NCBI GenBank assembly: GCA_964626705.1
Contig: CAZVGL010000003.1
Location: 6,543 to 70,542 of the forward strand
Reading direction: 5' to 3'
From: an uncultured Candidatus Saccharibacteria bacterium
GTDB lineage: Bacteria > Patescibacteriota > Minisyncoccia > Phycocordibacterales > UBA2163
DNA length: 64,000 bases
This document shows, piece after piece, positions 1-64,000 of this stretch. The position numbers were made by a program, and so were the translations under genes. Position 1 is the stretch's first letter, and every line of letters starts with the position of its first letter. The notes under the pieces are model-generated. The model was not told where the DNA came from. It was given only the letters and a program-made list of their open reading frames with translations, and searched no databases.

Positions 1-296
1 TCATTTCGTCGTTCGTCGTGAGCGCCAAGTCTGTGAGGTACGAACAGATGAGCAAAACAAAAAATTTCTTTTCCTTTTTGAAAACATTAAAAACGGGGGC
101 AGAAAACGACGAGACGAGTGAAGAAATTTTTTTGTTTTGGTTAACGAGTGGTAGCGAGGTGGCGCGGAGAGTTACCACGGACGCGGGGCGGAGAGAGTTC
201 GTTGAAGTTACCACGCGCTCGGCGCGTGAGTTAATTATCAGTCTTATGTTCAAACAGAGTTCGTCCAAAGGCTATTAAAAGGTCACAAATTAAAAT

Positions 297-1592
297 TTAC
301 CGATTTTTCCACTCTTCTTCTTGCCTTACTAAAAGCCTATACTTTCTGTCTGGTTGCGCCATTACTTTCTCCACCACCTTTTCTGTTCTTATAGACTGTG
401 AGCCTTTTATTAAAGTGATGTCATTTTCTGTGATAATTTTTGTAAGTTTGTCTCCTGCTTGTGTTGGGTCACTAAATTGGAAAATATCTTTTTTCTTCAT
501 TTTTGCTTCGTTTGCACCTTGTGCAATATACTTAGAACGGACACCTATAGTGATAAGTATATCAGCAGTTTGTGCTACGAGTTTTCCTATCTTCATATGT
601 TCATCGTGTGAATAGTTCCCAAGTTCCATCATATCTCCAAGCACTACTATTTTTTTGCCGGATGTATTAATATCTTTAACTACTTTCAATGCCTCTGTAA
701 CAGCTGCAGGAGACGCATTATAACTATCATCTATTATTGTCGAGCTATTAATCCCTTCGATCAAACGCATTCTTCCTGGCGCCGACTCGTGTTCCGTAAG
801 TGCTTGTTTCATAGAAACTACATTAAGTCCTTGAGAGATACCAACTGCAAATGCTGAAAGTATAGGATAAATATGCTGTTTACCTAATACTCCCTTAAGT
901 TCTACTGGAATACTATTTCCTCTGTGGTCAACTCTGAAAGTTATTCCAGCTGGTTTGTTGTTTTCATATATAGTGTTTTCATTTGACGCAACGATACTTT
1001 CTCCATCCGTAAAACCATACGTGAACATATTTTTTTCTTTTGCAAACTCTTTCATTCCAGTTACTATTTTGTCGTCACCATTCATCACAAATACACCATC
1101 TTTTTTTAAGGCTTTAACCAAATAGCTTTTTTCTTTTACTACTTCCTCTGGAGAACTAAAGAATTCAACATGTACTGGAACATCAGGTATATGCGTCATC
1201 ACTACTACGTCAGGTTTAAGCCATTCAGATATACTTTCTATATCTTTTGGTTTATCAGCAGCGACCTCAAGTACGAGCAATTTAGGATAATGGTTTTTAA
1301 GTATTATTAGCTTTAGTCCATCAATAATATTTTTAAACCATGAGATAGGATCGTTTAATGCATTAGGAAGTCCTAGGATAGTAAGAGGTATGCCAGTTTC
1401 CGTATTAAAGCTTTTCTCACTTTTACGTACAAAAGATACAGAGCTCAATATTGTATAAATAGCATCTTTAGAAGATGTCTTACCTATGTTGCCAGTTACA
1501 GCAACGATCTTCGGTCTATACTTTTTTAGAACTAACCTTGCTTCTAATGTAAGTAGATAGACTATTATGTTTTTTAAAATTTGTTTTAACAT
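297..1592 (-). CDS. murF: Mur ligase, most likely UDP-MurNAc-pentapeptide synthetase MurF. It lacks the usual N-terminal domain.
   Basis: P-loop VAVTGNIGKTSS near the N-terminus. A C-terminal DDSYNASP motif is typical of MurF. The position after ftsI in a dcw-like cluster supports the call. Confidence 0.7.
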   Translation of the reverse strand: MLKQILKNIIVYLLTLEARLVLKKYRPKIVAVTGNIGKTSSKDAIYTILSSVSFVRKSEKSFNTETGIPLTILGLPNALNDPISWFKNIIDGLKLIILKNHYPKLLVLEVAADKPKDIESISEWLKPDVVVMTHIPDVPVHVEFFSSPEEVVKEKSYLVKALKKDGVFVMNGDDKIVTGMKEFAKEKNMFTYGFTDGESIVASNENTIYENNKPAGITFRVDHRGNSIPVELKGVLGKQHIYPILSAFAVGISQGLNVVSMKQALTEHESAPGRMRLIEGINSSTIIDDSYNASPAAVTEALKVVKDINTSGKKIVVLGDMMELGNYSHDEHMKIGKLVAQTADILITIGVRSKYIAQGANEAKMKKKDIFQFSDPTQAGDKLTKIITENDITLIKGSQSIRTEKVVEKVMAQPDRKYRLLVRQEEEWKNR

Positions 1593-1593
1593 T

Positions 1594-3300
1594 TTATCTA
1601 TCAGGTGGTACTTCGTAATAATTTATTAGAAACTTTACGGTGTCTATAAACGGATGCGTAAGTGTTTGTGAAGCGTATCTCACTTCTTTAGGTTCTACTG
1701 TATATAGAAATATAAGATACTCTGCATCATATGCTGGAAAGTATCCGAAGAATGAATGTAAGAATTTATCTTCATAATAACCACCATCCTGAGAGTCAGC
1801 TATTTGCGCTGTACCTGTCTTTGCAGCAACAGAATAATTATCAAGTTTTACTGTACCATCTAAAAGTGCATCATCTACTACATTTACTAACATCCGTGTG
1901 ACTTCTTCTACGCTACTTTCTTTCAAAACTCGCTCATCTTCGAAAGATACTTTTTTAGAAAGTCCAGATGTATACTTTATCTTCTTTGCCAAATGTGGAG
2001 TTATAAGTTTGCCACCGTTAGCGAGTACGCTGAGAGCTCGAACCGTGCTTATAGGTGTCATGGCTATTCCCTGCCCAAACGATGCAGTAGCATATTCCAA
2101 ATCCCTAGGAGAAGTAAAACTATCCACAAGTCCGGCACTCTCATTTGGAAGGTCGATACCTGTTTCATCACCAATACCAAAGCTAAGCATATAGTCAGCA
2201 AATCTTTTATTACCCATCTCACCTACAACAAATGCAACACCTGTATTAAGAGATTGACTAAGTACTTCTTGCATAGGTACTCTACCGCGACCTTTGCCAT
2301 CATAGTTGGATATTGTATAACCGCTAAGTTCAAGACTGCCTGAATCATAATATGTAGTAGTTGCGGTTACAGCACCTGCATCTACTCCAGCTACCATTGT
2401 AAGTGGTTTTATAATAGAACCCATTTCGTATACACTTTCGACTATTGGATTTGAGAATACCGCAGCACCTTTTTCCATCTGAAATTCATTTACATTGAAG
2501 TTTGGGTATACACCCATTGCGTATATTTCGCCATTGTTAGGGTTAATAATAACGCCGGCTGTAAGTTTTGAATTCCATTCATCATTTATCTCTTTTAATT
2601 TGTTTTCAAGAAACAATTCCACCGACGGTTCTATAGATACGACAACATCGCCAGAGCGATTACCTTTTTTAAATACAGCACTATTTATATTTGCAAAAAT
2701 CTCTGCAAAAAAGTTTACATACATACCATCACTATTGCGTTCTAATACATCATTATAATATCTTTCAAGCCCATATCTTCCAGAGAACTCATCACCTATA
2801 AAACCTACAAAACCAAGTGTCTGTGAAGCTAGTGTTTCCCCAGGGTAGAAACGCCACCTATCTTTATAAATATTCACACCATCTATATCCAAATCTTCTA
2901 TGGCATGTGCCGTTTCTGTATCAACTCGTTTAGCCACCTCCTCATATGGATCATCTTTTTTACCAGCCCTTAAGAAAAAAGTATCCGAATCTATCTCTAT
3001 AAGTTGAGAAAGTTTTTCATAAGTGTCTTCTGCATTTTTTAGATTCTTTGGACTTATTGCAACAGTAAAGCCAGAACGCAATGTAGCACCAGAGACTAGT
3101 CGCCCACCTTTATCATTAAGAAAAATAGATCCTCTGTTGTATAAGTCTTGTCCTGATTTAGTGTATTGTCTGTCAGCATCATTGCTAAAGTCTTCCCCGT
3201 GTATTATTTGCACAAAATAAAGCCGACCAAGTAAAACTATGGCGACTAAAAATACAATGCTTGATATTATACGAATCCTTATTAACAATCCTTGTTCCAT
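1594..3300 (-). CDS. ftsI: Penicillin-binding protein / peptidoglycan D,D-transpeptidase (FtsI-type, class B PBP)
   Basis: N-terminal TM segment. SIIKP (SxxK) and KTGTAQ (KTG) transpeptidase motifs. Sits between ftsL-like and murF in dcw order. Confidence 0.8.
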   Translation of the reverse strand: MEQGLLIRIRIISSIVFLVAIVLLGRLYFVQIIHGEDFSNDADRQYTKSGQDLYNRGSIFLNDKGGRLVSGATLRSGFTVAISPKNLKNAEDTYEKLSQLIEIDSDTFFLRAGKKDDPYEEVAKRVDTETAHAIEDLDIDGVNIYKDRWRFYPGETLASQTLGFVGFIGDEFSGRYGLERYYNDVLERNSDGMYVNFFAEIFANINSAVFKKGNRSGDVVVSIEPSVELFLENKLKEINDEWNSKLTAGVIINPNNGEIYAMGVYPNFNVNEFQMEKGAAVFSNPIVESVYEMGSIIKPLTMVAGVDAGAVTATTTYYDSGSLELSGYTISNYDGKGRGRVPMQEVLSQSLNTGVAFVVGEMGNKRFADYMLSFGIGDETGIDLPNESAGLVDSFTSPRDLEYATASFGQGIAMTPISTVRALSVLANGGKLITPHLAKKIKYTSGLSKKVSFEDERVLKESSVEEVTRMLVNVVDDALLDGTVKLDNYSVAAKTGTAQIADSQDGGYYEDKFLHSFFGYFPAYDAEYLIFLYTVEPKEVRYASQTLTHPFIDTVKFLINYYEVPPDR

Positions 3301-3330
3301 TGGCCTATAATAACATACTTAAAAGTGCCT

Positions 3331-3654
3331 CTAATTTTCAAGACTTAATCTAGCAAATGTCTTTCTTGCAACAAATTTCTTTTCTGCTAAGTCTTTAAAA
3401 CCTGCTGCTTTTGCGTATTCTTTATTTATAATATTTTTATGTGCTATATATTCAAACTCAAGCTCACTTATAGCAGAACTTACTACAACAACGTCATTAT
3501 TGATCTCTTCTCTTACTATCACGTTTACTATAGATTTGCTTATGAAATAACCATAAAAGCCCAATAATATGAAAATTATTGCTATTAGGGCAGTAAATGC
3601 TCTTTTTTCAAAAATATTTATTTGTAGTGTTTTAGTTTTCATTATTTTTTTCAA
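3331..3654 (-). CDS. FtsL-like small bitopic cell-division protein
   Basis: 107 aa with a single TM helix. Position between rsmH and ftsI matches ftsL in the dcw cluster; the sequence alone is not diagnostic. Confidence 0.45.
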   Translation of the reverse strand: MKKIMKTKTLQINIFEKRAFTALIAIIFILLGFYGYFISKSIVNVIVREEINNDVVVVSSAISELEFEYIAHKNIINKEYAKAAGFKDLAEKKFVARKTFARLSLEN

Positions 3655-4531
3655 ATACTCTTAGTTTTGCACTTCTTGAACGTGGGTTTTCTTTAACCTC
3701 GTCTCTACTTGGTGCAATAGGTTTTTTGGTAATAATTGTACCTACTTCATTGTCTTTTTGTTCTTTAAAAAACTGTTTTACTATTCTGTCTTCAAGACTG
3801 TGGAATGAGATTACGGCTAGTCTTCCGTCTTCTGCTAAAGCTTCTATTGCTTTTGGTAATACTTCTTTTAATGCGCCTATTTCGTCGTTTACTGTAATCC
3901 TCAATGCTTGGAAAGTTTTTGTAGCGAAATGAGTTTTCTTGTGTTTGTACCAGCTTGGAAGTGCTTCACCTATTACGTCTACAAAGTCTTGTGTAGTCTT
4001 TATGGGTTTCTTTTTTCTTAATTCGACAATCTTCTGTGCAATCTGTCTTGAGAATGTCTCCTCTCCGTATCCATAGATGATGTCTGCAATATTTTCTTTA
4101 TCCCATTGGTTTACTATTTCTTTTGCTGTTAGATCTTTCTCGGTCGGATTATCTTTCAATGTCATTAATAGAGGTTCATCTTTTTGAAAGCTCAGTCCCC
4201 TTTTTGATTCGTCCATTTGGTCTGAGCTGAATCCAAGGTCAAGCAGTATCGCATCTACTTTTTCAATACCTGCTTTCTCTAAGACTTTATCTAGGTTTCT
4301 AAAACTTTCTTTATGCAATATGATTTTGCAGTCTTCATTTTTTAGATTATTTTCTGCTTCATCAAGCGCTTTCTGGTCAAGGTCTATTCCTATAAGTGTT
4401 CCTTCTTTTCCAATCAATTTACATATCTCTTTTGAATGACCTCCTCGATTTATTGTGCCATCGACTACCGCATCTCCTTTTTGGAGATTTAGTAAATCGA
4501 TAACTTCTTTTAAAAGAACCGGAATATGCAT
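3632..4531 (-). CDS. rsmH: 16S rRNA (cytosine1402-N4)-methyltransferase RsmH (MraW)
   Basis: N-terminal HIPVLL...DGTINRGGHS motif and length about 300 aa. Lies immediately downstream of mraZ. Confidence 0.9.
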   Translation of the reverse strand: MHIPVLLKEVIDLLNLQKGDAVVDGTINRGGHSKEICKLIGKEGTLIGIDLDQKALDEAENNLKNEDCKIILHKESFRNLDKVLEKAGIEKVDAILLDLGFSSDQMDESKRGLSFQKDEPLLMTLKDNPTEKDLTAKEIVNQWDKENIADIIYGYGEETFSRQIAQKIVELRKKKPIKTTQDFVDVIGEALPSWYKHKKTHFATKTFQALRITVNDEIGALKEVLPKAIEALAEDGRLAVISFHSLEDRIVKQFFKEQKDNEVGTIITKKPIAPSRDEVKENPRSRSAKLRVFEKNNEN

Positions 4532-4534
4532 GAC

Positions 4535-4969
4535 TTAAACTATTCCTATCTCACCAAGCTTCTCTGCCATAGAGTCAGCTTGTCTCTCCATCTTTTTCTT
4601 GTATTCATCCCATCTCTTTTCATCCCATATTTCTATCCTTGTCTGCACCCCTGCAAGTACTACTTTATCTTTAAGAGATGCAAAGTCCCGCAAGTATTCT
4701 GGGACCAAGATTCTTCCTAATGAATCTATAGCAGCTTCTACTGCACCTGAAAGAATAAATCGGTTGAAACCCCTTGTGTCAGATTGTCCCATAGGAAGTT
4801 CCGCTAGCTTTTCTGAAATTTTCTTCCATTCGTTGATCGGATAAATAAACAAACAATTATCTAGTCCACGAGTTACAACTACTTTTTTCCCAAGCTCTTT
4901 TCGAAACTTTGACGGAAGTGAAAGTCGTTTCTTTGGGTCAATTGTATGAGTATATTCGCCGATTAACAT
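4535..4969 (-). CDS. mraZ: Transcriptional regulator MraZ
   Basis: 144 aa with a duplicated MraZ-type fold signature (DPKKRLSLP / ...GRILVP) and first position in the dcw cluster. Confidence 0.85.
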   Translation of the reverse strand: MLIGEYTHTIDPKKRLSLPSKFRKELGKKVVVTRGLDNCLFIYPINEWKKISEKLAELPMGQSDTRGFNRFILSGAVEAAIDSLGRILVPEYLRDFASLKDKVVLAGVQTRIEIWDEKRWDEYKKKMERQADSMAEKLGEIGIV

Positions 4970-4994
4970 ATAGATTTTTTGTAGTGTTTATGTT

Positions 4995-5035
4995 CGCCCT
5001 CCTAAGTTTTCGTATTACCAAGACTTAGGAGGGCG
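4995..5035 (-). promoter_or_regulatory. Perfect 13-bp GC-rich stem-loop (CGCCCTCCTAAGT...ACTTAGGAGGGCG) in the mraZ 5' leader region. No U-tract follows on either strand.
   Basis: Inverted repeat read directly. Located about 25 nt upstream of the mraZ ATG on the minus strand. A TATAAT-like box lies further upstream at about 5105-5115. Confidence 0.4.
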
Positions 5036-5145
5036 TCCAAAGAATATGTAGTATGGTAAACCAGATTCTTTGAATTCCCACTTCATACCACTACCATAGT
5101 ATTATATAACACTTCATACCACCTTATCAATATAGTTATCCACAT

Positions 5146-5172
5146 AAAAAAACGAGATATTATCTCGTTTTC
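5146..5172 (-). terminator. Rho-independent terminator of lysS (hairpin AACGAGATAtTATCTCGTT flanked by A/T runs, bidirectional)
   Basis: Perfect 9-bp stem plus T/A runs, read directly. Confidence 0.6.
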
Positions 5173-5194
5173 TAGTCGACTTTCTTAGATATTC

Positions 5195-6628
5195 TTACTT
5201 TTTCTTCATTAGTGGGAATTCTATAATCTCACGTAGATTTGCAGCTCCTGTGAGTATCATTACAAGCCTATCGATACCCATACCAAGTCCTGCAGTAGGT
5301 GGCATAGCATGTTCAAGTGCTTCTATAAAGTCTTTATCGTATTCTTGTACTTCTTTGTCACCTTTTTTCTTCATCTCCATCTGTGACTCGAAACGTCCTG
5401 CTTGTTCTATAGGGTCATTAAGCTCAGAAAAGCCGTTCACAAGCTCTACGCCATCTATTACAAGTAAGAAACGAGCAGTTTTGTCTTTGTCGTCTTCGAG
5501 CTGTTTTGAGAGTGGAGAAATATCAGTTGGTATTTTCGTAAAGAACGTTGGTTCTTTTATATTTATTCGTATTAATTTTTTATATATCTCATCTGCGATC
5601 TTGCCTTTTGAAAGATATGGAGCGACATCTATATCGTTTTCTTTTGCAAACTTTGCAAAATCTTCTTGTGAGTTTTTACTGTAGTCCAGACCTGTTTTTT
5701 CTTTTATAGCTTCACTAAATTCAATCCTTTGCCACTTACCTTCAGGAAGTGGGTTATTAGTTTCTTTTGAAACTTTTTTAAGTAAATCTTCTATAAATTC
5801 CATAAGTCCTTCCCAGTCTTGATAAGTATAATAAAGCTCCATCATCGTAAACTCTGGATTATGTTCACGATCTATACCTTCATTTCTAAATATCGGACCT
5901 ATTTCATATATTTTTTCAAAACCGCCTATAAGAAGTCGTTTTAGATAAAGTTCAGGTGCTATGCGTAAGAATAGCTCCATATCAAGTGTCTCAAGATGAG
6001 TTTTGAAAGGCTTTGCCATAGTACCTCCAGCGAGTGGCTGAAGTATTGGTGTAGTCACTTCTGTAAAATCTTTTTCTTCAAGATAGTTTCTTATAGCTCT
6101 TATTATCTTTGTTTTTTGAACTAATTGTGCTTTTGCCTCAGGGTTCAATGAAATATCAAGATATCTTTTTCTAAATTTTTCTTCTTTGTCTTTTATACCA
6201 AAATGCTCTGTCGGCCATGGGGCGATGCTTTTTGAAAGAAATATTACTTCAGAAGCACTGATACTTTGTTGCCCTGCTTTTGTAAGATATGGTTTTCCTT
6301 TTATCTCTAAAATATCGCCTACACCAAGTGTCTCAGAAAAAAGATCAAAATTCTCAAGAGTATCTTTTTGGAAAAATATTTGTATCTTTCCTGACTCATC
6401 TTCTATATCTGCAAAACCTATTTTGCCGTGCCAACGAGTAGAACGAACCCTACCAGCTATAATTGCTTCTTTGCCATCATCAAAATTCGCCACAAAATCC
6501 GCAATATCGGTATCGCGATTACTTTTTGCAGGGTATGGGTTTATCCCAGCATCCTGTAGGGTCTTAAGTTTATGTAGGCTTTCTTCTCTAAGTTGGCTTA
6601 TCTTTTCCATATTTATTAATGATAGCAT
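5195..6628 (-). CDS. lysS: Lysine--tRNA ligase (class II)
   Basis: OB anticodon-binding N-domain. Class II motifs including FRNEGID and GxGxGxDR-like GMGIDRLVM. Confidence 0.9.
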   Translation of the reverse strand: MLSLINMEKISQLREESLHKLKTLQDAGINPYPAKSNRDTDIADFVANFDDGKEAIIAGRVRSTRWHGKIGFADIEDESGKIQIFFQKDTLENFDLFSETLGVGDILEIKGKPYLTKAGQQSISASEVIFLSKSIAPWPTEHFGIKDKEEKFRKRYLDISLNPEAKAQLVQKTKIIRAIRNYLEEKDFTEVTTPILQPLAGGTMAKPFKTHLETLDMELFLRIAPELYLKRLLIGGFEKIYEIGPIFRNEGIDREHNPEFTMMELYYTYQDWEGLMEFIEDLLKKVSKETNNPLPEGKWQRIEFSEAIKEKTGLDYSKNSQEDFAKFAKENDIDVAPYLSKGKIADEIYKKLIRINIKEPTFFTKIPTDISPLSKQLEDDKDKTARFLLVIDGVELVNGFSELNDPIEQAGRFESQMEMKKKGDKEVQEYDKDFIEALEHAMPPTAGLGMGIDRLVMILTGAANLREIIEFPLMKKK

Positions 6629-6719
6629 AAATAAATCAAATCTTAATAGTGCTTTGACTAAGTAGATAAATTATAGTATTCTTTTTTTAGAAACTTTTGC
6701 TAAAATTTTAGGAGAAAAA

Positions 6720-6869
6720 ATGATAGGTCGCAATTCACAAAAAGGAGTATTTACAAAATTTATTATCATTGTTGTTGCAACATTGGCGCTCATTATTACA
6801 ATTCCATTTTCTAATAGAAAGAAGAAGGACAATAAGACACGAAAACCACCTCCATTAATTAAAATTTAA
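6720..6869 (+). CDS. Small membrane protein (49 aa), hypothetical
   Basis: AGGAG RBS 7 nt upstream of the ATG. Hydrophobic core IIIVVATLALIITIPF. A hairpin-plus-T-run terminator overlaps the stop (6849-6888). Confidence 0.35.
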   Translation: MIGRNSQKGVFTKFIIIVVATLALIITIPFSNRKKKDNKTRKPPPLIKI

Positions 6870-6892
6870 TGGAGGGTTTTATTTTTTTATTG

Positions 6893-7510
6893 TTATAAAA
6901 TAAGTGGTACAAATTCAAATCTTTCAAATTTTTTTATCTCAGTATCTGTATCTGAGGTTTTTTTAACTTGCCATATATTATCATATACAGGTATTACCAT
7001 CGTTCCACCAACTTTTAATTGTTCGAGTAATTCTTTCGGTAGTTCTTTTGCTGCAGCAGAAACTAATATCTTGTCGTACAATGCCTCTTTTGGATATCCA
7101 AGTTCTTTACCTGCTTGTACTATTTCAGCATTTTTAAGATCATATTTTTCTATATTCTCTTGCCCTAGCTTTACAAGCTCTAAGACTTTTTCTACTCCTA
7201 TAACATTACCTTTCTTCCCTACGATATGAGACAAAAGTGCCGTAGTCCAGCCAGATCCAGAACCTACATCAAGGACATTGTCTCCTTCTTGTGGGTCAAG
7301 AAGCTCAAACATAAAGGCTACAGTTGTTGGTTGTGATATTGTTTGTTCGTGCCCGATAGGAAGTGCATAGTCTTCGTATACTTCTTCTATATAGTCTGTC
7401 GATACAAAATCCTTTCTATCTATAGCAACAAAAGCATTCTTATGTGTTTTGTCTTGCAGTACTTGCGTACCTTTTTCTAGATGATCTATTAATTCTTCTT
7501 TAGTAAACAT
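6893..7510 (-). CDS. pcm: Protein-L-isoaspartate O-methyltransferase
   Basis: SAM-binding motif VLDVGSGSGWTTALL and the characteristic HEQTISQP motif. Confidence 0.8.
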   Translation of the reverse strand: MFTKEELIDHLEKGTQVLQDKTHKNAFVAIDRKDFVSTDYIEEVYEDYALPIGHEQTISQPTTVAFMFELLDPQEGDNVLDVGSGSGWTTALLSHIVGKKGNVIGVEKVLELVKLGQENIEKYDLKNAEIVQAGKELGYPKEALYDKILVSAAAKELPKELLEQLKVGGTMVIPVYDNIWQVKKTSDTDTEIKKFERFEFVPLIL

Positions 7511-7521
7511 ATTTTTTAAAT

Positions 7522-8364
7522 TTAGAAAAGTTTTCCTGATTTTTTTTCTTCAGCTTTTGCTTCCAAATGTCTTTCAAGGAGGATTTTACCTGCCGTTTCT
7601 CTATACGGACAATAATTACATTCCTCGCCTTTTGGTGGTAATTTTTCACTAACTAATGTTTCTTTTATTTCTTCAAGGGTTTTGTCGATCCATTTATCAG
7701 AACCTGTATATGGAATAACTTTAATATCAAACTCAAGTTTTCCATCAAACGCTTCTCTATCTGTAATGCCATTTGCGTATATAAAGTATCCAGTATCAGA
7801 AACTTTAAAATCATTACACCTAAAAAGCCACTGGTACACCTCCATCTGTCTTTTGTATGAATCTTGCCAATCTGCATCTAAACTCACCTCTCCATCTTTA
7901 CTTGTAGCTTTATAGTCTACGATTATAAGCTCACCCTGTGGATTAACCCATACATCATCAATACCACCTCTTATTATTAGGTTAGTCTTCTTGTGCAAAC
8001 ACGATACACCTCGTCTAAGTGCATCTCTCCATTCTTCCATTTTCTCATGTTTGAAAGGTATTGCATCTATACCATATTCTTTTGCAAGCGGGTGCACTGT
8101 TTGCTCCTCTCTGTGTATATCAAACTCTTTCTTCATCAAATAATCAACAGCATTGTTTAAGTTAAATGGAAATGAAGGCGGACGTCCGACACCTATCCTT
8201 TGGTCAAGGTAAAAACACCGTGGACACTCTTTAAATAACTCTATTTTTGACCGACTTATTCTGTGAGGCTCTTTTGATTCAGGCTTAAAAAGATACCGGC
8301 TACTTTTTTTTGGATTGTAATATTGTCCCATAATTTGCTTAGTATAACATACAAAAATACTCAC
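7522..8364 (-). CDS. PD-(D/E)XK family nuclease with paired CxxC motifs (Cas4/RecB-like, orphan)
   Basis: N-terminal CPRC and C-terminal CNYC cysteine pairs flanking an IVDYK (D..K) core typical of Cas4/AddB-type nucleases. No CRISPR array or cas genes in the window. Confidence 0.45.
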   Translation of the reverse strand: MSIFVCYTKQIMGQYYNPKKSSRYLFKPESKEPHRISRSKIELFKECPRCFYLDQRIGVGRPPSFPFNLNNAVDYLMKKEFDIHREEQTVHPLAKEYGIDAIPFKHEKMEEWRDALRRGVSCLHKKTNLIIRGGIDDVWVNPQGELIIVDYKATSKDGEVSLDADWQDSYKRQMEVYQWLFRCNDFKVSDTGYFIYANGITDREAFDGKLEFDIKVIPYTGSDKWIDKTLEEIKETLVSEKLPPKGEECNYCPYRETAGKILLERHLEAKAEEKKSGKLF

Positions 8365-8390
8365 TTTAAAATGTGAGTATTTTTGTATGT
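8347..8390. terminator. Bidirectional hairpin terminator (18-bp perfect stem ACATACAAAAATACTCAC / GTGAGTATTTTTGTATGT)
   Basis: Read directly; lies between two minus-strand genes. Confidence 0.55.
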
Positions 8391-9677
8391 TTATTCAAGG
8401 TTCTTTTCTATCTTTATCTTCCCTATTTTATCTGGGAATGATCTTTTCCAGAATGGTCGTAACGTTGCCTCTGCCTTATCAATACTTGGATATCCAGAAA
8501 GTACTGTTGTAAGTGCAGCCTTTGCTCTACCTGCTAGGTCTTCTTTTAGCTTATCCTCATCAAACGTCCATACTATATGAGCATTACCACTTACTGTAAA
8601 TTCAAATTCTTCTTCTTCCCATGGTCGAGAATCTTTTTTATCAGACACTGCAATGTTTAAAGTAGATACATCTAAGATCTCAACTGACTCTTCGTCAAAT
8701 GCCGCTACAGTGTTTTGTGCAATATGGCTTGCGAACTTTTCTTTATTAAATAATACTCCATAAAGTGTAGCTTTTTCTTTTATTTCTACTTTATCTCCAT
8801 TTTCTACACTTGGTTCTGATTCAAATTCTACAAATATTGTATCTTCAAAAAGATAGAATTCATCTGGTTTTTGAGAAGATGCTTCATTCATTAGCTGTGC
8901 TCTAAGGTCTGCATGTATTACTTCTTTTGCTTTAGCTAGATCTTCTTTACTTGCTGTTAGTTTTTCTCCTACAAAACCTCCTGTCATTGAGGTTTTTGAT
9001 CTTGCATAAAAACCATCAAATCGTGGAGACCCTTTGAATCCCGGAATTATAAAATCCTTAAGACCTACATTATATTTATCTCCTGCTTCATCTGCATATA
9101 CCGTTACTTCTATACTTCCAGGCACTGTCTCCCCACCTTCTTTACTCTGACCAGGTACGACTATTGATTTGTTTATACGATATGTGAGTCCTTCTGGAGT
9201 TTCAAAACGAGTATTTTTTATAAGCCTTTGACTTGATGTATTAAAGTCGTTAAATACAACAATCTTTCCGGACGCTTTTTCCTCTATCTCTTCTCGGCCT
9301 GTCGCTGGAACACTCTTCGAATCAGATTTCTCTATAGTCATAATCTCATAAGGTACATCTCCTACATCGGCTCTTATTGCTGCACTAAAATTAGCTTCGA
9401 CAAGTGTTTTGCTTTGTTTGGGTGTAATACTTACTTTTGCACCAGAAAAAAGAAGTGAAAATGCAAGTATAAGTATGATAACCACGATAATGGCTACAAA
9501 CCATAATGCAAAACGTGATGAACCTCTTTTCCTTGTAGTATTATCATATACAGGTTCATAATCCTCTTCTACTTCCCTAGCTCTAGTAGGTTCAGGTCTT
9601 TTTGTATGTGAATTTTTTATATTTCGTATTGACCTTTTTTCAGGTGGTACAATATCTTCAATTGTTTTTTTAGGCAT
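8391..9677 (-). CDS. Hypothetical bitopic membrane protein, with a cytoplasmic basic N-terminus, one TM helix and a large extracytoplasmic domain
   Basis: Hydrophobic stretch FALWFVAIIVVIILILAFSLLF after a roughly 55-aa charged N-terminus. No recognisable catalytic motifs. Confidence 0.45.
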   Translation of the reverse strand: MPKKTIEDIVPPEKRSIRNIKNSHTKRPEPTRAREVEEDYEPVYDNTTRKRGSSRFALWFVAIIVVIILILAFSLLFSGAKVSITPKQSKTLVEANFSAAIRADVGDVPYEIMTIEKSDSKSVPATGREEIEEKASGKIVVFNDFNTSSQRLIKNTRFETPEGLTYRINKSIVVPGQSKEGGETVPGSIEVTVYADEAGDKYNVGLKDFIIPGFKGSPRFDGFYARSKTSMTGGFVGEKLTASKEDLAKAKEVIHADLRAQLMNEASSQKPDEFYLFEDTIFVEFESEPSVENGDKVEIKEKATLYGVLFNKEKFASHIAQNTVAAFDEESVEILDVSTLNIAVSDKKDSRPWEEEEFEFTVSGNAHIVWTFDEDKLKEDLAGRAKAALTTVLSGYPSIDKAEATLRPFWKRSFPDKIGKIKIEKNLE

Positions 9678-9720
9678 ATTAGTTTTATTATTTATTCGTG
9701 ATTATATAATACCACTTAGA

Positions 9721-10905
9721 TTAATCATTGGCTATTTTGTGAGCAAATAAGGCTTCTAAAACTAAGAATGGGTCACATCCTTTTTTACTATCTTTAGGCA
9801 TTACGCAGTGTTCATTTAATATTCTACTACTCAACTCTATTACAGTAAATGGTTCTTCTGCAAGCGTAAGTGAGCTAAATTCATCATTTTTTATTATATC
9901 TATAAACCATTTACTCATGTCTGTATCAGCACTTAGTAGTAGTGTTTTTGGTAAAGAAAATCCTTCAGAAAAATCTGATAAGATCTTTCTAAAATGAGAC
10001 AACCATTCTTCCTTCGCTTCTTTTAATGTAGTTTCTATTTTTATAGATTCTGTATCTTTACTTTTTCCACTTATAAAAAGTCGTATCAAAGAATGCGCTT
10101 CTTCAGCGATAGTATTTAAAGAATTTTTGACTTTTCTTATAAAAAAGTTTTTACCAAGTTTAAAAGAAGCAATCTTTTTTATTGTCTCACCTCTAACTAA
10201 TGTTATATCTGTAGTTTCACCACTTATGTCAAGAAGAAGAAAATTCTTTTCAGTCTTAAATATATCTCGTACTGCTGAAAATGAAGAAAGTGCAAATGTA
10301 TTGAAAGATATATTGCTCGAGACAAATATTGTTTCTAGTAGATCCGTCACTTTTTCTTGAACCTCGTCAGACATAGTACTTAAGAATAATGTTGTGTCTA
10401 CGGTAGATGCTTCTTTGCCATATGGATTGTCTATATTATAGCCATTTAATAATATCTGGATTGCACTTTTTTCTATTAATTCATTGTTAGGTTCTATAAA
10501 TTTTTTAGATTCTTCATCTAATATATTTGAGATAATCTTTGAAGATATAGTAAACGGCTTTTTCTCTTTAATTTTCGTATTTTTTATTTCAGCTTTATAC
10601 CATGGAGATCCAAGTATGCAAAATACATCCTTTATATTTTTTGTTCCTATCTTTTCAGTGAATAATTTACTCATCCCTTTTGCTTCAATGTTTTTAGCAG
10701 CTTTTTTTAGAGCTGCCAAAGTAGCAGCAATAAGATGCTTATCTTCGATCTGGTCTTGGAAGGCAATAAATACACGTGTATCGTATAATACATTAAGTTT
10801 ATTGGCATCTTCGTCAAACACAACGAGAGCTGCTCCAACACTAGCACTACCAATATCAAAAACAATAAATGGTGACTGCGTATTCCCTTTTTTTGAGGAA
10901 GACAT
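9721..10905 (-). CDS. ASKHA (actin-like) superfamily ATPase, of Ppx/GppA, PilM or FtsA type
   Basis: Phosphate-1 motif FIVFDIGSASVGAAL near the N-terminus and phosphate-2-like LLLDISGETTDITLV. The subfamily cannot be resolved by eye. Confidence 0.45.
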   Translation of the reverse strand: MSSSKKGNTQSPFIVFDIGSASVGAALVVFDEDANKLNVLYDTRVFIAFQDQIEDKHLIAATLAALKKAAKNIEAKGMSKLFTEKIGTKNIKDVFCILGSPWYKAEIKNTKIKEKKPFTISSKIISNILDEESKKFIEPNNELIEKSAIQILLNGYNIDNPYGKEASTVDTTLFLSTMSDEVQEKVTDLLETIFVSSNISFNTFALSSFSAVRDIFKTEKNFLLLDISGETTDITLVRGETIKKIASFKLGKNFFIRKVKNSLNTIAEEAHSLIRLFISGKSKDTESIKIETTLKEAKEEWLSHFRKILSDFSEGFSLPKTLLLSADTDMSKWFIDIIKNDEFSSLTLAEEPFTVIELSSRILNEHCVMPKDSKKGCDPFLVLEALFAHKIAND

Positions 10906-10968
10906 AAGTTAATTATATACAAAGTTACACATGTATCCAAGCATCATCTTTGGATAGATAGTAGAATC

Positions 10969-12696
10969 TTATTCTAAAATAGCTTTTATTCTACGAACTC
11001 CGGCAGATACAGACTCTTCTTTTTTGATTTTAAAGTGCCCTATCTCTAGTGTGTTTTTAACATGAGGACCACCGCAAAGTTCCGCACTATACAGCTCTTC
11101 TTTATTGCCTATTTTATATACTGTGACGATCTCTCCATATTTATCTCCAAATTCACCTATAACACCTTGCTCGCGAGCTTCTTCTATAGATACCTCCTCG
11201 TTAGTCACTCCAAGTCCTTCTTGTATTTTATCATTTACTATTTTCTCAACCTCTTGTTTTTGCTCGTCTGTCATCTTTTCTCCATAAGAAAAGTCAAAGC
11301 GCATTCTCTCTGAAGTAATATTACTACCCTTTTGTGCTACACCTTCCCCCAATACATCTTTAAGTGCACGGAGTAATAAGTGTGTCGCTGTATGGTATTT
11401 TGTAGATTGTACACCTGTGTCTGCAAGTCCTCCTTTAAACTTCTGTTCCGCACCTGCACGTGAGAGTTCTTGATGAGCTTTCATCTTTTTAGTAAATTCC
11501 TCCTCATCAACAGTAATATTTTCTTCTAGAGCTAGCTCTAGAGTTAATTCTAGAGGAAAGCCGTACGTTGTAAAAAGTATAAAAGCATTTTCGCCTGAAA
11601 TACTTCCCTTTCCGCTTAATTTTTCAAACTCTTTAAGTCCTTTTTCAAGAGTTTTTTTAAATTTTTCTTCTTCTTTTATTATTTCTTCGTTTTTGTCTGC
11701 AATGTCACTTAATTTAATATCAAGATTATTTGCAAACCGTATAGCTCTACGCAAAAGTCTACGTAAAACGTACCCTTGCTCTGTATTTGAAGGTATTACA
11801 CCATCTATGATTAGAACTTCTGCAGCTCTAACATGGTCAGCTATTATTCTAAATGCTTTTTTATTTTCTTCATATGATTTACCGCTTATTTCTCCTATTT
11901 TTTTAATTACAGAGGCAATAGTATCAATATTAAAAATATCACTATCGTCGTTCGTTGCGGAGGTCAAGCGCTCAAGCCCGCCACCAAAGTCTACATTCTT
12001 AGCTGGTAGATGTGCAAAACTTCCATCTTCTTGTTTAATGTATTCCATAAATACAGAGTTCCCTATTTCCATAAACCTTCCGCAATCGCAGTTTGTATGA
12101 CATTCCTCCCCAAAGCTTTTGTCGTGTTCAGTTCCAAAATCATAGAACACTTCACTGTCAGGTCCACCTGGTTCTCCAGCTGGCATTTGTTCTGGTGTGC
12201 CAGACCGGCTCCACCAGTTTTTTTCTACACCATAGTACGATATTCTTTCGTCGCTACCAAGTAGTTTTTCCCAAATATTTGCACTCTCTGTATCTTTTGG
12301 TATTCCAGTTTTTTCATCTCCAGCAAAGATAGTTATATGAAGTTTATTTGCATCGAGCTTTATCTCTTTTGTTAAAAACTCAAATAACCAAGGGATTTGT
12401 TCTTGTTTAAAATAATCTCCAAAAGACCAATTACCAAGCATCTCAAAGTATGTAGTGTGTCTGTTGTCCCCCACCTCTTCTATGTCTTCTGCACGGAAAC
12501 ATTTTTGTGAATTTGTAACTCTTTTTCCTTTTGAATGTTCTTTGCCGAGAAAGTACGGTAAAAGTGGTTGCATACCAGAGTTTATAAAAAGTGTTGTTGG
12601 ATCGTCTTTTGGCACGATAGGCACAGGCGAAATAACAGCATGTCCACGCTTTTCAAAAAACTCTAAATATTTTTTTCTTACTTCATCTACACGCAT
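10969..12696 (-). CDS. alaS: Alanine--tRNA ligase, compact form of 575 aa
   Basis: N-terminal AlaRS signature RKKYLEFFEKRGHAVISPVPIVPKDDPTTLFINSGM. Editing-domain HxxxH motif HTATHLLLRAL. C-terminal GGPHVKNTLEIGHFKI. Confidence 0.85.
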   Translation of the reverse strand: MRVDEVRKKYLEFFEKRGHAVISPVPIVPKDDPTTLFINSGMQPLLPYFLGKEHSKGKRVTNSQKCFRAEDIEEVGDNRHTTYFEMLGNWSFGDYFKQEQIPWLFEFLTKEIKLDANKLHITIFAGDEKTGIPKDTESANIWEKLLGSDERISYYGVEKNWWSRSGTPEQMPAGEPGGPDSEVFYDFGTEHDKSFGEECHTNCDCGRFMEIGNSVFMEYIKQEDGSFAHLPAKNVDFGGGLERLTSATNDDSDIFNIDTIASVIKKIGEISGKSYEENKKAFRIIADHVRAAEVLIIDGVIPSNTEQGYVLRRLLRRAIRFANNLDIKLSDIADKNEEIIKEEEKFKKTLEKGLKEFEKLSGKGSISGENAFILFTTYGFPLELTLELALEENITVDEEEFTKKMKAHQELSRAGAEQKFKGGLADTGVQSTKYHTATHLLLRALKDVLGEGVAQKGSNITSERMRFDFSYGEKMTDEQKQEVEKIVNDKIQEGLGVTNEEVSIEEAREQGVIGEFGDKYGEIVTVYKIGNKEELYSAELCGGPHVKNTLEIGHFKIKKEESVSAGVRRIKAILE

Positions 12697-12718
12697 ATTG
12701 CTAACATTATAACACGAG

Positions 12719-14488
12719 TTATATCTTAACGCTTTTGACTAATTGTTCAAGTTTTATTATATCTTTTTCAATACTCAATACCGCATTTTTGAAAAAATCA
12801 GACTTTGTGGTATCTATACCAATGTCTTTAAATATATTGTCTGGGCTTTTACTTCCACCTGCTGAAAGGAATTTCTTTATTTGTTTTCCAAAATTTTTGT
12901 CTTTTTTTAATTCATCATTAAGTGCACGACTTATGATTTGTCCGTAAGAATATGAATACACGTAGAAAAATCTCCTAAAATGCGACCACGTTACAAAGTT
13001 AAGTCCATCTATTTTTTGCATCTTAACCGCAGGTCCTAAGTATGCACTCATGTGTTTGTTATGAAGCTCTCCGATGTCATCTGCTGAAAGTAAACCTTTG
13101 GCACGAATACTATTGTGAAGTTCTGTTTCAAAGTTAAATGCTGCAATTTGTCGAAATATTGTTTCTATATCTCCTTGTATCTTGTCATGTAATGCTACTA
13201 CTTTTTCTTTTTCATTTAATTTTTCAAACATTACATCAAATGCCATTTGTTCGAAGAATGTACTGGCAGTTTCTGCAACAGGTGTTACATATCCTTCATA
13301 TATAACAGGTTGGCTTTTGCTTAGTTCGCTGTGTATTGCATGCCCCATCTCATGGGCAAATGTCATAAGCGACTTGAAATCATCCGTTTGGTTTAGAAGT
13401 ACAACTGTTGGTACATTTGTAGATGCTGACATATACGCCCCACCCGTTTTCCCAAGTTTTGGATATACGTCTATCTGGCCGTTTGAAAGCATGCTGTCTA
13501 ATATCTTTGCATATTCTGGATCGGCATCTTTAAATATTGGATGTAATATCTCATATGCATCTTTGAAAGAAATTTTCTTTTTTGTGCTTCCGACTTTAGC
13601 ACTTCTGTCACAGTACTCCATAGTGTTAAGCTTTAGCATCTTTTTCTTTAACTTATAAAAACGATTACTTATACCAAAACTTCCTGTAACAGTATCTACA
13701 AGGTTTATGATACTTTTCTCGCCATTTTCATACCCTAATACAGTTGCGCTGTATGGATTTTTGAAACCACGGAGTTCGTCACTAATTTTCTTATTAAGTA
13801 CAACTGCATTCATTTCACTTTCTGCAAAATCAGCAATTAACTCTAGTTTTTCTGCAATAGCTTTACGAAGATCTTTTCTATCTTTAGTGTTAAGGTTTGG
13901 GATCTGATATTGAGCTTCACCAATAGACATAACCTTACCTTTGAACTTCACAGTCTTTTTACTTATAGATTTTTCTACCCCGTTTACCCATAATCCGTGG
14001 CTCGGTAAGCTTTTTAGGTTCATTATTTTTTCTTCTGGTTCTGTAAGGTCGTGCTTACTTGCTTCAAAGGTTTTTTCAAGTAAATAATGATATTTAGAAA
14101 GTTTCTTACTTTTTAAAAATTTGTCTTGTAACTTTTTTTCAATTTTTCCAAGCTCTAATCCAAAAAATAAAGTTTTATTCTCATACTCTGTTAATTCATT
14201 TATTATTTTATTTAGATTAGCTTCGGCTTCTTCATCCTTACCATTTATATCTTTTCTATAGTGAAAATACAGAACAGATTTACTTCCGTCTGTAAGTAAG
14301 AGTTTCTCATAGTCTTGAAGTGCTTTAAGAAGTCCATCTTCACTTTTTAAATAATCGCTATTTCCTGCATACTTTTTTTCAAATAGAAGAGTCGTTTTTT
14401 TAGATTTTTCTATATCTTTACGTATCTGCGGATCGGTACTAGATTTATAGAATAAATTTAGATCCCATTTAGTTTTTATTTTTATCAT
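12719..14488 (-). CDS. pepF: Oligoendopeptidase F (M3B family metallopeptidase)
   Basis: HEMGHAIHSE zinc-binding HExxH motif in a roughly 590 aa protein with M3 architecture. Confidence 0.75.
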   Translation of the reverse strand: MIKIKTKWDLNLFYKSSTDPQIRKDIEKSKKTTLLFEKKYAGNSDYLKSEDGLLKALQDYEKLLLTDGSKSVLYFHYRKDINGKDEEAEANLNKIINELTEYENKTLFFGLELGKIEKKLQDKFLKSKKLSKYHYLLEKTFEASKHDLTEPEEKIMNLKSLPSHGLWVNGVEKSISKKTVKFKGKVMSIGEAQYQIPNLNTKDRKDLRKAIAEKLELIADFAESEMNAVVLNKKISDELRGFKNPYSATVLGYENGEKSIINLVDTVTGSFGISNRFYKLKKKMLKLNTMEYCDRSAKVGSTKKKISFKDAYEILHPIFKDADPEYAKILDSMLSNGQIDVYPKLGKTGGAYMSASTNVPTVVLLNQTDDFKSLMTFAHEMGHAIHSELSKSQPVIYEGYVTPVAETASTFFEQMAFDVMFEKLNEKEKVVALHDKIQGDIETIFRQIAAFNFETELHNSIRAKGLLSADDIGELHNKHMSAYLGPAVKMQKIDGLNFVTWSHFRRFFYVYSYSYGQIISRALNDELKKDKNFGKQIKKFLSAGGSKSPDNIFKDIGIDTTKSDFFKNAVLSIEKDIIKLEQLVKSVKI

Positions 14489-14499
14489 ATTTTTAAAAA

Positions 14500-14530
14500 C
14501 AATATCGCCAGATAATGTCTGGCGATATTG
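14500..14530. terminator. Bidirectional terminator hairpin (CAATATCGCCAGAcattaTCTGGCGATATTG) between greA and pepF
   Basis: 13-bp stem with A-run upstream and T-run downstream, read directly. Confidence 0.6.
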
Positions 14531-14544
14531 TTTATTTTTATAAT

Positions 14545-15012
14545 TTATTTTATCCCTACAACTTTATAATTCATCTTTCCGTTAGGAGTTGTAAATGAGA
14601 ATGTCTCACCTTTTTTCTTTTCCATCATGGCTCCACCAAGTGGCGAAAGGTGCGATATTTTTCTTTCTTGCATGTCTGCCTCTTCTGATCCTACTATTAA
14701 ATAAGTTCTAGTTTCTTTTTCACCATCTTTTTGTATGTCTACCTCAGAACCAAGGGATACAGTGTCGGTGCTTTTTTGTGCGACGATTTTAGCTGTTTTT
14801 AATATAGATTCAAGTTTGTTTATTCTATCTTCTGTTGCAGCTTGTAAGTCACGCGCTTCGTGGTATTCTGCATTTTCTGAAATGTCACCAAGTGAACGTG
14901 CGTACTCAAGATTCTCTGCAATCTCTTTTCTACGTGTTGTTTTAAGAAAATCAAGCTCCTTCTGAAGCTCGTCAAATTTCTCTTTAGTCAAGAATTCATT
15001 TTCTGTTGTCAT
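14545..15012 (-). CDS. greA: Transcription elongation factor GreA
   Basis: 155 aa. N-terminal coiled-coil with acidic tip (RSLGDISENAEYH) and C-terminal FKBP-like domain. Confidence 0.85.
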   Translation of the reverse strand: MTTENEFLTKEKFDELQKELDFLKTTRRKEIAENLEYARSLGDISENAEYHEARDLQAATEDRINKLESILKTAKIVAQKSTDTVSLGSEVDIQKDGEKETRTYLIVGSEEADMQERKISHLSPLGGAMMEKKKGETFSFTTPNGKMNYKVVGIK

Positions 15013-15060
15013 ATTAGTGTATATTTTATCTTATCTAAAATAAGAGTCAAGTTTTAAATT

Positions 15061-16776
15061 TTATCTTAAATACTCTGGTGTGTTTTCTGTCATCCATTCT
15101 AGAAGTTGGCGCATTATATACAAGGCGCCGATAGTATTACTCTCTCTTCCTTTTTCCATTATAACAGTAAAAGCGTACTTGGGATTATCATATGGAAAGA
15201 AGCCTACGACAAGAGAGTTTACATATGTTTTAGTTGTACCGAGTTGTGCAGTACCAGTTTTAGCAGCTACTTTCACTTGTGGTATTTTGAGCCCTTTTGC
15301 AGTGCCATCTGTCACTGACTGTCGCATCCCTTCCCTTACTATTGAATAATATTTTTTACGTACAGATGCTCTGTCTGACTCCCCGCCACCACCTAAAAGT
15401 AAGGTTGGTTTGTAGAGTTTACCTTCGTTTGCTATTGCTGATACAGCACGTGCAAGTTGTAGGGCTGTTACTTGGAAACCATATTGACCAATAGCGGTAT
15501 GATATGTATCACCAATCCTCCATTCATCACCAGGAAAGTTTTCTTCTTTCCATTGAGGGTTTGGTATTACTCCGTCTTTCTCATCTAATACTTCGTCTTG
15601 ATAAATGTTTGTTTTTTCTCCAAAGCCAAACATCCTCATATACTCTTCGATTCTTTTAATCCCTAACCCTTCTTGACCTTTAAAACCACCACCTACTTCA
15701 TAAAAATATACATTAGATGATACAGCGATAGCGTCTCTCATATCTACAAGCCCATGCGCTTTCCAGTCTACAAAAACAGATTCTTTGTCCTTAAAATATG
15801 GATTTGGTATAGATATAGATCCGGTACTTAAGATCTGCTTATTGGGATCGATCAGTTTTTCATTAAGTGCACCGAGTGAAACAAAAAGCTTTACAGTCGA
15901 ACCTGGAGTATATAAACCGGAAGTTGTTCTGTTGAGGTATGGATTATTTTTATCTTGCGCGTATTGAGTTATTTTTTCTTTAGGTTCACCATCTGAAAGT
16001 ACTTGTGAATTATATTCAGGAAAGCTCGTCATAGACAAGATCTCTCCACTGTTTACATCCATAATCACTCCAGCTCCACCATCGAAACCCACTTCGTTCA
16101 CTAGATTTTCTATAAATTCGTACATTTTATTTTGTACTCGTGCATCTATAGAAAGAGTTACGTTACCGCCCTCCTTTGGAGGTAAGGTGACACTTTCTGA
16201 CTCTACTTCCATGCGTGCATTTGTTTCTACTATCTTAAGTCCAGGACTTCCGCTTAATATTTTATTGTATAGTTTTTCTACTCCAGCTTTTGGTATAAAT
16301 TCATTTTGATAATATACACCAGACTTATCTTTAAGTGGATAGCTCACATACCCAAGTATGTGTGAAAGACCAGATAGTTCTGAGTATTTTCTTCTTGAGA
16401 AATCTTCTTCGTCAGTTGCTGAATTTTCTTTTGCATTCCATACAAGTTCTGTGTTGTTTCTGTCGTAGATCACACCACGATCCGCAAATACTATGGAATT
16501 ATCTAATCTATTATTTTCACTAATAGATGCAAAGGTTTTACCTTGACCAATTTGTAGATCCCAAACTTTCCATCCAAATATTATGATAATAATAAAAAAG
16601 ACTACTCCAATAGCAACAACCGAACTTCTTGAGATCGGTCGTTCTATTCTCCCTTCAAACTGGTCTGTATTAAACTCCGGTAAGTTCGTAGAGTCAATAA
16701 AGATCTCATCGGGTTCTATTTCCCTATTTCGAATAGAATTCCTTCTAGATATTTTTCTTAAGTGTTTAAATACCAT
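15061..16776 (-). CDS. mrdA: Penicillin-binding protein 2 (elongasome transpeptidase)
   Basis: STVKLF (SxxK), SSN and KTGTAQ motifs, plus an N-terminal TM segment. Lies immediately downstream of mreBCD. Confidence 0.8.
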   Translation of the reverse strand: MVFKHLRKISRRNSIRNREIEPDEIFIDSTNLPEFNTDQFEGRIERPISRSSVVAIGVVFFIIIIIFGWKVWDLQIGQGKTFASISENNRLDNSIVFADRGVIYDRNNTELVWNAKENSATDEEDFSRRKYSELSGLSHILGYVSYPLKDKSGVYYQNEFIPKAGVEKLYNKILSGSPGLKIVETNARMEVESESVTLPPKEGGNVTLSIDARVQNKMYEFIENLVNEVGFDGGAGVIMDVNSGEILSMTSFPEYNSQVLSDGEPKEKITQYAQDKNNPYLNRTTSGLYTPGSTVKLFVSLGALNEKLIDPNKQILSTGSISIPNPYFKDKESVFVDWKAHGLVDMRDAIAVSSNVYFYEVGGGFKGQEGLGIKRIEEYMRMFGFGEKTNIYQDEVLDEKDGVIPNPQWKEENFPGDEWRIGDTYHTAIGQYGFQVTALQLARAVSAIANEGKLYKPTLLLGGGGESDRASVRKKYYSIVREGMRQSVTDGTAKGLKIPQVKVAAKTGTAQLGTTKTYVNSLVVGFFPYDNPKYAFTVIMEKGRESNTIGALYIMRQLLEWMTENTPEYLR

Positions 16777-17029
16777 AGAACATTAATCTCTTTTTAATGA
16801 AGTAAGCAGTTATAAATATAGCAACAGCACTTACTGTAAATAAAAATTGTATATTAGAAAAATCAGGTACAGAAGTACTATATAAGATATCTGCAAATAT
16901 CCCCCAAAGCATTATTTCGTACGCTTTAAATTTAAACAAAAAACCTAAAACCACTATTAAAGTAATCCACCACGGTAAAAACAAAATACTCCCAAACATC
17001 AATATATTAAAAACAATCCTCAAAGCCAT
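16766..17029 (-). CDS. MreD-like small polytopic membrane protein (putative)
   Basis: 87 aa with about 3 TM helices, positioned between mreC and mrdA where mreD normally sits. Shorter than typical MreD. Confidence 0.35.
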   Translation of the reverse strand: MALRIVFNILMFGSILFLPWWITLIVVLGFLFKFKAYEIMLWGIFADILYSTSVPDFSNIQFLFTVSAVAIFITAYFIKKRLMFYGI

Positions 17030-17070
17030 AATGAGAGCATTATATCATACCCATAAACCTATCAAACCAG

Positions 17071-17883
17071 TTACTTTTTAGATTTAACAACCTGCACCCA
17101 CTTTATGTCATTCATATTAATTGGGTTTTTGAAGAGAATAGTGATAAATGGATCAGATGGATTAGCTTCTATTTCCTCAATCACTGCAAAGAGTTTTATA
17201 TCTATACTTGGCATTGTTATTATATCCCCCTTCTCTACTTCAGTACCGCGTGGTAGCTCTACTATAAAATTACCGCCACCCATTCCCTCTGCATTAGCGG
17301 ATATGTTATGCAGACCTATAGATATCGGTGTTATTTCTCCTGGAGATGAAAATAGTTTTACTGTTGATGTGTTTTTATAAACTCCATCGACTTTTCCTAT
17401 AAATATATTTCCAGATACGTAGACATCGTTTCCATATTCTATATTAGAACTTTCTCCAATATCTATAATAAAAGTATCGTAAGGAGATACATTTGGTCTT
17501 GCTAATACTGCACCAAGTACCGTGTTTTTAATATCAAAAGTTTCTCTATTTAAAAGCTCTTTAAGGGATTCATTTTCTTGCTTTAAGAATTCAAATTCCA
17601 AAAGTTTAAATTCTGTTTCTTTTATTTTATTTTTCAAATCTTCATTCTCAAAAACAAGAGAGCGTTTAGAGCGAAGAAGTTGCGATGAGTTTATTACACC
17701 TTCCACTGAAGAATTCTTAGCTTTCCAAAACGGCGATACGATTAGTTGTGTAGTGCTCGTAAATGCATTCGGAAAGAAAATACGCACAATAATTATTATT
17801 GCTATTACTATAAGGATTATTACAAAGATCTTTGTAAACAGTCCCTGTCTTTGTTCTTTATGATGTAGGAGATAATTGCTCAT
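17071..17883 (-). CDS. mreC: Rod shape-determining protein MreC
   Basis: N-terminal TM segment, coiled-coil region (EFLKQENESLKELL) and C-terminal beta-rich domain. Lies downstream of and overlapping mreB. Confidence 0.7.
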   Translation of the reverse strand: MSNYLLHHKEQRQGLFTKIFVIILIVIAIIIIVRIFFPNAFTSTTQLIVSPFWKAKNSSVEGVINSSQLLRSKRSLVFENEDLKNKIKETEFKLLEFEFLKQENESLKELLNRETFDIKNTVLGAVLARPNVSPYDTFIIDIGESSNIEYGNDVYVSGNIFIGKVDGVYKNTSTVKLFSSPGEITPISIGLHNISANAEGMGGGNFIVELPRGTEVEKGDIITMPSIDIKLFAVIEEIEANPSDPFITILFKNPINMNDIKWVQVVKSKK

Positions 17884-18934
17884 CGTCTGGTGCTAAAAGT
17901 ATTTCTTCATATGCATCTATGTCCTCTAGTATAACACCTGTACCACGCACTACAGCTGTAAGAGGGTCATCTGATATATATACTGGGAATTGTAACATCT
18001 CACCTAAAAGCTCTGGCATACCCTTTATAAGGGCACCTCCACCGACCACAAAAGCTCCTCTTTGCATCACGTCTGACAATACTTCAGGTGGAGTTGTTTC
18101 AAGTACTTCTCTTGTAGCATCTATAATATGATCAACTGAATTTGATATAGCTTCACGAATATCAGAATCTGTAATAATAACTTCTCTTGGCAGCCCTGTC
18201 ACCAAATCTCTGCCTCTCACAGTAGATTCAATAGGCTCATCCCCCTCTATTACAGAGCACACTGCAATTTTTAAATCTTCTGCTGTTTTCTCACCTATTA
18301 AAATCTTAAATTCATTTCTTATATAAAAAATTATGTCAGAATTAAATTTATCCCCCGCTATACGTACATTTTTTGAACGTACTATACCATTAAGAGAAAC
18401 CACTGCTATGTCAGATGTCCCGCCACCTATGTCTATTACCATATTACCAATAGGCTCTTTTACTGGAAGACGTATACCAATAGTTGCAGCCATTGGTTCT
18501 TCTACTATATGAACTTCTCTAGCTCCTGCATTTCGCGCTGCATCACGTACAGCACGTGTCTCAACACTTGTAATACCAGATGGAACACCTATGACAACCC
18601 TAGGTCTTAGGAATTTTTTTAGATGAGTCTGTGCTTTATTTATTAAATAGCTAAGCATTTCTTCCGTTACTTCAAAATCAGATATCACACCATCAACAAG
18701 TGGTCGTACAGCGACAATATGCCCAGGAGTTCTTCCCAACATTTCTTTTGCTTGGTGTCCAACAGCAACCACACGCCCTGTCTTTTGGTTTACGGCAACA
18801 ACTGACGGCTCGTTTATAACGATCCCTCGCCCTCTTAAGTACACAAGTGTGTTTGCAGTTCCTAAGTCAATCCCTATATCGTTTGAAAAAAGTCTATAGA
18901 ATTTATCAAAATATTTTTTTATTTTACCTCGCAT
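17858..18934 (-). CDS. mreB: Rod shape-determining protein MreB (actin homologue)
   Basis: IGIDLGTANTLVY phosphate-1 motif, DIGGGTSDIAV phosphate-2 motif, 358 aa. Confidence 0.9.
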   Translation of the reverse strand: MRGKIKKYFDKFYRLFSNDIGIDLGTANTLVYLRGRGIVINEPSVVAVNQKTGRVVAVGHQAKEMLGRTPGHIVAVRPLVDGVISDFEVTEEMLSYLINKAQTHLKKFLRPRVVIGVPSGITSVETRAVRDAARNAGAREVHIVEEPMAATIGIRLPVKEPIGNMVIDIGGGTSDIAVVSLNGIVRSKNVRIAGDKFNSDIIFYIRNEFKILIGEKTAEDLKIAVCSVIEGDEPIESTVRGRDLVTGLPREVIITDSDIREAISNSVDHIIDATREVLETTPPEVLSDVMQRGAFVVGGGALIKGMPELLGEMLQFPVYISDDPLTAVVRGTGVILEDIDAYEEILLAPDDEQLSPTS

Positions 18935-20151
18935 AATTTAATCAGCTCGTCTTCTGTCATATCTTTTGTTTCCCCGGTCGCCCTATTTGTGTATTCAAAC
19001 TTACCTGAATCTTTATTTCTATCAGATACTACTATCCTGTGAGGTATACCCATAAGATCAGCATCTGCAAACTTTTGCCCAGCCTGTGCATCCCTGTCGT
19101 CATATAGCACTTCTATATTAGCTTTTATTAGCTTATTGTAAAACTCACTACTGTCTGTGAGTCCAATTAGATGAACCTTAAACGGAGCTATAGATTCAGG
19201 CCATACTATACCCTTATCATCTGAGAGTATTTCAACTACTGTACCCATAACCCTACCAAGCCCTATACCGTAACTTCCCATGATAGGTAGATTTTTTTTA
19301 CCGTCTTCACCTTTGTAAAAAAGACCTTCAGCTTCTGCAAATTTTGTACCAAGTGAAAAAATATTCCCAACTTCAATAGATTTTTTTTCTACAAGCTTAT
19401 TTTTTTCTAAACCTACATCACTTAATACTTCGTCTGTAAAAACCTCTTTGTTTACAGCAATCTTTTTTTCTTCGTCTATATATATAATATCTTCCCCAGC
19501 TTCTGAAAGTGTTTGGAATTCATCACTAAATTTAGAAAATGACCCACCACTTGCAAATGTTCTGTATGTCTTACTTCCCAAACCAACTCTTTCAAACACC
19601 TCCATGTAAGCTCTCGCTGCTTTTTCGTAAAATTCTTTATGTTCTTGCTCTGTGCGTGAGAATGAATACATGTCTTTCATTAGAAACTCACGTCCACGCA
19701 TAATACCACTTTTAGCACGCAATTCGTTTCTAAATTTTGTTTGTATTTGGTATGGATACAAAGGCAAGTCTTTATATGAATTAATATGATTAGTTAAAAG
19801 TTTCGTAAGCGGCTCCTCATGAGTATTTGCAATACCTAGTTCATTATTGTTTTTAAGTTTTGTCTTAAACCAGTTATCTACTACTTCATCATCCCATCTA
19901 CCACTTTTTTTCCATATTTCAGGGTCTTGGAGTGTTGTTAAAAGCATTTCCTGCCCACCAACTTTATTCATCTCTTCTCTTATGATATTCTCTATTTTTC
20001 TGAGTACTCGAAGTCCAAGTGGTAGATATGTATAGACTCCAGCCATTTCTTTATGGACAAAACCTCCTCGGATAAGAAGCTGTGCATTTAAAGACACTTC
20101 ATCAGAAGGGGCTTCTTTTCTTGTTTTAGTAAAAAGTCTACTCTGTAACAT
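18919..20151 (-). CDS. proS: Proline--tRNA ligase, short form without an editing insertion
   Basis: Class II motif 2 FRNELRAKSGIMRGREFLMKDMYSF. C-terminal class IIa anticodon-binding domain. Confidence 0.85.
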   Translation of the reverse strand: MLQSRLFTKTRKEAPSDEVSLNAQLLIRGGFVHKEMAGVYTYLPLGLRVLRKIENIIREEMNKVGGQEMLLTTLQDPEIWKKSGRWDDEVVDNWFKTKLKNNNELGIANTHEEPLTKLLTNHINSYKDLPLYPYQIQTKFRNELRAKSGIMRGREFLMKDMYSFSRTEQEHKEFYEKAARAYMEVFERVGLGSKTYRTFASGGSFSKFSDEFQTLSEAGEDIIYIDEEKKIAVNKEVFTDEVLSDVGLEKNKLVEKKSIEVGNIFSLGTKFAEAEGLFYKGEDGKKNLPIMGSYGIGLGRVMGTVVEILSDDKGIVWPESIAPFKVHLIGLTDSSEFYNKLIKANIEVLYDDRDAQAGQKFADADLMGIPHRIVVSDRNKDSGKFEYTNRATGETKDMTEDELIKLCEVK

Positions 20152-20198
20152 CTCCTAATAGTACCGTAAAATAAGAAATGGGTCAAAAACAACAAAAA

Positions 20199-20238
20199 AT
20201 TAACGGCTCAACCTTACATCTGTAAGGTTGAGCCGTTA
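20199..20238 (-). terminator. Rho-independent terminator (TTAACGGCTCAACCTTACA/TGTAAGGTTGAGCCGTTAA) ending the sensory/surface gene block
   Basis: 19-bp perfect stem. The A-run on the plus side gives a U-run on the minus transcript. Confidence 0.65.
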
Positions 20239-20262
20239 ATTTTTCACTAGTATAAATAGTTT

Positions 20263-20637
20263 TTATTCTGCTAATCTCTCTTTAACTATTCTTACGAGAT
20301 CGTCTACTTTTGTTTTATCTTTTACTAAATAAGTATATACTCCACCTTCCATAGCATCAGCTATCTTATTAATATCACTTACTATTGATAATACGATAAT
20401 ATTTAAATCTTTATACTTATCGTTTTCTCGAATTTTTTTGAGTATCTCTATTCCATTTATTTTTGGAAGCAATATATCAAGAAGTATTAGATCAATATTT
20501 TCTGATTCTATTAGGCTCAGACCTTCTTCTCCATCAGATGCATGTAGAACATTAAAACCAGCTTCAGAAAGTGACTCTATAAGCATTTTTGATAATATCT
20601 CTTCGTCTTCTATAACTGCTATTGTCTTTTTCTCCAT
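20263..20637 (-). CDS. Stand-alone response-regulator receiver (CheY-like) protein
   Basis: Receiver-domain signatures (acidic pocket DEE, phospho-acceptor in ILLDILLPK, conserved K). No output domain. Confidence 0.8.
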   Translation of the reverse strand: MEKKTIAVIEDEEILSKMLIESLSEAGFNVLHASDGEEGLSLIESENIDLILLDILLPKINGIEILKKIRENDKYKDLNIIVLSIVSDINKIADAMEGGVYTYLVKDKTKVDDLVRIVKERLAE

Positions 20638-20646
20638 AATCCTAAA

Positions 20647-22354
20647 TTAATTAATATCTTTTAATTCTTCACTGATATTTTTCTTTATTCTAATCGTAGT
20701 ACTCTTGATCTTTTTGACCAGATGTTCGATCTCTTGTTTCGGACTATCTTTAAGTTTGGTATCTTTAAGCCACTCTTCAAGACCGGTTACATCATTTGAC
20801 AACATTGTCGTAAATTTATCTATATCCCTTGCTACCACGATTTGATACGCATTACGTTTTTTTTGATTTTCAACGTATCTAAGCAAAACAACACTGATAC
20901 CAGACACCACAAGAAGTATAACAAACAAGAGTATTTCAAACCACCCTATGTCTAAAAAGCCAACAGAAAGGATTATTTTACCTTTTATTTTAAAAGTCTG
21001 AGCTTCTGTCGGAAAACTGACAGCTCCACGCTCATCCCTAGCATTAACCTGTAGAGAATACTTACCAAAAGAAAGAGGTTCTTCTACTATTATTTCCCAG
21101 TTACCAAGCTCATCGCTCAAAGTAGACCCTGTGAACAGTTCTTGATTATTTTTGTTTTTTATTGAAATATCTAGAAATATGCTCGGCATTGTCTTACCTG
21201 AAGCAAAAATGAATTCTCCTTGTGATACAGACCTTGTAATGAAATCAACAATAGGTGTCGGAAGTGGAATAATTTCAAACTCCGCATTGTCTTCTACACT
21301 ATTGCCAGCCATGTCTTTTACTCGCACAAGAAGTTGGTGTATCCCAGGTTTTTGTATAGGTAATGCAATAGTAGAGCTTGCAGATATTATTGGCCCAATT
21401 CCATCAATAAATATTTCTGTTTCAGATAATCCAGACAGAGCATCTTGCGTTTCAAATGTTATATTAGGTGTGGGATTATCACTTGCTTCATTGTCTATTT
21501 CGATTTCAAATGGAAGTGGAGCTGTCTTATCAATGGATATTTTATAATAAGCTAGTTCACCCCAACCAAGACTGTTTTTAAATTGCGCCCTTATGTACCA
21601 AATGCCTTCCTCCAAGCTTCCAAAGTTTTTTCCATTATATAATTCATCACTCTTGTCTCCTGATTTCTGGTCACGACTTTGACTTAATCTTGTTGCAACT
21701 TGAATAATATCAGGAGAGAGTTCCCAAAGCGCTATAACCTCTTCTGTGTGTGAATACCATTTTGATTGATCTGGATAAAGCTGTACTGTTATTTCTGGTT
21801 TTTCTGGCAAATCACTAGCAACGACAGCTTGTCTTACTACTTTCTGTGGTTGAACGATCGCTTCAACTACTTCTATAACAGGTGCTTGTGTAGGAGTGAT
21901 TGATTTAGTGCCAATATTTATATTTAAACCTTTTGTAGTAGATAACACATTAGTACCTTTTCCATCACTTGCTGTTATTACTGCATTTGATACAGAAATA
22001 TCTGCAGAACCTACACCTATAGCCTTAAACTTAAGTTTTAAAATCTGAAGCGAATCACCAGAAATACCCTTTGCTGTACCCCCTACGAATTGAATAGTGC
22101 CATTTTCGTTTGAGATAGTTGGCTCTTCAACCCAGAAATTAAATGCTGAATCAATTTTATTAGCATCGACAAGTTCTAATATGTTAGACGGAAATCCTAT
22201 AGTTGCTTGTGATGCATTTATACTATCACCTTCTGAGTCTATCTTTAGGTTTACCTCAAATTCTTGATTAATACCAAAATTAGAACCGCTTGTAGAAAGA
22301 TCGATAGTTGCCGCTTCTGTTAAACCAAAGTTTATAAAAAATATTACAAAAATG
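20647..22354 (-). CDS. Membrane-anchored surface protein with an N-terminal cohesin-like domain and a C-terminal TM anchor. The start codon is uncertain.
   Basis: Open frame runs from the stop at 22390-22392 to 20647 with no ATG/GTG/TTG upstream of 21948. N-terminal hydrophobic stretch LISLIFVIFFINFGL. Cohesin-like beta-sandwich pattern (FEVNLKIDSEGDSINASQATIGFPSNILELVD...ISGDSLQILKLKFKAIGVGSADISV). C-terminal TM ILLFVILLVVSGISVVLL. Confidence 0.5.
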
Positions 22355-22372
22355 AGTGATATTAAATATGTA

Positions 22373-24079
22373 TTAAATACTAAATGCTCTTAAAAAGATA
22401 CTAAAATCTGATATATTAATAATTCCGTCACCGTCTAAGTCAATCTTTGACTTAAGATCTGACTTTTCAGACCCCCATCTAAACAAAAATATACTCCAAT
22501 CAGTAATACCTATCTTACTATCACTATTAAAATCAGCTGACGGAATACTTAATTCGTTTAGTTTAAATGTTCGTGATATTGAAAAATTACTAATCTTTGA
22601 TTCTGTTGCAGAGCTTGCTATTTGTCGTGCACGAACTGCATGACTTCCTACATTTAAATCATCTGTATCAATACTAAATTCATAGAAACCTTCTGTATTT
22701 GATGTAGTTTCTTTTTTTGTATCACTTATCTCTAATTCTACAATATTATTTGGTGCTGCGTAACCTAAGATATGCACATTTGCTCCTTTTTTTATAATAC
22801 TGTTTTCAAACCCAACTGTAGGGGGCATAAAGATATCCTCTACCACTAAATCTTCTGTGGCAAGATTAACATTAAAAGACATTATTCCAGTCTTCCTTCC
22901 ATCTTTGTCCTCAACCCTTAATGCTATTAGGTAGTCGGCTCCAAGTAATCCAAGGTGAAGTATTGAAAAAGTACCATCATCACTTACTACCGACTCTTCT
23001 ATAGGAATATTTTTATAAAGATCATCGAGTGAACCTTTTCTCAAAACCTCTATTTTACTTTTTGGATATGCTTGTCCTGACAGATGGATCTTACTTGCAG
23101 AGACTCCACCACCACCTGTTGGTATAGATATAGTTGGCTCTTCTGCTTCAGCTGAAGTCGATAAACTTGGTACATTAGATATAGCAGATTCGTTTGGCAC
23201 CTCATCGGAAGTTTTGATAGCAAAATAATATGTTGTGTCAGAACTTAGTCCAGTCACCGTCATTGACTCACTTGATCCAGCTACAGATGGTGTAGGTTCA
23301 CCTGTTGCTTCTGTAGCAGATGCCCAATTACCATCGTTAATAGTAGCTGTTGAATATCGTATGTCATAACTTGTAGCAGTACCAGATCCCGCATCATCAC
23401 CTGGAGCAGTCCAATCCAGATCAATTGTAGTTTCTGTGGCGCCAGATGTTGCTAGATCTGAAACTGCTGATGGCGCTGTGGTGTCAGATGCTGGAGTATA
23501 TGTTATTACAGCAGATATTTGACTAACTCTTGAAATTTTAGATGAGTTATTAGTCACACCGATCTCTATATCGGTACTACCACTCTTTACAATACTTAAA
23601 CCTGTATGAGATTGTGTTGTTTCCGCATATGAAGTGCCTGGAGAGATATCAACTCCAGAGTTTGTACATGATGCATCTACACATTTTCTTGTTTGTATTT
23701 TTGCACCACCTTGTTGCCTGTCAGCACAAATAGTTATATCGATTTGTGTAATTGTCGCATCGTCTGGGACGCTAGATTCATCTATATCAAATGTCTGATT
23801 CGCACCATTTGTACCCGTAGTTATATACGAAGTATCTCCATCGCTATTACTACAACTTCCACCAGAGGATTCATCAACTTCCGTATAACAAGTGGTAGAA
23901 TTACACGCAGTTCCGCCTGTATTTGTCCAATTTGCACTATCATTACCGCCGTCAGTAGTTGGACGTAATGTGCTTGTGGTATCCGCAAACACAACACTAA
24001 ATACAGAGATAGAAAAAACAACAAGAAAAATTAACAAAACTTCCCTATTAGTTTTTTTAGAGATAAAACTCTTAAGCAT
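22373..24079 (-). CDS. Secreted multidomain protein with FN3 and Ig-like domains and a C-terminal dockerin-like repeat pair
   Basis: Signal/TM region at the N-terminus. FN3 signature (DLDWTAPGDDAGSGTATSYDIRYS...TYYFAIKTSDE). C-terminal Ca-binding repeats ADFNSDSKIGITDWSIFL and DLDGDGIINISDFSIFLRAF matching the dockerin DxDxDGxIN..D consensus. Confidence 0.6.
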   Translation of the reverse strand: MLKSFISKKTNREVLLIFLVVFSISVFSVVFADTTSTLRPTTDGGNDSANWTNTGGTACNSTTCYTEVDESSGGSCSNSDGDTSYITTGTNGANQTFDIDESSVPDDATITQIDITICADRQQGGAKIQTRKCVDASCTNSGVDISPGTSYAETTQSHTGLSIVKSGSTDIEIGVTNNSSKISRVSQISAVITYTPASDTTAPSAVSDLATSGATETTIDLDWTAPGDDAGSGTATSYDIRYSTATINDGNWASATEATGEPTPSVAGSSESMTVTGLSSDTTYYFAIKTSDEVPNESAISNVPSLSTSAEAEEPTISIPTGGGGVSASKIHLSGQAYPKSKIEVLRKGSLDDLYKNIPIEESVVSDDGTFSILHLGLLGADYLIALRVEDKDGRKTGIMSFNVNLATEDLVVEDIFMPPTVGFENSIIKKGANVHILGYAAPNNIVELEISDTKKETTSNTEGFYEFSIDTDDLNVGSHAVRARQIASSATESKISNFSISRTFKLNELSIPSADFNSDSKIGITDWSIFLFRWGSEKSDLKSKIDLDGDGIINISDFSIFLRAFSI

Positions 24080-24100
24080 TGATTAAATTATATCAAAAAA

Positions 24101-24132
24101 GCAATAATCATGTACATGATTATTGCTTTTTT
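24101..24132 (-). terminator. Terminator hairpin (GCAATAATCATGtaCATGATTATTGC + T-run) after the receiver gene, followed by a GATATAAT box 8 nt before the dockerin-protein ATG
   Basis: Perfect 12-bp stem read directly. The -10-like box is at about 24090-24097 on the minus strand. Confidence 0.6.
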
Positions 24133-24162
24133 ATCCACAGTTAGATTATAAAAATAATTTTA

Positions 24163-24618
24163 CTATTTTTCTTTTTTTATCTCCTTTACTTCATCTGCAA
24201 GAGATATTGGTTTTTCTTCTGCTTGTTCAGCTTCAGGATGAGATTCTTTTTCAAAGAATACTTTTACTTTATCAATAATCTCAGATACTGCATGCTGAGA
24301 CTTTACAATATAATCATTTGCACCAAGCTTTAGTCCTTTTTTTATATCTTCGTCACTTCCAAGCATTGTAAGCATTATTACAGGAATATCTTTTGTAACA
24401 GGAGATTTTTTTAATCCTTCTAATACCTCAAATCCTCCTTTTTTAGGCATTAGTACATCAGAAAGTATAAGATCTGGTTTTTTGGACTGAGCTAATTCAA
24501 GTCCTTTTTCACCATCATTTGCTTCTGATACCTCAAAACCAGCTTCTTTAAGCTCTTCATGTATAACTTTTGACAATATTTTGTCGTCTTCAATAAGTAA
24601 AATTTTAATTTTAGTCAT
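24163..24618 (-). CDS. Stand-alone receiver-domain protein with a short acidic C-terminal tail
   Basis: Receiver fold (LLIEDD...DLILSDVLMPKKGG...K). 151 aa, no DNA-binding domain. Confidence 0.8.
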   Translation of the reverse strand: MTKIKILLIEDDKILSKVIHEELKEAGFEVSEANDGEKGLELAQSKKPDLILSDVLMPKKGGFEVLEGLKKSPVTKDIPVIMLTMLGSDEDIKKGLKLGANDYIVKSQHAVSEIIDKVKVFFEKESHPEAEQAEEKPISLADEVKEIKKEK

Positions 24619-24631
24619 AATTTATAATATC

Positions 24632-25012
24632 TTAATTATCTTTAAGTATACCACAAACTCTATCTATAATACCCTTCATCGTGTGATGTGATTTAAGCAA
24701 TGCGTCTGCAGCGCCCATTTTCATAGTTTCTTCAAGTTTTTCTTCATTTGCACTTACTGTAAGGATAACCACGGGAATATTTTTTGTAGAATCGTCAGCT
24801 TTTAATTCTTTTAATACTTCAAAGCCATCTTTTTTAGGCATAAGTAAATCAAGAAGCACTATATCTGGTTTTTGGGATCTAATTAGCTCTAACCCTTTCT
24901 CTCCATCAAATGCTTGGTATACCTCGCACCCTTCTTCTCGAAGTTCATCAGACAACATTCCTGATAATAATCCGTTATCTTCGACTAAAACAATTCTTTT
25001 CTTATCGTCCAT
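24632..25012 (-). CDS. Stand-alone receiver-domain protein (CheY-like)
   Basis: Receiver fold (VLVEDN...DIVLLDLLMPKKDG...K). 126 aa. Confidence 0.8.
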   Translation of the reverse strand: MDDKKRIVLVEDNGLLSGMLSDELREEGCEVYQAFDGEKGLELIRSQKPDIVLLDLLMPKKDGFEVLKELKADDSTKNIPVVILTVSANEEKLEETMKMGAADALLKSHHTMKGIIDRVCGILKDN

Positions 25013-25054
25013 AGTTATAATTTAATTATATATAATACAATTGATAATAACACA

Positions 25055-27547
25055 CTATAGCAAATCTTTCCCGCCCTCACTCTTTTTTATTTCAATAGGT
25101 AGTTCAATGTAAAATGTAGTACCTTTACCTTCATGCGAGATAAAGTCTATTTTGCCACCAAGTGCTTCTGTTGCACTTTTTGCTATATATAGACCAAGTC
25201 CCGTACCGTCTGTTTTTACAACTTTTGCATTGTCTGCTCTGTGGAACTTTTCAAACATTCTTGACTGCTCTTTTTCCGGTATCCCGATTCCAGTATCTTT
25301 TACTTTTATCATGACGTCACTATTTTTTTCAACACATACCTCTATAGATCCAGATTCTGGAGTATATTCTATTGCATTGGACACTATAGACTGTATTACA
25401 TTGCGCAAAACTTTTGGATCACTTTTTATTTCAAAATTATCTGGATGATCTTCAAATTTTAATGTTATATTCTTTTTTACCAAAAGTGGTGTTAATTCTC
25501 CTAAATAATCTTCAATGAATTTTATTAGGTCTAATTTTTCTGGTGTTACAGCAACACCTCCTCCGCTTTCAATCCTAGAAACGTTAAGTAAAGAGTCTAC
25601 AAGTTCTGACAACCTCACAGATGAAGTGTGTAGATCTTTAAGGTATTCTTTCCCTTGATCACTTAGACCAATTTCTTTTTTCAAAAACCTTTCGATCACC
25701 CATTGTATACCAGTCATAGGTGTACGAAGTTGATGCGATGCTACAGATATAAATTCACTTTTCGCACGGTCTATCTCTCTTTCTTTTGTTATATCTCTAA
25801 ACACTACAATACAACCAGTAACATTTCCGTTCTTATCTTTAAGTGGGGCCGCACTATCCGCTACTGGTATTTTCCTCCCATCTCTTTGTATCAACATTGT
25901 ATTAGATGGCATCTTTTGGTTTGTACCAGTACTCATTACATCCTCGATGAACTCAGTATTTATTTTTGTAGGATCTTTTTCATCTATAAATTTAAGTATT
26001 TTATTGTACGGCTTGCCTATAACTTCACCTCGTTTAAACCCTGAAATCTTCTCTGCTTGGGAGTTAAATACGATAATATTACGATTTCTATCTACTACAA
26101 ACACACCGTCGCCAATGTTGTGTAGAATAGAACTAACTTTTTCTTCTTCAAGGTCTGCTTTATCTTTCTCATCTTTTATATCTTCAAGAATATTAAGTAT
26201 GGCCATCTGCTGTGTCTCAAGTTTTCCCTTTTGATCCGTAATATTGTCAGTTTGATCATTAACCTTTTTTTCAATATTTCCACGCGAATCTTTTATAGAT
26301 GCTGCCATATTATTGAACGAATCACCCAACTTCCCTATTTCATCTACAGAATCAATGTTAACCCTATAGTCCAAATCTCCTTTTTCTAAAATTTTAGTAC
26401 CTTCATAAAGTTTTTCAATTGGCCCTGATATTTTCCTAGAAATAAAATATGCAAATATTATTATCAGAAACAAAGATCCAAAACTAATAAGGATCAGAGT
26501 ATTCCTTAAGTTTGTAACAGGCGCCAATATTACTTCCCTAGGTATTATTTCAAATATCACAAAGAAAGACTCATCACTAAAACTGCTTGGAAACACTTGT
26601 TTATAAGCAATAGCGTGATTATGTTTTGGCATATCAACAGAGTCAGCACCACCAGATAGAATGATGTCTGCCATTCCAGATTGTAGATTATTACTAATAT
26701 TATGCCCCGTATTTAAATCCCCTTCATTTCCCCACTCCTTATCCTTTTGTGGATGTGCAATATAAAAACCTCTTTCATCTACAATAAATTTACCTACATT
26801 ATCATAATCAATATCATTCTCTTTATAAGAATGCTTAAATTCATTTAGAAAACTATCAGCATTTATATTTGTTATTACAACCCCCTTTCTATTACCACTA
26901 TTGTCAAATATTGGTGTAGCATACCTTATTGTTGGCTTAAAAGGCGATTCTATCTCTGCCAAAATACCCTCTCTATTAAGATCTAACGGAGATACAAAAA
27001 TATTACCTCGGTCTAGTTTCATAGTATCTTTAAAATAATATCTATTAGCTTTGTTTTGTAGATTTTCTATTGAAATGATTTCGGCAGCACCATCTCTAGA
27101 ATCTACACGCACAAGCTCATTTCCATTTTCATCCAAATACCTTATTTGCATATATGCCTTATTGGATGAGGCTATTTCCATAAATATAGTTCCAAGTCTT
27201 GATGTCCATTGTTCATAAGTTGACACACCTTCAGTATCAATACCATTATTTTTATTTGCACGTATTATTCCTTGAATTGGTGGCACACCACCTAAAAACA
27301 AGACCTCTCTTTCTAGACCACTTAACACCTGATTTATCTTGTTCACATGTTGATCTACATCAACTTCAAGTTCACTCAATGTCTTGTCGAGCAGTATATT
27401 ACTTGATGAATAGAAACTAAAAAACCCAGACGTAATAAGTGGTATTATTGCAACTACTAAAAACGTAAAAAGTAATTTTCTATTTATGGAACTAAAGAAA
27501 AAATTCCTTAAGGCTAAACGTAGTTTTTTGTAGACTTTTTTTGGCAC
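25055..27547 (-). CDS. Sensor histidine kinase with a double-Cache-like periplasmic domain, HAMP, PAS, HisKA and HATPase domains
   Basis: Two TM segments flank a roughly 300-aa extracytoplasmic domain. HAMP motif (GDLDYRV...DEIGKLGDSFNNM). PAS region. H-box SHQLRTPMTGI. G-boxes DTGIGIP / GTGLGL. Confidence 0.85.
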   Translation of the reverse strand: MPKKVYKKLRLALRNFFFSSINRKLLFTFLVVAIIPLITSGFFSFYSSSNILLDKTLSELEVDVDQHVNKINQVLSGLEREVLFLGGVPPIQGIIRANKNNGIDTEGVSTYEQWTSRLGTIFMEIASSNKAYMQIRYLDENGNELVRVDSRDGAAEIISIENLQNKANRYYFKDTMKLDRGNIFVSPLDLNREGILAEIESPFKPTIRYATPIFDNSGNRKGVVITNINADSFLNEFKHSYKENDIDYDNVGKFIVDERGFYIAHPQKDKEWGNEGDLNTGHNISNNLQSGMADIILSGGADSVDMPKHNHAIAYKQVFPSSFSDESFFVIFEIIPREVILAPVTNLRNTLILISFGSLFLIIIFAYFISRKISGPIEKLYEGTKILEKGDLDYRVNIDSVDEIGKLGDSFNNMAASIKDSRGNIEKKVNDQTDNITDQKGKLETQQMAILNILEDIKDEKDKADLEEEKVSSILHNIGDGVFVVDRNRNIIVFNSQAEKISGFKRGEVIGKPYNKILKFIDEKDPTKINTEFIEDVMSTGTNQKMPSNTMLIQRDGRKIPVADSAAPLKDKNGNVTGCIVVFRDITKEREIDRAKSEFISVASHQLRTPMTGIQWVIERFLKKEIGLSDQGKEYLKDLHTSSVRLSELVDSLLNVSRIESGGGVAVTPEKLDLIKFIEDYLGELTPLLVKKNITLKFEDHPDNFEIKSDPKVLRNVIQSIVSNAIEYTPESGSIEVCVEKNSDVMIKVKDTGIGIPEKEQSRMFEKFHRADNAKVVKTDGTGLGLYIAKSATEALGGKIDFISHEGKGTTFYIELPIEIKKSEGGKDLL

Positions 27548-27567
27548 TTTAATTTTTAAAATTTAAT

Positions 27568-27864
27568 TTAGAAAACACCCCAATAACTATATACGCCAGC
27601 TTCTTCGGACTCAATCCTGATTTGAAAAGATGATTTTATATGAATAAATTCATCATAGAAATCCAAGATATGCTCCCTTATGGCTCCTTCATCTTTGTAT
27701 TTATCCATAAAACCGATTACGATATTTTCTATATCACGCATCTCAGAAATAAACTTTTCTGTATTAGATGTATCAGTACCTCTTTCTTTCATATCTTTTA
27801 CAAGCTCAATATAAAACACCTCATCTTCTAATTTTACATGTGACGTAAAATTACTTGAAAACAT
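27568..27864 (-). CDS. Hypothetical protein (98 aa); the preceding 35-codon ORF at 27900-28008 carries a hemerythrin-like GQHNTL motif
   Basis: Coding-like composition. Only a weak resemblance to hemerythrin; the fragment may be decayed. Confidence 0.25.
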   Translation of the reverse strand: MFSSNFTSHVKLEDEVFYIELVKDMKERGTDTSNTEKFISEMRDIENIVIGFMDKYKDEGAIREHILDFYDEFIHIKSSFQIRIESEEAGVYSYWGVF

Positions 27865-28012
27865 ATTAAGACTTATAAGAATATTCGAGGCATTCTCAAT
27901 CTTTTTTTTCTTTGGAAAAGTCTAAAATCGTATCAACATTTTTCCTTAAAGTATTATGTTGACCCATCAACTTCTCAATAAGATCTTTTTTTTCTTTTAT
28001 AATCATAGTTAT

Positions 28013-29338
28013 TTATAATTTATTATCTTCGATTTTAGTCTCTAGGTCAACTATCTTCTTTTTTAATTCTATCATCTTGATCTCTCTTCCTGCCATAGCG
28101 CTAGAGACTTCTTGTGCTTGCTTCACCGCAACCTCTGCTTGCTCCTGTCTTTTTGTAATCTCTTTTGTTTGTTCCTTTATTTTACGATCAACATCTTTTC
28201 TTGACTCTTTTATTGCAATAATCATCTTATCAAAAGATCGAGCAAGTCCACCTATCTCATCCTTAGAGTCACTATTTATTTTATAACTTAAATCTCCACC
28301 CTCAACCTTTTTTACAGCATCTTGAAGATCTCTTAGCGGTTTCATAAATAAAGATATTAAATAAGTCAGAGACATTATTGCAAAAAGTGCAGCGATCAGC
28401 ACAAACCCACTTAAAATATATGCAAGATTATACGAAGAAGAGACAGCTTCTTCAACATTTCTACTGATGATTAGAAAAAATGGATATTCTTCAACCTTAA
28501 CCATGCTAGCAATCTCACTCTTTTTATCCATATCATCATAAATTTCGAATGTTTGCGTGTCATTTATGGTGTATATATTTTGTTGTAATAAGTCATAACC
28601 AAGTGGCTTTATGTCTATTCCTGAAAATCTCCTACCCTCCTCTAGAATCTTTTGCTCCTTAACACCTAACTGTCCGAGACTACTAAATAGTCTATTCTCT
28701 TTATTAGAAAAGATTACTACACCATAATTATCCGTCATCATTACCTGAAGATCTTCCTCGCTTCTACGCGTAGAGACAGAGTTAGAAATCACCTCTGGTT
28801 TTAATTTAGTAACAGCTACCCCAACAATTTGACCATCCTTATTCTTCACAGGATGAGCAAAATAATATCCAAGCTTGCTACTTGTAACACCTAAGACAAC
28901 ATCTGTTGTAAATTTCCCAGTTAGAGCATTTTTGAAGTAATTTCTAAATCCATAATTTTTTCCTACAAAACTTTCATCCGTAGATGCAACAGTGGTACCA
29001 TCTGGAAGCATTAAGTATATTGCAGAATATATATCTCCAATATTATGCTCCTGTAGCTCTTGAAGTATATAGAGCTCTTGATGTTCTTCTGCTCCAGAAT
29101 CCATATATTCTACAACCTCTTCACGTTGAGATATATTTTTCACAGTAAGACTAATCTGATTGAGTATTTGCGTTGTATTGTGAGCAATACCTGAAGATAA
29201 AATATTTAAATCTTGCTCTGACCTTTCCCTAATCTCATTTCTTGAATAGAAAAATACGGAAACAACAGCCAACCCACCGAAAACAAAGATAATAAGTGTT
29301 ATAGATAGAATTATTTTATTTTTTAATGAAATCTGCAT
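28013..29338 (-). CDS. Membrane sensor-like protein with a Cache-like extracytoplasmic domain, TM, HAMP and a C-terminal coiled-coil but no output domain
   Basis: HAMP motif GDLSYKINSDSKDEIGGLARSFDKM, paralogous to the HAMP of the kinase at 25055-27547. The C-terminal motif AGREIKMIELKKKIVDLE is shared with 30206-31501. Confidence 0.6.
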   Translation of the reverse strand: MQISLKNKIILSITLIIFVFGGLAVVSVFFYSRNEIRERSEQDLNILSSGIAHNTTQILNQISLTVKNISQREEVVEYMDSGAEEHQELYILQELQEHNIGDIYSAIYLMLPDGTTVASTDESFVGKNYGFRNYFKNALTGKFTTDVVLGVTSSKLGYYFAHPVKNKDGQIVGVAVTKLKPEVISNSVSTRRSEEDLQVMMTDNYGVVIFSNKENRLFSSLGQLGVKEQKILEEGRRFSGIDIKPLGYDLLQQNIYTINDTQTFEIYDDMDKKSEIASMVKVEEYPFFLIISRNVEEAVSSSYNLAYILSGFVLIAALFAIMSLTYLISLFMKPLRDLQDAVKKVEGGDLSYKINSDSKDEIGGLARSFDKMIIAIKESRKDVDRKIKEQTKEITKRQEQAEVAVKQAQEVSSAMAGREIKMIELKKKIVDLETKIEDNKL

Positions 29339-29349
29339 TGTAACTTTTT

Positions 29350-29766
29350 TTAAGACAAACCATTGTCAGTGAATGTTTCTATATACCCCATATCTTCATT
29401 TAAGATGTGGCCAATCCACCAATCTTCTAAGAAATCTAACACTTCAAAGAGAAAGCTCGTCATTGCCCCATCTCCCAGAGTATTAATTTTTTCTTGAAAT
29501 TCTCCTATTTTTGTCCTGTAACTATTGTGACTTTCCTTATGCTTATCAGAGTCAGCATAATTAAATTGATCAAAATACTTTTCTTCAGTCTTAAAATGAT
29601 AATTAGCATAATCATTAAGACCTCCAATCAGCTTGAGCGCTTCTTCTCTAGGTCCATTGTTTTTAATAAGCTCGTCCATAGCATTTAAGAATCCAAACAA
29701 CTTCTGATGCTGTTCATTGATCTCTTTAACCTTTACACTATATTCTTCTTTCCATTCTAATTTCAT
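29350..29766 (-). CDS. Bacteriohemerythrin (single-domain hemerythrin-like protein)
   Basis: MKLEWKEEY...INEQHQKLF N-terminus. HF(K)TEE...H...H and FLEDWWIGHILNEDMGY match the H/HxxxE/HxxxH/HxxxxD diiron ligands. Confidence 0.75.
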   Translation of the reverse strand: MKLEWKEEYSVKVKEINEQHQKLFGFLNAMDELIKNNGPREEALKLIGGLNDYANYHFKTEEKYFDQFNYADSDKHKESHNSYRTKIGEFQEKINTLGDGAMTSFLFEVLDFLEDWWIGHILNEDMGYIETFTDNGLS

Positions 29767-29774
29767 ATTATCTA

Positions 29775-30191
29775 TTACACTAATCCGTTATCATTAAATG
29801 TTTTTGTATACTCTTTATCTTTATGTAAGATATGTCCCACCCACCAGTCCTCAAGAAAATCTAACATTTCAAATGCTAGCTTGATCGCATCACCACCGTT
29901 TAACTCAGCTACTTTTTTCTCAAAATCTATTACCTTATCCATATAGTCATGGTGACGTTTTTTATGATCTTCTTTGTCCTCATAATCAAACTGGTCAAAG
30001 TACTTTTCTTCTGTTGCAAAATGAAACTTTGCATAGTCATTTAAGTTGTCTATCGTAGCAGTTAATCCTTCTTTTGCATTATCTGAATGAGTTGAATTAT
30101 CAAGTTCATTAATAAAACCTATAATTTTTTTATGTTGATTGTTTATTTCTTCAACACCAACACCATATTCTTCTTTCCATTCTAATTTCAT
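29775..30191 (-). CDS. Bacteriohemerythrin (tandem paralogue)
   Basis: MKLEWKEEYGVGVEEINNQHKKII...HFATEEKYF...HHDY...DWWVGHILHKDKEY, the same ligand pattern as the neighbouring gene. Confidence 0.75.
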   Translation of the reverse strand: MKLEWKEEYGVGVEEINNQHKKIIGFINELDNSTHSDNAKEGLTATIDNLNDYAKFHFATEEKYFDQFDYEDKEDHKKRHHDYMDKVIDFEKKVAELNGGDAIKLAFEMLDFLEDWWVGHILHKDKEYTKTFNDNGLV

Positions 30192-30205
30192 ATTATTTTA
30201 TTAAA

Positions 30206-31501
30206 TTAATTATTATTTTTGTCTTTTAAATCAGCGATCTCTTTCTTGAGTTCAATCATCTTTAACTCCCTACCTGTCATAGCATCGTTCATAGCCTCTG
30301 CGCGCTCTATTGCATTATCAGCTTCTTTTTTCTTCTCTAAGACCACTTCTGTTTGTTCTTTTACTTTTTGGTCGATCTCTCTTTGTGATTTCTTGATAGC
30401 TAATGTCATTTTATCAAATTCCCTAGACAAGTCACCTAATTCATCTTTATATGTAGTACCTACTTTATAATTTAAATCTCCTTTTCCTATGATACTTGCC
30501 CCTTCGCTTAATACCCTTATCCTTCTAGATAAAAAATTAACAAGATATATACTTAAGAATATTGTTACGAAAAGTATTCCAACCATACCAAGCACTGCAA
30601 ATTGCAGTTTTTTATTTATCTCTTTTTTCAATAAGTCAGCCCTCTTTATAATATCAACCAGTATTTTATTAGCGGTGTCTTGCATCAGATCAATTCTAGC
30701 TGTCGCAGACAGAAACCAATGTAAGGCATCTATATTAAAGTCTTCAGTTCTTGAAAATGCAATTTCTCTAATACGCTCCGCTTCATTTACAGAAGGGTCA
30801 GACATCCTTTCTTTAAAGAAATCAATCTGTTCTTGGTTCGCATACCAAGTAAATGCATCAAAATATATATCCTGTGAATGAACTAGGAATAGAAACCTGG
30901 CTTCTGCACCATCACCAAACATATCTGAAGCGAAAGTGTTTGTCATTAATGCCCTTTCTTCCCCTGCTTTTTCTTTACCTTCTATAAAGATAATATATGC
31001 ATTTATATCTTCTGTTAGCTTTACGTCAGGGCTCGTCTGCGATGACACCAGTCTGACCACATCTAACATCTTACTGTTATGCTGGGTATAGAAATCTATA
31101 CCTTCAGAATCTGAAATACTAAGCCCACTTATCTGTGCTCTTAATTCAGAAAGTTTATTGTATTCTGCAAATGCAATATTAAATATATTTACAAACTTTT
31201 CTCCAAAATCTTCAGGATTAAAAGTATTTAAGAATACATCTAGACTCCTTCTTTTTACATTAGTAAGTTGCCTTTGATCACGAAGTACATCTACAAACTC
31301 TGCTCCATCACTCCCCATAAACCCTCCCGTAGCACCACGCTCTTTTTGCATTTCATGGACATACTCGCCAACCTTTGAAGATAGTTGGGACACTTGCTCA
31401 AGAGGTCTTAACTCTTTTAAAATATTTAATTGCTCTGTAATCGTAGTTACAGAAAAATACAATATAAGAATAATTGGAACGACGACCAAAACTCCAAGCA
31501 C
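30206..31501 (-). CDS. Membrane protein with an N-terminal NIT (nitrate/nitrite-sensing-type) domain, TM, HAMP and C-terminal coiled-coil, without an output domain
   Basis: NIT-like motif YVHEMQKERGATGGFMGS...QRQLTN. HAMP motif GDLNYKV...DELGDLSREFDKM. C-terminal MTGRELKMIELKKEIADLK. Confidence 0.55.
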   Translation of the reverse strand: MLGVLVVVPIILILYFSVTTITEQLNILKELRPLEQVSQLSSKVGEYVHEMQKERGATGGFMGSDGAEFVDVLRDQRQLTNVKRRSLDVFLNTFNPEDFGEKFVNIFNIAFAEYNKLSELRAQISGLSISDSEGIDFYTQHNSKMLDVVRLVSSQTSPDVKLTEDINAYIIFIEGKEKAGEERALMTNTFASDMFGDGAEARFLFLVHSQDIYFDAFTWYANQEQIDFFKERMSDPSVNEAERIREIAFSRTEDFNIDALHWFLSATARIDLMQDTANKILVDIIKRADLLKKEINKKLQFAVLGMVGILFVTIFLSIYLVNFLSRRIRVLSEGASIIGKGDLNYKVGTTYKDELGDLSREFDKMTLAIKKSQREIDQKVKEQTEVVLEKKKEADNAIERAEAMNDAMTGRELKMIELKKEIADLKDKNNN

Positions 31502-31660
31502 TTACTTAAAAGATGGACGAAAAGTATTCCCAAAATCTTCTTTTGACTTTTTCCTAGAGTTTTTATTCATAAGCTATGACTCTAGTATATCAGACAAACT
31601 ATAATGACTATTATCTAATTGTGGATAGTCTCTTCATTTTTTGTTGGTTTTTATTATTTT

Positions 31661-32773
31661 TTAAAATAACTTTATTATGTCGCTATAAGTGACAGCAAGC
31701 ATAAGTAGGATAAGTAATATAAAACCAATACCGTTTACTGTATTTACTATTTTTGGTTTTATGGCAGAACGTTTAATTGCCTCGATTATTATAACCACAA
31801 GTCGTCCTCCATCAAGTGCTGGAAATGGAAGTAAGTTTATTATCGCCAAATGTATTGAAATGATCGCTGTAAAATTAAATAAAGCTATTATCCCAAGAGC
31901 CGCCGCATCCCCCACGAGCCCTACGATACCTACCGGCCCTGCAACCTGTGACAAATCTGCGCTAAGTGTAAAGGCGCTTGCTATAAACCCACCGAGCCCG
32001 ACAGCTATGAGGATCGTCATCTCATACGTAAGCACCGCTCCTTCTATTATTGCTTTATGTATAGGAAGTTTAAGAGTACCGACATTACCAAGAAGTGTCC
32101 CTATGACTGCGCGTTCAGGCTCATTCTTTATAACACCAGTTTTAGGCATTACCACAGCAAGTGAAACCTCTTCATTTCTTTCATAAACAAAAGCTATATC
32201 TTCTCCATCATGTTCTGATATGAATTCAGATACAGTATCAGAATCCAATATATCTACAGATTCACTTCTTGTCGCAACGCTTAGCAATATATCCCCTGCC
32301 TTAAGGCCTCCAAGATCTGCAGGAGTGTCACCCAAAACACTTATCACAGTTAATTTTGAATTTGTTATTTCATACCCTTTGTCTACAATAAGAGGATCTC
32401 CTTCAGAGACTGGCATACCTATCATAAAGCCAGCTGAAAATAAAAGTACAGCCAAAAGCATATTGAATATTACTCCAGCTGTTATCACAAGTGCTTGGAT
32501 TCTTCTTTTTTTATTTACAAAACTCCGTTTACTATCTGGGCCTGATATAGATTCATCATTTGGATCTTCACCAAATATCTTCACAAATCCACCAAACGGT
32601 ATCCAGTTTAAAGAATACGTAGTCTCTCCTATTTTCTTACCGAAAATCCTCGGAGGAAACCCTATACCAAACTCATCCACCCTTATTCCTGACTTCTTAG
32701 CACTAATAAAATGCCCGAACTCATGCACGAGGATTAGAACTACAAGTACAATTATAAATATGATTATCGACAT
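31661..32773 (-). CDS. rseP: Site-2 protease (RseP/M50 family zinc metalloprotease with PDZ domain)
   Basis: N-terminal HEFGHF (HExxH) within a TM helix, central PDZ-like region and a C-terminal LDGG motif (FPALDGGRL). Confidence 0.8.
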   Translation of the reverse strand: MSIIIFIIVLVVLILVHEFGHFISAKKSGIRVDEFGIGFPPRIFGKKIGETTYSLNWIPFGGFVKIFGEDPNDESISGPDSKRSFVNKKRRIQALVITAGVIFNMLLAVLLFSAGFMIGMPVSEGDPLIVDKGYEITNSKLTVISVLGDTPADLGGLKAGDILLSVATRSESVDILDSDTVSEFISEHDGEDIAFVYERNEEVSLAVVMPKTGVIKNEPERAVIGTLLGNVGTLKLPIHKAIIEGAVLTYEMTILIAVGLGGFIASAFTLSADLSQVAGPVGIVGLVGDAAALGIIALFNFTAIISIHLAIINLLPFPALDGGRLVVIIIEAIKRSAIKPKIVNTVNGIGFILLILLMLAVTYSDIIKLF

Positions 32774-33324
32774 TAGTTTAATATTTCACTTTCTTTCTTC
32801 GCCGCCATTGCGTCTAGTTTACCATTCTCTTCGTCAATTATCTTTTGCATGTCCTCTTTTAAGCCAAACTTCTCATCTTCACTGATTTCTTTATCTTTTT
32901 CTTTTTGTTGAATATCGTTCCATGTATTGTCACGCTCTCCACGCATAGAAACCCTAGCTGCCTCGAGCTTCTCTTTTACAAGCTTATTTAGAGTCTCTCG
33001 AACTTCTGATGTAAGCTCTGGGAAAAATATCCTCATACCTTTTTCATCTACAGATGTAGAAACACCAAGATTTGAATTTGTGATAGCCTTTTCAATATCT
33101 GTTATTTGTCCTGCATCGTATGGGGTGATGCGGAGCGTTCTTGCATCTTCCATATTGATACCTGCTACTTGGTTTATAGGTGCTTTGGTACCATATGAAT
33201 CAACCATAACGTTATCTAGAAGTGTTGTAGTAGCCCGTCCTGTTCTAATACCAGAAAACTCTTCTTTTAGGTGCTTTTGTATATCTCCTGCTTTTTGCTT
33301 TAAATGTGAAAAATCGTAAGCCAT
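32773..33324 (-). CDS. frr: Ribosome recycling factor
   Basis: 183 aa. GIRTGRATTTLLDNVMVDSYG signature. Confidence 0.9.
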   Translation of the reverse strand: MAYDFSHLKQKAGDIQKHLKEEFSGIRTGRATTTLLDNVMVDSYGTKAPINQVAGINMEDARTLRITPYDAGQITDIEKAITNSNLGVSTSVDEKGMRIFFPELTSEVRETLNKLVKEKLEAARVSMRGERDNTWNDIQQKEKDKEISEDEKFGLKEDMQKIIDEENGKLDAMAAKKESEILN

Positions 33325-33357
33325 ATATATAAGTTATTAATATCTAATTATTAGCTA

Positions 33358-34038
33358 TTATACATTTAAAGCCAAATTTTCCAAAATCATCTTTACAGAC
33401 GGTGCTCTTCCTCTTATATAGTCACGAGACTTTTGTATAGTTTCAAATATCTCTATTCCCTCTCTTGTCCAAGGACCGTCCTTGGACTTGTTATATAAAG
33501 TTGTTTCTAAGTCATTTAAAAACTTTAATGCTTCTTCTTTATCTTTATTATCTATAATATTACTCAAAAGTTTTATACGTTCATTTTTTGATACCTTTAT
33601 AAAATCATTAGCTAACATCATGTCAGCATCTAATATGCTTTTTAATTTTATTATTTGAAATCTAGACTTAAGAGTTGGTAAAAATATTTCAGATGATGAA
33701 GTTATTATAAAAAAATGCACACCTTCTGCAGGCTCTTCAAAAAGTTTAAGCAGTGCGTTTTGCGCTTCTGAGGTAATTGATGAAAAAGCAATTACAAAAA
33801 TCCGCATACTTCCTTCCACAGCTTTTCGTGAAGCTTGTGTTTGTAACTCTCGTCCACTATCTATATTAAAGCTCTCAAACTCATGGAAATAGAAATCTAA
33901 ATTTGCTTTAGTTTTTATATTTAAATCATTCTCAAAAAAATTATACAAATTAGAAATAGCTGTCTTTCTATCTCCCTCTAATGCATAAGCGTGGTGCAAA
34001 TTTCCAGTCTTTTTGTATGAATCAATAATACTTTTCAT
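33358..34038 (-). CDS. holB: DNA polymerase III delta-prime subunit, short form
   Basis: HHAYALEGD near the N-terminus (degenerate Walker A as in delta-prime). NALLKLFEEP and TLKSRFQ (sensor-2-like) motifs. Confidence 0.5.
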   Translation of the reverse strand: MKSIIDSYKKTGNLHHAYALEGDRKTAISNLYNFFENDLNIKTKANLDFYFHEFESFNIDSGRELQTQASRKAVEGSMRIFVIAFSSITSEAQNALLKLFEEPAEGVHFFIITSSSEIFLPTLKSRFQIIKLKSILDADMMLANDFIKVSKNERIKLLSNIIDNKDKEEALKFLNDLETTLYNKSKDGPWTREGIEIFETIQKSRDYIRGRAPSVKMILENLALNV

Positions 34039-34059
34039 GCCTTTATTATACCAAATTGA

Positions 34060-34081
34060 TTAACTCAACCGGTTGAGTTAA
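34060..34081. promoter_or_regulatory. Perfect palindrome TTAACTCAAC-CG-GTTGAGTTAA overlapping the holB promoter region (TATAAT box 7 nt before the ATG). Candidate operator.
   Basis: Read directly. A second hairpin (34104-34128) plus T-run lies next to it. Confidence 0.4.
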
Positions 34082-34147
34082 TCAAACGGCTTTAAATAAG
34101 GCTCCACAAAGGACAGTCCTTTGTGTGGATAACTTTTTTTTGTTTTT

Positions 34148-37100
34148 TTATTTACCTTTCCCTGGCCAACGGTTGTAAAGTAGTGGAACTAAGAGAAGTG
34201 TTATGATAGAAGCAAACGATAGCCCAAAGATTATAGCAAATGCAAGTGGGCTCCAAAGGTCAGATGCATAAGTAAGGGGGATAATTCCAATCACTGTAGT
34301 CAAACTTGTAAGTACAATAGGACGAAGTCTTGAGGCTGACCCTTCTATTACGATGTCACGCAAACTCATATTATGAGTTTTGCCACTTTCTTTTCTTAGA
34401 TTATTAATAACGTCAATCAAAATGATGGCATTGTTTACTACGATACCAGAAAGTGCGATGTAACCCATCATAGATGGGAACGACAAAGCTTTACCAGATA
34501 TAGCAAGTCCCGTAAAGATTCCTATTAAAGAAAGTGGCACTATTGCTATAATAAATATCGCATGCCTAAATGAATTAAACTGAAGCACTAGTATAGAGAT
34601 CACCAAAAGCATACCTATTATAAGTGCTACGAACATATCTCTAAAAGACTGATCTACATCTTCACTTTCTCCACCTACTTTATAAGTCACACCCTCGACA
34701 AGACCCACTTCATTAATCCTTTCTTTAAATTCTTTTACTATATCTCCAGCGACGGCACCATCTGCAACCTCACTAGATACAGATTCATACCTATTAAGCT
34801 CTTCATGACGTATAAGTGCGGGACTTTTTTCTATTGATGTAGTTGTGAGTGACCCAAGCAGAACAGGACCATTTGGTGTTTGTATCTCGATCTGTCGTAT
34901 AGTATCCATTGTAGTTTTTGAAGTATCATGTGGAGTCCTATAGTTATTATTTAGATTAAGTTTTACTTGCACATCGATATCCTCCCCATCTTTATGTATA
35001 GTAGTCGCTGTTGCACCATGAATAGCAACACGCAAAGTCTGCGCAATAGTACCAAGATCAAGACCAACTTCCGCTATCTTTGCTCTATCTACACGCATAA
35101 CAAACTCTATATTGTCTCCTAATATACTCGTCTCAACTTCTCTTGTGCCGTCAATATTTTTTAAGAGTTTTTTAGCACTCTCTGCAGCACGTTCAAGATC
35201 GTTCAGATCATCACCAAAGAATTGTATAAATACCGGTGCACCTGTAGGAGGACCTTCATCTGCTTGGAGTATTCTTATCTCAGCATTTCTTATAGCACGA
35301 AATTCTTTTCGTAATTCTTCTGAAATAACAGTACTGGTTTTATCTTTTTTACTTTTCAGAACTGCTGTAATGTTTGCAAGCCTTCCGCTTCCCTGCCCAC
35401 CATCACCTCCAAAATCACTAGACGCACCAACTGTAGTTACAAATGATTCTATGTTTGGTCGTGTATATAATATCTCTTCGACAGCTCGTACTGACAGGTC
35501 GGTTTGTGAGAGCTCTGTCCCTTGAGGCCTTTCAACTTCAACAAATATAAAATCAGAATCTTCTTGTTCGAAGAAAATAGTTTTGACCACACCAGTTATC
35601 GGAAGAGCAAGCGCTACTATAAACAAGACAATTAGAATTATAAAAAACCATCTTTCTCTTATTTTATTTCCTAATAGACTACGGAGTATTTTCTTATACC
35701 ATTCTTTTATTTTTGAGGTATAAACCTCTTGTTTTTCTTCAAACGCACTTACCCCTCTTTTTTTCAAAGCTTTAGCTGAAATAAGAGGTATTATTCCAAG
35801 TGCTACAAAAAGTGAAGCTATAAGCACAAATATAATAGTAAAAGGTATGCCAGCTATAAATTCCCCTGTAACACCTGATATGAAAAATAGTGGTGCAAAC
35901 ACGGCAATAGTCGTCATCGTACCCGAAGTCAGAGGCCAATGAAACTCTTTTATAGTTTTACGAGCGGCATCTTTTCCTACCAAACCTTCACGCATATTTG
36001 TATGAGTACCTTCTGTTACCACGATCGCTGAATCTACTAAGATACCCACTGCTAAAATAAGAGAAAAGAGACTTATAAAGTTTATAGTATTGCCTGTGAC
36101 TTGAAGCCCGACAAACCCTATGAGAAAAGAAAGTGGTATAGCAAGCCCTGCAATAAGAGCTTCTCGCCAACCTATAGCTATAAATAGAATAACCATAACA
36201 AGTATTATCGTCTGAAGACCTGTGAACGAAAGTGTCCTTAAGTCGTCTTTTACAAACTCTCCAGTATCAAGAGCTACAAGTACTGTTGTATTCATAAGCA
36301 CACTATCATTCTGCAGCTCTGCTAACTTTTCCCTTACACTTCCAGCTATCTTTGTAATATCTCCACCTCTTTTCTTAAATACTGAAAACGTCACGGCTTG
36401 TTCTGATGGAGCACCATCAATACTGATCCTTGAAAATGTAGTCGTCTTACTTACACCATCTGACACAAAAGCAACATCTCGAACATAGATCGGTTGCCCA
36501 TCTGAAGTACCTATTACCATATTCGCAATCTCTGAAGTTTCTTTTATATCTCCTTGAAACTTCACAGAGTACTCAATACCATCGAGCGTGATTCCTCCAA
36601 TAGGAAGTGAGGTGTTTGAAAGAGATAATGCTCGCACTACATCCACAAGTCGTACACCAAACTTATGTAACTGAGTTTTGTTTACTATCACTTGTACTTC
36701 ACGGTCTTGTATTCCACTTTTTATAACTTTCGATACTCCTTTTACACTTTTAAGCTCATCTACTGTATCCTCTGCAAGCTCTATAAACTTAGTAACCGGC
36801 AGATCACTTGCAATAGATACTAGCATTATCGGCTGATCGACAAAGTTAACCTCAGACACAAAGGGATCCTCTGCATCAGTTGGTAATTCTCTTTTTATTT
36901 TTTCTACTTCATCTTTTACTTCTCGTACAGAATCGTCAATATCAGCATCCGCATTAAACTCAGCGATAACAACAGACACACCTTCTCGTGATATTGAAGT
37001 TATTTTATTTAATTCATCAAGATTATTATTTAAAGCCTCTTCTATTTCATTTGTTATGAGTTCTTCTACATCTTCAGCTCCTGCACCTGGGAATATAGTA

Positions 37101-37246
37101 GTAGTGATAGCAATAGGTATTTGCACTTCAGGGGATGACTCTTTTGGTATTATTATAACTGAAAAAATACCAAAAATAACAAGCGCCACTATGAGTAGTA
37201 GACTAAAGCTTGATTTCTTTAGAAAAAAATTCCAGATATTTATCAT
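34148..37246 (-). CDS. RND-superfamily efflux transporter permease (AcrB/HAE-like, 12 TM with two large loops)
   Basis: 1032 aa. Two blocks of about 6 TM helices each preceded by large hydrophilic loops. Conserved GxxxD TM4 region. Confidence 0.8.
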   Translation of the reverse strand: MINIWNFFLKKSSFSLLLIVALVIFGIFSVIIIPKESSPEVQIPIAITTTIFPGAGAEDVEELITNEIEEALNNNLDELNKITSISREGVSVVIAEFNADADIDDSVREVKDEVEKIKRELPTDAEDPFVSEVNFVDQPIMLVSIASDLPVTKFIELAEDTVDELKSVKGVSKVIKSGIQDREVQVIVNKTQLHKFGVRLVDVVRALSLSNTSLPIGGITLDGIEYSVKFQGDIKETSEIANMVIGTSDGQPIYVRDVAFVSDGVSKTTTFSRISIDGAPSEQAVTFSVFKKRGGDITKIAGSVREKLAELQNDSVLMNTTVLVALDTGEFVKDDLRTLSFTGLQTIILVMVILFIAIGWREALIAGLAIPLSFLIGFVGLQVTGNTINFISLFSLILAVGILVDSAIVVTEGTHTNMREGLVGKDAARKTIKEFHWPLTSGTMTTIAVFAPLFFISGVTGEFIAGIPFTIIFVLIASLFVALGIIPLISAKALKKRGVSAFEEKQEVYTSKIKEWYKKILRSLLGNKIRERWFFIILIVLFIVALALPITGVVKTIFFEQEDSDFIFVEVERPQGTELSQTDLSVRAVEEILYTRPNIESFVTTVGASSDFGGDGGQGSGRLANITAVLKSKKDKTSTVISEELRKEFRAIRNAEIRILQADEGPPTGAPVFIQFFGDDLNDLERAAESAKKLLKNIDGTREVETSILGDNIEFVMRVDRAKIAEVGLDLGTIAQTLRVAIHGATATTIHKDGEDIDVQVKLNLNNNYRTPHDTSKTTMDTIRQIEIQTPNGPVLLGSLTTTSIEKSPALIRHEELNRYESVSSEVADGAVAGDIVKEFKERINEVGLVEGVTYKVGGESEDVDQSFRDMFVALIIGMLLVISILVLQFNSFRHAIFIIAIVPLSLIGIFTGLAISGKALSFPSMMGYIALSGIVVNNAIILIDVINNLRKESGKTHNMSLRDIVIEGSASRLRPIVLTSLTTVIGIIPLTYASDLWSPLAFAIIFGLSFASIITLLLVPLLYNRWPGKGK

Positions 37247-37248
37247 AT

Positions 37249-38859
37249 TTATTTTATTACAACCTCTTGTCCACTATCGAGCCCTCTAGCATCAAGAACG
37301 ATCTTCATGTCAGAAGTTATGCCTGAGAAAATAATGATCCCGTTGCCTACGATTGACCCAACAGATACAGGGTGTTCTATAAGTTTATTTTTTCCTCCAC
37401 CTAAAGGCAGTGCATCATCCACCGTAAACACAAAAATGCCATCTGTCTTTATCTTAAGAGAGGAGATCGGTACTATTATTTCTTTTGTACCATCATCAAC
37501 TACAAACGATCTTTCTACTTTTAGTTCTACAGACTCACCTTCTATAAAATCTGTCTCTGGGTCGACAATAGCCACTTTTAACTCTATCTTTTTGGTTTTT
37601 TTATCAAGCGCTGGTGCAACTTCAGATACTACTCCATCAAATCGGTCTTCTATAAGAGCTTTTGCGCCAACTATAATAGTTTTTTTATCATCTTCTGTTA
37701 TAAAAGATGTTATTTCAAGTGCATCGGAGTTTGATATAACTACAGCAGATTCAAATACTGAAACAAAATCCCCATTTTCAATATCAATATCGTTTATTGT
37801 TCCAGAAATAGGAGACCTTATAATAGTCTTTTCAAGACCTGATTGAGCTTGCCTTAATGCGCCTTGTGTTTGCTTTAATGCTGCTTGAGCTACTAATACA
37901 TCCTCTTCTCTACCACCAGCAAATCCTTCTTCTTGCTGTTTTTTTGCAATATCATATGAAGCAATCTTATTATTTAGATTATCTTTTGCAGAAGAAATGT
38001 CTGAAAGCGATGTATTGACACTTGTACGTGCTCCAAGTACCGCAGCTTTCCATGTATCGATCGTAGTCTGACTAAGATTTGTATTTGGTGTAAGTGAGTT
38101 TACAGCAGAAGCAGAATCATCAAGAAAATCTTTTATAAGAATAAGATTATTTTTTGCTTTTTCTAAAGAGATAAATAAGTCGTCATCTATAGCTATCTCA
38201 CCAAGCTCATCACTCCATAAGTCGAGCATATTCTCAATAGTAAAACGTCCAGACTCTATATCTGTTTCAAGCTGAGAATTAGTACTAACAAAAGAAAGCT
38301 GTGGATTAGTACCTGAAGGATTACTAAAGAATTGATCAACCTTATTACGCACCGCATCATCTGCAGCTCCTAATTCACTTTGCAAAGTATTAATAGTTGA
38401 TTGCTTTGCTTCCTCCAAAAGATCTTCGGCTTGATGAAGCTTTAATTCAAGGATTGATATTTGTTCTGAACGTGATCCAAGACGCGTTTTTGTAAGAGTT
38501 GCTTCTGCTGATTCTACCGCACCTTGTGCAGTAAGTACGGCTGCACGTTGTGAAGAATTTTCAATTTCTGCGATTATTCTTCCTGCATGTACAAAATCTC
38601 CAACTTCAGCATAAACACCTACAACCTTTCCAGAAACTTCTGTTTTCACTGTTACCTCATTTTCAGATGTCACCTCTCCGACAAGAGGAAGTGGAATACC
38701 TGTTTCTTGAAGACTTTTTATAGATATAAGACTAACCTCTTTCACAACATCAGTATCTAAGTCATCACCGTTTGACCCATTACGTGACAAAAGAGTAAAG
38801 CCAGCGACTGCTCCTAAAACAATTAAAATAAGTAGTGTTATAAGTATTTTTTTAAACAT
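37249..38859 (-). CDS. Efflux adaptor / membrane-fusion protein (HlyD/AcrA family) with a long coiled-coil
   Basis: N-terminal TM, lipoyl/beta-barrel-like segments flanking about 200 aa of coiled-coil. Gene abuts the RND permease. Confidence 0.7.
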   Translation of the reverse strand: MFKKILITLLILIVLGAVAGFTLLSRNGSNGDDLDTDVVKEVSLISIKSLQETGIPLPLVGEVTSENEVTVKTEVSGKVVGVYAEVGDFVHAGRIIAEIENSSQRAAVLTAQGAVESAEATLTKTRLGSRSEQISILELKLHQAEDLLEEAKQSTINTLQSELGAADDAVRNKVDQFFSNPSGTNPQLSFVSTNSQLETDIESGRFTIENMLDLWSDELGEIAIDDDLFISLEKAKNNLILIKDFLDDSASAVNSLTPNTNLSQTTIDTWKAAVLGARTSVNTSLSDISSAKDNLNNKIASYDIAKKQQEEGFAGGREEDVLVAQAALKQTQGALRQAQSGLEKTIIRSPISGTINDIDIENGDFVSVFESAVVISNSDALEITSFITEDDKKTIIVGAKALIEDRFDGVVSEVAPALDKKTKKIELKVAIVDPETDFIEGESVELKVERSFVVDDGTKEIIVPISSLKIKTDGIFVFTVDDALPLGGGKNKLIEHPVSVGSIVGNGIIIFSGITSDMKIVLDARGLDSGQEVVIK

Positions 38860-39010
38860 ATTTGTATATTTAACGCTTCTTTAAGGTATTTTAAAATAAT
38901 AAAAAGTATACCACATCCTAGACAATAAGTAAATACTTATGTCAAGCAAGACGCTCTAAAAAAGACCCCCGTGGAGGGCCGTGAAATAGTACTTTTTAAG
39001 TCAAGAAGTA

Positions 39011-39490
39011 CTATATAAAAAATACAAAAGTAATAAACAAAGCAAATACAGCTATCGCAAGAAGAGTGTTTATGAAGATACCAGAGATAGACCCTATAAG
39101 TGACCCAGTTGCAGCTTTTAAAGCCTTTGTTTTATCTCCCTTCATAACAAACTCTGAAATTAAAATGCCAAGGAAAAGACCTAGAAAACCTCCAAATGGC
39201 GGTATAAGTAAAAACCCTAATACCAAACCCAAAAATCCAAAAGATATTCCCCTCCTCGATGCACCACCATATTTTGCACCTATGACTCCGGCAAAATAAT
39301 CTACAAGAATAGATACTACAAGTATCCCAGCAAATACTAAAAGATTATTAATAGTAAATCTTTCAAACCCATCAAGAAGCCCGAAGATGCCCGCCATCAA
39401 AAACATGTATGGCAATGCTGGCATCATAGGGATAAATGTCATAAACATTCCTGGGAATAATAGTATTGTAAATATTATTGGTAAAAACAT
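39011..39490 (-). CDS. Small polytopic membrane protein (DUF456-like), hypothetical
   Basis: 159 aa with about 4 TM helices and a Gly-rich GxxxG packing motif. Confidence 0.35.
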   Translation of the reverse strand: MFLPIIFTILLFPGMFMTFIPMMPALPYMFLMAGIFGLLDGFERFTINNLLVFAGILVVSILVDYFAGVIGAKYGGASRRGISFGFLGLVLGFLLIPPFGGFLGLFLGILISEFVMKGDKTKALKAATGSLIGSISGIFINTLLAIAVFALFITFVFFI

Positions 39491-39624
39491 TTTATTCAGA
39501 ACTCATTTCTTTTTTTATGTCATTCACATCAAAAGGCCTTGGGAGAGTCTCTGCACTTTTATAAAGTACTATAGCCAAAAGCACTAAATTATTATAAATA
39601 TAACAAGTACTGTGTTTTTCATCT

Positions 39625-39783
39625 TTATACTCGGTTTTTAAACAGACCAACTATTCCAACAAATATAAGTAGCAATGTTGCAGCATTTAAAACTGTACTA
39701 AAAGTCTCATTTAGATCACCAAAAAACATAGTATGAATAAAACCTATAGCTATACCTAGTATTGCGATTTGAATACTTCTCAT
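39625..39783 (-). CDS. Small membrane peptide (52 aa), hypothetical
   Basis: ATG to stop immediately downstream of ackA. Two hydrophobic segments. Not in the track because it is shorter than 60 aa. Confidence 0.25.
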   Translation of the reverse strand: MRSIQIAILGIAIGFIHTMFFGDLNETFSTVLNAATLLLIFVGIVGLFKNRV

Positions 39784-39787
39784 AGTA

Positions 39788-40900
39788 TTATTTTAATATA
39801 TTTATTGTGCGCAGTGCAATCTCTTCAAGCTCATCCACCTTGATAACTTTTATTTTTACTTTTGAATCTGCACTCTCTATATATCCTTCTTTATCCAAAG
39901 TTTCATTGTTTTTATTTTTATCCACTTCAATTCCTATATGCGCAAGTTCAGTTAAGACCATCTCACGCATTGAGGATGATCTCTCGCTTATAGTGCCTGA
40001 AAAAACTAACAGGTCTAGACCACCAAGCGCTGCAGTGTATGATCCTATATATTTTTTTACATTGTATGCAAATATTTCTAATGCCAATTTTGCATTTTCA
40101 TCTCCATTATCTTTTAAATCAAACAGTTCTTTTACGTGTCCTGTCTTACCACTTATACCAAGTAGTCCACATTGAGTATTTAAATATTCATTAAGTTGCT
40201 CTAAGTTCATTTTCTTTTCATTCGCAAGCTGTATTAAAGCACCAGCACCAATATTACCTACACGTGTTGACATAGGAAGTCCTTCAAGTGGCGTAGTACC
40301 CATAGATGTATCAAAACTTTTCCCGTCTTTTATGGCTGTGACACTAGCACCCCCTCCTAAATGAGCGATTATTATTCTAGCTGGCACACTACCTTCGTCT
40401 TTTTGTATCTTTTGTAAAATAGATTGTATAGAGATACCATGATATCCAAATCTATATATATCTCCAGACGAAGCATCTTCTTGTGGAATATTATAAAGAT
40501 ATGAATGCTTTGGAAGATCTAAATGAAATGCACTATCTGACACCCCTACCATAGGAACTCCTGACAAAGATTCTCTAAGCTCTTTTATTTCCTCTATAAG
40601 TGAGTGTATATGTAGTGGTGCTTTTTCTTCTGTTATTTCTAAGTTTTTTAGATATTCTTCATCTATCAACTTATCTTCTCTAAAGTAGCTACCAGATGCT
40701 ACTACCCTTAAACCAATACCTTCTATTTCATCTTTATTTATAGATTCAAGAAAACCCTCGAGTGCATTATTAAAATCAACTTCATTCATTTCATCCTTTT
40801 CAAAATGAATAGAAAGCTCTTCTTTATCTTTCGAATATAGAGCATATCGTTTCGAAGCACTCCCTATGTTTACAATTAAATATTTCTTTTCCATGTCCAA
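39788..40900 (-). CDS. ackA: Acetate kinase
   Basis: N-terminal YLIVNIGSASKRYALY and ASKHA acetate-kinase architecture. Adjacent to phosphoketolase. Confidence 0.85.
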   Translation of the reverse strand: MDMEKKYLIVNIGSASKRYALYSKDKEELSIHFEKDEMNEVDFNNALEGFLESINKDEIEGIGLRVVASGSYFREDKLIDEEYLKNLEITEEKAPLHIHSLIEEIKELRESLSGVPMVGVSDSAFHLDLPKHSYLYNIPQEDASSGDIYRFGYHGISIQSILQKIQKDEGSVPARIIIAHLGGGASVTAIKDGKSFDTSMGTTPLEGLPMSTRVGNIGAGALIQLANEKKMNLEQLNEYLNTQCGLLGISGKTGHVKELFDLKDNGDENAKLALEIFAYNVKKYIGSYTAALGGLDLLVFSGTISERSSSMREMVLTELAHIGIEVDKNKNNETLDKEGYIESADSKVKIKVIKVDELEEIALRTINILK

Positions 40901-43242
40901 TTTGTTATTTCAGGAGTATCAACTCCATTCTCTTTAATATACACTATATGCTCATTTATTTTAGCTTCATACTTACTTACTAGAACTTTCTTTTTATCTT
41001 CACTTATAACACCTTGTTCTGTAGCTCTATTAAATACATCCATAGCCAAATGGTAGCGACTTGTAGTATTTCTAATCTGCATATCAAAAGGTGTCGTAGT
41101 AGAACCATTCTCTATATAACCATGCACATAGAATCTTCTTCTATGTTTTCCATAGTTAAACAAAGTCTGCTTTAATGTCTCTGGGTATCCATGAAAGTTA
41201 AATATTACAGGTTTATCTTCTGTAAAATACTTATCAAAATCATTAAATGGTACTTTACAATCTACATCTCCAAGACCTATAGCAGAAAGTGAGAGTATAT
41301 TTACAAAACGCATTTTTATCTCCGGCGCTTCTTCTTTAACTATATCAATAGCTGCCAATGCTTCAAGTGTCATATAATCCCCAGCAGATGCTATAACAAT
41401 ATCAGGATCATTATCGCTAGCAAAATCCCAAGTCATAAGTCCTTGTGCAAGACTTATTCTAGCTTGCTTCTCTGTAAGCCAATTAAATTTTGCTTTTTTA
41501 CCCGTAACTATGATATTCATCTCCTTCTTAGACCTAAGGCATTTCTCTATTACCAAAAGTGCACTGTTTGCATCTGGTGGGAAATAAACATTTACAAAAC
41601 ATCCTTGCTTCTGAAGCATGTTGTCGATAAACCCTGGGTTCTGATGAGAAAAACCATTATGCTCTTGCCTCCAACCAGAAGATGTGAGTATGTAGTTAAG
41701 TGAGGCTATATCACCACGCCAACTTGTCTCGCGAGCAATCTTTAAAAACTTTGCATACTGATCTGCCATACTTGATATGATCTGCACAAATGCTTCATAA
41801 GATGCGAACACTGAATGTCTTCCCGTAAGTACATAACCTTGCATAAGACCTTGGAGTGAGTGCTCACTTAACATCTCCATCACCCTACCATCTGCAGAAA
41901 TATCTTTATCCCACTTTTCAATTGGCCATACAAAAGCTCTATTAGTCTCTTCAAATACATCATAGAGCTTATTTGAGTAAGTCTCATCTGGGGACATAAG
42001 TCTAAAGTTTTTATTATCTTTATTAAGTACAAAAACTTCTTTCATATACATGCCGATTTTTTTCATACTACTAGGACATTCTTCTCCACAAGCGACCGCG
42101 TTATCGGCAAAATCTGACACATCTGGAAGCGCCAGCGGAGTATATGCATCATCCCCACCGAACGTATGTTTATTTAAGCCCATCTTCAAACCATCTCTTG
42201 GCACCATATTTAAGACATCTTCATCAAATCCTTTTTCTTTATTAAAAAGCTCGTCAAATTCATATGACTTAAGCCATTCATTAAGAGCATCTAGATCATC
42301 TATTTCGTCTTTAGCATGCGGTGCAGGAACTTGGTGTGAAAGTGCATTACCTTCTATCTTTTCTCCATGTAGTTCTTTTATGCCAGTCCAACCTTTTGGA
42401 GTCCTAAGTATTATCATTGGGAATTGTGGTTTTTCTACCTTTTCTCCATCACGCGCTCTTTCTTGAATATCTTGAATCTTTGCATAACACCATTCAAGTT
42501 TTTCTGCCATCTCTTCATATGGATCATCTATACCATCTGTTACATCTACAATAAACACCTCGTATCCATAGCCAGTAAAAAGTGACCTGAGCTCACTATC
42601 AGACATCCTTCCGAAGATAGTTGGTCCTGATATTTTGTAACCGTTTAAATGTAGTATCGGAAGTACTGCACCATTTGTTGCTGGGTCTATAAATTTATTC
42701 AAATGCCATGCTGCTGCAGTTGGGCCAGTCTCTGCTTCGCCATCTCCGACCAGACATGCCACTATAAGATCTGGATTATCTAGCACTGCTCCATAAGAGG
42801 TCGCAAGAGCATATCCAAGCTCTCCACCCTCAAGTATCACCCCTGGGGCTTCTGGATTACTGTGACTTGGAAATCCATAAGGCCAACTAAAGTTTTTACA
42901 AATATATCCAATACCATCTTCAGTATGTGTTGCATCTGAATAGTATTTTTCTAAAGCACCTTCTAAAAATAAATTAGCCTGAAGTGCAGGAAAGCCATGC
43001 CCAGGACCAAGTACGAACATCATGTCTGTACTGTGTTTGTTGATCAGGTGGTTCAAGTGAGCGTATACGAAGTTTATACCAGGACAAGTACCCCAATGCC
43101 CCATGAGCCGTGGTTTTATATCTTCAGGTTTTAATTTCTCTTCACCTATATAATTACCTTGCAAATAAATCTGTGCGGCAGACAGATAATTTGTCGCTCG
43201 TACATACTTTTTTATATCTTCTATTTCCCCTATTGGTTTCAT
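40876..43242 (-). CDS. xfp: Xylulose-5-phosphate/fructose-6-phosphate phosphoketolase. The likely start is at MKPIGEIED; the track ORF begins 24 codons further upstream.
   Basis: Phosphoketolase signatures RATNYLSAAQIYL, HWGTCPGINFVYAHLN, LGPGHGFPAL and GGELGYALAT (TPP-binding), about 790 aa. Confidence 0.9.
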   Translation of the reverse strand: MKPIGEIEDIKKYVRATNYLSAAQIYLQGNYIGEEKLKPEDIKPRLMGHWGTCPGINFVYAHLNHLINKHSTDMMFVLGPGHGFPALQANLFLEGALEKYYSDATHTEDGIGYICKNFSWPYGFPSHSNPEAPGVILEGGELGYALATSYGAVLDNPDLIVACLVGDGEAETGPTAAAWHLNKFIDPATNGAVLPILHLNGYKISGPTIFGRMSDSELRSLFTGYGYEVFIVDVTDGIDDPYEEMAEKLEWCYAKIQDIQERARDGEKVEKPQFPMIILRTPKGWTGIKELHGEKIEGNALSHQVPAPHAKDEIDDLDALNEWLKSYEFDELFNKEKGFDEDVLNMVPRDGLKMGLNKHTFGGDDAYTPLALPDVSDFADNAVACGEECPSSMKKIGMYMKEVFVLNKDNKNFRLMSPDETYSNKLYDVFEETNRAFVWPIEKWDKDISADGRVMEMLSEHSLQGLMQGYVLTGRHSVFASYEAFVQIISSMADQYAKFLKIARETSWRGDIASLNYILTSSGWRQEHNGFSHQNPGFIDNMLQKQGCFVNVYFPPDANSALLVIEKCLRSKKEMNIIVTGKKAKFNWLTEKQARISLAQGLMTWDFASDNDPDIVIASAGDYMTLEALAAIDIVKEEAPEIKMRFVNILSLSAIGLGDVDCKVPFNDFDKYFTEDKPVIFNFHGYPETLKQTLFNYGKHRRRFYVHGYIENGSTTTPFDMQIRNTTSRYHLAMDVFNRATEQGVISEDKKKVLVSKYEAKINEHIVYIKENGVDTPEITNWTWKRNI

Positions 43243-43352
43243 TAAGAATATTGTAACATCTTTTATAAGAAATCCTTCGCAATATGTACCACAAAAACCA
43301 AACGACTCGATCATATGATCGAGTCGTTTAATTCTATACTCTTATATACTAA

Positions 43353-43829
43353 CTATCTTCCTTTCCTAAATCCTTTATGTTTACCGTGATGACGTTTTTC
43401 AAAGCCTAGATCTTTCATTATCTCCCTTGCTCCTTCCATATCTCCTGCTTCTCGAAGACCATGAGCCTCTACAAGCTTCGCAAACACTTCTTGTGTTATG
43501 TCGTTTCCAAAGTGCGGCTTATTAGCTATGTTTTGAAAAGCTACATAATCATTGTTTGATATTGCTTCTTTTATAGCCTCTCTTGTAGCAAAATGATCTG
43601 CTTTTATCTCATCTCGTATTCCGCTCATGAGCTCTCTAGCTTCTTCATACTTACCGTCTTCCTTAAGATCACGTGCTTGCTGTATCGTCTGTTTCTGCGC
43701 GTCAGTCAAATTATCAAACTTAGCTGGATTAAATGCCATTGCATTTGTTGCTCCAACTCCCGCGATGATCAATGCCATTGTAAGTATAGAGCTTTTTGTT
43801 AAGAAATTTTTTGTTCTAGTATTTTTCAT
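43353..43829 (-). CDS. Secreted helical repeat protein with a His/Lys-rich C-terminus, hypothetical
   Basis: Signal peptide. Repeated EEARELM / EGAREIM motifs. C-terminal KRHHGKHKGFRKGR. Confidence 0.4.
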   Translation of the reverse strand: MKNTRTKNFLTKSSILTMALIIAGVGATNAMAFNPAKFDNLTDAQKQTIQQARDLKEDGKYEEARELMSGIRDEIKADHFATREAIKEAISNNDYVAFQNIANKPHFGNDITQEVFAKLVEAHGLREAGDMEGAREIMKDLGFEKRHHGKHKGFRKGR

Positions 43830-43870
43830 AATATTTATTTAATTATTTTAGTAACACTTATATGCCTACG

Positions 43871-44733
43871 TTATCGTGAAGTACTGAAAGCGCTTCGTTC
43901 ACATAAGCTATTACGCAAATCAAAAATATTTCTTTCATCTAAATTTTGTTCTCTCAACTTATTTCTTACATTGTCAAATCTTTCTTTTTTTATTCCCCTC
44001 ATCATGGCACTTTCTTGCACTCTTTTACTTTCCCCCTTAACGGTCCACGGCAATACAGCGCACGCCTCAAACACGCCTTCTTCTATCTTAATACCTATCA
44101 CTCTTACATTATCAATATTATTAAATATTACTTTATGTATCTGCGGCAACTTATCTCCTAAAACAGTCCACTCGTTACCGCCCACATCCTTCAATACAAA
44201 ACTATCATCTTCTACAGACACGATGATCCCTGCCAGCAACCCTCTTTCTGAATGGTTCCACATTTGAAGTCTTTTCGCTCCAAGATCTTGATACGCATTA
44301 AACTTCTGCCCTAGGATATTGTCGACACGATGCCCTATGCCAAATGCATATAACGAAGAACCTAGAACAAGGCTCGCGAAGACACTTATCCCTATCACTG
44401 TAAGCAAGCCATAGCGATACCCTTTCTTTGTATGCTTAAAATTATAGTCAGCAGTAAATATAAACAAACTTAGTAATGCGATCCACAGATACGGAACCAT
44501 CACTATCATATGCCTACCCAAACCTCCGCTCACATATGTACGCGCATTCCAATCACTGTTTACCAAGGTAAATATAATTATTGATATTGCGACACCTCCT
44601 ATTACTATAGATACAGCAAAAACAGTCCAGACGAAATAACCCTTAAGCTTAAAGTGCCACTTTGGTTTAGGAGAAATATGCTTCTCTTTAATTTTCTCAA
44701 ATATTTCTTTTGTAAGTTTTTGATTATTCATAA
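43871..44733 (-). CDS. Putative anti-sigma factor / membrane protein co-transcribed with the ECF sigma gene (start taken at MNNQKL)
   Basis: Overlaps the sigma gene stop. Cytoplasmic N-terminus followed by about 4 TM helices. Confidence 0.4.
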
Positions 44734-45332
44734 TATAAATCAATATTTTGTTTACTAAGTTCTGCTCTAAATTTTTTCTTCGCCCTACTGAGCAGAACAG
44801 CAACTGTCCCCATCGGTTTTTTTAATATATCAGATATCTCTCTATAATCTTTCTCTTCTAAAAACCGTAGCACTAGGACTTCTTTATACTTGGAGTCCAT
44901 CGTATCTAAAGTACTATCGATATGTTTGCGTAAATATTTGATATCACCCTCTTTTTTAATATCAAAATCATCGGCAATATTTTTAAGTACATCATCTTCT
45001 ATCTGAACAAGGTTCCCATGTGGACGAACTTTGTTTTTTCTATGTGTACTTATGACTTTATTATGAGCTATCCTATATATCCATGACGAAAACTTAAGAT
45101 TCATATCGAAACCATTCAGATTATAATATGCACTTATAAAAGTATCTTGCAGGATGTCATGAAGCTCTTCTTGGTTTATGTTTGTAATACGACTTATATA
45201 GCGTAACAACTTCTTTTCATACCTATTTATGATATACCCAAAATACTCCTCATTTTCCAAGGATAACTTCACCAGATCTTCATCTGTCTTGTTTTCAATT
45301 TCTTTCAAATTAAACATATTACCCTTACCCAT
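44724..45332 (-). CDS. RNA polymerase sigma-70 family ECF-type sigma factor (start taken at MGKGNMFNL)
   Basis: Region 2 (DILQDTFISAYYNLNGFD...FSSWIYRIAHNKVISTHRK) and region 4 (LRFLEEKDYREISDILKKPMGTVAVLLSRAKKKFR). Confidence 0.7.
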   Translation of the reverse strand: MGKGNMFNLKEIENKTDEDLVKLSLENEEYFGYIINRYEKKLLRYISRITNINQEELHDILQDTFISAYYNLNGFDMNLKFSSWIYRIAHNKVISTHRKNKVRPHGNLVQIEDDVLKNIADDFDIKKEGDIKYLRKHIDSTLDTMDSKYKEVLVLRFLEEKDYREISDILKKPMGTVAVLLSRAKKKFRAELSKQNIDLYYE

Positions 45333-45539
45333 GTATAGCTCTTTCTTATACGCATTTGTTCCACACTTTCTTTCATTATACCAAACCGGAACTTTTATAA
45401 GTAATACACATCTTGACTTGACAAATATGTATGGTTTGGTATAATAATACACAGATAAACAAGCTCGTAAGGGTTTGTTGCAGATGTGATATGGATATCG
45501 TATCTGTTTTGTATATTTTTTCTAAAGGGGAAAATAATT

Positions 45540-45947
45540 ATGAATAAGAATGAAGTTTGTAATGAAAATAGTACGCCCTACAATTGCCATTTTGCCGTAA
45601 AAGATCAGCAATTAGAATTTGCTCCAAATATAATCGAGATAAAAGAAGATGATTGTATTTGTAAAGCATTAGCAGCTGTAATGAGCACATTGAGTGATTC
45701 CAAAGTTAAAGAAGTTTATATAACTTTCGAAAAACCTGAAAAAGACATGGACGTAGTTTTTATAGATATATGGAAACAAAGTCCTGATAGTTGTATCAAA
45801 AGCTCTTTTCACAGAAAAGCAAACTCCACCGACTTAGCAATAGTTATGGGGATCCTCGGATCAAGAAGTCCTCGCAAGATGATGGACAACTTTGACAATT
45901 CAAAGTACACCGCAACCTTGAGAATAGAGTTAGTGAGTATCGTTTAA
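45540..45947 (+). CDS. Hypothetical Cys-containing protein (about 135 aa from MNKNEV)
   Basis: AAGGGG RBS upstream of the internal ATG; coding composition. Confidence 0.3.
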   Translation: MNKNEVCNENSTPYNCHFAVKDQQLEFAPNIIEIKEDDCICKALAAVMSTLSDSKVKEVYITFEKPEKDMDVVFIDIWKQSPDSCIKSSFHRKANSTDLAIVMGILGSRSPRKMMDNFDNSKYTATLRIELVSIV

Positions 45948-46140
45948 CTCTACATCATTAAACCAAACAAAAGCGAGTATCTTAAAAGACAACCTGTCTA
46001 AAAGATACCCGCTTTATTTGCACCTAATTTTTATATACAGAAAACCTAGATTGGCTGAACTTTACCTTTCTTAGGTTTTTTCTTTTCCTTTTTTTGATCT
46101 CTTCCTTTTGCCATAATATTTTTATTAATTAATTTTTAAA

Positions 46141-46605
46141 CTATTCACCTTCTGCAACCCTTTCATAATTAAGTGTATTCCCTCTTGGGAGAGAACCAAG
46201 TGAAAGTGTTGTGTCGTCTACATTAAGTACAGTATAAGTAAACACTTCTTCATTGTCACTAACTATAATGAATGTTCCGTCTATATTTTCACCATTGTTT
46301 AATTCAATACTGTTTACTATCTCCCATGTACCACCTCGCATCTCCTCTCCATCGTAAACGTCTTTCGTTGTACTGTCACTACTAAAAACTTTTACACTTT
46401 TTTCATCATCTACACTCTTCCAGCTTCCTGTCATATTGCCCAATACATCATTTATATCAAAAACCTCGATCTCAGGTAATGCTTCATCTTGAGCAATACT
46501 TTCTTCTGATCCTGGAACAGGACCATTAATAAGATCTGACTTAAAAGCGAAGAACCCAAGAGCGATTATGATTATTAGTATTAGTATATAGTGACTTGTA
46601 TTCAT
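46141..46605 (-). CDS. Hypothetical secreted/anchored acidic protein
   Basis: N-terminal TM/signal HYILILIIIIALGFFAF and an acidic body. Confidence 0.4.
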   Translation of the reverse strand: MNTSHYILILIIIIALGFFAFKSDLINGPVPGSEESIAQDEALPEIEVFDINDVLGNMTGSWKSVDDEKSVKVFSSDSTTKDVYDGEEMRGGTWEIVNSIELNNGENIDGTFIIVSDNEEVFTYTVLNVDDTTLSLGSLPRGNTLNYERVAEGE

Positions 46606-46673
46606 ATTTATTTTTTTATTAATATATAAATATTATATCGTTGTGGATTTTAAAAATCAATATAAGCATCTGC

Positions 46674-46880
46674 TTATTTGCAATTTATCGAGCAGGTTCT
46701 CCTCATTTCTTTTAGCTTAGCTTTTTGTAGATGTGAATCCTTCTTATCTACGACCTTATAGTCTACATCTCTTATGTCCTTATTTCCTTCTGTAAACCCA
46801 TCCCCCATCTCAAAATCAATACTTGTTACATAGTACAAACCAAGTCCTACAAAAAATACAATTATTATTAAAATAAACAT
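46674..46880 (-). CDS. Small membrane protein (68 aa), hypothetical
   Basis: TGCTATAAT-type box directly upstream (46881-46893). N-terminal TM helix. Confidence 0.3.
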   Translation of the reverse strand: MFILIIIVFFVGLGLYYVTSIDFEMGDGFTEGNKDIRDVDYKVVDKKDSHLQKAKLKEMRRTCSINCK

Positions 46881-46906
46881 ATCAGTATTATAGCAAATTT
46901 AAGTTT

Positions 46907-47550
46907 TTACAAACTAATACGAGATCTTATAAAAGCATCGGCATCTTCTGAGCACTCTTGCACCTTATCCTTTGATACATATAAATACCTGCGATCTTCT
47001 GATGTCTTTCTGCCTTTTATACATTCTAGATGTAGGTGTATCCCATGTGACAAACCAGTCTGCCCAGTAATACCGCATACATTACCTACACTATACTGAC
47101 CTTTACCTGGAGCTTGGTCTCGCAGATGAAAATATACAAAAGTACGATCTACCTCCGGCACATAATAGAAAAAATAATTACCAAAATACTGGTTTAAGCC
47201 TGTCTCTATAACCTCCCCATCTGCACAAAAATATAACGGCACCATATCTTCTCCTTGAGTACCGTAGTCAACACCAGGGTGATGCCCCGTCTTCTTATAT
47301 GTGTCTGGATCGTGGTTTAGGAAAGATTGTGTGATGCTAAACTTATCAGACCTAATAGGAACATGCCATTTGGGTAATACTACTACAGGTGTATCTTCTA
47401 CTTCTTCTACTACTACAGGTTCACTGCTCGTATCTGGAGTAGTATCTACTACAGTGGTAGAAACAGTAGTTTCTATCTTTGTAGTTGACTTAACAGACGT
47501 GCGACCAAATAAAGAAGCAAGTATTGCAAAAAAGGCTTTTAATATTTTCA
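46907..47550 (-). CDS. M23-family (LytM-like) peptidoglycan endopeptidase (start taken at MKILKAFF)
   Basis: HHPGVDYGTQGEDMVPLY (HxxxD), FCADGEV and HGIHLHLE (HxH) M23 motifs. Signal peptide. Confidence 0.65.
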
Positions 47551-47556
47551 TATGGT

Positions 47557-47633
47557 TATTATAGCAGATTTCAACGGCTAAGCTTCCCAAAGCTTAGCCG
47601 TTGCCTAAAATCAATATTTCTGGTATTGTGCGG
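47557..47633. promoter_or_regulatory. Divergent promoter cassette, copy 1. It holds a TGCTATAATAA box for the minus gene, a 10-bp hairpin (47576-47599) and TTGCCT-N17-TATTGT-GCGG for the plus gene.
   Basis: Read directly. The same architecture recurs at 48367-48467. Confidence 0.5.
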
Positions 47634-47673
47634 TAAATCAATTGTTTTTTAATTTATATATAGGGAGATAAAA

Positions 47674-48066
47674 GTGGAAAATCAAACACTCGGCTTTTCA
47701 GAATCTATACCGAAAGAAATACTCGATGCCATATTGACGAGTTGCCATAATCCATTAAAAAGTCCGAAAGAAATTATGGAAGAAAAATGCTATTTAGTAC
47801 AAACTGATGATTCGTTATCAGTTGACAGTATGATACGCGTCCATATTTACAATGATGAAGCGGATTGTGAAGTAACTGGTAAACTTATCAACATAGAAAA
47901 TTGTAAGATCGAAGAAGATGCACACCTCCCGCAATATCAGATAAAAGGAGAAATATCAGTGAATATTTTCAATAGGTTATTGGAACATCTTGCAAAGAGA
48001 TTCAGTGATCAAAAAATCATGTTATCAAAAGGAAATCATGAATATCGCGAACCAAGGAGTAAGTAG
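47674..48066 (+). CDS. Hypothetical protein (130 aa)
   Basis: GGGAGA RBS, cassette promoter upstream and terminator at 48101-48138. Confidence 0.35.
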   Translation: MENQTLGFSESIPKEILDAILTSCHNPLKSPKEIMEEKCYLVQTDDSLSVDSMIRVHIYNDEADCEVTGKLINIENCKIEEDAHLPQYQIKGEISVNIFNRLLEHLAKRFSDQKIMLSKGNHEYREPRSK

Positions 48067-48100
48067 CTGTAGTCACACAAAATCATCCGATACACGAAAA

Positions 48101-48138
48101 AAGGCGGCCCGCATAAAAACGGATCGCCTTCTTTTTTT
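48101..48138. terminator. Bidirectional terminator (AAGGCGgcccgcataaaaacggatCGCCTT + T-run), homologous to the one at 48724-48760
   Basis: Stem plus T8 read directly. Confidence 0.55.
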
Positions 48139-48147
48139 GCTTGCATG

Positions 48148-48360
48148 CTAATAATCAATAACCTTCCCCGTGTTTTCTGGGATCAAGAAAATCGCGATTA
48201 TGTAAAGCAAGACACCAGGTGCAAAACCTGAGACAACCGCCACCAAGGCCCATATGATACGGAGGATCGTTGGGTCGATATCAAAATACTCGCCTATACC
48301 TCCAACGATACCGAAGAATATTTTATTGTCTTTACTTTTGTATAGTTTTTTTGTTTTCAT
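48148..48360 (-). CDS. PspC-domain small membrane protein (start taken at MKTKKLYK)
   Basis: KIFFGIVGGIGEYFDIDPTILRIIWAL PspC signature followed by a TM helix. A TGCTATAATAAAC box lies 5 nt upstream of the ATG. Confidence 0.55.
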   Translation of the reverse strand: MKTKKLYKSKDNKIFFGIVGGIGEYFDIDPTILRIIWALVAVVSGFAPGVLLYIIAIFLIPENTGKVIDY

Positions 48361-48366
48361 GAGTTT

Positions 48367-48467
48367 ATTATAGCAAATCACAACACAGCCGGACATAGCC
48401 GTGGATTGGTTGAACGGCTCAAGTCGTTGAGCCATTGCCTAAAATGAGCATTTCTGATATTGTGCGG
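48367..48467. promoter_or_regulatory. Divergent promoter cassette, copy 2 (TGCTATAATAA / hairpin 48416-48433 / TTGCCT-N17-TATTGT-GCGG)
   Basis: Read directly; paralogous to 47557-47633. Confidence 0.5.
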
Positions 48468-48506
48468 GAAGTTAGTTATTTTAAAACTTAATTGGGGAGG
48501 GACATT

Positions 48507-48696
48507 AATGGAATTAAATCCTGACGATATCGTACTGATTCGTGCTAAAGTAACCAGAATACAAGACAATGGAGCAGTAGGAGTAATGGTTGACTACTCT
48601 TGTAGGCCAAAACCACATCATGCTTTTTTTACGATCCAGGATGGAGATTTAGCAGAACTTGTTGTCCCATTAAAGCAAGACAGCATAAAATCTTAA
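48507..48696 (+). CDS. Hypothetical small protein (63 aa from MELNPDD)
   Basis: GGGGAGGG RBS 6 nt upstream. Cassette promoter upstream and terminator 48724-48760 downstream. Confidence 0.3.
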
Positions 48697-48812
48697 CTTA
48701 TTTTAATCGTTAACATAAAATAAAAGGCAATCCCCTAAAAACGGATTGCCTTGTTTCATTTAAATTTCAGTGTTTTTTAAACAACCTAGCCGGTCGGGTT
48801 GTTTAATGAGGA

Positions 48813-49415
48813 TTATTTCTCCCCCACTGTCTTTACAATGTTCTCTATATCAGGAAAGAGTTTATTAAAAATATTATCAATCTCTGTTATATCAATCTTT
48901 TCAGACAAATTTTGTTCTTTCCCTTGACCTGGTAAGATTTTTGAGAAGATTAAATCAACAATCCTTTCCTTTTCCCAATGACCCACTTTGTATTGTTGAA
49001 TAAAACCTTCGATCATCAAATGTATTATTTCATGAATTATTGTTCCAACATACCCATCACTATTTATTGAACTAACATTTACGACAATCTCGTTCGGAAG
49101 ATCATAACCACCACTAACACCATATTTTGTAATAAGTACTTCATACTCTTCAAGTGGTTTTATAGATACATCTGAGAAAATTTTATCTATATTCGGTAAT
49201 TTATTCGACAAATCATCTGAGATCTTTTTATAATCCTCTTCATTATATTCTTTAGATACCAAATCTCTGATGTATTCTTTGTCAGTACTGTCAGTATTAA
49301 TATCTAAAGGGAGTATTATTTTATAACCTTTTTCTTTATACCAGCTTATTCTTTTTAATATATTAAAAACTTGGTCAACTTCAGACTCAAGAGAGTGTTC
49401 TATTTTTATTTTCAT
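48813..49415 (-). CDS. Hypothetical protein with an HExxH motif (TIIHEIIHLMIEG); possible metallopeptidase-like fold
   Basis: The motif was noticed by eye; no other family signature recognised. Confidence 0.35.
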   Translation of the reverse strand: MKIKIEHSLESEVDQVFNILKRISWYKEKGYKIILPLDINTDSTDKEYIRDLVSKEYNEEDYKKISDDLSNKLPNIDKIFSDVSIKPLEEYEVLITKYGVSGGYDLPNEIVVNVSSINSDGYVGTIIHEIIHLMIEGFIQQYKVGHWEKERIVDLIFSKILPGQGKEQNLSEKIDITEIDNIFNKLFPDIENIVKTVGEK

Positions 49416-49422
49416 AGGGGTA

Positions 49423-49944
49423 TTATATTAAATCAATAATTTTCTTTACAACATCTTCTATTACACCATCTGCATTTACGACAATAGCTTCGTGCTTCTT
49501 AACCTTATCTTCAAACCAATCTTTCCAACCTAAAACCACTTTACGACCTTCCTCCGTATTTCCCATATCACCTGTACCTTCACGACTTGAAAGTCTTTTG
49601 TGTAATATTTCTGGATTTGTTTGCAATAATATCGTTTTATCAAAAAGTGGGATTATGTCATCCATATTAGAAGCAACTCCACAATAAAAAGCTATATCTT
49701 CTTTTTGTTGCTCTAATAATTCTTTTAGTTTATTTACATCGCAAAGCCATTCTGCATTTTTTATCTTCTCTGCATCGGCATTGCTGTAGTCTTTATAAAC
49801 TTCTCCAGTATCTTTTCTAAACATATCAAACATACCGTCAATGGTCTCGATGTCGTAAGACTCATAACCAAGACGACAAAGTTCTTTATGTGCTGTTGAT
49901 TTTCCTGATCCAGCTATTCCTGTTATTAGGATTTTGGTTTTCAT
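49423..49944 (-). CDS. P-loop nucleoside/nucleotide kinase-like protein (AAA/adenylate-kinase-like fold)
   Basis: Walker A ILITGIAGSGKST at the N-terminus, 173 aa, kinase-size. Confidence 0.55.
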   Translation of the reverse strand: MKTKILITGIAGSGKSTAHKELCRLGYESYDIETIDGMFDMFRKDTGEVYKDYSNADAEKIKNAEWLCDVNKLKELLEQQKEDIAFYCGVASNMDDIIPLFDKTILLQTNPEILHKRLSSREGTGDMGNTEEGRKVVLGWKDWFEDKVKKHEAIVVNADGVIEDVVKKIIDLI

Positions 49945-49948
49945 AGTT

Positions 49949-50272
49949 TTATACTAACTTAAATTTTATTATTTTGACAATAGTATTTTCGTCAACTTTG
50001 TCGCCGTAGTATTTTTTAAATTCTTCGTACATTTTTTCTTCACTTTCAAATTTTTCTTGCCCTTCAAAATCAGCGTCTTCTAATTGCCCAAGAGGTTTTT
50101 CTCTTACTTCTGTCAGTTCAGCTTTTCCAAATACTTCTTTAGTATCCCAATTTATCAAATCCACCATATCACCAACCTGCAAATCTTTATCGTCAAAAAG
50201 CCGCCAAGTGGATGTTTTTTCACCGGATAGTATGAGGGGTATGAGGTATGGGCGGAATTTTAGGGTTTTCAT
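49949..50272 (-). CDS. ASCH-domain (PUA-like) protein
   Basis: 107 aa. N-terminal RPYLIPLILSGEKTSTWR resembles the ASCH GxKxxExR signature. Confidence 0.45.
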   Translation of the reverse strand: MKTLKFRPYLIPLILSGEKTSTWRLFDDKDLQVGDMVDLINWDTKEVFGKAELTEVREKPLGQLEDADFEGQEKFESEEKMYEEFKKYYGDKVDENTIVKIIKFKLV

Positions 50273-50299
50273 GGGGGGGGTAAGTTATATTTTATTGTA

Positions 50300-50842
50300 T
50301 TAAGACACAGCTCTTAATAAGTTCATTCTTTCCTTTAATTTTTTAAAGATTTCATTTGTCAGTCTAACACTCTTCATAATTCCTTGAATTTCATCTTTTG
50401 GCACAATTCGTATCTTTATTTTTCCCTTAACCGGGATAAAATCATATCGTATGTCCACGAAATCTTTTATTTTTATTACTCCTTTATTGGTAGATATAAA
50501 ATATTCTTTATCTTTTATAGAAATATCAAGTATGCCTATATTTTTAAGTTCATCATGCCCTATCGCTTCGCCTAATTTTACAACATTGTGACCAACTTTT
50601 TGAAGCTCTTCTTCAACCTCTTTAGATGTTTCGAAATTTGATCTTAATATAAACTGCGCCTTTAAAAGAAGTTCAAAATGAAAAGATAATAGTATATACA
50701 ATGATCTTAAATGAGCTTGTTCTGTCACCATTTTATTACGAACCGCATACTCTTCTAAAAAATCAAGACCTGACGATACTCGAGCGAATAATTTAAGACA
50801 GGTTACATATTTATCAAATAAATTTTTATCTATATCTTTCAT
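50300..50842 (-). CDS. Hypothetical protein (180 aa)
   Basis: Coding composition. First gene of an apparent four-gene minus-strand unit. Confidence 0.3.
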   Translation of the reverse strand: MKDIDKNLFDKYVTCLKLFARVSSGLDFLEEYAVRNKMVTEQAHLRSLYILLSFHFELLLKAQFILRSNFETSKEVEEELQKVGHNVVKLGEAIGHDELKNIGILDISIKDKEYFISTNKGVIKIKDFVDIRYDFIPVKGKIKIRIVPKDEIQGIMKSVRLTNEIFKKLKERMNLLRAVS

Positions 50843-50857
50843 ATATGTTTATACCTC

Positions 50858-51607
50858 TTAAACCAAAGCTTTTTTGTGTTTTGTACTCCATTCATACAAA
50901 GCAATAGCGGTAGATGCCGCAACATTCAAAGATTCACATTTTTGATTCATAGGAATAGAAAGCAAAATATCACATAATTCTTTTGTTTTTTCTCGTACCC
51001 CTTTTGCTTCATTACCGAGGATGAAGACGGTTGGTGTGTCGAACGGCTCATCGGCTATATTCTTTTCTGACTCTCCTTCCAGCCCATATATCCAGAAACC
51101 TTTCTTCTTTAAATCACGTACCGCATTATTCACATTACTAATCTGTATAAGTGGAATACGAAATGCCATACCAGCAGATACTTTTATTACAGTACCAGAT
51201 ATTTGTGCTTGATTATGCGGTGGTATCAATATTCCTGACACACCAAAAGCGACGGCTGATCTGATGATAGCTCCGACATTCTGCGGGTCTTGTATCTCAC
51301 TCAATACAACAAGGTTAGTATCTTCTGTGATCTCAAGGTCAGAGATAAACTCTTTGTAGTCCACCACTAACTTATCAGCTGAAACCTCTGCGACAACACC
51401 TTGATGCACGATCTCGTCGTCCTTTTTATTATAATCTAGCGTAAGAGGAGTGATGTTTGCGTCTTTTATAGCCTTACGCAAAGTAGCGTCGTCGTTTTCT
51501 TTTGCTAAAAGAACTTTATCTAATACATCGGGTTTATGTTGCAAAGCTTCCATGACTGCATGTTTTCCATATATTTGAATCTTGTTTTGCGTATTTTTTA
51601 TTTTCAT
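50858..51607 (-). CDS. TrmH/SpoU-family RNA 2'-O-methyltransferase (RlmB-like) (start taken at MKIKNTQ)
   Basis: N-terminal substrate-binding domain (IYGKHAVMEAL) and C-terminal SPOUT motifs (NVGAIIRSA, GLEGESEKN, ILGNEAKGV). Confidence 0.75.
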   Translation of the reverse strand: MKIKNTQNKIQIYGKHAVMEALQHKPDVLDKVLLAKENDDATLRKAIKDANITPLTLDYNKKDDEIVHQGVVAEVSADKLVVDYKEFISDLEITEDTNLVVLSEIQDPQNVGAIIRSAVAFGVSGILIPPHNQAQISGTVIKVSAGMAFRIPLIQISNVNNAVRDLKKKGFWIYGLEGESEKNIADEPFDTPTVFILGNEAKGVREKTKELCDILLSIPMNQKCESLNVAASTAIALYEWSTKHKKALV

Positions 51608-51687
51608 GGGGGTTATGGGTGTATTTTGTGTGTAAGAACCGCACTTAAATTGACTAGGACTATTGTACGAAGTTAGAACCTGTTTCA

Positions 51688-52437
51688 TTAATTAAGTAGT
51701 TTGATTGAGTCTAAGATTTCATTAAAAATATGCTCGTCTTTCTTGAAATCAGCCATATTTTTTTTATCCTCGTAACTCTGTAAAGCATCTGCGTGATTTT
51801 CAAAAGTTTTGCTCACCCCATATGTTATCTTCAATAAATCAACATAGATTGTTTCCCCCGCTTTACCGAGAGGAACTTTCTTACTTATAGGACTAAGAAA
51901 AGCGTCTATTTTCTGTAAATAACAATCGACTACGCTTAACCCTCCCTCACCGGCACATGCATTAAAAGTAGAAAAATATGCATCATGGCTTAAGAATTCA
52001 CCTTTGTTTTGTTGATAAGATGTAGGCATGTCATCTGTTGGAAAGAAAAGATTATACTTTGCTGATTTTATTATTCCGATTTTAACAGATAGCCGCCTTC
52101 CTCCTAAGTTTTTTTGAATATCTATATAATAATCATTATCTTTTGTGAGAATCCAATCCTGTGGGTATTTCACCTCAATACCAAGTTCTCTACTGCTGTA
52201 TGTTTTCCAATCGGCAGTTTCGTCAAATTCATCCTTAACGACCACTGCATTCTTTGGCTGTTCTGTTACAACTTCTTCGCCATTATCTTTCTGATTTTCT
52301 TCAACAAAAGTAGTGTCGTCTGTATCTTTAACAATTAGATTAGTATTATTAATAACATAAGCACCTCCTACACCAATAGCAATAACTGCAGCAATAACTA
52401 CAAACAGTATCCCAACTAATCCAAATCCTTTATTCAT
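51688..52437 (-). CDS. Hypothetical secreted protein
   Basis: Signal/TM N-terminus GLVGILFVVIAAVIAIGVGGAYV. A TACTATAATAAAAAT box lies directly before the ATG. Confidence 0.4.
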   Translation of the reverse strand: MNKGFGLVGILFVVIAAVIAIGVGGAYVINNTNLIVKDTDDTTFVEENQKDNGEEVVTEQPKNAVVVKDEFDETADWKTYSSRELGIEVKYPQDWILTKDNDYYIDIQKNLGGRRLSVKIGIIKSAKYNLFFPTDDMPTSYQQNKGEFLSHDAYFSTFNACAGEGGLSVVDCYLQKIDAFLSPISKKVPLGKAGETIYVDLLKITYGVSKTFENHADALQSYEDKKNMADFKKDEHIFNEILDSIKLLN

Positions 52438-52476
52438 ATTTTTATTATAGTAAAATTAATAACATTATCTGCACAG

Positions 52477-52547
52477 CTGCCGGACTAGGACTCGAACCTA
52501 GATACCTAGTACCAAAAACTAGTGTCCTACCATTAGACGATCCGGCA
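52477..52547 (-). tRNA. tRNA-Gln (anticodon UUG); CCA not encoded
   Basis: Cloverleaf read by hand. Acceptor stem UGCCGGA/UCCGGCA, D-arm GUCU-AAUGGUAG-GGAC, anticodon arm CUAGU-UUUUGGU-ACUAG, T-arm CUAGG-UUCGAGU-CCUAG and discriminator G. A TATAAT box lies upstream at about 52560. Confidence 0.75.
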
Positions 52548-52638
52548 ATATATTCAATTATACCAAAAACCCACCACTTCGACGATCCGGCAATTTATTT
52601 ATTTGCTACGTAACATGCTACGTAACAAACTCAACTAC

Positions 52639-52702
52639 GGCCGAGGACTCACCTCCGTACATTCCGCTTCGCTCCATTCCCCGAGGAAAGACCTCCGCCT
52701 CC
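52639..52702 (+). repeat. Copy A of a roughly 55-nt conserved intergenic element (AAGG/GAGG-ACTC-ACCTCC...CCGAGGAAAGACCTCC)
   Basis: Aligned by eye with copies at 55476-55534 and 59496-59551, all in the same orientation. Confidence 0.5.
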
Positions 52703-52703
52703 A

Positions 52704-53741
52704 CTATTTACTATCTTGCCCCAAGATCTTGATCAAAGCAAGTTCTAGGGGAAGTTGGGGGATATATGAGCGACCAGTGGCGTCATACGCTAGCAGTAGC
52801 TCTGTAAGTGTATTTGAGTTGATCTTACTCTTTTCTTCCCCACTGAGCTTCTTTAAAAGCTCAAAATCCTCCCCACCAAACTGCTCTTTTATAACACCCT
52901 CCATATCTTTTGCATATTTCAGAAGCATTACAGAACGCACTTTATGAAGTATCATTTTCAAAAACACTTTCATGTCTATATTCCCCTCCACAGCAGAGTT
53001 CACTGCTTGAAGACTTTTATCCAAATCCCCTTCTGCAAGACCTCCAACTATATCGTTCACTAGCTGACCCTTTGGCGCACCGGCCACTCTCTCCACCTCC
53101 TCTACACTCACCTTCTTGTCAGCAGATGAAAAGAGTATCTTCTGGAGTATGCCATGTGTATCACGGAAAGAGCCGTCGCCAAGCATCGCTATAAGCTCTG
53201 AAGCAGACGACTCAAGCTCAAAACCTTCTTTCTTTGCAGTTGCTTCAACTATTTTTTTTAAAATCTTCTGAGACGGCTTTTTAAATGTAAAAGTCTGACA
53301 CCTAGATACTATAGTGTCAGGAAGCTTCTCTATCTCTGTGGTCGCAAGCATGAATATCACATGTGTAGGTGGCTCTTCTAAAGTCTTCAGGAGTGCATTA
53401 AACGCTTCTTTTGTAAGCATGTGCACCTCGTCTATTATATATACTTTATACGGTGACTCAAACGGTAACACTGTTACAGCTTCTCTAAGCTCACGGATGT
53501 CGTCAATACCTCTGTTTGATGCCGCATCTATCTCATGCAAGTCATTAGGAGAACATTTTACTTCATTTGCCAATATCCTCGCAATACTTGTTTTGCCAGT
53601 CCCACGAGAACCAGAAAAGAGGTAAGCGTGAGCAATATTACCTTGCTTAAGAGCACCAGTAAGTGCATCTACAATATGCTCCTGACCAAGCACATCTTTA
53701 AACCCCTTCGGGCGGTATTTTCTATAGAGTACCTCTGACAT
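52704..53741 (-). CDS. dnaX: DNA polymerase III gamma/tau subunit, short form (start taken at MSEVLYRKYRPK)
   Basis: YRPK..F.DVLGQEH, Walker A SGSRGTGKTS, DEVHML (Walker B), sensor motifs and zinc-less clamp-loader architecture. Confidence 0.85.
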   Translation of the reverse strand: MSEVLYRKYRPKGFKDVLGQEHIVDALTGALKQGNIAHAYLFSGSRGTGKTSIARILANEVKCSPNDLHEIDAASNRGIDDIRELREAVTVLPFESPYKVYIIDEVHMLTKEAFNALLKTLEEPPTHVIFMLATTEIEKLPDTIVSRCQTFTFKKPSQKILKKIVEATAKKEGFELESSASELIAMLGDGSFRDTHGILQKILFSSADKKVSVEEVERVAGAPKGQLVNDIVGGLAEGDLDKSLQAVNSAVEGNIDMKVFLKMILHKVRSVMLLKYAKDMEGVIKEQFGGEDFELLKKLSGEEKSKINSNTLTELLLAYDATGRSYIPQLPLELALIKILGQDSK

Positions 53742-53880
53742 AGGCAATATTATATCACGTAATCCACATAAGCCGAACCAACCCCTTGACATTTCCCCCG
53801 TATATGCTAGTATATAGCTTGGTCACCCGTTTTTGTATCTGTGTATATTTATATTTTCTAAATTATTTAGGAGAATGAAA

Positions 53881-53988
53881 TATGTCATTTATACAGTCTT
53901 TTAAAACAGTCGTAACGGAAGTAGCAATGATAGTAGGATTGGTTCTTGCTTATTTTATAACCGCAAAGATAGGAGGTATATTGTGGTA
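53881..53988 (+). CDS. Small hydrophobic peptide (35 aa: MSFIQSFKTVVTEVAMIVGLVLAYFITAKIGGILW)
   Basis: AGGAGA RBS 8 nt upstream. A single TM helix. Shares an F(K/R)xxVTEV motif with the peptide at 54297-54422. Confidence 0.35.
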
Positions 53989-54003
53989 AGAATAGGCAAA
54001 CTA

Positions 54004-54111
54004 ATGGACAAGTCTGCGGATGTATTTTGGGATATCATTACACATAAATACTGCAAAGTACTTTATATCGCAGTAATGATCGCATGTTGCGCCATAATAG
54101 CCACAGTCTGA
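54004..54111 (+). CDS. Small hydrophobic peptide (35 aa: MDKSADVFWDIITHKYCKVLYIAVMIACCAIIATV)
   Basis: ORF with a C-terminal TM helix. Weak RBS. A hairpin terminator follows at 54127-54167. Confidence 0.25.
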   Translation: MDKSADVFWDIITHKYCKVLYIAVMIACCAIIATV

Positions 54112-54296
54112 CTGTCTACTCGACAGTACACACCCCCACCAAACATTGGTGCGGGTGTGTTTTTATTTACCTGACTACAAAACAAACACAATTAACTTAT
54201 GCACCTGTGTTTGTTTACCCTCAAATACATAAATGTTATTTTAATAATAGCAGTAGAAGAACCTTTATTTTTGTAATCTGTAAAGTGGAGGGTAAG

Positions 54297-54422
54297 ATGA
54301 CTATTAGTGTAAAGCAATCTGGAAAGTTTCGAGAAATGGTAACAGAAGTATTACCACGATATTATCCACATATTTTTGCAGTCATTGTTGTAGCCGTTGG
54401 CTTGTGTGCAATATTTGGCTAA
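54297..54422 (+). CDS. Small hydrophobic peptide (41 aa: MTISVKQSGKFREMVTEVLPRYYPHIFAVIVVAVGLCAIFG)
   Basis: GGAGGG RBS 7 nt upstream. C-terminal TM helix. A bidirectional terminator follows at 54449-54497. Confidence 0.4.
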   Translation: MTISVKQSGKFREMVTEVLPRYYPHIFAVIVVAVGLCAIFG

Positions 54423-54499
54423 CAGTCACCACCATTTTTATCAGAAAGACCCTAACGCTCAAATCAGTTTGATTTGTACGAGCGTTAGGGCTTTTTTGT

Positions 54500-55453
54500 T
54501 TATTTATTTAAATACTCATTCACAGTATTTTCTACATCACTTGCTGTTTTTGCTTCCATAAGTTTAATGCGCAACTCTTTTGCACCATCCCAACCATACA
54601 CATATGCTTTATAATGCTTCTTCATAATAGAGAAGTTTTTTTGTGAAGCTATCTCTTCAAAAAGTTTTGTATGCTCTACCATTACTTTTAATTTTTCTTC
54701 TATATCCACCTCACCTTTCTCTTCATCAAAAAGCCATGGATTACCAAATATTGCCCTACCGAGCATAACGCCGTCTGCCCCAGTCTCTTCTGCTTTTTCT
54801 CGTGCATCTTTTATATCTTTTATGTCACCATTGCCACAAATTAATGTGTCACTTTTCATCTTGTCGCGCATCTCTACTGCTCTTTTTATATAAGACCAAT
54901 CAGCAGGAACTTTAGACATTTGTTTTCTTGTGCGCGCATGGATAGTTATCACTGCAGGCTCTGCTTTAAGAAGTACTGGCAACCATTCATCTAGCTCATC
55001 TTTGTTATACCCTACTCTTGTTTTTACAGACACTGGTAGATCCCCCGCACCATCTTTTGCAGCTTTTATGAGTTCTGCTGCGAGCTTTGGATTCTTCATA
55101 AGAGCAGACCCTGCGCCTTGCTTTTCTATACTTCTATCAGGACAACCCATGTTTATGTCTATACCGTCAAAACCTAGCTCAACTGCGAGCTCGGCTGCTT
55201 TTTTCATACGCTCAGGGTCAGATGTAAAGAACTGCGCAACTATAGGCCTCTGGGCTTCTGTAAACTCCAAGTCTTTTACAAGAGCTTCTTTGCCACCGAG
55301 AAAAAGCCCGTCTGCAGAGACAAATTCTGTATAAGTGACGTCAGGTTTTCCATACTTTGCTATAACCCGCCGAAAAGGTGCATCCGTGACATCTGCCATA
55401 GGTGCAAGTACAAAAAACGGCTTATTTAGCTTTTTCCAAAATTCTTTTGACAT
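54500..55453 (-). CDS. tRNA-dihydrouridine synthase (Dus family, FMN-dependent TIM barrel)
   Basis: FVLAPMADVTDAPFRRV N-terminus and the conserved catalytic Cys in INMGCPD. Confidence 0.85.
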   Translation of the reverse strand: MSKEFWKKLNKPFFVLAPMADVTDAPFRRVIAKYGKPDVTYTEFVSADGLFLGGKEALVKDLEFTEAQRPIVAQFFTSDPERMKKAAELAVELGFDGIDINMGCPDRSIEKQGAGSALMKNPKLAAELIKAAKDGAGDLPVSVKTRVGYNKDELDEWLPVLLKAEPAVITIHARTRKQMSKVPADWSYIKRAVEMRDKMKSDTLICGNGDIKDIKDAREKAEETGADGVMLGRAIFGNPWLFDEEKGEVDIEEKLKVMVEHTKLFEEIASQKNFSIMKKHYKAYVYGWDGAKELRIKLMEAKTASDVENTVNEYLNK

Positions 55454-55475
55454 AAATCTAATATATCATTTATAC

Positions 55476-55534
55476 TCCTCAAGGTCTCACCTCTTCCGTC
55501 GCTCCACTCCTCCTCGAGGAAAGACCTTTTCCCG
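55476..55534 (+). repeat. Copy B of the conserved intergenic element (TCCTCAAGGTCTCACCTC...CCTCGAGGAAAGACCTTTTCCCG)
   Basis: See copy A. Lies between the dus start and the ftsQ-like stop. Confidence 0.5.
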
Positions 55535-55541
55535 TATAAAA

Positions 55542-56366
55542 TTATTTAAACTTAAAATACACTTTATTACCAAAACGGAAATCTGCATAGTCTAAGACCT
55601 CAAGACTTTCTTTCTCAAACTCTTCCCCACCAAATACAGATTGTATATTTTCAAAAATACTCGAAAGGTTCTGCTTCCTTCCAAAGAGTATCTTACCTCC
55701 ACTCCCTAGCACTATCTCAAAATCATCTTTATCTAAAATACTAAACACTACTGGGTTCAAACCAATCTCTGAAAGAGAAGTTAAGAAAAAGTTAATCTCT
55801 TTAAAATCTGCAACTTCCATAAACTGCTCTCCTATATCTACCTCAGATCCAAAATATCTTAAAAACACACTCCCAGAGAAGTCTGGTGCTTTTGTAAACA
55901 TAAGCCCGTCTTCATCTAAGAAATAACAGTCTGTAGTTGTAGAAACTTCACTACCACAATAAAGCGCATGGGGCTTTCTCTCTTCTACACTAATAGATAT
56001 AGACTGCAAACTTTCAAACGAGACATCCACTTCTTTTATCTCTTTAAAATCTGCAAGAAGTTTTTCTTGCAAGTCTTTTCTTGGATACAGAAGTATACTT
56101 GATTTTGGAAAGACATATGCGTAGTTGCCAGATATCTTATCTTCCACAAAACCTTTTATTGATTTTGTTGCTATAGCTGAATTACCTTTTATATTAATAT
56201 CAATAATATTTATACGCTCTGCTCTAAGTGCAAACACGACACCTACTGTTATCAAGACCAAAACAGCAAGAATACCACTGATCTTTAATATCAGTAATTT
56301 TCTTCTTCTTTCTGCAAGTTTGGAGTGCGGTTTATGTCGATGGTGTTTGCGTCTTATTGTTGTCAT
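55542..56366 (-). CDS. FtsQ/DivIB-like cell-division protein (TM + POTRA-like domain)
   Basis: Basic N-terminus, a single TM helix (ILAVLVLITVGVVFAL) and a beta-rich periplasmic domain. Family call by architecture only. Confidence 0.45.
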   Translation of the reverse strand: MTTIRRKHHRHKPHSKLAERRRKLLILKISGILAVLVLITVGVVFALRAERINIIDINIKGNSAIATKSIKGFVEDKISGNYAYVFPKSSILLYPRKDLQEKLLADFKEIKEVDVSFESLQSISISVEERKPHALYCGSEVSTTTDCYFLDEDGLMFTKAPDFSGSVFLRYFGSEVDIGEQFMEVADFKEINFFLTSLSEIGLNPVVFSILDKDDFEIVLGSGGKILFGRKQNLSSIFENIQSVFGGEEFEKESLEVLDYADFRFGNKVYFKFK

Positions 56367-57639
56367 TTTCTACACTTTTTTTAATAACACTTCTTCCTCC
56401 CATATATTTTTGAAGCACTTCTGGAATATTTATTGAGCCGTCTTCGTTTTGATTGTTTTCTATAAGAGCGATTAGTACGCGCGGAGTTGGTATAGCTGTA
56501 CCGTTTAGAGAATATACATAATGCTTTTTACCATTATCATCATACCTAGTATTGAATCTGCGAGTTTGGAAATCGTGATAATACGATGCACTAGCTATCT
56601 CAGCGTATCTTTTCTCGGCAGGAAGCCAAAGATCTGTATCGTATGATTTAACCTGACTTGATTTCAAATCACCTTTACATATAGAAAGCTGTCTGTATGG
56701 TAAATTAAGTGACTCAACAAACTCTTCAGTGTTTCTTTGTATCTCTTCATGAAATTTAACAGATTCCTCGTGGCTTGCTTCACATAAAATAAGTTGTTCA
56801 AGCTTAAAGAATTCGTGTACTCGCATAAGACCTTTAGTGTCTTTACCATGACTTCCTGCCTCGCGCCTAAAGCATGGAGAGAAAGCAAGATAACGTTTTG
56901 GCAAATCTTCTTTTTTTAACATTTCATCTGAGTGATACGCCATCATCGGTACTTCAGCAGTACCTGACAGATAGTCGTCATCTTGTGTTTTGAAGAGGTC
57001 GTCTGCATCTGTCGGCAAGTGTCCTGTACCATAAAAGAAATCTTTTTTAACAATAGATGGTGCTATGAATGGTTCAAAATTTTTCTTTAAGAAAAACTCT
57101 TGCGCATAGTTCCAGATAGCCCACGAAAGAAGAGCGCCGTCATTTTTAAGAAAATACCCACGGAAACCATGCACTTTACTTCCACGTTCAAAGTCCACCA
57201 TATTTAGGTTTTGCATTAGCTCTATATGACCTTTGGGCTCAAAGCTAAATTCTGGAATATTGCCCCATTTTTTTATTTCTTTATTATCGTCCTCACTCTC
57301 TCCATCTGGTACAGACATATCAGGGATATTCGGCACACGCACCATCAGATGTTGCCACTCTTTCATAACCTCTCTTAGTTCAGACTCTTCTCCTGTGATA
57401 ACATCTTTGAGCATTTTCATCTTCGTTATAAGATGATTGCGCTCTTCTTCATCTACTGTTTTTGCTATCTCTTCTGACACAGTGTTTTGTTCAGCCTTTT
57501 TCTCCTCAAAACTAGTTATCCTTTTCCTTCTATCGTCGTTAACCTCAACCAGCCTATCAATATCAACTTCCACATGCTTTTTCTTAGCTGCTGCTTTTAC
57601 TATGTCTTTATTTTCTATAATAAATTTGATATCTAACAT
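56332..57639 (-). CDS. serS: Serine--tRNA ligase
   Basis: N-terminal coiled-coil arm (MLDIKFIIENKD...) and class II motifs (FRRE, GSHGKDTKGLMRVHEF, NGTAIPTPRVLIALIEN). Confidence 0.9.
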   Translation of the reverse strand: MLDIKFIIENKDIVKAAAKKKHVEVDIDRLVEVNDDRRKRITSFEEKKAEQNTVSEEIAKTVDEEERNHLITKMKMLKDVITGEESELREVMKEWQHLMVRVPNIPDMSVPDGESEDDNKEIKKWGNIPEFSFEPKGHIELMQNLNMVDFERGSKVHGFRGYFLKNDGALLSWAIWNYAQEFFLKKNFEPFIAPSIVKKDFFYGTGHLPTDADDLFKTQDDDYLSGTAEVPMMAYHSDEMLKKEDLPKRYLAFSPCFRREAGSHGKDTKGLMRVHEFFKLEQLILCEASHEESVKFHEEIQRNTEEFVESLNLPYRQLSICKGDLKSSQVKSYDTDLWLPAEKRYAEIASASYYHDFQTRRFNTRYDDNGKKHYVYSLNGTAIPTPRVLIALIENNQNEDGSINIPEVLQKYMGGRSVIKKSVENDNNKTQTPST

Positions 57640-57674
57640 TCCTTATATAGTATCAAAAGTGATAGAATAAACAA

Positions 57675-58538
57675 ATGAGTAGTGACATTAGACAACTAAC
57701 ACCAGAACAATACCCAGAGCTTCTTAAGGAAATCAACGACCCACCTAAGAAGCTTTATGTGCGCGGTGAGCTTCCTCCAACAGAGATGAGATACTTATGT
57801 GTAGTAGGTTCTAGAAAATATTCCCCATATGGAAAAGAAGCGTGTAGAACCTTAATAAAAGGTTTACGTGGATATCCTATAGTTATAGTCTCAGGTCTCG
57901 CACTCGGCATAGACTCCATAGCGCACGAAGCAGCGCTTGAAGTAGGCCTTAAGACTATCGCTGTTCCAGGTTCTGGACTTAATGAAAATGTACTACATCC
58001 AAAAACAAATAAAGATCTTTCAAGGAGAATAGTGGGTTCAGGTGGTACATTACTCTCAGAGTTTGAAGAAAACTTTAAAGCCACGTACTATAGCTTCCCG
58101 CAAAGAAACAGGGTGATGGCGGGCATGTCACAAGCTACTCTTATAATAGAAGCTGAAGAAAAGTCCGGCACACTTATAACTTCCAAGTTTGCTACCGAAT
58201 ACAACAGAGACGTACTCACAGTGCCTGCTTCTATATTTTCTGGCAACTCATCCGGCCCGCATATGTTGCTCCGACTCGGTGCCACACCTATAAGAAAAAG
58301 CGAGGATATCTTAGAAGCATTGGGGTTTAATGTAGAAGAAAAACAACAAACTTTAGATCTTGAGAGTCTGTCTGAGAAAGAGCAAAAAATAGCATATATA
58401 TTAAATACGCCAATGACACGCGACGATCTTATAAGTAAGCTTAACCTCCCAATACAAGAAGTAAATGTAACCCTTTCCGCAATGGAAATAAAAGGTATTA
58501 TAAAGGAGAGTATGGGGGAAATACGAATTAATAAGTAA
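57675..58538 (+). CDS. dprA: DNA-processing protein DprA (Smf)
   Basis: LCVVGSRKYSPYG, IVSGLALGIDSIAHEAAL Rossmann-like DprA signature and a C-terminal winged-helix-like tail. Lies upstream of topA, as is common. Confidence 0.85.
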   Translation: MSSDIRQLTPEQYPELLKEINDPPKKLYVRGELPPTEMRYLCVVGSRKYSPYGKEACRTLIKGLRGYPIVIVSGLALGIDSIAHEAALEVGLKTIAVPGSGLNENVLHPKTNKDLSRRIVGSGGTLLSEFEENFKATYYSFPQRNRVMAGMSQATLIIEAEEKSGTLITSKFATEYNRDVLTVPASIFSGNSSGPHMLLRLGATPIRKSEDILEALGFNVEEKQQTLDLESLSEKEQKIAYILNTPMTRDDLISKLNLPIQEVNVTLSAMEIKGIIKESMGEIRINK

Positions 58539-58550
58539 TAACATTTTTTT

Positions 58551-59066
58551 ATGATCAAAAAAACAGTAGGACTTATAGTATTAGCAAACACACAAGAAAA
58601 AGGGTTAGTAGCTGTACTTCAAGTACGTGGTAATTTTAATACTGAAAAAAACAATAAAGAGACATACAACGGCGCTTGTCAGCTTACAGTACATGGAAGT
58701 ATGAACGACGGTGAGTCAGAAACAGATACACTTCTGCGTGAGACAAGAGAAGAACTTGGCGAAGATTTTGCAGAGATCTTGGAGTCAGAACTTAATATAC
58801 ATAAAAATTTTATCGATCTAAATAAAATAGAAAATGAGAATATGTCAGTTGCGAATTTCGGCACAATGGTAAAAGAGAGTGCTTTAAAAGAAATAGAGAT
58901 CAATCAATCAACAGGTGGGAGTATAAGACTCATATCAAAAGACGATATAGGAAACATTCGCGAACTAACGCCAGAAGACAGAGAAAATGGTATTGCAGAG
59001 GATGAAACAGTGATGTTCCCAGACGACATAGAAGCAGTGAAACTAACATTTGAGAAGTTTGCATAG
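58551..59066 (+). CDS. NUDIX-family hydrolase (putative)
   Basis: Nudix-box-like GESETDTLLRETREELGEDF (Gx5Ex7REUxEExGU pattern). Confidence 0.45.
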   Translation: MIKKTVGLIVLANTQEKGLVAVLQVRGNFNTEKNNKETYNGACQLTVHGSMNDGESETDTLLRETREELGEDFAEILESELNIHKNFIDLNKIENENMSVANFGTMVKESALKEIEINQSTGGSIRLISKDDIGNIRELTPEDRENGIAEDETVMFPDDIEAVKLTFEKFA

Positions 59067-59166
59067 AGTTTGACAAAGAATATAGCTATGTTACTTTATT
59101 GGAAGCAACGCAGTTTTTTAAGTGGTTATATATATCTTTTTTATTTATTTTGAAAGGGGTAATTGT

Positions 59167-59370
59167 ATGACATTTCGTTACAGTATAGGAAAAATAGAAA
59201 TAGAAAAGCATGCCAGAAAGACACTTAGCAAACTTATACGGGATCATAATCATTTTGTAGACAAGGGCAAGTCACATGAAACAGACAAGATACGACCAAA
59301 TATAGTAAAAATGATAGGACAATACAACCTGAAAGTAAGTGGTTGTGGATGCATTCATGCACCACAATAA
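59167..59370 (+). CDS. Small hypothetical protein (67 aa from MTFRYS); the C-terminus carries CGC
   Basis: AAAGGGG RBS. A hairpin terminator follows at 59399-59439. Confidence 0.25.
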   Translation: MTFRYSIGKIEIEKHARKTLSKLIRDHNHFVDKGKSHETDKIRPNIVKMIGQYNLKVSGCGCIHAPQ

Positions 59371-59398
59371 CGAACAGATCAATTCGTAAGAATTAATA

Positions 59399-59439
59399 GC
59401 GAGAGGGCTAAAGCTAAATAGCCCACTCGCTTGTTTTTT
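59399..59439 (+). terminator. Rho-independent terminator (GCGAGAGGGCT...AGCCCACTCGC + T7)
   Basis: 11-bp stem read directly. It is followed by a TTGACT-N17-TACTAAT promoter (59452-59481) for topA. Confidence 0.65.
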
Positions 59440-59495
59440 ATCTAGAAAAATTTGACTAAAATAATACTTTGTAGTACTAATTAAACAATCATCGC

Positions 59496-59551
59496 TCCTC
59501 AAGGACTCGCCTCCGCTACACTTTGTTCCGCCGAGGAAAGTACTTTTCCCG
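59496..59551 (+). repeat. Copy C of the conserved intergenic element, located in the topA 5' leader (TCCTCAAGGACTCGCCTCC...CCGAGGAAAGTACTTTTCCCG)
   Basis: See copy A. Lies between the predicted TSS and the topA ATG, which has no SD sequence. Confidence 0.5.
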
Positions 59552-59568
59552 CGATGCACTAAAATAAA

Positions 59569-61809
59569 ATGACTAAACTTTTAATAGTAGAGTCGCCTGC
59601 AAAGGCGAAAACTATAACTAAATATTTAAACGACCTTCCAGACAGAACGGAAGATTTTGTTGTGACTTCTAGTGTCGGGCATGTACGTGACTTACCCAAG
59701 AACAATAAAAAAGCGATAGACATCGAAGCTGGTTTTGTCCCCAATTATGAAATAAGTCGTGGTAAGGAAAAAGTAATAGCTGAGATAAAAAGCAAAGCAA
59801 AAAAAGCAAGCGAAGTTCTACTCGCTACCGACCCCGACCGTGAAGGTGAAGCTATAGCTTGGCATTTAAAAGAAGTACTTGGCCTAAAAGACCCAAAAAG
59901 AATCGTTTTTAATGAGATAACAAAAGACGCCGTACAAGAAGCTATAGGGCATCCAAGGGAGATAGACGAGAACCTGCGTAAAGCGCAAGAAGCACGTCGT
60001 GTACTTGATCGCTTGGTGGGCTATGATCTTTCGGGACTTATCTGGAAAAAGGTTCGTTATGGACTCTCAGCTGGACGTGTACAATCCCCCTCTCTTAGAA
60101 TAATAATGGAGCGCGAGCGAGAGATCCGTGCTTTTATACCTGAAGACTTTTGGGTTATAACTGCTGATGTTAAAAATAAAAGCAATTCGCAATTCACACT
60201 TACTTGCGCAGAAGAACCCAGAGAAGAAAAAGAAATGCAGAGGATAATGGATGCAGGTAAAGTAGGCAAATGGAATGTAACTGATATAAAAGAAAGTGAA
60301 ATGAAACGCTCTCCTCGCGCGCCTTTTATAACATCAACCCTTCAACAAACAGCAAGCACAAGACTCGGTTTTGCACCATCCAAGACTATGGGTATCGCAC
60401 AGAAACTTTATGAAGCAGGTCATATTACTTACATGCGTACAGACAGTACTACAATGTCAAAGCAAGCGCATGCGCAAATAGTAAAAGTAGTTACTGACAA
60501 ATATGGCAAAGAGTATTACGAATCTAGAGTATTTAAAACAAAAAGTAAATCTGCTCAAGAAGCGCACGAAGCTGTACGTCCTTCTGATATAGCAAAAGAA
60601 TCTGCAGGTACTACAGAAGAACAGAAGAGACTTTATCGTCTTATATGGCAAAGAACTGTTGCTTCACAAATGACAGATGCCAAACTTTTGAAAATGAAAA
60701 TGATAGTAAATGCAGAAGGTAATGATGAGATACCTAACTTTACTACAAATGGCTCACGGACACTTTTTGACGGATGGTTTAAAGCAGACCCAGATGCACG
60801 AGGCGAAGACGTAGAGCTTCCAAAAGTAGACGTAGGTGAGACCTTAAAGCTTATAGAGATGCTGGAAGAAGCAAAACAAACACAACCGCCGTCACGATAC
60901 ACAGAAGCAGGGCTTATAAAAGAGCTTGAAAAAAGAGGCATAGGACGCCCTTCTACTTATGCATCTATTATGAGAACTCTCAACGACAGAGGATACGTAG
61001 AAAAACAAGGTAAAACTCTTTTCCCTACTGACACTGGTGACGTGGTTAGCTCTTTCTTAGAAGAGAATTTTGATAAATATATAAGTGATTCGTTTACAGC
61101 TGAGATGGAAGACGAGCTAGATGAAATAGCTGATGGAAAACGTGAATATGCAAAAACTCTTGCTGATTTTTATACACCGTTTACAAAAGACGTAGACTCT
61201 AAAAAAGATATAGAAAAAATAACAAACATGGGTGATGCACCAGAAGAATTTAAGTGCCCAGAGTGTAATGCTGCGATGGTTATCAAGCTTTCTAAGACTG
61301 GGAAATTTATGAGCTGTTCTAAGTTTCCAGACTGTAGTGGTGCACGAACCATAGAGGGCGAAGAGCTTGAAGGGCCAAAAGAAACTGGTGAAGATTGCCC
61401 TAAGTGCGGACTTACTTCTCCGGAAGAAAAAACTAAAACTGGCAAAATAAAAAAGAAAGAAGGTGGACGGCTTGTAGAAAGGGATGGGCGTTTCGGTAGG
61501 TTTATTTCTTGCAACAGATATCCTAAATGTAAATTTATAAAAACTTCACCAGAAGAGGAGGCTCGAATGAAGACAGGAATAAAATGTAATAAATGCTCTG
61601 ATGGTGAAATGTCAGAAAGACGTGGACGCTTTGGTATATTCTACAGCTGTTCTAACTACCCTACCTGCAAACATGCTATAAAAGCAAAGCCTACTGGCAA
61701 CTTCTGCGAAATGTGTAACTCCCTCATGATGGAAGGTACAAAAACTATCCCCGAGCGCTGTAGTGACAAGGTTTGCCCCAACCACAACCCACATAAGCTT
61801 AATAAATAA
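59569..61809 (+). CDS. topA: DNA topoisomerase I with C-terminal zinc-ribbon repeats
   Basis: TOPRIM (LLIVESPAKAKTI, DPDREGE) and the active-site Tyr region (ITYMRTDS). Four C4 zinc ribbons in the C-terminal third. Confidence 0.9.
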   Translation: MTKLLIVESPAKAKTITKYLNDLPDRTEDFVVTSSVGHVRDLPKNNKKAIDIEAGFVPNYEISRGKEKVIAEIKSKAKKASEVLLATDPDREGEAIAWHLKEVLGLKDPKRIVFNEITKDAVQEAIGHPREIDENLRKAQEARRVLDRLVGYDLSGLIWKKVRYGLSAGRVQSPSLRIIMEREREIRAFIPEDFWVITADVKNKSNSQFTLTCAEEPREEKEMQRIMDAGKVGKWNVTDIKESEMKRSPRAPFITSTLQQTASTRLGFAPSKTMGIAQKLYEAGHITYMRTDSTTMSKQAHAQIVKVVTDKYGKEYYESRVFKTKSKSAQEAHEAVRPSDIAKESAGTTEEQKRLYRLIWQRTVASQMTDAKLLKMKMIVNAEGNDEIPNFTTNGSRTLFDGWFKADPDARGEDVELPKVDVGETLKLIEMLEEAKQTQPPSRYTEAGLIKELEKRGIGRPSTYASIMRTLNDRGYVEKQGKTLFPTDTGDVVSSFLEENFDKYISDSFTAEMEDELDEIADGKREYAKTLADFYTPFTKDVDSKKDIEKITNMGDAPEEFKCPECNAAMVIKLSKTGKFMSCSKFPDCSGARTIEGEELEGPKETGEDCPKCGLTSPEEKTKTGKIKKKEGGRLVERDGRFGRFISCNRYPKCKFIKTSPEEEARMKTGIKCNKCSDGEMSERRGRFGIFYSCSNYPTCKHAIKAKPTGNFCEMCNSLMMEGTKTIPERCSDKVCPNHNPHKLNK

Positions 61810-61993
61810 TACCCTAAGAAGTTTTTGTAAGGCGGAGCCATGTCGTGAATACTTGGAACGACGGCGAGCCCGGGCAGGAGCCACTTAGTGAATGAAGAGC
61901 GCAGCAATGAATGAGCTTAGTGAGCTGACGCCGAAGACGATTCCAGAGCGAAAACTTGCCCCAAACACAATCCACACAAATTGGATAAGAAAT

Positions 61994-62019
61994 AAAAACA
62001 CCTATTAATAGGTGTTTTT
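61994..62019 (+). terminator. Rho-independent terminator (AAAAACACCTAttaaTAGGTGTTTTT) closing the topA downstream region
   Basis: Perfect stem plus T-run read directly. Confidence 0.6.
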
Positions 62020-62055
62020 ATTTGCAATACAAAATTAAAGGAATATGATTAAAAT

Positions 62056-63594
62056 ATGAATGTTAAAGATATTATAAATCTAATGACTTCCCCATCTGAG
62101 GAAGATATTATGCTAGTAAGAAAAGCATACTCTTTTGCAGACAAAGCTCACAAAGATCACAAAAGAAAATCTGGTGAACCATACATTATACACCTATATG
62201 AAACTGCGAAGATACTCGCAGGACTCGGTATGGGTGCCAAAACCATATCTGCAGGACTTTTACATGACTGCATTGAAGATGTTGGTGTCACAAGCGAACA
62301 AATAATAGAAGAATTTGGTGATGAAATAAATCGTCTTGTACTTGGTGTTACAGAACTTGGATTTCTTCGATATAGGGGGCAAAAAAAACATGCTGAATCT
62401 TTACGTAAACTTTTTGTAGTTACCTCTCAAGACCCTCGCATACTTATCATCAAGCTTGCTGACAAGCTACACAACATGCGTACGATAGAACACAATACAG
62501 AAGAAAGCCAACAGAGAAATGCACACGAGACACTTGAAATATATGCACAGATAGCAGACAGGCTCGGTATGGGGCAGATGAAAGGAGAGCTTGAAGATCT
62601 AGCATTTCCATACATACACCCTAAAAAATATAAAGAAGTACTCGCTCTACGAAAAGAACGAAACAAGGAAACACTAAAGAGGCTTTCAAAAATAGATAGG
62701 TCACTCAAAAAAGAACTTGCAAGAAATAATATTATAAAATTTAGAACTGACTACAGGATGAAGAGATTGTATAGCCTATACAAAAAACTTGAGAGAAAAG
62801 ATAGAGACATAGAGAAAATAAGAGATATTTCTGCACTTCGTATCACAGTACCTACTGTAGAAGACTGCTATAAAGTACTTGGAATAGCACACAGTCTATG
62901 GCGACCGCTTCCATGCAAGATTAAAGATTATATAGCCTTTCCACGCCCCAATGGATACCAAAGTTTACATACTACAATATTCACAGGTGACGGAGGGCTT
63001 ATAGAGATACAGATACGTACAGAAGAAATGCACAAAGAAGCAGAGTACGGCATAGCTTCACATATTGCATATAAAGGGTCTTTTGAAGAAAAGAAAAAAG
63101 TATCAAATCTAGTGTGGATGAGAGATTTGTTTTCTTCAAGAATCGCCAATACGATAAAGAAATTTCGAAATGGATCAGATAAAATAAAAGAAGATACGTC
63201 TGTATATCCAACAGACAAAATACCAAAATGGATCAAACAGATCGCGGAAGGACAGGAAAGTCTACCTGAATCAGAAGAATTCCTTGATGACCTAAAAACT
63301 GACTTCTTCAATTACAGACTTTTTGTATTTACTCCAAAAGGAGATGTTATAGACTTACCAGTAGACTCTAGTGTTATTGACTTTGCATATGCCATACATT
63401 CTGATGTCGGTAACCACCTGTCGGGCGGTAAAGTAAATGGAAAATTTGTGGCTATAGATACAAAACTAAATAATGGAGATATTGTAGATATAGAAACAAG
63501 AGAATCCAGCCACCCAACTGCAAAATGGCTTAATCATACAAAGACCTCTGTGGCACAGAGGAATATACGTAACATTGTTGCTGAGAAAAACTAA
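62056..63594 (+). CDS. Small RelA/SpoT-family (p)ppGpp synthetase/hydrolase (HD + synthetase + TGS domains, no ACT domain)
   Basis: HD motif (HLYETAKILAGL...HDCIEDV), synthetase motifs (RMKRLYSLYKKL, GDGGLIEIQIRTEEMH) and TGS (FVFTPKGDVIDLP...GDIVDI). 512 aa. Confidence 0.8.
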   Translation: MNVKDIINLMTSPSEEDIMLVRKAYSFADKAHKDHKRKSGEPYIIHLYETAKILAGLGMGAKTISAGLLHDCIEDVGVTSEQIIEEFGDEINRLVLGVTELGFLRYRGQKKHAESLRKLFVVTSQDPRILIIKLADKLHNMRTIEHNTEESQQRNAHETLEIYAQIADRLGMGQMKGELEDLAFPYIHPKKYKEVLALRKERNKETLKRLSKIDRSLKKELARNNIIKFRTDYRMKRLYSLYKKLERKDRDIEKIRDISALRITVPTVEDCYKVLGIAHSLWRPLPCKIKDYIAFPRPNGYQSLHTTIFTGDGGLIEIQIRTEEMHKEAEYGIASHIAYKGSFEEKKKVSNLVWMRDLFSSRIANTIKKFRNGSDKIKEDTSVYPTDKIPKWIKQIAEGQESLPESEEFLDDLKTDFFNYRLFVFTPKGDVIDLPVDSSVIDFAYAIHSDVGNHLSGGKVNGKFVAIDTKLNNGDIVDIETRESSHPTAKWLNHTKTSVAQRNIRNIVAEKN

Positions 63595-64000
63595 TTAAAG
63601 AGAGAAATTCTTTATAGAATATAAGTCTTCATCTTCTGCCTCTTCTTCTTTTTCATTTTCTGACCTATCGTCTAAGACTACCCCTTCTTCGACTGCTGGA
63701 TCAGCTGACTCTTCACCCACTTCTTTATTTGTATTTATAAACTTCTCTACTTCTTCTTGACCTTTTGCACCTTCTTCTTTGTTTAATACATCTAAGAGAC
63801 CTCGCAGATCGTCAGCAGAGAAGAAATCAATAGTTAGCTTACCTCCGACTTGTCTTTTTTCTATCTGTACTCTTGTACCCAGTGTTTCTGTAAGCTGGTT
63901 TTCAAGCTCTACTATTTCAGGATCAAATTTTAATGATTGCTTTCTTACTTTGTCTGACGCCACCCTTCTTGATATAGCTTCTGCCTCACGTACTGTAAGC
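63595..64000 (-). CDS. ParB/Spo0J-like C-terminal fragment with an acidic tail; the gene continues beyond the window edge
   Basis: The reading frame is open to position 64000. The C-terminal dimerisation-like segment LGTRVQIEKRQVGGKLTIDFFSADDLRGLLDVL resembles the ParB C-terminal domain. Weak call. Confidence 0.35.
   Translation of the reverse strand, partial: LTVREAEAISRRVASDKVRKQSLKFDPEIVELENQLTETLGTRVQIEKRQVGGKLTIDFFSADDLRGLLDVLNKEEGAKGQEEVEKFINTNKEVGEESADPAVEEGVVLDDRSENEKEEEAEDEDLYSIKNFSL

Follow-up and report, generated by a model that had tools for sequence, protein, structure and literature searches.

Introduction

Several two-component systems include an auxiliary protein that regulates the sensor kinase, giving so-called three-component systems, as is the case for RetS and LadS acting on GacS, NreA on NreB, YycH/YycI on WalK and UhpC on UhpB. 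A transmembrane receptor without an output domain is represented by AF1503 of Archaeoglobus fulgidus, whose HAMP domain was the first to be solved. Hemerythrins are coupled to signalling proteins in the DcrH chemoreceptor of Desulfovibrio and in Bhr-DGC of Vibrio cholerae, while PilG/PilH of the Pseudomonas Chp system, which are CheY-like regulators, exemplify the control of type IV pili by single-domain receivers. Crosstalk between GacS and RetS is mentioned in PMC12148439, and the S-helix has been described as a helical segment that occurs in signalling proteins of several domains, among them sensor kinases and guanylyl cyclases (Anantharaman, Balaji and Aravind 2006, PMC1592074). Here we analyse an 11-kb block that is a real sensing operon of a tiny-genome bacterium of the Parcubacteria (CPR) and compare it with these systems.

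Results

The sensory block

In the window, by which we mean the whole 64-kb stretch of DNA that was analysed, every ORF from 31501 to 20263 lies on the minus strand with a spacing of 6–83 nt, in agreement with the co-directional block of the original prediction. Its features are listed below.

30206..31501, minus strand: co-sensor 1, 431 aa, without a kinase core (Pfam NIT, E 1.4e-45, and HAMP)
30209..30340, minus strand: C-terminal tail module of co-sensor 1 (...ERAEAMNDAMTGRELKMIELKKEIADLKDKNNN), from alignments A1 and A3
29775..30191, minus strand: bacteriohemerythrin 1, 138 aa (Pfam Hemerythrin; NCBIfam NF033749, 117 bits, cut-off 84)
29350..29766, minus strand: bacteriohemerythrin 2, 138 aa (Pfam Hemerythrin; NCBIfam NF033749, 113.5 bits, cut-off 84)
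28013..29338, minus strand: co-sensor 2, 441 aa, without a kinase core (Pfam dCache_1 and HAMP)
27568..28006, minus strand: third hemerythrin-like (HHE) gene, split (three-frame translation)
25055..27547, minus strand: sensor histidine kinase, 830 aa (Pfam dCache/HK_sensor, HAMP, PAS, HisKA and HATPase_c)
26150..26215, minus strand: LNILED helix of the kinase, in the S-helix/PAS interval, starting at aa 449 (motif)
24632..25012, minus strand: receiver 1, single domain, 126 aa (Pfam Response_reg, E 6e-23)
24163..24618, minus strand: receiver 2, 151 aa, receiver with an acidic C-terminal extension (Pfam Response_reg, E 6e-26)
24094..24133, minus strand: internal hairpin followed by U6, possible terminator or attenuator (dG −20 kcal/mol, z −6.9)
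22373..24079, minus strand: secreted surface protein, 568 aa (Pfam fn3 above cut-off)
20647..22389, minus strand: cohesin-like membrane anchor (in-frame extension and homologues)
20263..20637, minus strand: receiver 3, single domain, 124 aa (Pfam Response_reg, E 6e-23)
20198..20241, minus strand: strong intrinsic terminator closing the block (stem of 20–24 bp, dG −36 kcal/mol, z −12)

HMM searches with Pfam and NCBIfam supported all of the NIT, hemerythrin, HAMP, kinase and receiver assignments. The same searches found no DNA-binding, GGDEF/EAL, MCPsignal or CheA/CheW domain in any block ORF, and neither an Hpt domain nor a DNA-binding regulator in the block, confirming the claim that this sensory block has no classical output domain. 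The strong terminator predicted at 20199–20238 was recovered as a hairpin at 20241–20198 with the stability given above. A TG-extended −10-like promoter match overlaps the internal hairpin, located between the receiver 2 gene and the fn3 gene; since this hairpin (24133–24094) is strong and followed by U6, it is not certain that the block is a single transcription unit, and it may be split at 24.1 kb into two transcripts.

A conserved C-terminal tail ends both co-sensors

Co-sensor 1 is composed of a transmembrane segment (TM), an extracytoplasmic NIT domain, a second TM, HAMP, an S-helix (EQT) and a conserved tail, GRELKMIELKKEI, that starts at aa 410 of 431; its orthologues P0002 and P0003 are 66–68 % identical to it. 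Co-sensor 2 is built in the same order around dCache_1 (TM, dCache_1, TM, HAMP, S-helix, conserved tail), and its tail, GREIKMIELKKKI, starts at aa 417 of 441. The HAMP-to-tail region of co-sensor 2 is 41 % identical to that of co-sensor 1 and its HAMP/S-helix is 38 % identical to that of the block kinase, which bears out the prediction that the two membrane proteins share the sensor/HAMP design of the kinase. They had also been said to stop after a coiled-coil, which is incomplete: both finish in a near-invariant helix of ~25–40 residues, ...ELExxNxxMxGRELKMIELKKEIxxLK, that stands in place of the kinase core. JGI annotates proteins of the co-sensor type as methyl-accepting chemotaxis proteins.

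In alignments A1 and A3 the R, E, M and K residues of the tail are invariant, and G, L, K, I, E, L, K, E, I and L are conserved at 90 % or more. A profile search with A3 collected 14,418 cluster representatives at E≤1e-3, 675 of which passed the stricter limit of E≤1e-10; we found neither a Pfam or NCBIfam model for this family nor a paper on it. The motif was the extreme C-terminus in 99 of 120 homologues, in 93 of the 97 tail ORFs of the compared loci described below, and in 126 of the 140 best library matches. A kinase core was fused to the tail in none of 241 tail proteins, and none of the 97 tail ORFs carried a kinase label. The inputs combined with it comprise NIT, dCache, 4HB, CHASE4, PAS (21 tail proteins) and even receiver domains (three). 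P0073 carries the tail in fusion with a hemerythrin-like domain; in four loci the fusion partners of the tail are ~85-aa tails, and 66–70 aa ORFs with an ExxH motif come next. In P0004, alternatively, NIT-HAMP is fused to HisKA-HATPase. Judging from these sequences, the tail module behaves like an output domain.

The partner kinase and the order of the genes

The kinase follows the order TM, dCache, TM, HAMP, S-helix (DQT), 'AILNILEDIKDEKDK' helix, PAS, HisKA and HATPase_c, and the histidine of its H-box, SHQLRTP, is aa 605. For comparison we used 80 species genomes (Patescibacteria, DPANN archaea and Omnitrophota) with 79 loci, whose ORFs are crude calls (longest ORFs, code 11) labelled by phmmer with window queries. 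A kinase core was present within 3 kb of the tail gene in 65 of the 79 loci (82 %), and kinases made up 68 of 433 ORFs within this distance as compared with 5 of 589 further out (odds ratio 22, p 2e-21). The remaining 14 loci had no kinase in the compared DNA, and many of these are short or truncated contigs. The usual order was tail gene(s), optionally a hemerythrin or binding protein, kinase and one or two receivers, and the tail gene stood beside an LNILED-type kinase and single-domain receiver(s) in bacteria and archaea alike. Far from being an isolated oddity, the block represents an elaborate version of an operon type that is very widespread in Patescibacteria and DPANN archaea.

The LNILED motif occurred in 53 of the 70 kinases adjoining tail-bearing genes. 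Counted by locus, it was present in 53 of the 65 loci with a kinase, including those of archaea, and a relaxed pattern raised this to 58 of 65; the co-occurrence may reflect only the vertical inheritance of one kinase subfamily plus its neighbours. As 49 of 53 partner kinases possess a sensor, TM and HAMP themselves, their structure does not demand a co-sensor. L062 and L073 encode soluble kinases that begin with the LNILED helix directly after the tail gene, an arrangement that looks like a split kinase, and one relative has two full kinases at the position of the co-sensor and kinase of the window. Charge complementarity between tail and kinase helix was considered and rejected, the tail having almost no net charge (+1 and 0 over 22 residues) and the LNILED helix one of −5.

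The complete order of co-sensor, optional hemerythrin, kinase, receiver, fn3/dockerin protein, cohesin anchor and receiver was found in L009, L010 and L047, and in part in L034, L086 and the P0003 contig. None of the compared loci contained the housekeeping genes that flank the block in the window, so that the gene order is conserved in relatives with different flanks.

Hemerythrins, receivers and surface proteins

Both tandem hemerythrins, which are 53 % identical to each other, passed the Pfam Hemerythrin and NCBIfam bacteriohemerythrin cut-offs, in line with their predicted identity. The third, hemerythrin-like gene is split by a frameshift at an A8 run (27902–27909), a run also present in five other assemblies, into a 36-aa ORF (28006–27896) and a 98-aa ORF (27864–27568). 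The joined 146-aa product matched Pfam Hemerythrin over residues 9–140 with 24.4 bits, just below the cut-off of 25.3, and aligned end to end with intact genes of 141–145 aa in L008, L011, L018, L028 and L069, which are located between co-sensor and kinase; the L008 copy scored above the Pfam cut-off. A hemerythrin or hemerythrin-like gene followed the tail gene in ~10 of the 79 loci. From the domain level only, we infer nitrate/nitrite as the putative ligand of NIT and O2/NO as that of the hemerythrins. In DcrH and Bhr-DGC a di-iron hemerythrin module serves as an O2/redox sensor at the C-terminus of a signalling protein, and the tail–hemerythrin-like fusion of P0073 is comparable to them; unlike them, the window hemerythrins are separate 138-aa proteins, and the host proteins have no MCP or GGDEF output.

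By sequence, receivers 1–3 are phosphorylatable and contain Response_reg only; in receiver 1 the acidic pocket can be recognised, as can D55, T and K. They had been predicted to be three orphan CheY-like proteins, of which the three single-domain Response_reg assignments hold, but they are not orphans, given that the kinase adjoins them. In a neighbour-joining tree (without support values), receiver 2 grouped with the receivers between kinase and fn3 gene in L009, L010, L034 and L047, and receiver 3, encoded 9 nt 3' of the cohesin anchor gene, with the same-position receivers of L009, L010 and L047, while receiver 1 had no positional orthologue among the related loci. The receivers encoded in the related gene strings had 120–175 aa almost without exception; longer receiver-containing ORFs were rare (three of 220–475 aa and one kinase–receiver hybrid).

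The secreted surface protein consists of a signal peptide, fn3, an Ig-like domain and C-terminal dockerin-like repeats, which scored 18.5 bits with Pfam Dockerin_1 (cut-off 22.9) and 23 with NCBIfam dockerin_GC (cut-off 29); full-length homologues of ~50–55 % identity carry PF00404 Dockerin_1. The anchor has a signal-peptide-like segment, a cohesin-like domain, Big_13/Ig domains, a TM and a ~75-aa cytoplasmic tail that is conserved among homologues. Its canonical ORF (433 aa) covers only 21948–20647, and the reading frame runs ~145 codons further upstream, to ~22389, with no ATG, GTG or TTG start in this stretch. Relatives begin with MKNIKKL, which the window gene lacks, and homologues of 570–606 aa align from query residue 6–15; more than 213 homologues were found, among them several that carry PF00963 Cohesin or are named 'cohesin domain-containing protein' by NCBI. 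Dockerin and cohesin were called by Pfam in full-length homologues of 45–55 % identity, and were below threshold or undetected by Pfam and NCBIfam in the window proteins themselves. The predicted place of the dockerin/cohesin pair in the same unit is supported by its conserved order elsewhere, although a strong hairpin lies between the sensory and surface halves. The anchor gene was present in 7 of 79 loci. With its frameshifted gene and its missing start codon, this strain has two damaged-looking genes in the block, and part of the system may for this reason be decaying in it.

The original prediction also suggested, by way of example, an output onto a motor, pilus or surface complex. The wider family fits this, since type IV pilus genes occurred in 29 of the 79 loci and receiver-PilB-PilC strings were recurrent, but the 64-kb window contains no pilus genes and PilB was not enriched within 3 kb of the tail gene as compared with 3–10 kb; an enrichment relative to the genome as a whole is an estimate only. 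As with PilG/PilH, effector-less receivers are encoded together with PilB, PilC and pilin genes in many related loci; in contrast to them, there is no CheA, CheW or MCP, the phosphate donor would be a classical HisKA kinase, and the neighbours in the window are the dockerin/cohesin pair and not pili. That pair resembles the cohesin–dockerin pairs of cellulosomes in that a secreted protein with a dockerin-type repeat at its C-terminus is encoded next to a membrane-anchored protein with a cohesin-type domain. It differs in that there are no glycoside hydrolases, the window proteins fall below the Pfam thresholds, the cytoplasmic tail of the anchor is conserved, and a receiver gene follows the anchor gene.

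Discussion

The reading that we favour, to which we would give about an even chance, is a multi-sensor two-component system in which kinase-less co-sensors act on the kinase, with an output onto surface structures. The tail would be a protein–protein output module by which the co-sensors control the adjacent kinase in trans, possibly by contacting the LNILED helix between the HAMP and PAS of the kinase. Extracellular ligands (nitrate/nitrite-like ones via NIT, small molecules via dCache) would converge on this one kinase, as would the cytoplasmic O2, redox or iron status via the hemerythrins. Because they have no effector domain, receivers 1–3 would act by binding cell-surface partners, the candidates being the dockerin-fn3 protein/cohesin membrane-anchor pair in this clade, where the cytoplasmic tail of the anchor is conserved, and the type IV pilus ATPase machinery in other clades.

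An ordinary phosphorelay, in which the receivers are phosphate sinks or relay intermediates, a transcription factor elsewhere in the genome is the output and the surface-protein genes are regulated targets or mere neighbours instead of binding partners, appears unlikely. In its favour, sink or relay designs typically provide a kinase with several receivers, receiver 1 lacks a positional orthologue, and the terminator-like hairpin and promoter-like site separate the sensory from the surface genes; yet the block has no Hpt domain or DNA-binding regulator, the related receivers are nearly all 120–175 aa with few longer ones, in several genomes receiver 3 stays directly behind the cohesin-anchor gene, and there are recurrent receiver-PilB-PilC strings. 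The co-sensor tail might otherwise bind another conserved partner, such as pilus assembly proteins, the cytoplasmic tail of the anchor or hemerythrin-type four-helix bundles, in a kinase-independent route that merely shares the operon. We regard this as slightly less likely still: kinase adjacency (82 %, odds ratio 22) far exceeds that of hemerythrins (~10/79), pilus genes (29/79) or the anchor (7/79) and extends to archaea with different surface machinery, although the P0073 fusion, the four loci with ~85-aa fused tails and 66–70 aa ExxH ORFs, the hemerythrin genes 3' of tail genes in several loci and the pilus genes in 29 of 79 loci point towards such a route, as do the 14 of 79 loci without a kinase in the compared DNA, many of them short or truncated contigs.

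A reading of the HAMP-only proteins as functionless leftovers of truncated kinases or chemoreceptors in a decaying block is very improbable and largely refuted. The A8 frameshift and missing start codon, the relative with two full kinases in place of co-sensor and kinase, and the chemotaxis label of JGI could be cited in its favour, but there is neither an MCPsignal domain nor CheA/CheW, and a tail that is near-invariant across 14,418 clusters of both prokaryotic domains and protein-terminal is incompatible with random truncation.

If the co-sensors do act on the kinase, the system would resemble three-component systems in that a separate sensory protein modulates the kinase by contact and several inputs lead to one phosphorylation output. 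It differs from them in that the accessory proteins are paralogous to the sensor-TM-HAMP-S-helix half of the kinase itself and bear a dedicated near-invariant C-terminal helix, which other family members combine with PAS and receiver inputs; to our knowledge, no comparable tail has been described for the known examples. As for the S-helix with its ERT signature (PMC1592074), most family members have ERT after HAMP, with EQT or DQT in the window proteins, and unlike the S-helices of multi-domain proteins described there, the one in the co-sensors runs on into a conserved helix of ~25 residues at the very end of the protein. With AF1503 the co-sensors share the form of a membrane receptor that ends shortly past HAMP without a recognisable enzymatic or DNA-binding output, whereas they continue via the S-helix into the conserved GRELKMIELKKEI tail, and the similarity of AF1503 to the window proteins is confined to HAMP (E 0.03–0.4, PDB matches).

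Organization and domain content of the block

The block consists of the minus-strand genes between 31501 and 20263. The co-directional run described in the original prediction was borne out, with solely minus-strand genes in this interval and intergenic distances of 6-83 nt. The genes and segments discussed are the following.

30206-31501, minus: co-sensor 1 (431 aa, NIT-HAMP)
28013-29338, minus: co-sensor 2 (441 aa, dCache_1-HAMP)
27896-28006 and 27568-27864, minus: two halves (36-aa and 98-aa ORFs) of a third hemerythrin-like gene, broken at an A8 run at 27902-27909
24632-25012, minus: receiver 1
24163-24618, minus: receiver 2
22373-24079, minus: fn3/dockerin protein (dockerin putative)
20647-22389, minus: putative cohesin anchor (433-aa canonical ORF at 21948-20647)
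21949-22389, minus: anchor extension, ~145 in-frame codons 5' of the 433-aa ORF, with a signal-peptide-like segment and a beta-rich cohesin-like domain
20263-20637, minus: receiver 3

An HMM check of the NIT, HAMP, hemerythrin, dCache, kinase and receiver calls was run, and Pfam agreed on all of them. The NIT domain of co-sensor 1 (PF08376) scored 157 bits against a cut-off of 24.9 (E 1.4e-45, residues 48-284), was accompanied by a HAMP domain, and is flanked by hydrophobic segments visible in the sequence, which place it between two TM helices. Co-sensor 2 matched dCache_1 and HAMP, while the kinase (830 aa) matched dCache/HK_sensor, HAMP, PAS, HisKA (5.7e-16) and HATPase_c (1.7e-28), its H-box SHQLRTP putting the phospho-histidine at aa 605. 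The three receivers (124-151 aa) matched Response_reg with E values of 6e-23 to 6e-26 and no further domain in Pfam or NCBIfam, and the acidic pocket, phospho-acceptor Asp, Thr/Ser and Lys are all readable in their sequences. With a HisKA kinase and receivers, the block has the kinase and the predicted phospho-acceptor parts of a classical two-component system.

The proposed lack of an output domain also held, as neither Pfam nor NCBIfam found a DNA-binding, GGDEF/EAL, MCPsignal, CheA or CheW domain in any block ORF, and none of the three receivers carries a DNA-binding or enzymatic effector domain. Of the MCP-CheW-CheA-CheY arrangement, MCPsignal, CheA and CheW are missing from the block, which is therefore not a chemotaxis pathway; the JGI name 'methyl-accepting chemotaxis protein' for such proteins is based on HAMP alone. 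Comparison of the block proteins with named kinases in NCBIfam gave partial HAMP-level matches only, all far under cut-off.

A very strong hairpin at 20241-20198 (dG -36 kcal/mol, z -12) corresponds to the terminator anticipated at the end of the block. A second hairpin lies inside the block at 24094-24133, between receiver 2 and the fn3 gene (AT-rich 18-bp stem followed by U6; dG -20 kcal/mol, z -6.9), and is overlapped by a promoter-like match (TG-extended -10-like). Given this internal hairpin, the block may be two transcription units. Its flanks are housekeeping genes, with RseP, RRF and holB upstream and a class II aminoacyl-tRNA synthetase and MreB downstream, and independent assemblies of several samples yielded the same contig. 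The topoisomerase I cluster (at least 90 % identity) contains a 'Parcubacteria group bacterium' protein, which makes the earlier guess of a reduced genome a reasonable one.

The conserved C-terminal tail

The two co-sensors are 41 % identical from TM2 to the end, and their HAMP/S-helix region shares 38 % identity with the corresponding part of the kinase. Contrary to the description of the HAMP proteins as stopping after a coiled-coil, both end in a conserved module, A-M-x-G-R-E-[LI]-K-M-I-E-L-K-K-[EK]-I, starting at aa 410 of 431 in co-sensor 1 and at aa 417 of 441 in co-sensor 2. Each thus carries a GRELKMIELKKEI tail, the motif by which we define the family in this analysis, as a [GDN]RELKMIELKKEI helix within ~30 residues of the C-terminus of a protein without kinase core. 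The S-helix is a ~40-residue coiled coil with a central ERT signature (signature described in PMC1592074); the post-HAMP segment of the window proteins probably corresponds to it, with EQT, EQT and DQT (two co-sensors and kinase, respectively) at the place of the ERT found in most relatives.

Using co-sensor 1 as query, we found ~100 homologues of 280-460 aa with the same tail 8-25 residues before the C-terminus and with varying sensor domains (dCache, 4HB_MCP, CHASE4, dCache_2, NIT). The tail alignments show R, E, M and K without variation and ten other positions conserved to at least 90 %. A tail profile of 41 columns, searched against 1.84 billion cluster representatives, matched 14,418 of them at E<=1e-3 and 675 at E<=1e-10. 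In 126 of the 140 best matches the protein ends within 30 residues of the motif, the rest having short extensions without domains (...LGxPPRY...). A kinase core was found in none of the 241 tail proteins collected and in none of the 97 tail ORFs of the loci fetched from related genomes; upstream of the tail, 21 of the 241 have PAS and three a receiver domain. Conversely, one homologous library protein (P0004) has a 43 % identical NIT-HAMP joined to HisKA-HATPase, without the tail. Since the tail takes the place of the kinase core and is paired with many input modules, it behaves like an output module. No Pfam or NCBIfam model covers it, and our search of a literature library found the motif strings in no relevant paper and, with HAMP in CPR, HAMP proteins lacking an output and pilus regulators of Saccharibacteria also covered, no description of the family, which apparently is uncharacterised and has no curated model.

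Three library proteins (P0289, P0301 and P0384) have an N-terminal receiver, with or without PAS, and the GRELKMIELKKEI tail at the end; they are predicted response regulators with the tail as sole 'output'.

Genomic context of the tail family

A scan with [GD]RELKMIE, one genome per species, matched more than 599 places, from which 80 loci were fetched; ORF calling in these loci was simple, and the labels come from phmmer searches with queries from the window. Many Patescibacteria lineages are represented, Saccharibacteria among them, as are DPANN archaea (Woesearchaeota, Aenigmatarchaeota, Nanoarchaeia) and Omnitrophota, and a few loci are from Methanophagales and Thermoplasmata. In 65 of 79 loci the tail gene has a kinase core at a distance of 3 kb or less, with kinases making up 68/433 ORFs within this distance versus 5/589 beyond it (odds ratio 22, p 2e-21), and single-domain receivers are present in 58/79. 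Most often the tail gene(s) come first, followed by a hemerythrin or NMT1-type binding protein where present, a kinase of ~800 aa, a receiver and in some cases another receiver.

Directly after the kinase HAMP/S-helix, and before PAS, 53 of the 65 kinase-containing loci have [QRK]xA[ILVMT]LN[ILV][LM]EDVxEEK, here called the LNILED helix (58/65 with a relaxed pattern), and it is present in archaeal loci as well. In the window kinase it reads AILNILEDIKDEKDK, with AILNILED at aa 449, and the window co-sensors adjoin this LNILED-type kinase and single-domain receivers as in the rest of the family. Four LNILED kinases have no TM segment.

Two of these four soluble kinases, starting almost at the LNILED helix (L062:10470-11693 and L073:10991-12301), lie directly 3' of a tail-bearing membrane sensor gene, and each pair looks as if one kinase had been divided into a sensory and a catalytic half. 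Seven co-sensor/kinase loci also encode a protein of ~107 aa (YGVDL...ITP.MVRDA...CF.QAHC) that is conserved and has no Pfam match, among them the following.

L019:10123-10452: ~107-aa protein
L074:8994-9314: ~107-aa protein
L028:1725-2048: ~107-aa protein
L076:15802-16152: ~107-aa protein

Hemerythrins and the split third gene

Hemerythrins 1 and 2 matched NCBIfam NF033749 (bacteriohemerythrin) with 117 and 113 bits against a cut-off of 84, as well as PF01814, and their iron-ligand motifs H, HFxxEE, HxxxH and HxxxxD are readable. When the two halves of the third gene were joined, the product matched Pfam Hemerythrin along its full length with 24.4 bits, versus a cut-off of 25.3, and aligned end to end with intact genes of 141-145 aa located, in five other genomes, between the co-sensor and kinase genes; the intact homologue at L008 scored 29.4 bits, above the cut-off. 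The break is real, because five other assemblies of the strain have an identical A8 run, and either A7 or A10 would restore the frame. The gene may be a pseudogene or depend on transcriptional or ribosomal slippage. An Hpt or anti-sigma-like identity was also considered for the 98-aa ORF, for which there was a weak Pfam Rsd_AlgQ match only; the frameshift and the hemerythrin-like homology ruled this out.

A hemerythrin or hemerythrin-like gene lies downstream of the tail gene in ~10 loci, and one library protein (P0073) combines dCache-HAMP-tail with a hemerythrin-like domain. Four tail proteins (L032:8281-9313, L036:8015-9362, L050:8680-9413 and L074:7571-8942) have an additional extension of ~85 aa, and their genes are followed by an ORF of 66-70 aa with an IRDDE.RHM (ExxH) motif; there was no Pfam match, and the small ORFs look ferritin-like, possibly forming a split di-iron bundle. 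Taken together, the hemerythrin neighbours, the P0073 fusion and the ferritin-like ORFs suggest that di-iron four-helix bundles recur as co-sensor partners.

Surface proteins, conserved gene order and pili

The fn3/dockerin protein fell below the cut-offs for Dockerin_1 (PF00404; 18.5 versus 22.9 bits) and NCBIfam dockerin_GC (23 versus 29), and PF00404 is present in many of its full-length homologues (50-55 % identical). Pfam Cohesin (PF00963) matched none of seven anchor family members, i.e. the window anchor and six homologues, and a PDB profile search with the anchor gave nothing significant, the best match being a scaffoldin at E 0.66. Among the matches listed, nine anchor homologues (44-50 % identical) have PF00963 and four are named 'cohesin domain-containing protein' by NCBI, and it is through these annotated homologues that the window anchor is putatively a cohesin protein. 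Its homologues, of 570-606 aa, begin MKNIKKL and their alignment starts from the window extension. This extension contains no ATG, GTG or TTG, and its reading frame overlaps the stop-codon end of the dockerin gene before it by 17 nt. The anchor may have a non-canonical start, be translated by re-initiation, or have lost its start. Besides a TM helix, the protein has a ~75-aa cytoplasmic tail that is conserved.

The gene order proved to be conserved in relatives. Loci L009, L010 and L047 have the full order of co-sensor, (hemerythrin), kinase, receiver (~150 aa), fn3/dockerin protein, cohesin/Big_13 anchor and receiver (~124 aa), and the order is partly kept at L034, L086 and, from the gene table, the contig of P0003, a 66 % identical orthologue. 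Receivers 2 and 3 cluster with the same-position receivers of those genomes in a crude NJ tree. No fetched locus contained homologues of the window's flanking genes, showing that the gene order inside the block is retained in differing surroundings. By these sequence comparisons, the block belongs to an operon type that is large, conserved and apparently uncharacterised.

A type IV pilus cluster, confirmed by Pfam, surrounds or adjoins the operon in 29 of 79 loci (PilB in 23, PilC in 21 and a pilin-like gene in 26), with the recurring strings receiver-PilB-PilC-pilin and tail gene-kinase-receiver-PilB-PilC. At L067 an fn3/dockerin homologue lies within the pilus cluster, and the 64-kb window has no pilus homologues. 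In a groundwater study, CheY-like genes were twice as frequent in sediment-attached ultra-small MAGs (PMC9938205).

Proposed mechanism and alternatives

We propose that the tail would be a protein-protein output by which the co-sensors, themselves without a kinase core, regulate the kinase next to them, most likely by contact with its LNILED helix. The hemerythrins would supply an O2, redox or iron input, and the receivers would act on surface machinery, i.e. the dockerin/cohesin complex here and pili elsewhere. As most partner kinases own a sensor, the co-sensors would be modulators rather than obligatory halves. Charge complementarity between a 'basic' tail and an acidic LNILED helix was considered and ruled out, the tails having net charges of +1 and 0. 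More broadly, and only tentatively, since we think it rather improbable in its full extent, the ~40-residue tail (...ELExxNxxMxGRELKMIELKKEIxxLK) could be the hitherto unrecognised output module of a very large class of kinase-less receptors (TM sensors, PAS and receiver proteins) that plug into the LNILED kinase as a multi-receptor hub, steering pili and adhesin complexes of ultra-small, episymbiotic CPR and DPANN organisms and so host attachment.

Docking on the kinase has a rival in which the tail targets another partner. The receivers, which have no effector domain, might instead serve as relays or sinks, the regulator being encoded elsewhere. The HAMP-only genes could also be decaying remnants, and the split hemerythrin-like gene may itself be a pseudogene, but this explanation is contradicted by the conservation of the tail.

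Regulation of the kinase through the tail would resemble 'three-component' systems, in which accessory sensors regulate a kinase. By analogy, the receivers may be likened to CheY/PilH-type outputs. AF1503, matched in the PDB search, is a known receptor ending after HAMP.

CPR bacteria and DPANN archaea, whose genomes measure ~1 Mb, presumably spend their lives attached to host cells, and to our knowledge their sensing of the surroundings has barely been discussed. Two-component systems, kinases and sensors are unmentioned in a 2024 perspective on Patescibacteria biology. An 11-kb sensory operon takes up ~1 % of such a genome, implying strong selection. Should the tail prove to be a docking module, it would be a new part in the signal-transduction toolkit, would account for thousands of genes labelled "HAMP domain-containing protein" or "methyl-accepting chemotaxis protein", and would offer a testable path from nitrogen oxides and O2/redox cues to pili and adhesins. 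Tail family members were found in Saccharibacteria MAGs, and cultured, genetically tractable Saccharibacteria now exist, so the hypothesis is open to experimental test.

Other features of the window

Between 297 and 57639 nearly every gene is encoded on the minus strand, and the large genes from 57675 onward are on the plus strand, with the strand switch at ~57640-57675 and the GC and AT skews flipping sign there, around 58 kb. This looks like a replication origin or terminus, although no dnaA was seen. An RND-type efflux pump is encoded at 34148-38859 (1032-aa ACR_tran protein and membrane-fusion-like protein), which is unexpected in an apparent Parcubacteria genome, as Parcubacteria are generally thought to have no outer membrane. 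Genes for phosphoketolase (XFP) and acetate kinase adjoin at 39788-43314.

Follow-up and report, generated by a model that had tools for sequence, protein, structure and literature searches.

Two adjacent genes on the minus strand of the 64-kb window (the whole 64,000-nt stretch of Patescibacteria DNA that was analysed) raise a question about both their function and their expression. A gene for a secreted protein with a dockerin-like end is followed by an open frame for a cohesin-like membrane anchor, and this second frame has no usual start codon where one would be expected. We asked what the two proteins are, whether they belong together, and how the second could be translated. The minus-strand coordinates that a preliminary description had assigned to both frames, and to the TAA of the first, all check out; we refer to the genes as A and B.

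22373 to 24079, minus strand: gene A, secreted cargo protein of 568 aa (open reading frame and translation); coding 24079 to 22376, TAA stop 22375-22373
20647 to 22389, minus strand: gene B open frame, membrane anchor, 580 sense codons, stop 20649-20647
21946 to 21948, minus strand: internal GTG of gene B, the start in public annotation (433-aa call)

The gene B frame is +1 relative to gene A, is closed upstream by a TAA (22392-22390) and is open from 22389. Its first ATG, GTG or TTG is a GTG at codon 148 (21948-21946; the codon 137 given earlier was a miscount), so that 147 codons are start-less. This exceeds chance, because a stop-free stretch of 147 codons has a probability of only ∼2e-5 at 35% G+C, because gene B alone among the 55 long ORFs of the window has more than 25 start-less open codons, and because the start-less part is matched over its whole length by full-length homologues. 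The latter are ∼575-590 aa long and cover 95-100% of the frame. A gene B profile matched 1893 clusters (50% identity) at E<=1e-30, some of which are multi-repeat giants and not orthologues. The internal GTG start was rejected as a gene-caller artefact, since its product would be without signal peptide and cohesin. This 433-aa call is present on 11 JGI contigs (P0006, 100% identical over 433 aa), and the public annotation is wrong, as the missing start shows. An alternative genetic code with UGA recoding was also considered; long intact table 11 ORFs across the window argue against it.

Gene A consists of a signal peptide (MLKSFISKKTNREVLLIFLVVFSISVFSVVFA, predicted cleavage before DTT), a Cys-rich head (∼aa 32-196), an fn3 domain, two Ig-like domains and a C-terminal dockerin.

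23204 to 23470, minus strand: fn3 domain of gene A, aa 204-292 (Pfam PF00041, E 1e-9, 38.9 bits, cut-off 25)
22376 to 22537, minus strand: dockerin module of gene A, aa 515-568, two 22-residue repeats
22499 to 22534, minus strand: dockerin Ca loop 1, DFNSDSKIGITD, aa 516-527
22406 to 22441, minus strand: dockerin Ca loop 2, DLDGDGIINISD, aa 547-558

The Pfam scan also gave a weak Big_7 match; it returned no match in the head and no catalytic domain, only fn3/Ig domains. We do not call the head a CBM, since it shares no more than a weak similarity at motif level (E 0.04) with the CBM96 head found in a Lloydbacteria orthologue. Homologues are named fn3-domain proteins and vary in length from 450 to 1000 aa. 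The two dockerin-type Ca-binding repeats that had been read at the end of the protein are present, as DFNSDSKIGITD-WSIFLFRW and DLDGDGIINISD-FSIFLRAF. They form tandem repeats of ∼22 residues, in each of which a helix comes after an EF-hand-like Ca loop (D-x-[ND]-x-[DN]-x6-D), and the predicted fold of the tail is the three-helix dockerin fold. Loop positions 1 and 12 are D in 51/51 sequences in both repeats, and positions 3 and 5 are N or D in at least 49 of the 51. In the proposed HMM check the fn3 call stood, and the remaining two domains were recovered from orthologues but not from the window itself. Dockerin_1 (Pfam PF00404) fell just below its cut-off of 22.9 bits on gene A (18.5 bits for the whole protein, 22.3 for the isolated tail), as did NCBIfam dockerin_GC (7.8e-5, sub-threshold); Dockerin_1 matches 28/30 orthologous gene A tails (best 3.7e-10). 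Likewise, Pfam Cohesin (PF00963) has no match in the window's own gene B and matches 8/29 orthologous gene B N-termini at E<=0.01 (best 1.8e-7).

Gene B reads, in order, residual signal peptide, cohesin, linker, conserved Ig-like stalk, TM helix and cytoplasmic tail.

22312 to 22362, minus strand: residual signal peptide of gene B if the start is ATA, (M)SLIFVIFFINFGLTEA with cleavage before A, without a charged n-region (alignment of homologue N-termini)
21910 to 22311, minus strand: cohesin domain, aa 27-160 of the open frame (AF2 and Foldseek)
21004 to 21168, minus strand: Big_13 Ig-like stalk domain, aa 408-462 (Pfam PF19077, E 3.3e-7, 31.2 bits, cut-off 27)
20881 to 20946, minus strand: TM helix GWFEILLFVILLVVSGISVVLL, aa 482-503 (sequence)
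20650 to 20880, minus strand: cytoplasmic tail, 77 aa, with the motif KKRxAYxI..RD..K and then a K/E-rich helical end

The AF2 model of the cohesin part, an all-beta fold (pLDDT 91.3, pTM 0.82), bears out the cohesin expected at the N-terminus. When it was searched against the PDB with Foldseek, each of the top 50 matches was a cohesin module (E 4.7e-9 to 3e-6, target TM up to 0.79), with 2jh2 and 2xdh among the best; the predicted domain is thus a flattened beta-sandwich superimposable on solved cohesins. Several database homologues carry a precomputed PF00963 match and the NCBI name 'cohesin domain-containing protein'. PDB profile searches with full-length gene B found nothing, and with the cohesin part found only weak scaffoldin matches (E 0.008-0.2). 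The C-terminal TM anchor is where it had been placed, and its G..W.E motif and hydrophobic stretch are kept across the family; in the tail, R512, A514, Y515, R521, D522 and K525 are invariant or near-invariant in the homologue alignment. The A-A at the predicted signal-peptide cleavage site is invariant among aligned homologues, and the predicted N-terminal peptide after cleavage is ATIDLSTSGSNFGINQEFEVNLK. Together, the orthologue scans and predicted folds support the assignment of gene A as bearer of a type I dockerin and of gene B as bearer of a cohesin. The 64-kb window holds no other dockerin or cohesin genes, and when a dockerin profile was used to look for cargo of other types, it retrieved nothing but short fragments of 60-119 aa.

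Comparison with other Patescibacteria showed that the two genes are kept side by side. A dockerin-terminated gene precedes gene B in 32/32 distinct relatives' loci with a visible junction, at a distance of -4 to +76 nt (median 10; -4 to +20 nt from stop to start in most). In each of these loci A and B are separate genes with a stop and an ATG; gene B starts with ATG in all 32, the aligned database homologues all have ATG/M, and a charged n-region follows the ATG in all relatives. Two Saccharimonadales loci (L042, L044) gave weak cohesin-domain matches to gene B (27-28%), and a scan of metagenome contigs added no further junction at strain level, all its matches being distant relatives (37-54% identity). 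One protein, P0322 (locus L049), joins a gene A head (E 8e-54) directly to the stalk, TM helix and tail of gene B (E 1e-101), and has no fn3, Ig, dockerin, cohesin or signal-like segment. That the fusion does without dockerin and cohesin, with a linker in their place, supports docking of gene A on gene B where the two are separate. Gene B most likely displays gene A on the cell by a dockerin-cohesin contact, as judged from these sequence comparisons. The earlier picture of a membrane-anchored single-cohesin scaffold with a secreted partner is upheld to this extent; the docking itself we infer.

The pair had also been placed inside a sensory cluster, and receiver genes do lie on both sides of it.

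20198 to 20241, minus strand: terminator-like hairpin, 20-bp stem and T run, closing the A-B-response regulator operon
20263 to 20637, minus strand: single-domain response regulator, 124 aa, last gene of this operon (Pfam Response_reg)
24087 to 24133, minus strand: terminator-like hairpin after the upstream regulator gene (hairpin itself 24094-24133)
24116 to 24087, minus strand: best promoter-like site, TGTACA-18-TATAAT
24163 to 27547, minus strand: conserved sensory gene block upstream of gene A (Pfam families)
24163 to 24618, minus strand: CheY-like receiver, 151 aa (Pfam)
24632 to 25012, minus strand: receiver, 126 aa (Pfam)
25055 to 27547, minus strand: histidine kinase with dCache, HAMP, PAS, HisKA and HATPase domains (Pfam)

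The promoter-like site overlaps the upstream hairpin, with 7 nt between the end of its -10 box and the gene A ATG; there is no promoter-like site between genes A and B. The association with sensory genes is kept well beyond this genome. A histidine kinase and a CheY-like regulator usually stand ahead of the A-B pair in relatives, and the response regulator 3' of gene B is kept in the close relatives L002, L046, L047 and L048. In most distant loci the gene immediately upstream of gene A encodes an orthologue of the 151-aa receiver (55-74% identity in most, 41-49% in three); the same holds for the fusion locus, whose kinase-receiver surroundings are the same as those of A-B loci. It is tempting, but rather improbable in our estimation, that kinase, CheY-like receiver, dockerin cargo and cohesin anchor make up a signal-controlled adhesion device of Patescibacteria. 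The phosphorylated single-domain receiver would then bind the anchor tail (KKRxAY..RD..K) and alter how the docked head is displayed or engaged, an integrin-like 'inside-out' switch for contact with a host or surface, and the start-less allele would be a natural OFF variant.

The junction with relatives' sequences aligned to it offers an account of the missing start.

22351 to 22392, minus strand: A/B junction, with the TAA closing frame B (22390-22392), the gene A TAA (22373-22375) and remnants of the former spacer; identical in loci L001 and L045

Pairwise alignment with L048, whose gene A is of the same build, leaves one clean gap of 32 nt that spans 4 nt of spacer, the ATG, MKNMRK and LLL. 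By this comparison the deletion took the gene B ATG and cut into the signal peptide, which lost its charged n-region and some of its hydrophobic core; the deletion point lies at ∼22361/22362, between TTTAA and TATCA, with a 2-nt TA microhomology. The gap differs with the reference (21 nt against L002; a 9-nt gap plus ATG>ACA against L047), and the exact ancestral junction is uncertain. The missing start is most likely a strain-level lesion caused by a small deletion, to judge from these alignments.

A sequencing indel had been raised in the preliminary description, and the missing start might be an error of sequencing or assembly in a genome that really has the ATG. Indels do occur in metagenome assemblies where the sequence is rich in A/T and of low complexity, and relatives have A-runs (AAAAAA) exactly at the junction position. 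However, the window shares its junction with JGI contig Ga0427892_000661 (100% over 9302 nt) and ENA ERZ4199535 NODE_48430 (99.94%), and these come from different projects and assemblers; the exact 433-aa call recurs on 11 contigs, and a loss of 21-32 nt is not a typical homopolymer error. At identities of 100% and 99.94% the three assemblies represent one clonal population; they speak against assembler error and give no age for the allele. We regard an artefact as very unlikely.

A second suggestion was that the two frames are translated as one protein of ∼1140 aa, by a programmed +1 frameshift between 22389 and 22376. The gene B frame is indeed +1 relative to gene A and opens 14 nt before its stop, and a covalent A-head/B-stalk fusion is known in another lineage. 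That fusion (P0322), however, has neither dockerin nor signal-like segment, and in all relatives the genes are separate, each gene B with its own ATG. The 14-nt overlap (GAGCAUUUAGUAUU) contains no known shift-prone codon/stop context, upstream SD-like stimulator or downstream structure, we found no prfB-type +1 frameshift elements in 22389-22373, and T runs of at most 3 nt make transcriptional slippage unlikely. In a fused product the internal LISLIFVIFFINFGL would act as a stop-transfer segment, leaving cohesin and stalk in the cytoplasm and inverting the topology of gene B. We accordingly give the frameshift hardly any credence.

There remains the question of whether gene B still makes its protein. 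The sole near-cognate in-frame codons at the junction are ATA (22360-22362) and ATT (22351-22353). In E. coli, initiation at AUA or AUU reaches 1-2% of the AUG level (bioRxiv 10.1101/063800). No conserved non-AUG start of the infC type was found among gene B orthologues, and a non-canonical AUA or AUU start, if used, is a consequence of the lineage-specific deletion and not a designed feature of the family. Gene B bears no signs of decay: it agrees with 17 relatives at every one of the 109 columns in which they do not vary, and its p-distance to outgroups is 0.489, compared with 0.482-0.500 for its sisters (we used this relative-rate comparison and not dN/dS, as synonymous sites are saturated at 78% amino-acid identity). 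That all 580 codons are still open would be expected equally of a gene in use and of one that became a null only recently.

It is possible, if doubtful, that gene B is still working. Ribosomes ending at the gene A UAA (22375-22373) would reinitiate at AUA 22362 or AUU 22353, and the anchor would be made at full length behind a signal peptide that is short and uncharged but very hydrophobic ((M)SLIFVIFFINFGLTEA, cleaved before A), the deletion only tightening the coupling to A and lowering the dosage of B. The intact, non-accelerated frame with its family-invariant residues, the junction RNA (fold z = +1.4, no structure predicted) and the known activity of near-cognate codons are all in keeping with this. 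So are the stop-start distances of most relatives, which suggest that coupling is the normal mode, and a genome that does not use Shine-Dalgarno sites (SD-like motifs in 7/55 genes of the window). A signal peptide without a positive n-region can be rescued by a long hydrophobic core. Here, however, the core was also shortened by the deletion, the expected yield is ∼1-2% of that from an ATG start, and no relative has a non-ATG start or lacks the charged n-region. The in-frame AUA is moreover a 1-in-3 accident, the deletion length not being a multiple of three.

We lean towards the explanation that a dockerin-cohesin surface module, of which A and B would be the two halves and which is conserved across many classes of Patescibacteria, here carries gene B as a young loss-of-function or strongly reduced allele. 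Gene A would be secreted, with a variable head, fn3 and Ig-like domains and the C-terminal two-repeat Ca-binding dockerin. Gene B would be a type I membrane protein whose single N-terminal cohesin sits on a conserved Ig-like stalk, followed by a lone TM helix and the likewise conserved tail in the cytoplasm. The dockerin would plug into the cohesin, so that gene B shows gene A on the cell surface, from an A-B-receiver operon placed directly behind a histidine kinase and CheY-like receivers, an arrangement that recurs in most relatives. The deletion would have removed the ATG, the Lys/Arg n-region and the first hydrophobic-core residues, leaving the remainder of gene B untouched; the apparent beginning of the open frame would be former intergenic spacer, in frame by chance. 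Any residual protein would need weak initiation or reinitiation at AUA 22362 or AUU 22353, 11-20 nt past the gene A stop, on an unstructured mRNA free of Shine-Dalgarno sites.

Among known systems, the OlpA/OlpC-type single-cohesin anchoring scaffoldins of Clostridium thermocellum (PDB 3ul4, 4dh2) likewise combine a cell-bound cohesin with a secreted two-repeat dockerin protein, and the folds, predicted in our case, match; the near-symmetric gene A repeats ([WF]S[IV]FL after each loop) recall dual-binding type I dockerins. Unlike these scaffoldins, gene B is anchored by a C-terminal TM helix and conserved tail instead of SLH repeats or a sortase signal, and has its cohesin at the N-terminus of an Ig-like stalk. 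Further differences are a cargo without catalytic domain, the lack of a multi-cohesin scaffoldin or second dockerin gene in 64 kb, and a small-genome Patescibacterium as host with the genes in a two-component-system cluster. With one cohesin in gene B, a non-catalytic gene A and no further dockerin or cohesin in the 64-kb window, we do not class the pair as a cellulosome. It is a variant of the non-cellulosomal cohesin-dockerin pairs, a group surveyed by Peer et al. 2009 (as cited in PMC9012536). Examples from Archaeoglobus fulgidus (cohesin 2xdh), Clostridium perfringens glycosidases (cohesins 2jh2, 2vo8, 2w1n) and ANME archaea (PMC9012536) share use outside cellulose degradation and, often, one cohesin per protein. 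Whereas the known examples occur sporadically and differ between closely related species, A and B stand side by side as a fixed pair across a phylum-level radiation, with constant architecture and a link to sensory genes. Eukaryotic TMEM132 adhesion molecules (PMC6030884) have the same order as gene B (cohesin-like domain, Ig domains, TM helix, tail), an architectural resemblance only, but no dockerin partner. SEML1_0315 of the Saccharibacterium Southlakia epibionticum resembles gene A in being a dockerin-bearing surface protein; it is reported as essential among envelope proteins and proposed to serve host-glycan binding or adhesion (PMC10633639). The AUU starts of infC and pcnB are parallels for a gene limited, like gene B, to AUU/AUA as in-frame initiators; the infC AUU is conserved and regulatory, whereas the near-cognates of gene B are deletion leftovers, with ATG in every orthologue.

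The missing start of gene B is of local interest only, and in this strain the anchor may be knocked down naturally. We found no description of the A-B module in the searchable literature. The Patescibacteria are a very large and mostly uncultured group, many of whose members are thought to live attached to other cells, and their surface machinery is poorly known. The locus defines a fixed two-gene cohesin-dockerin module with constant anchor architecture, a variable head and a link to sensory genes, and the natural fusion P0322 gives genetic support for A and B acting as one structure. The module is thus a concrete candidate for an attachment or envelope structure in these bacteria.

Re-reading of the coordinates placed the dockerin-ended gene A and the adjacent frame, gene B, as follows.

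Gene A: ATG at 24079 to TAA at 22375-22373, minus strand, 568 aa
Gene B frame: upstream TAA at 22392-22390, stop at 20649-20647, minus strand, 580 codons open

The gene B frame is +1 relative to gene A and contains no internal stop. Its earliest ATG, GTG or TTG is the GTG at 21948, which is codon 148 and not codon 137 as given in the preliminary description; the absence of a canonical start that it reported is real. Since 147 stop-free codons have a chance probability of ∼2e-5 at 35% G+C, and since, of the window's 55 long ORFs, it alone has a start-less open run exceeding 25 codons, the start-less stretch is not attributable to chance.

A database search revealed hundreds of proteins of ∼575-590 aa matching the 580-codon frame with 95-100% coverage (nearest relatives at 74-78% identity), some of which, from Patescibacteria MAGs, are named 'cohesin domain-containing protein'. 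The public call for the window's own gene B (P0006, found on 11 JGI contigs) is a 433-aa protein from the internal GTG. An exhaustive search with the gene B profile identified 1893 clusters (50% identity) at E<=1e-30, and single-stretch, full-length matches of 560-600 aa made up the majority of the best 150 of the 1893 cluster representatives. In the alignment, homologue N-termini follow the pattern M-(K/R-rich)-hydrophobic core-(V/A)xA|A, and EHLVFNTY stands in window gene B where they have the M-K-rich part. Further parts of gene B are an Ig-like domain of the Big_13 family, a TM helix spanning aa 482-503 and a tail of 77 aa with conserved positions.

We noted several variant arrangements in this family. 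Harrisonbacteria loci (L010:1681-5045, L011:3001-6386 and L037:4001-7386) have a tandem pair of gene B paralogues, 37-40% identical to window gene B, behind a single gene A. Four gene calls of 866-901 aa (P0389, P0403, P0417 and P0418) hold two anchor units in series, the first short (signal peptide, cohesin-like domain, one domain, TM helix) and the second fully B-like with its own signal-like segment; they may be genuine proteins with two TM helices, or tandem genes merged into one call. Giant proteins (P0278, of 4269 aa, P0293, P0380, P0381 and P0401) contain 13-31 copies of a domain matching B residues ∼194-390, indicating that the stalk domain is a reusable repeat unit elsewhere. In another MAG (L031:4381-4392) gene B is interrupted between cohesin domain and stalk, with a stop after ∼139 aa and the match resuming 11 nt on, which is a lesion in a second lineage or else an assembly error.

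The gene A tail holds DFNSDSKIGITD and DLDGDGIINISD (window translation). With a cut-off of 22.9 bits, Pfam Dockerin_1 gave 18.5 for the entire protein and 22.3 for the tail alone, and it matched 28 of 30 orthologous tails (best 3.7e-10). A tail profile returned chiefly dockerins from the PDB (from E 2e-4); the tail model consists of three helices (pLDDT 89.8), and gave no significant match in Foldseek. Loop positions 1 and 12 are Asp in both repeats of all 51 sequences compared, with [WF]S[IV]FL directly after each loop. Pfam Cohesin did not match the window gene B sequence but matched 8 of 29 orthologous N-termini (best 1.8e-7). AlphaFold2 modelled the first 161 residues, counted from the ATA at 22362, as all-beta (pLDDT 91.3), and the best 50 Foldseek matches in the PDB were all cohesin modules (E 4.7e-9 to 3e-6), including non-cellulosomal cohesins from C. 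perfringens and Archaeoglobus. The dockerin and cohesin calls of the preliminary description are thus right, by way of orthologue scans and predicted folds, the window itself being below threshold or unmatched in Pfam. Gene A further contains an fn3 domain (E 1e-9) and weak Ig-like matches. Its heads vary by lineage while the Ig-dockerin end is constant: a Lloydbacteria orthologue (P0192) has a CBM96 carbohydrate-binding module at aa 33-200 (Pfam E 3.8e-14), to which the Cys-rich window head, without a Pfam match, shows a weak motif-level match (E 0.04).

A dockerin-ended gene lies upstream of B in all 32 distinct relatives' loci with a visible junction, which span Giovannoni-, Ryan-, Magasanik-, Wolfe-, Nealson-, Lloyd-, Harrison-, Peribacteria and other Patescibacteria. 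The distance from the gene A stop to the B ATG is -4 to +76 nt (median 10 nt), and the relatives' dockerin consensus is ADFNNDxxVNITDWSIFLFRWGS...IDLNGDGxIDIxDFSIFLKAMKI. Most of these loci have a histidine kinase ahead of the pair, and an orthologue of the window's 151-aa CheY-like receiver adjoins A upstream (55-74% identity in most, 41-49% in three), the 124-aa receiver downstream of B being common to close relatives only. A single A-B-receiver transcript is suggested for the window, where a hairpin and a promoter-like site lie ahead of A and a strong terminator comes behind the 124-aa receiver. The promoter-like site (within 24079-24133) shares sequence with a perfect palindrome of 38 nt (24095-24132), which resembles a terminator for the receiver gene upstream. 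Because the -10 box TATAAT (24092-24087, minus strand, TG upstream) ends 7 nt short of the gene A ATG, the mRNA of gene A may have little or no leader. We also observed that several 'uncultured Candidatus Saccharibacteria' TPA MAG labels (L014-L017, L021, L025 and others), and the 'Gammaproteobacteria' label of L026, are attached to loci with B proteins closest to Parcubacteria-type sequences; these labels look unreliable.

The A/B junction is the same in the window, the JGI contig L001 (100% over 9302 nt) and the ENA contig L045 (99.94%), all from the same clonal population. Since three assemblies share it, an assembler artefact is unlikely to explain the missing start, and the sequencing indel proposed earlier was not borne out. 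Inside gene A, 32 nt of the window (23864-23895) are represented by 10 nt in the ENA assembly (L045:281-290, coverage 2.7x); this shorter version breaks the gene A frame, and is probably a low-coverage assembly error, though it could be a second polymorphism.

Junctions from the gene A stop into gene B, in close relatives' loci and the window
L046: TAA-T-ATG AAA AAA ...
L047: TAG-T-ATG TAT AAA AAA ...
L002: TAA-TATA-ATG AAA AAC ATA AAA AAA ...
L048: TAA-TGTATATTTAATAAA-ATG AAA AAT ATG AGA AAA CTA TTG CTA CTA TCA ...
Window: TAA-TACATATTTAATA-TCA CTC ATT ...

In L048, gene A matches the window's in length and domain build (566 aa, 73% identity). The alignment with L048 shows one clean 32-nt gap (TAAAATGAAAAATATGAGAAAACTATTGCTAC), with TA microhomology on its flanks, that takes the spacer end and the ATG together with the n-region (MKNMRK) and the leucines that open the hydrophobic core; the first ∼nine codons of the open frame therefore derive from old spacer and from sequence shared with the 3' end of A. 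Placed against L002 the gap is 21 nt, and against L047 it is 9 nt with an ATG>ACA change. Which of these took place is uncertain, but all have the same outcome. A strain-level deletion, rather than an unusual coding mechanism, explains the missing start.

The distance of window B to nine outgroup sequences (0.489) is within the range of eight sisters (0.482-0.500), and all 109 columns invariant in 17 relatives are retained. With no internal stop, this indicates that the lesion is very recent or that B is still selected. An intact frame fits a gene still functional from a non-canonical start as well as it fits a recent null, and in-frame AUA (22362) and AUU (22353) lie 11 and 20 nt past the A stop. 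No structure is predicted for the junction RNA (z = +1.4), a Shine-Dalgarno-like motif precedes only 7 of the 55 long ORFs and A/T-rich sequence precedes starts in the window; the genome appears to use SD-independent initiation. In E. coli, AUA and AUU codons initiate at 1-2% of the AUG level (10.1101/063800). A null allele, or one with strongly reduced output, seems somewhat more likely than functional initiation at AUA or AUU, because three export and expression determinants were affected together and no relative tolerates their loss. A +1 frameshift fusing A and B, as also proposed in the preliminary description, is unlikely: the 14-nt overlap revealed no shift-prone context or stimulator, all relatives have two separate genes, and we infer that the internal hydrophobic segment of the fusion would invert B topology.

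A natural fusion does occur in one lineage. P0322 (682 aa) joins the signal peptide and head of gene A (47% identity over aa 14-195, E 8e-54) through a Pro/Thr linker to the stalk, TM helix and tail of gene B (38% identity over aa 180-572, E 1e-101), and no fn3, Ig, dockerin or cohesin was found in it. Since both modules are absent, a covalent link replaced the dockerin-cohesin joint here, an outcome expected if A and B act together through a putative dockerin-cohesin contact. The surface scaffold envisaged earlier is probably right. The P0322 gene, on an 11.6-kb contig (L049), directly follows a PAS histidine kinase and a 151-aa receiver orthologue (62% identity). Receiver (4624-5004) and fusion gene (from 5001) overlap by 4 nt, which suggests translational coupling of signalling and surface genes, whereas a terminator-like hairpin separates receiver and surface gene in the window.

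Fold and sequence features put the modules among type I-like cohesin-dockerin pairs. Cellulosome identity was rejected, since the A-B system contains a single cohesin, lacks enzymes and is anchored by a TM helix instead of SLH or sortase. It belongs with the non-cellulosomal pairs of Archaeoglobus, C. perfringens and ANME archaea but differs from these in being fixed, adjacent and phylum-wide, with a constant anchor architecture and linkage to two-component genes. A full-text literature search for cohesin or dockerin with Patescibacteria, CPR or Parcubacteria returned no description of the module; an essential dockerin protein has been reported from a cultured Saccharibacterium (PMC10633639). 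As a variation on known cohesin-dockerin pairs the system is of moderate interest, and the conserved A-B module is a more interesting result than the missing start of this strain.

Follow-up and report, generated by a model that had tools for sequence, protein, structure and literature searches.

A stretch of 64,000 nucleotides (the window) from an uncultured Candidatus Saccharibacteria bacterium (GCA_964626705.1 CAZVGL010000003.1:6543-70542) contains a run of signalling genes on the minus strand: two sensor proteins without a kinase domain, three hemerythrin-family genes, a histidine kinase and two receiver-only response regulators (Table 1). A first-pass annotation of the sequence drew attention to the two kinase-less proteins, which it termed HAMP-only. 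It stated that they share a near-identical HAMP block with the neighbouring kinase and end in a common C-terminal motif, and suggested that they are sensor/HAMP modules detached from a kinase, which could plausibly signal by hetero-oligomerization with it or by recruiting a partner through the tail.

Table 1. Features of the signalling locus, in window coordinates
Position	Strand	Feature	Supporting observations
30206-31501	minus	Sensor protein 1 (431 aa): TM, NIT (nitrate/nitrite-type) sensor, TM, HAMP, S-helix-like segment, C-terminal tail; no kinase or other output domain	Pfam NIT 1.4e-45 (aa 48-284); HAMP PF00672 (aa 320-369, 35.6 bits)
30209-30319	minus	Tail of sensor protein 1: ...AIERAEAMNDAMTGRELKMIELKKEIADLKDKNNN-stop	Motif RE[IL]KMIELK at 30245-30271; matches the family consensus xRTxELEKLNxxMVGRELKMIELKKEIxxLKxK
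29775-30191	minus	Hemerythrin 1 (138 aa), stand-alone	Pfam PF01814, 5.9e-13, 49.9 bits
29350-29766	minus	Hemerythrin 2 (138 aa), stand-alone	Pfam PF01814, 6.7e-14, 52.9 bits
28013-29338	minus	Sensor protein 2 (441 aa): TM, dCache_1, TM, HAMP, S-helix-like segment, C-terminal tail; no output domain	Pfam dCache_1; HAMP PF00672 (aa 327-376, 47.6 bits)
28016-28132	minus	Tail of sensor protein 2: ...VAVKQAQEVSSAMAGREIKMIELKKKIVDLETKIEDNKL-stop	Motif RE[IL]KMIELK at 28061-28087
27568-28006	minus	Third, hemerythrin-like gene (about 140 aa in homologues), split by a frameshift in an A8 run into ORFs of 36 aa (27896-28006) and 98 aa (27568-27864)	Three-frame translation; homologues in seven other loci
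25055-27547	minus	Histidine kinase (830 aa): TM, dCache/HK_sensor, TM, HAMP, S-helix-like segment, LNILED motif, PAS, HisKA, HATPase	Pfam; same architecture as kinases downstream of tail genes in other loci
26150-26221	minus	LNILED motif of the kinase (LETQQMAILNILEDIKDEKDKADL), between the S-helix-like segment and PAS; proposed docking site for the tails	HMM score 32 bits
24632-25012	minus	Receiver-only response regulator (126 aa)	Pfam Response_reg
24163-24618	minus	Receiver-only response regulator (151 aa)	Pfam Response_reg

The sensor genes and their neighbours

The observation itself holds: the shared block and the common tail are both present. However, the proteins are not HAMP-only, as each has a full extracytoplasmic sensor domain and two TM helices. 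Both HAMP scores exceed the 25-bit cut-off, and an AF2 model of sensor protein 2 (pLDDT 89.9) places helix 295–346 and a helix from residue 361 onwards around a connector, with residues 361–440 as one continuous helix. The two proteins are thus HAMP-domain transmembrane receptors. Over TM2, HAMP and tail they are 41% identical and 74% similar, but their sensor domains are unrelated. Neither has a HisKA/DHp or HATPase_c domain, and both end about 50 residues after HAMP; the JGI label of the 441-aa protein, 'C4-dicarboxylate-specific signal transduction histidine kinase', is therefore wrong. Neither is a methyl-accepting chemotaxis protein, as there is no MCPsignal (PF00015) hit, and true NIT-HAMP-MCP relatives (proteins P0055–P0068 of this analysis) are 625–712 aa long.

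An alignment of the three HAMP regions, which the first-pass annotation had put forward as a check, shows the shared block GDL.Y(K/R)(I/V)...DE(I/L)G.L...F(D/N)(K/N)M...IK.S....(I/V)..K(I/V).(E/D)QT. This is largely the generic HAMP consensus (DEIG.L...FN.M) plus an ERT-type signature of the signaling helix (S-helix), and by itself it is not special. The tail protein and the kinase are 38% identical over 116 aa. With respect to the S-helix signature, the consensus of the tail family has ERT, whereas the window proteins have EQT and the kinase DQT; no S-helix model exists in the libraries searched, and the assignment of these segments is left undecided. The other defining property of the S-helix, a position between two signalling domains with transmission from the upstream one to the downstream one, is absent in the two sensor proteins, as nothing follows the helix.

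Only two close homologues (P0049 and P0050) share the architecture of the NIT protein, and P0051 is a fused NIT-HAMP-HisKA-HATPase form. Sensor protein 2 has about 35 full-length homologues of 412–445 aa (30–67% identity), nearly all of which end in the same tail. A covalently fused relative also exists: P0024, a dCache-HAMP-PAS-HisKA-HATPase protein, is 37% identical over residues 3–407. This supports the view that the proteins are sensor modules detached from a kinase.

The two intact hemerythrins score well above the cut-off of 25.3 bits. For the third, frameshifted gene only the homologues were scored (36.9–40 bits); these come from loci L005, L007, L013, L022, L066, L080 and L083 (L numbers denote the genome loci compared here) and always lie between the tail gene and the kinase. 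The 98-aa ORF was also considered as a homologue of the C-terminal extension of about 90 aa seen in P0014, P0172, P0270, P0272 and P0275, but no significant similarity was found; it is instead a hemerythrin-like gene fragment, as in P0116. Hemerythrin genes recur beside tail genes in other loci, and one to four REC-only genes follow the kinase in most related loci. Elsewhere in the window, the two 568-aa ORFs and the 431/433-aa ORF pair were examined as possible duplications and found to be unrelated.

A conserved tail at the C-terminus

Each sensor protein ends about 20 residues after an almost identical AM(A/T)GRE(I/L)KMIELKK motif. RE[IL]KMIELK occurs exactly twice in all six frames of the window, and the proteins end 21 and 24 residues after the Arg. 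A word-indexed search with the 45-aa tail alone gave only four candidates and was uninformative. An exhaustive search with a 36-position profile finds 11,743 protein clusters (50% identity, E<=1e-3) among 1.84e9 representatives. The end of the profile match, for the last copy of the motif, lies within 15 residues of the C-terminus in 262 of 278 proteins (about 94%), and in all 118 ORFs that match the motif regular expression (from genome loci, repeat copies of this locus and the window) the motif starts 15–40 aa before the stop. The core residues R, E, M(+4) and K(+8) are 100% conserved in 173 distinct tails. In a 56-member alignment of the dCache-HAMP family (17–68% identity to the window protein), 8 of the 16 invariant or nearly invariant columns of the whole 441-aa protein lie in the 9-residue tail core. 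It had been stated in advance that the idea would fail if the motif were a generic low-complexity coiled coil not conserved in homologues, and this is clearly not the case.

Domains found upstream of the tail in 103 proteins are HAMP (50), PAS (38) and dCache_1 (20), in addition to GAF, PocR, CHASE, CBS and REC. No catalytic output appears among the 25 most frequent of the 38 families matched. Pfam and NCBIfam scans of tails, tail-only miniproteins and LNILED kinases found no model that covers the tail or the kinase motif described below. PDB sequence searches with both motif profiles returned only designed coiled-coil peptides or nothing relevant, and full-text literature searches for the motif strings and for output-less sensors, split kinases and the S-helix found no description of either motif. 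Non-Patescibacteria members of the clusters that were looked up carry only generic annotations.

The tail could be looked at as only a terminal S-helix-type homodimerization cap, the proteins then being decoy or scaffold receptors, or decaying remnants of kinases, with no specific output. The tail does continue the S-helix register: in sensor protein 2 the Arg of GRE lies 28 residues (four heptads) after the Q of the EQT signature, and is again in a 'd' position, whereas in most family members the spacing is 14 residues. AF2 shows a plain helix, and the weak PDB matches are to designed coiled coils. This explanation appears very unlikely, however. Thousands of clusters keep the same sequence and the same stop position, which is incompatible with decay, and a pseudogene or truncated kinase was rejected on the same grounds. 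The extra hydrophobic seam, the invariant polar R-E and the conserved Gly and Asn are not what a generic zipper needs, and the tight, often overlapping gene order with LNILED kinases would be left unexplained.

Gene order and a second motif in the kinases

In 80 genomes from many bacterial and archaeal phyla the tail gene typically sits directly upstream of a histidine kinase gene. Of 108 tail genes with room downstream, 51 are followed within 1.3 kb on the same strand by a kinase, many overlapping it or within 10 nt, and another 21 are followed by a further tail gene. About a quarter have no kinase within the flanks examined, and their neighbours are unrelated genes. The taxa include many Patescibacteria classes, Omnitrophota, Myxococcales, Acidimicrobiia, Desulfuromonadales, Thermodesulfovibrio, Methanosarcinales, Aenigmarchaeota and Woesearchaeota. 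It should be pointed out that many loci are from related Patescibacteria, and the counts are therefore not phylogenetically independent. In the window the dCache tail gene ends 466 nt upstream of the kinase, with the hemerythrin-like gene in between, as in seven other loci.

These kinases carry a second unannotated helix motif, LExQQxA(I/V)LNILEDVxEEKxK, which the first-pass annotation did not see and which is proposed as the link between the tail and the kinase. An HMM of the motif hits 38 of 51 adjacent kinases, against 2 of 17 other kinases in the same loci (Fisher p=6.8e-6), and both of these exceptions also sit in tail operons. It hits 0 of 112 tail proteins and 5 of 5756 other ORFs. Of the adjacent kinases 13 miss the HMM threshold; several of these have looser variants, but a handful show no recognisable variant (L023 2414-4627, L037, L062, L078, L031 and L050). 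A first alignment of the motif was too diverse for a scan of metagenomes, which was redone with eight closer sequences. In loci seeded only by A[IVT]LNILED[VI], 45 of 51 with upstream sequence have a tail gene directly upstream. A family of tail-bearing detached sensors is accordingly proposed, with a C-terminal N..M.GRE(L/I)KM(I/V)ELKK.I..L motif within about 15 residues of the stop, after an input domain, and encoded upstream of, and on the same strand as, a histidine kinase with the A(I/V)LNILED motif; both window proteins fit this description.

Some partner kinases have no sensor at all. These proteins of 292–383 aa consist of two to four tandem LNILED repeats with a 21-residue period, followed by DHp and CA, and each is preceded by a PAS...tail protein (L019, L047, L135, L139, L144, L149). 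A contrast between paralogues points the same way: the LNILED-bearing kinase P0031 has two tail genes upstream, whereas its relatives P0024 and P0038 lack LNILED and have no tail motif within 6 kb on either side.

Co-evolution, which had also been proposed beforehand as a test, was examined between the two motifs. The top APC-corrected charge-class pair out of 576 is the tail K of GRELKM against the kinase E that stands between the hyphens in EDVE-E-EK, with counts of 59 (+,−), 4 (−,+) and 0 (−,−) (Fisher p=1e-4). This covariation rests on six sequences from perhaps two or three lineages, with one counter-example (L148). Both motifs carry a second short hydrophobic seam beside the a/d core, and the AF2 model gives a straight terminal helix whose confidence falls in the tail, as expected for a partner-dependent segment.

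The interpretation offered in the first-pass annotation is thus partly supported. The conserved tail is the element that matters, and the neighbouring kinase is the likely partner, as the gene order is conserved in both search directions. The shared HAMP type, however, is not supported as the basis of the link. Mixed dimers or membrane arrays formed through the TM/HAMP/S-helix regions, with the tail only stabilizing the coiled coil, would fit the similarity of the three window proteins, all of which have two TM helices, and the paralogy of the dCache-HAMP tail family to the N-terminal half of dCache-HAMP-PAS kinases. Yet about half of tail proteins have no HAMP domain, many are soluble PAS, GAF or REC proteins or consist of the tail alone (46–110 aa), and several partner kinases lack TM and HAMP entirely. 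Hetero-oligomerization through HAMP therefore cannot be the general mechanism. The tail is the only element shared by all, and it is much more conserved than a mere stabilizer needs to be; this alternative is considered unlikely.

Another possibility is that the tail recruits the REC-only regulators, the hemerythrins or a core cellular machine such as the type IV pilus ATPase, and that linkage to the kinase reflects only a shared regulon. REC-only genes and, in some loci, hemerythrin and type IV pilus genes are also recurrent neighbours, P0116 fuses a hemerythrin-like domain directly after the tail, and, as noted, not all tail genes have a kinase nearby. However, hemerythrin and pilus genes are present in only a minority of loci, mostly Patescibacteria or unclassified contigs among those examined, whereas the kinase link holds across phyla and domains. 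REC domains also occur as the input domain of tail proteins (L012, L021, L023, L037, L062, L076). The LNILED co-occurrence, the paralogue contrast and the charge swap all point to the kinase, and this explanation also appears unlikely.

Proposed docking of sensors and comparison with known systems

The best explanation, held with moderate confidence, is that the two proteins are trans-acting sensor modules of the downstream histidine kinase. Each would sense its own ligand, a nitrate/nitrite-type signal through NIT and an unknown small molecule through dCache, and pass the signal through TM2 and HAMP into one long helix made of HAMP AS2, the S-helix and the tail. The last 30 or so residues (N..MVGRELKMIELKKEI..LK) would form a docking helix that packs against the complementary acidic segment LExQQxAILNILEDVxEEKxK of the kinase. 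The conformational state of the sensor would then modulate autophosphorylation and phosphotransfer to the REC-only regulators, with the kinase integrating its own dCache input and the two plug-in sensors. The computations establish the conservation and C-terminal position of the tail, its occurrence after input domains only, the order of tail, kinase and REC genes across phyla and both domains of life, the reciprocal co-occurrence of the two motifs and the existence of sensorless partner kinases. Contact between tail and LNILED, its geometry (possibly a four-helix bundle formed through the second hydrophobic seams) and the direction of regulation, activation or inhibition, are inferred; binding was not assayed, and only monomer structures were predicted. 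Docking on DHp/CA or on PAS instead of LNILED is not excluded for kinases that have those domains. The window has two tail proteins but only one LNILED copy, which leaves the stoichiometry unsettled, and the role of the interleaved hemerythrin-family genes is not explained. Should the proposal be correct, thousands of predicted proteins filed as 'HAMP domain-containing protein', 'PAS domain S-box protein', or wrongly as MCP or histidine kinase, which have an input domain but no recognisable output, acquire an output; kinases with no sensor acquire their inputs; and signal integration by one kinase becomes predictable from sequence.

A broader view, which is possible but tentative, is that the tail and the LNILED repeat are two halves of a portable 'connector code' for two-component signalling. 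Any input module ending in the GRELKMIELKKEI helix (HAMP, PAS, GAF, REC, PocR and others) could dock non-covalently on a kinase whose coiled-coil stalk carries one to four 21-residue repeats. Each repeat would be a docking site, and a single kinase could sum or gate several independently evolving sensors. This would be a previously unrecognised and widespread architecture in bacteria and archaea, a class I histidine-kinase counterpart of the MCP-CheA arrangement, especially suited to small genomes such as those of Patescibacteria and DPANN. The pair is short, about 35 plus 21 residues, and helical, and is therefore readily testable and attractive for the engineering of modular biosensors. It also gives a handle on signalling in uncultivated Patescibacteria and DPANN archaea, where the operon often lies next to type IV pilus genes.

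The S-helix (Anantharaman, Balaji and Aravind, 2006; PMC1592074) is a parallel coiled-coil segment of five heptads directly after HAMP or PAS, with a central ERT-type polar signature whose Arg sits in a core 'd' position. The GRE of the tail repeats this feature two or four heptads later. The S-helix links two domains within one polypeptide, and the present helix, which is the C-terminal end of the protein, would add an exception to that rule. The GRELKMIELKKEI block is an additional element, much more conserved, and tied to a partner motif on another protein.

In split histidine kinases (PMC3591291; Hik36-Hik43, PMC7656254) the functions of one sensor kinase are distributed over two polypeptides encoded side by side. 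In those modelled in PMC3591291 the catalytic activities of the kinase are divided between two proteins, whereas here the kinase core is intact and the split lies between the sensor/transducer and the kinase. Stand-alone regulators such as H-NOX with HnoK/HahK, and the small helical kinase regulators Sda, KipI and FixT, are separately encoded proteins that sit in the kinase operon and control a histidine kinase that may lack its own sensor. These use family-specific globular interfaces, and none is known to use a portable terminal helix shared by HAMP, PAS, GAF, REC and PocR sensors together with a matching repeatable motif in the kinase. In the stressosome, RsbR paralogues with variable N-terminal input domains share a conserved C-terminal docking module that controls the kinase RsbT, but that module is a STAS domain in a large icosahedral complex, the kinase is a serine kinase, and there is no sequence or fold relation.

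Chemoreceptors with CheW and CheA work alike, in that many different sensor-HAMP receptors share one conserved helical end that couples them to a kinase encoded in the same cluster, and several inputs converge on one soluble histidine kinase. JGI even labels the window NIT protein and several related tail proteins 'methyl-accepting chemotaxis protein'. Here, however, there is no CheW, CheA, CheR or CheB, the proposed coupling element is a single helix of about 35 aa instead of a 300-aa hairpin, and the kinase is a class I HisKA/HATPase enzyme.

Anatomy of the locus and the two sensor proteins

The genes of the locus all lie on the minus strand. The same arrangement is seen in independent metagenome assemblies of this organism, and relatives are labelled Patescibacteria.

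Features of the locus, in gene order
Feature	Coordinates	Strand	Length
NIT-TM-HAMP protein with C-terminal tail	31501-30206	-	431 aa
Stand-alone hemerythrin	30191-29775	-
Stand-alone hemerythrin	29766-29350	-
dCache_1-TM-HAMP protein with C-terminal tail	29338-28013	-	441 aa
Hemerythrin-like gene broken by a frameshift	28006-27568	-	36-aa and 98-aa ORFs
Run of eight A's within the hemerythrin-like gene	about 27901-27910
dCache-HAMP-PAS-HisKA-HATPase histidine kinase	27547-25055	-	830 aa
LNILED copy of the kinase	26150-26221
Receiver-only response regulator	25012-24632	-
Receiver-only response regulator	24618-24163	-

The observation made in the first-pass annotation, that two kinase-less receptor-like proteins share a C-terminal motif and the HAMP type of the neighbouring kinase, is confirmed. 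A three-way alignment reproduces the shared HAMP block, and the tail motif RE[IL]KMIELK occurs only twice in the six-frame translation of the window, at the ends of the two kinase-less proteins. These proteins are 41% identical from TM2 to the stop, although their sensor domains are unrelated. Two corrections are needed. The proteins were described as HAMP-only, but they are complete sensors. In addition, the HAMP block is essentially the generic HAMP signature plus an S-helix-type (E/D)QT signature, and the 38% identity over 116 aa between the tail protein and the kinase is ordinary for HAMP domains. It should be pointed out that the source annotations are misleading, as JGI calls the two proteins (28013-29338 and 30206-31501) ‘C4-dicarboxylate-specific signal transduction histidine kinase’ and ‘methyl-accepting chemotaxis protein’, yet neither has a kinase or an MCP signalling domain.

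Three hemerythrin-family genes are interleaved with the sensor and kinase genes. The third type, which is about 140 aa in length, sits between the tail gene and the kinase in seven other loci. In the window it is split by a frameshift inside the A-run, and the same sequence is present in independent assemblies (loci L001–L003); this could be a real pseudogene, slippage at the run, or a homopolymer error shared by the assemblies. Hemerythrin genes also recur next to or between tail-bearing sensor genes in loci L018, L063, L077, L114, L118, L134 and L137, and in one collected protein (P0116) a hemerythrin-like domain is fused directly after the tail. This suggests an O2, iron or NO input to the same kinase, but how these proteins take part is not explained and no mechanism is known.

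The tail as a large, unannotated family

Homologues of the 441-aa protein (about 35 proteins of 412–445 aa, with 30–67% identity) keep the kinase-less architecture, and almost all end in M.GRELKMIELKKEI..LK. A search with the NIT protein yielded about 90 further short sensor proteins with differing N-terminal domains (dCache, 4HB_MCP, CHASE4 or none recognised), which matched only through HAMP plus tail. A 36-position profile of the tail, searched exhaustively against 1.84 billion cluster representatives, gave 11,743 clusters at E<=1e-3. In 103 of the best hits the upstream domains are HAMP (50), PAS (38) and dCache_1 (20), as well as GAF, PocR, CHASE, CBS and REC, and no kinase, cyclase, MCP or other catalytic output appears among the 25 most frequent families. 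Many proteins of 46–110 aa consist of the motif alone. The motif is not covered by Pfam, NCBIfam or the PDB, nor by any paper found in a literature search confined to open-access text.

Among 278 tail-bearing proteins collected, the profile ends within 15 residues of the C-terminus in 262. The exceptions carry an extension of ~90 aa or a hemerythrin-like domain. The extension is conserved in a subgroup of proteins (P0014, P0172, P0270, P0272 and P0275; ..DGIKLEE.VI..L...Y......L......L..DS..H...LK.L) and has no Pfam match and no similarity to the hemerythrin-like gene. A second tail subtype continues as ...KEIN.L...LG.(P/E)P(R/K)Y before the stop, mostly on PAS-containing proteins (P0097, P0108, P0137, P0142, P0223, P0248 and P0278). 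Some proteins (P0162–P0165, P0184, P0196, P0256, P0297 and P0300) carry two tail motifs, one internal and one terminal, and look like fusions of two consecutive tail-sensor genes; in P0162 and P0163 the two tails are only 20–30 residues apart. In proteins with two copies the last copy is always terminal.

In an alignment of 56 family members, 8 of the 16 most conserved columns of the whole protein lie in the tail core. Over 173 distinct tails, R, E, M(+4) and K(+8) are invariant, and G(-1), N(-6), L(+2), E(+6) and L(+7) are 84–98% conserved. It had been stated at the outset that the proposal would fall if the motif proved to be a generic low-complexity coiled coil with no conservation in homologues, and these searches and alignments show that this is not the case.

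Gene order and a second conserved helix in the kinases

Four neighbourhoods of homologues (with the window) showed the tail gene immediately upstream of a PAS-HisKA-HATPase kinase and REC-only genes. A scan of one genome per GTDB species returned 80 loci. These are from many Patescibacteria classes, Omnitrophota, Myxococcales, Acidimicrobiia, Desulfuromonadaceae, Geobacteraceae, Smithellaceae, Thermodesulfovibrio and Melioribacter, and the archaeal loci are from Methanosarcinales, Aenigmarchaeota, Woesearchaeota, Nanoarchaeia and Hydrothermarchaeales. Of 108 tail genes with at least 900 bp downstream, 51 are followed on the same strand within 1.3 kb by a kinase, and about half of these overlap it or lie within 10 nt; 21 are followed by another tail gene, and 3 by a hemerythrin. 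About a quarter of tail genes have no kinase nearby, and their neighbours are unrelated. Many of the loci are related Patescibacteria, so the counts are not phylogenetically independent. In several Patescibacteria (locus L004, 1-6934; locus L156, 1468-4219; the neighbourhoods of proteins P0006 and P0103) the tail-sensor/kinase/REC operon lies next to type IV pilus genes, i.e. those for the PilB-like ATPase (MshEN plus T2SSE), the PilC-like T2SSF protein and pilins, and the REC-only regulators may therefore control pili. No pilus genes flank the operon in the window itself among the Pfam-annotated genes within about 10 kb on either side.

The adjacent kinases share a second conserved helix, LExQQxA(I/V)LNILEDVxEEKxK. 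An HMM of this motif hits 38/51 adjacent kinases and 2/17 other kinases in the same loci (p=6.8e-6), both of the latter also sitting in tail operons, together with 0/112 tail proteins and 5/5756 other ORFs. Several of the adjacent kinases that were missed carry looser variants such as LNLVDD, NVLDDL or INMMDD, although a few lack any LNILED-like segment. Tandem arrays of 3–7 tail-bearing sensor genes with PAS or REC inputs and a variant tail, (F)VGRELKMVELKERIRELE, are found beside hybrid kinases in Desulfuromonadaceae (L037, where the array reaches seven), Geobacteraceae (L062), Smithellaceae (L023) and Thermodesulfovibrio (L076); some of these kinases have a variant partner motif (LNLVDDL, MNIVEDL) and some have none recognisable. 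In the reverse direction, 68 metagenome loci were seeded only by A[IVT]LNILED[VI], and of 51 with at least 1 kb upstream of the kinase, 45 have a tail gene directly upstream.

Three further observations tie the two motifs together. The first is the existence of minimal systems, in which kinases of 292–383 aa have no sensor, TM, HAMP or PAS, and consist of 2–4 tandem LNILED repeats at 21-residue spacing, followed by DHp and CA. Each is preceded by a soluble PAS...tail protein (L019 from Methanosarcinales, L047 from Myxococcales, and L135, L139, L144 and L149), and these kinases have no visible source of input other than the tail protein.

The second is a contrast between paralogues. Three kinases (P0024, P0038 and P0031) belong to one dCache-HAMP-PAS family, and P0024 is 37% identical to the window tail protein across its whole sensor and HAMP. 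In P0024 and P0038 the S-helix runs straight into the PAS cap (KFQLAVENASDQ), and no tail motif occurs within 6 kb either side, whereas P0031 carries a ~35-residue LNILED insertion at that point and has two tail genes upstream.

The third is covariation. An unbiased charge-class mutual-information scan covered 24x24 columns over 87 distinct pairs. The top corrected pair is the tail Lys that precedes the Met in GRELKM with the kinase Glu set off by hyphens in EDVE-E-EK. Counts are (+,-) 59, (-,+) 4, (-,polar) 2, (+,+) 2 and (-,-) 0, with p=1e-4 when phylogeny is ignored; there are, however, few independent events. The window has K paired with D at these positions.

Interpretation and relation to known signalling elements

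The interpretation in the first-pass annotation is partly supported. It is right in spirit that these are detached sensors, thought to signal through the tail to the neighbouring kinase, but it is wrong about the importance of the HAMP type. The kinase of the window has its own dCache sensor and one LNILED copy, and the NIT-HAMP-tail and dCache-HAMP-tail proteins are most likely additional, non-covalently attached sensors that feed the same kinase and its two REC-only regulators. Both motifs show a short second hydrophobic seam beside the a/d core, formed by V(-2), L(+2) and I(+5) in the tail and by the two Leu of LNIL in the kinase. In addition, the tail is net basic and LNILED is net acidic. 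This fits helix-on-helix docking, for example a four-helix bundle of two kinase and two sensor helices. The conservation of the motifs, their co-occurrence and the gene order are shown by computation, but the contact between the tail and LNILED and its geometry are inference, and no interaction was tested. The motif pair appears to be an undescribed, widespread coupling device in two-component signalling, and is of high interest as it is directly testable.

Most members of the tail family have ERT.ELEKLN..MVGRE, which is an S-helix ERT signature followed 14 residues (two heptads) later by a second Arg in a ‘d’ position. The window proteins have EQT and a 28-residue spacing. An AF2 model of the 441-aa protein predicts residues 361–440 as one helix, with confidence falling to 45–64 in the last 30 residues. 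The S-helix was defined as lying ‘almost always between two signaling domains’ (PMC1592074), but here it ends the protein. Accessory or split sensor-kinase systems are already known, and the tail-bearing sensors can be looked at as a variant of these, with the pair of tail and LNILED motifs as the part that appears not to have been described.
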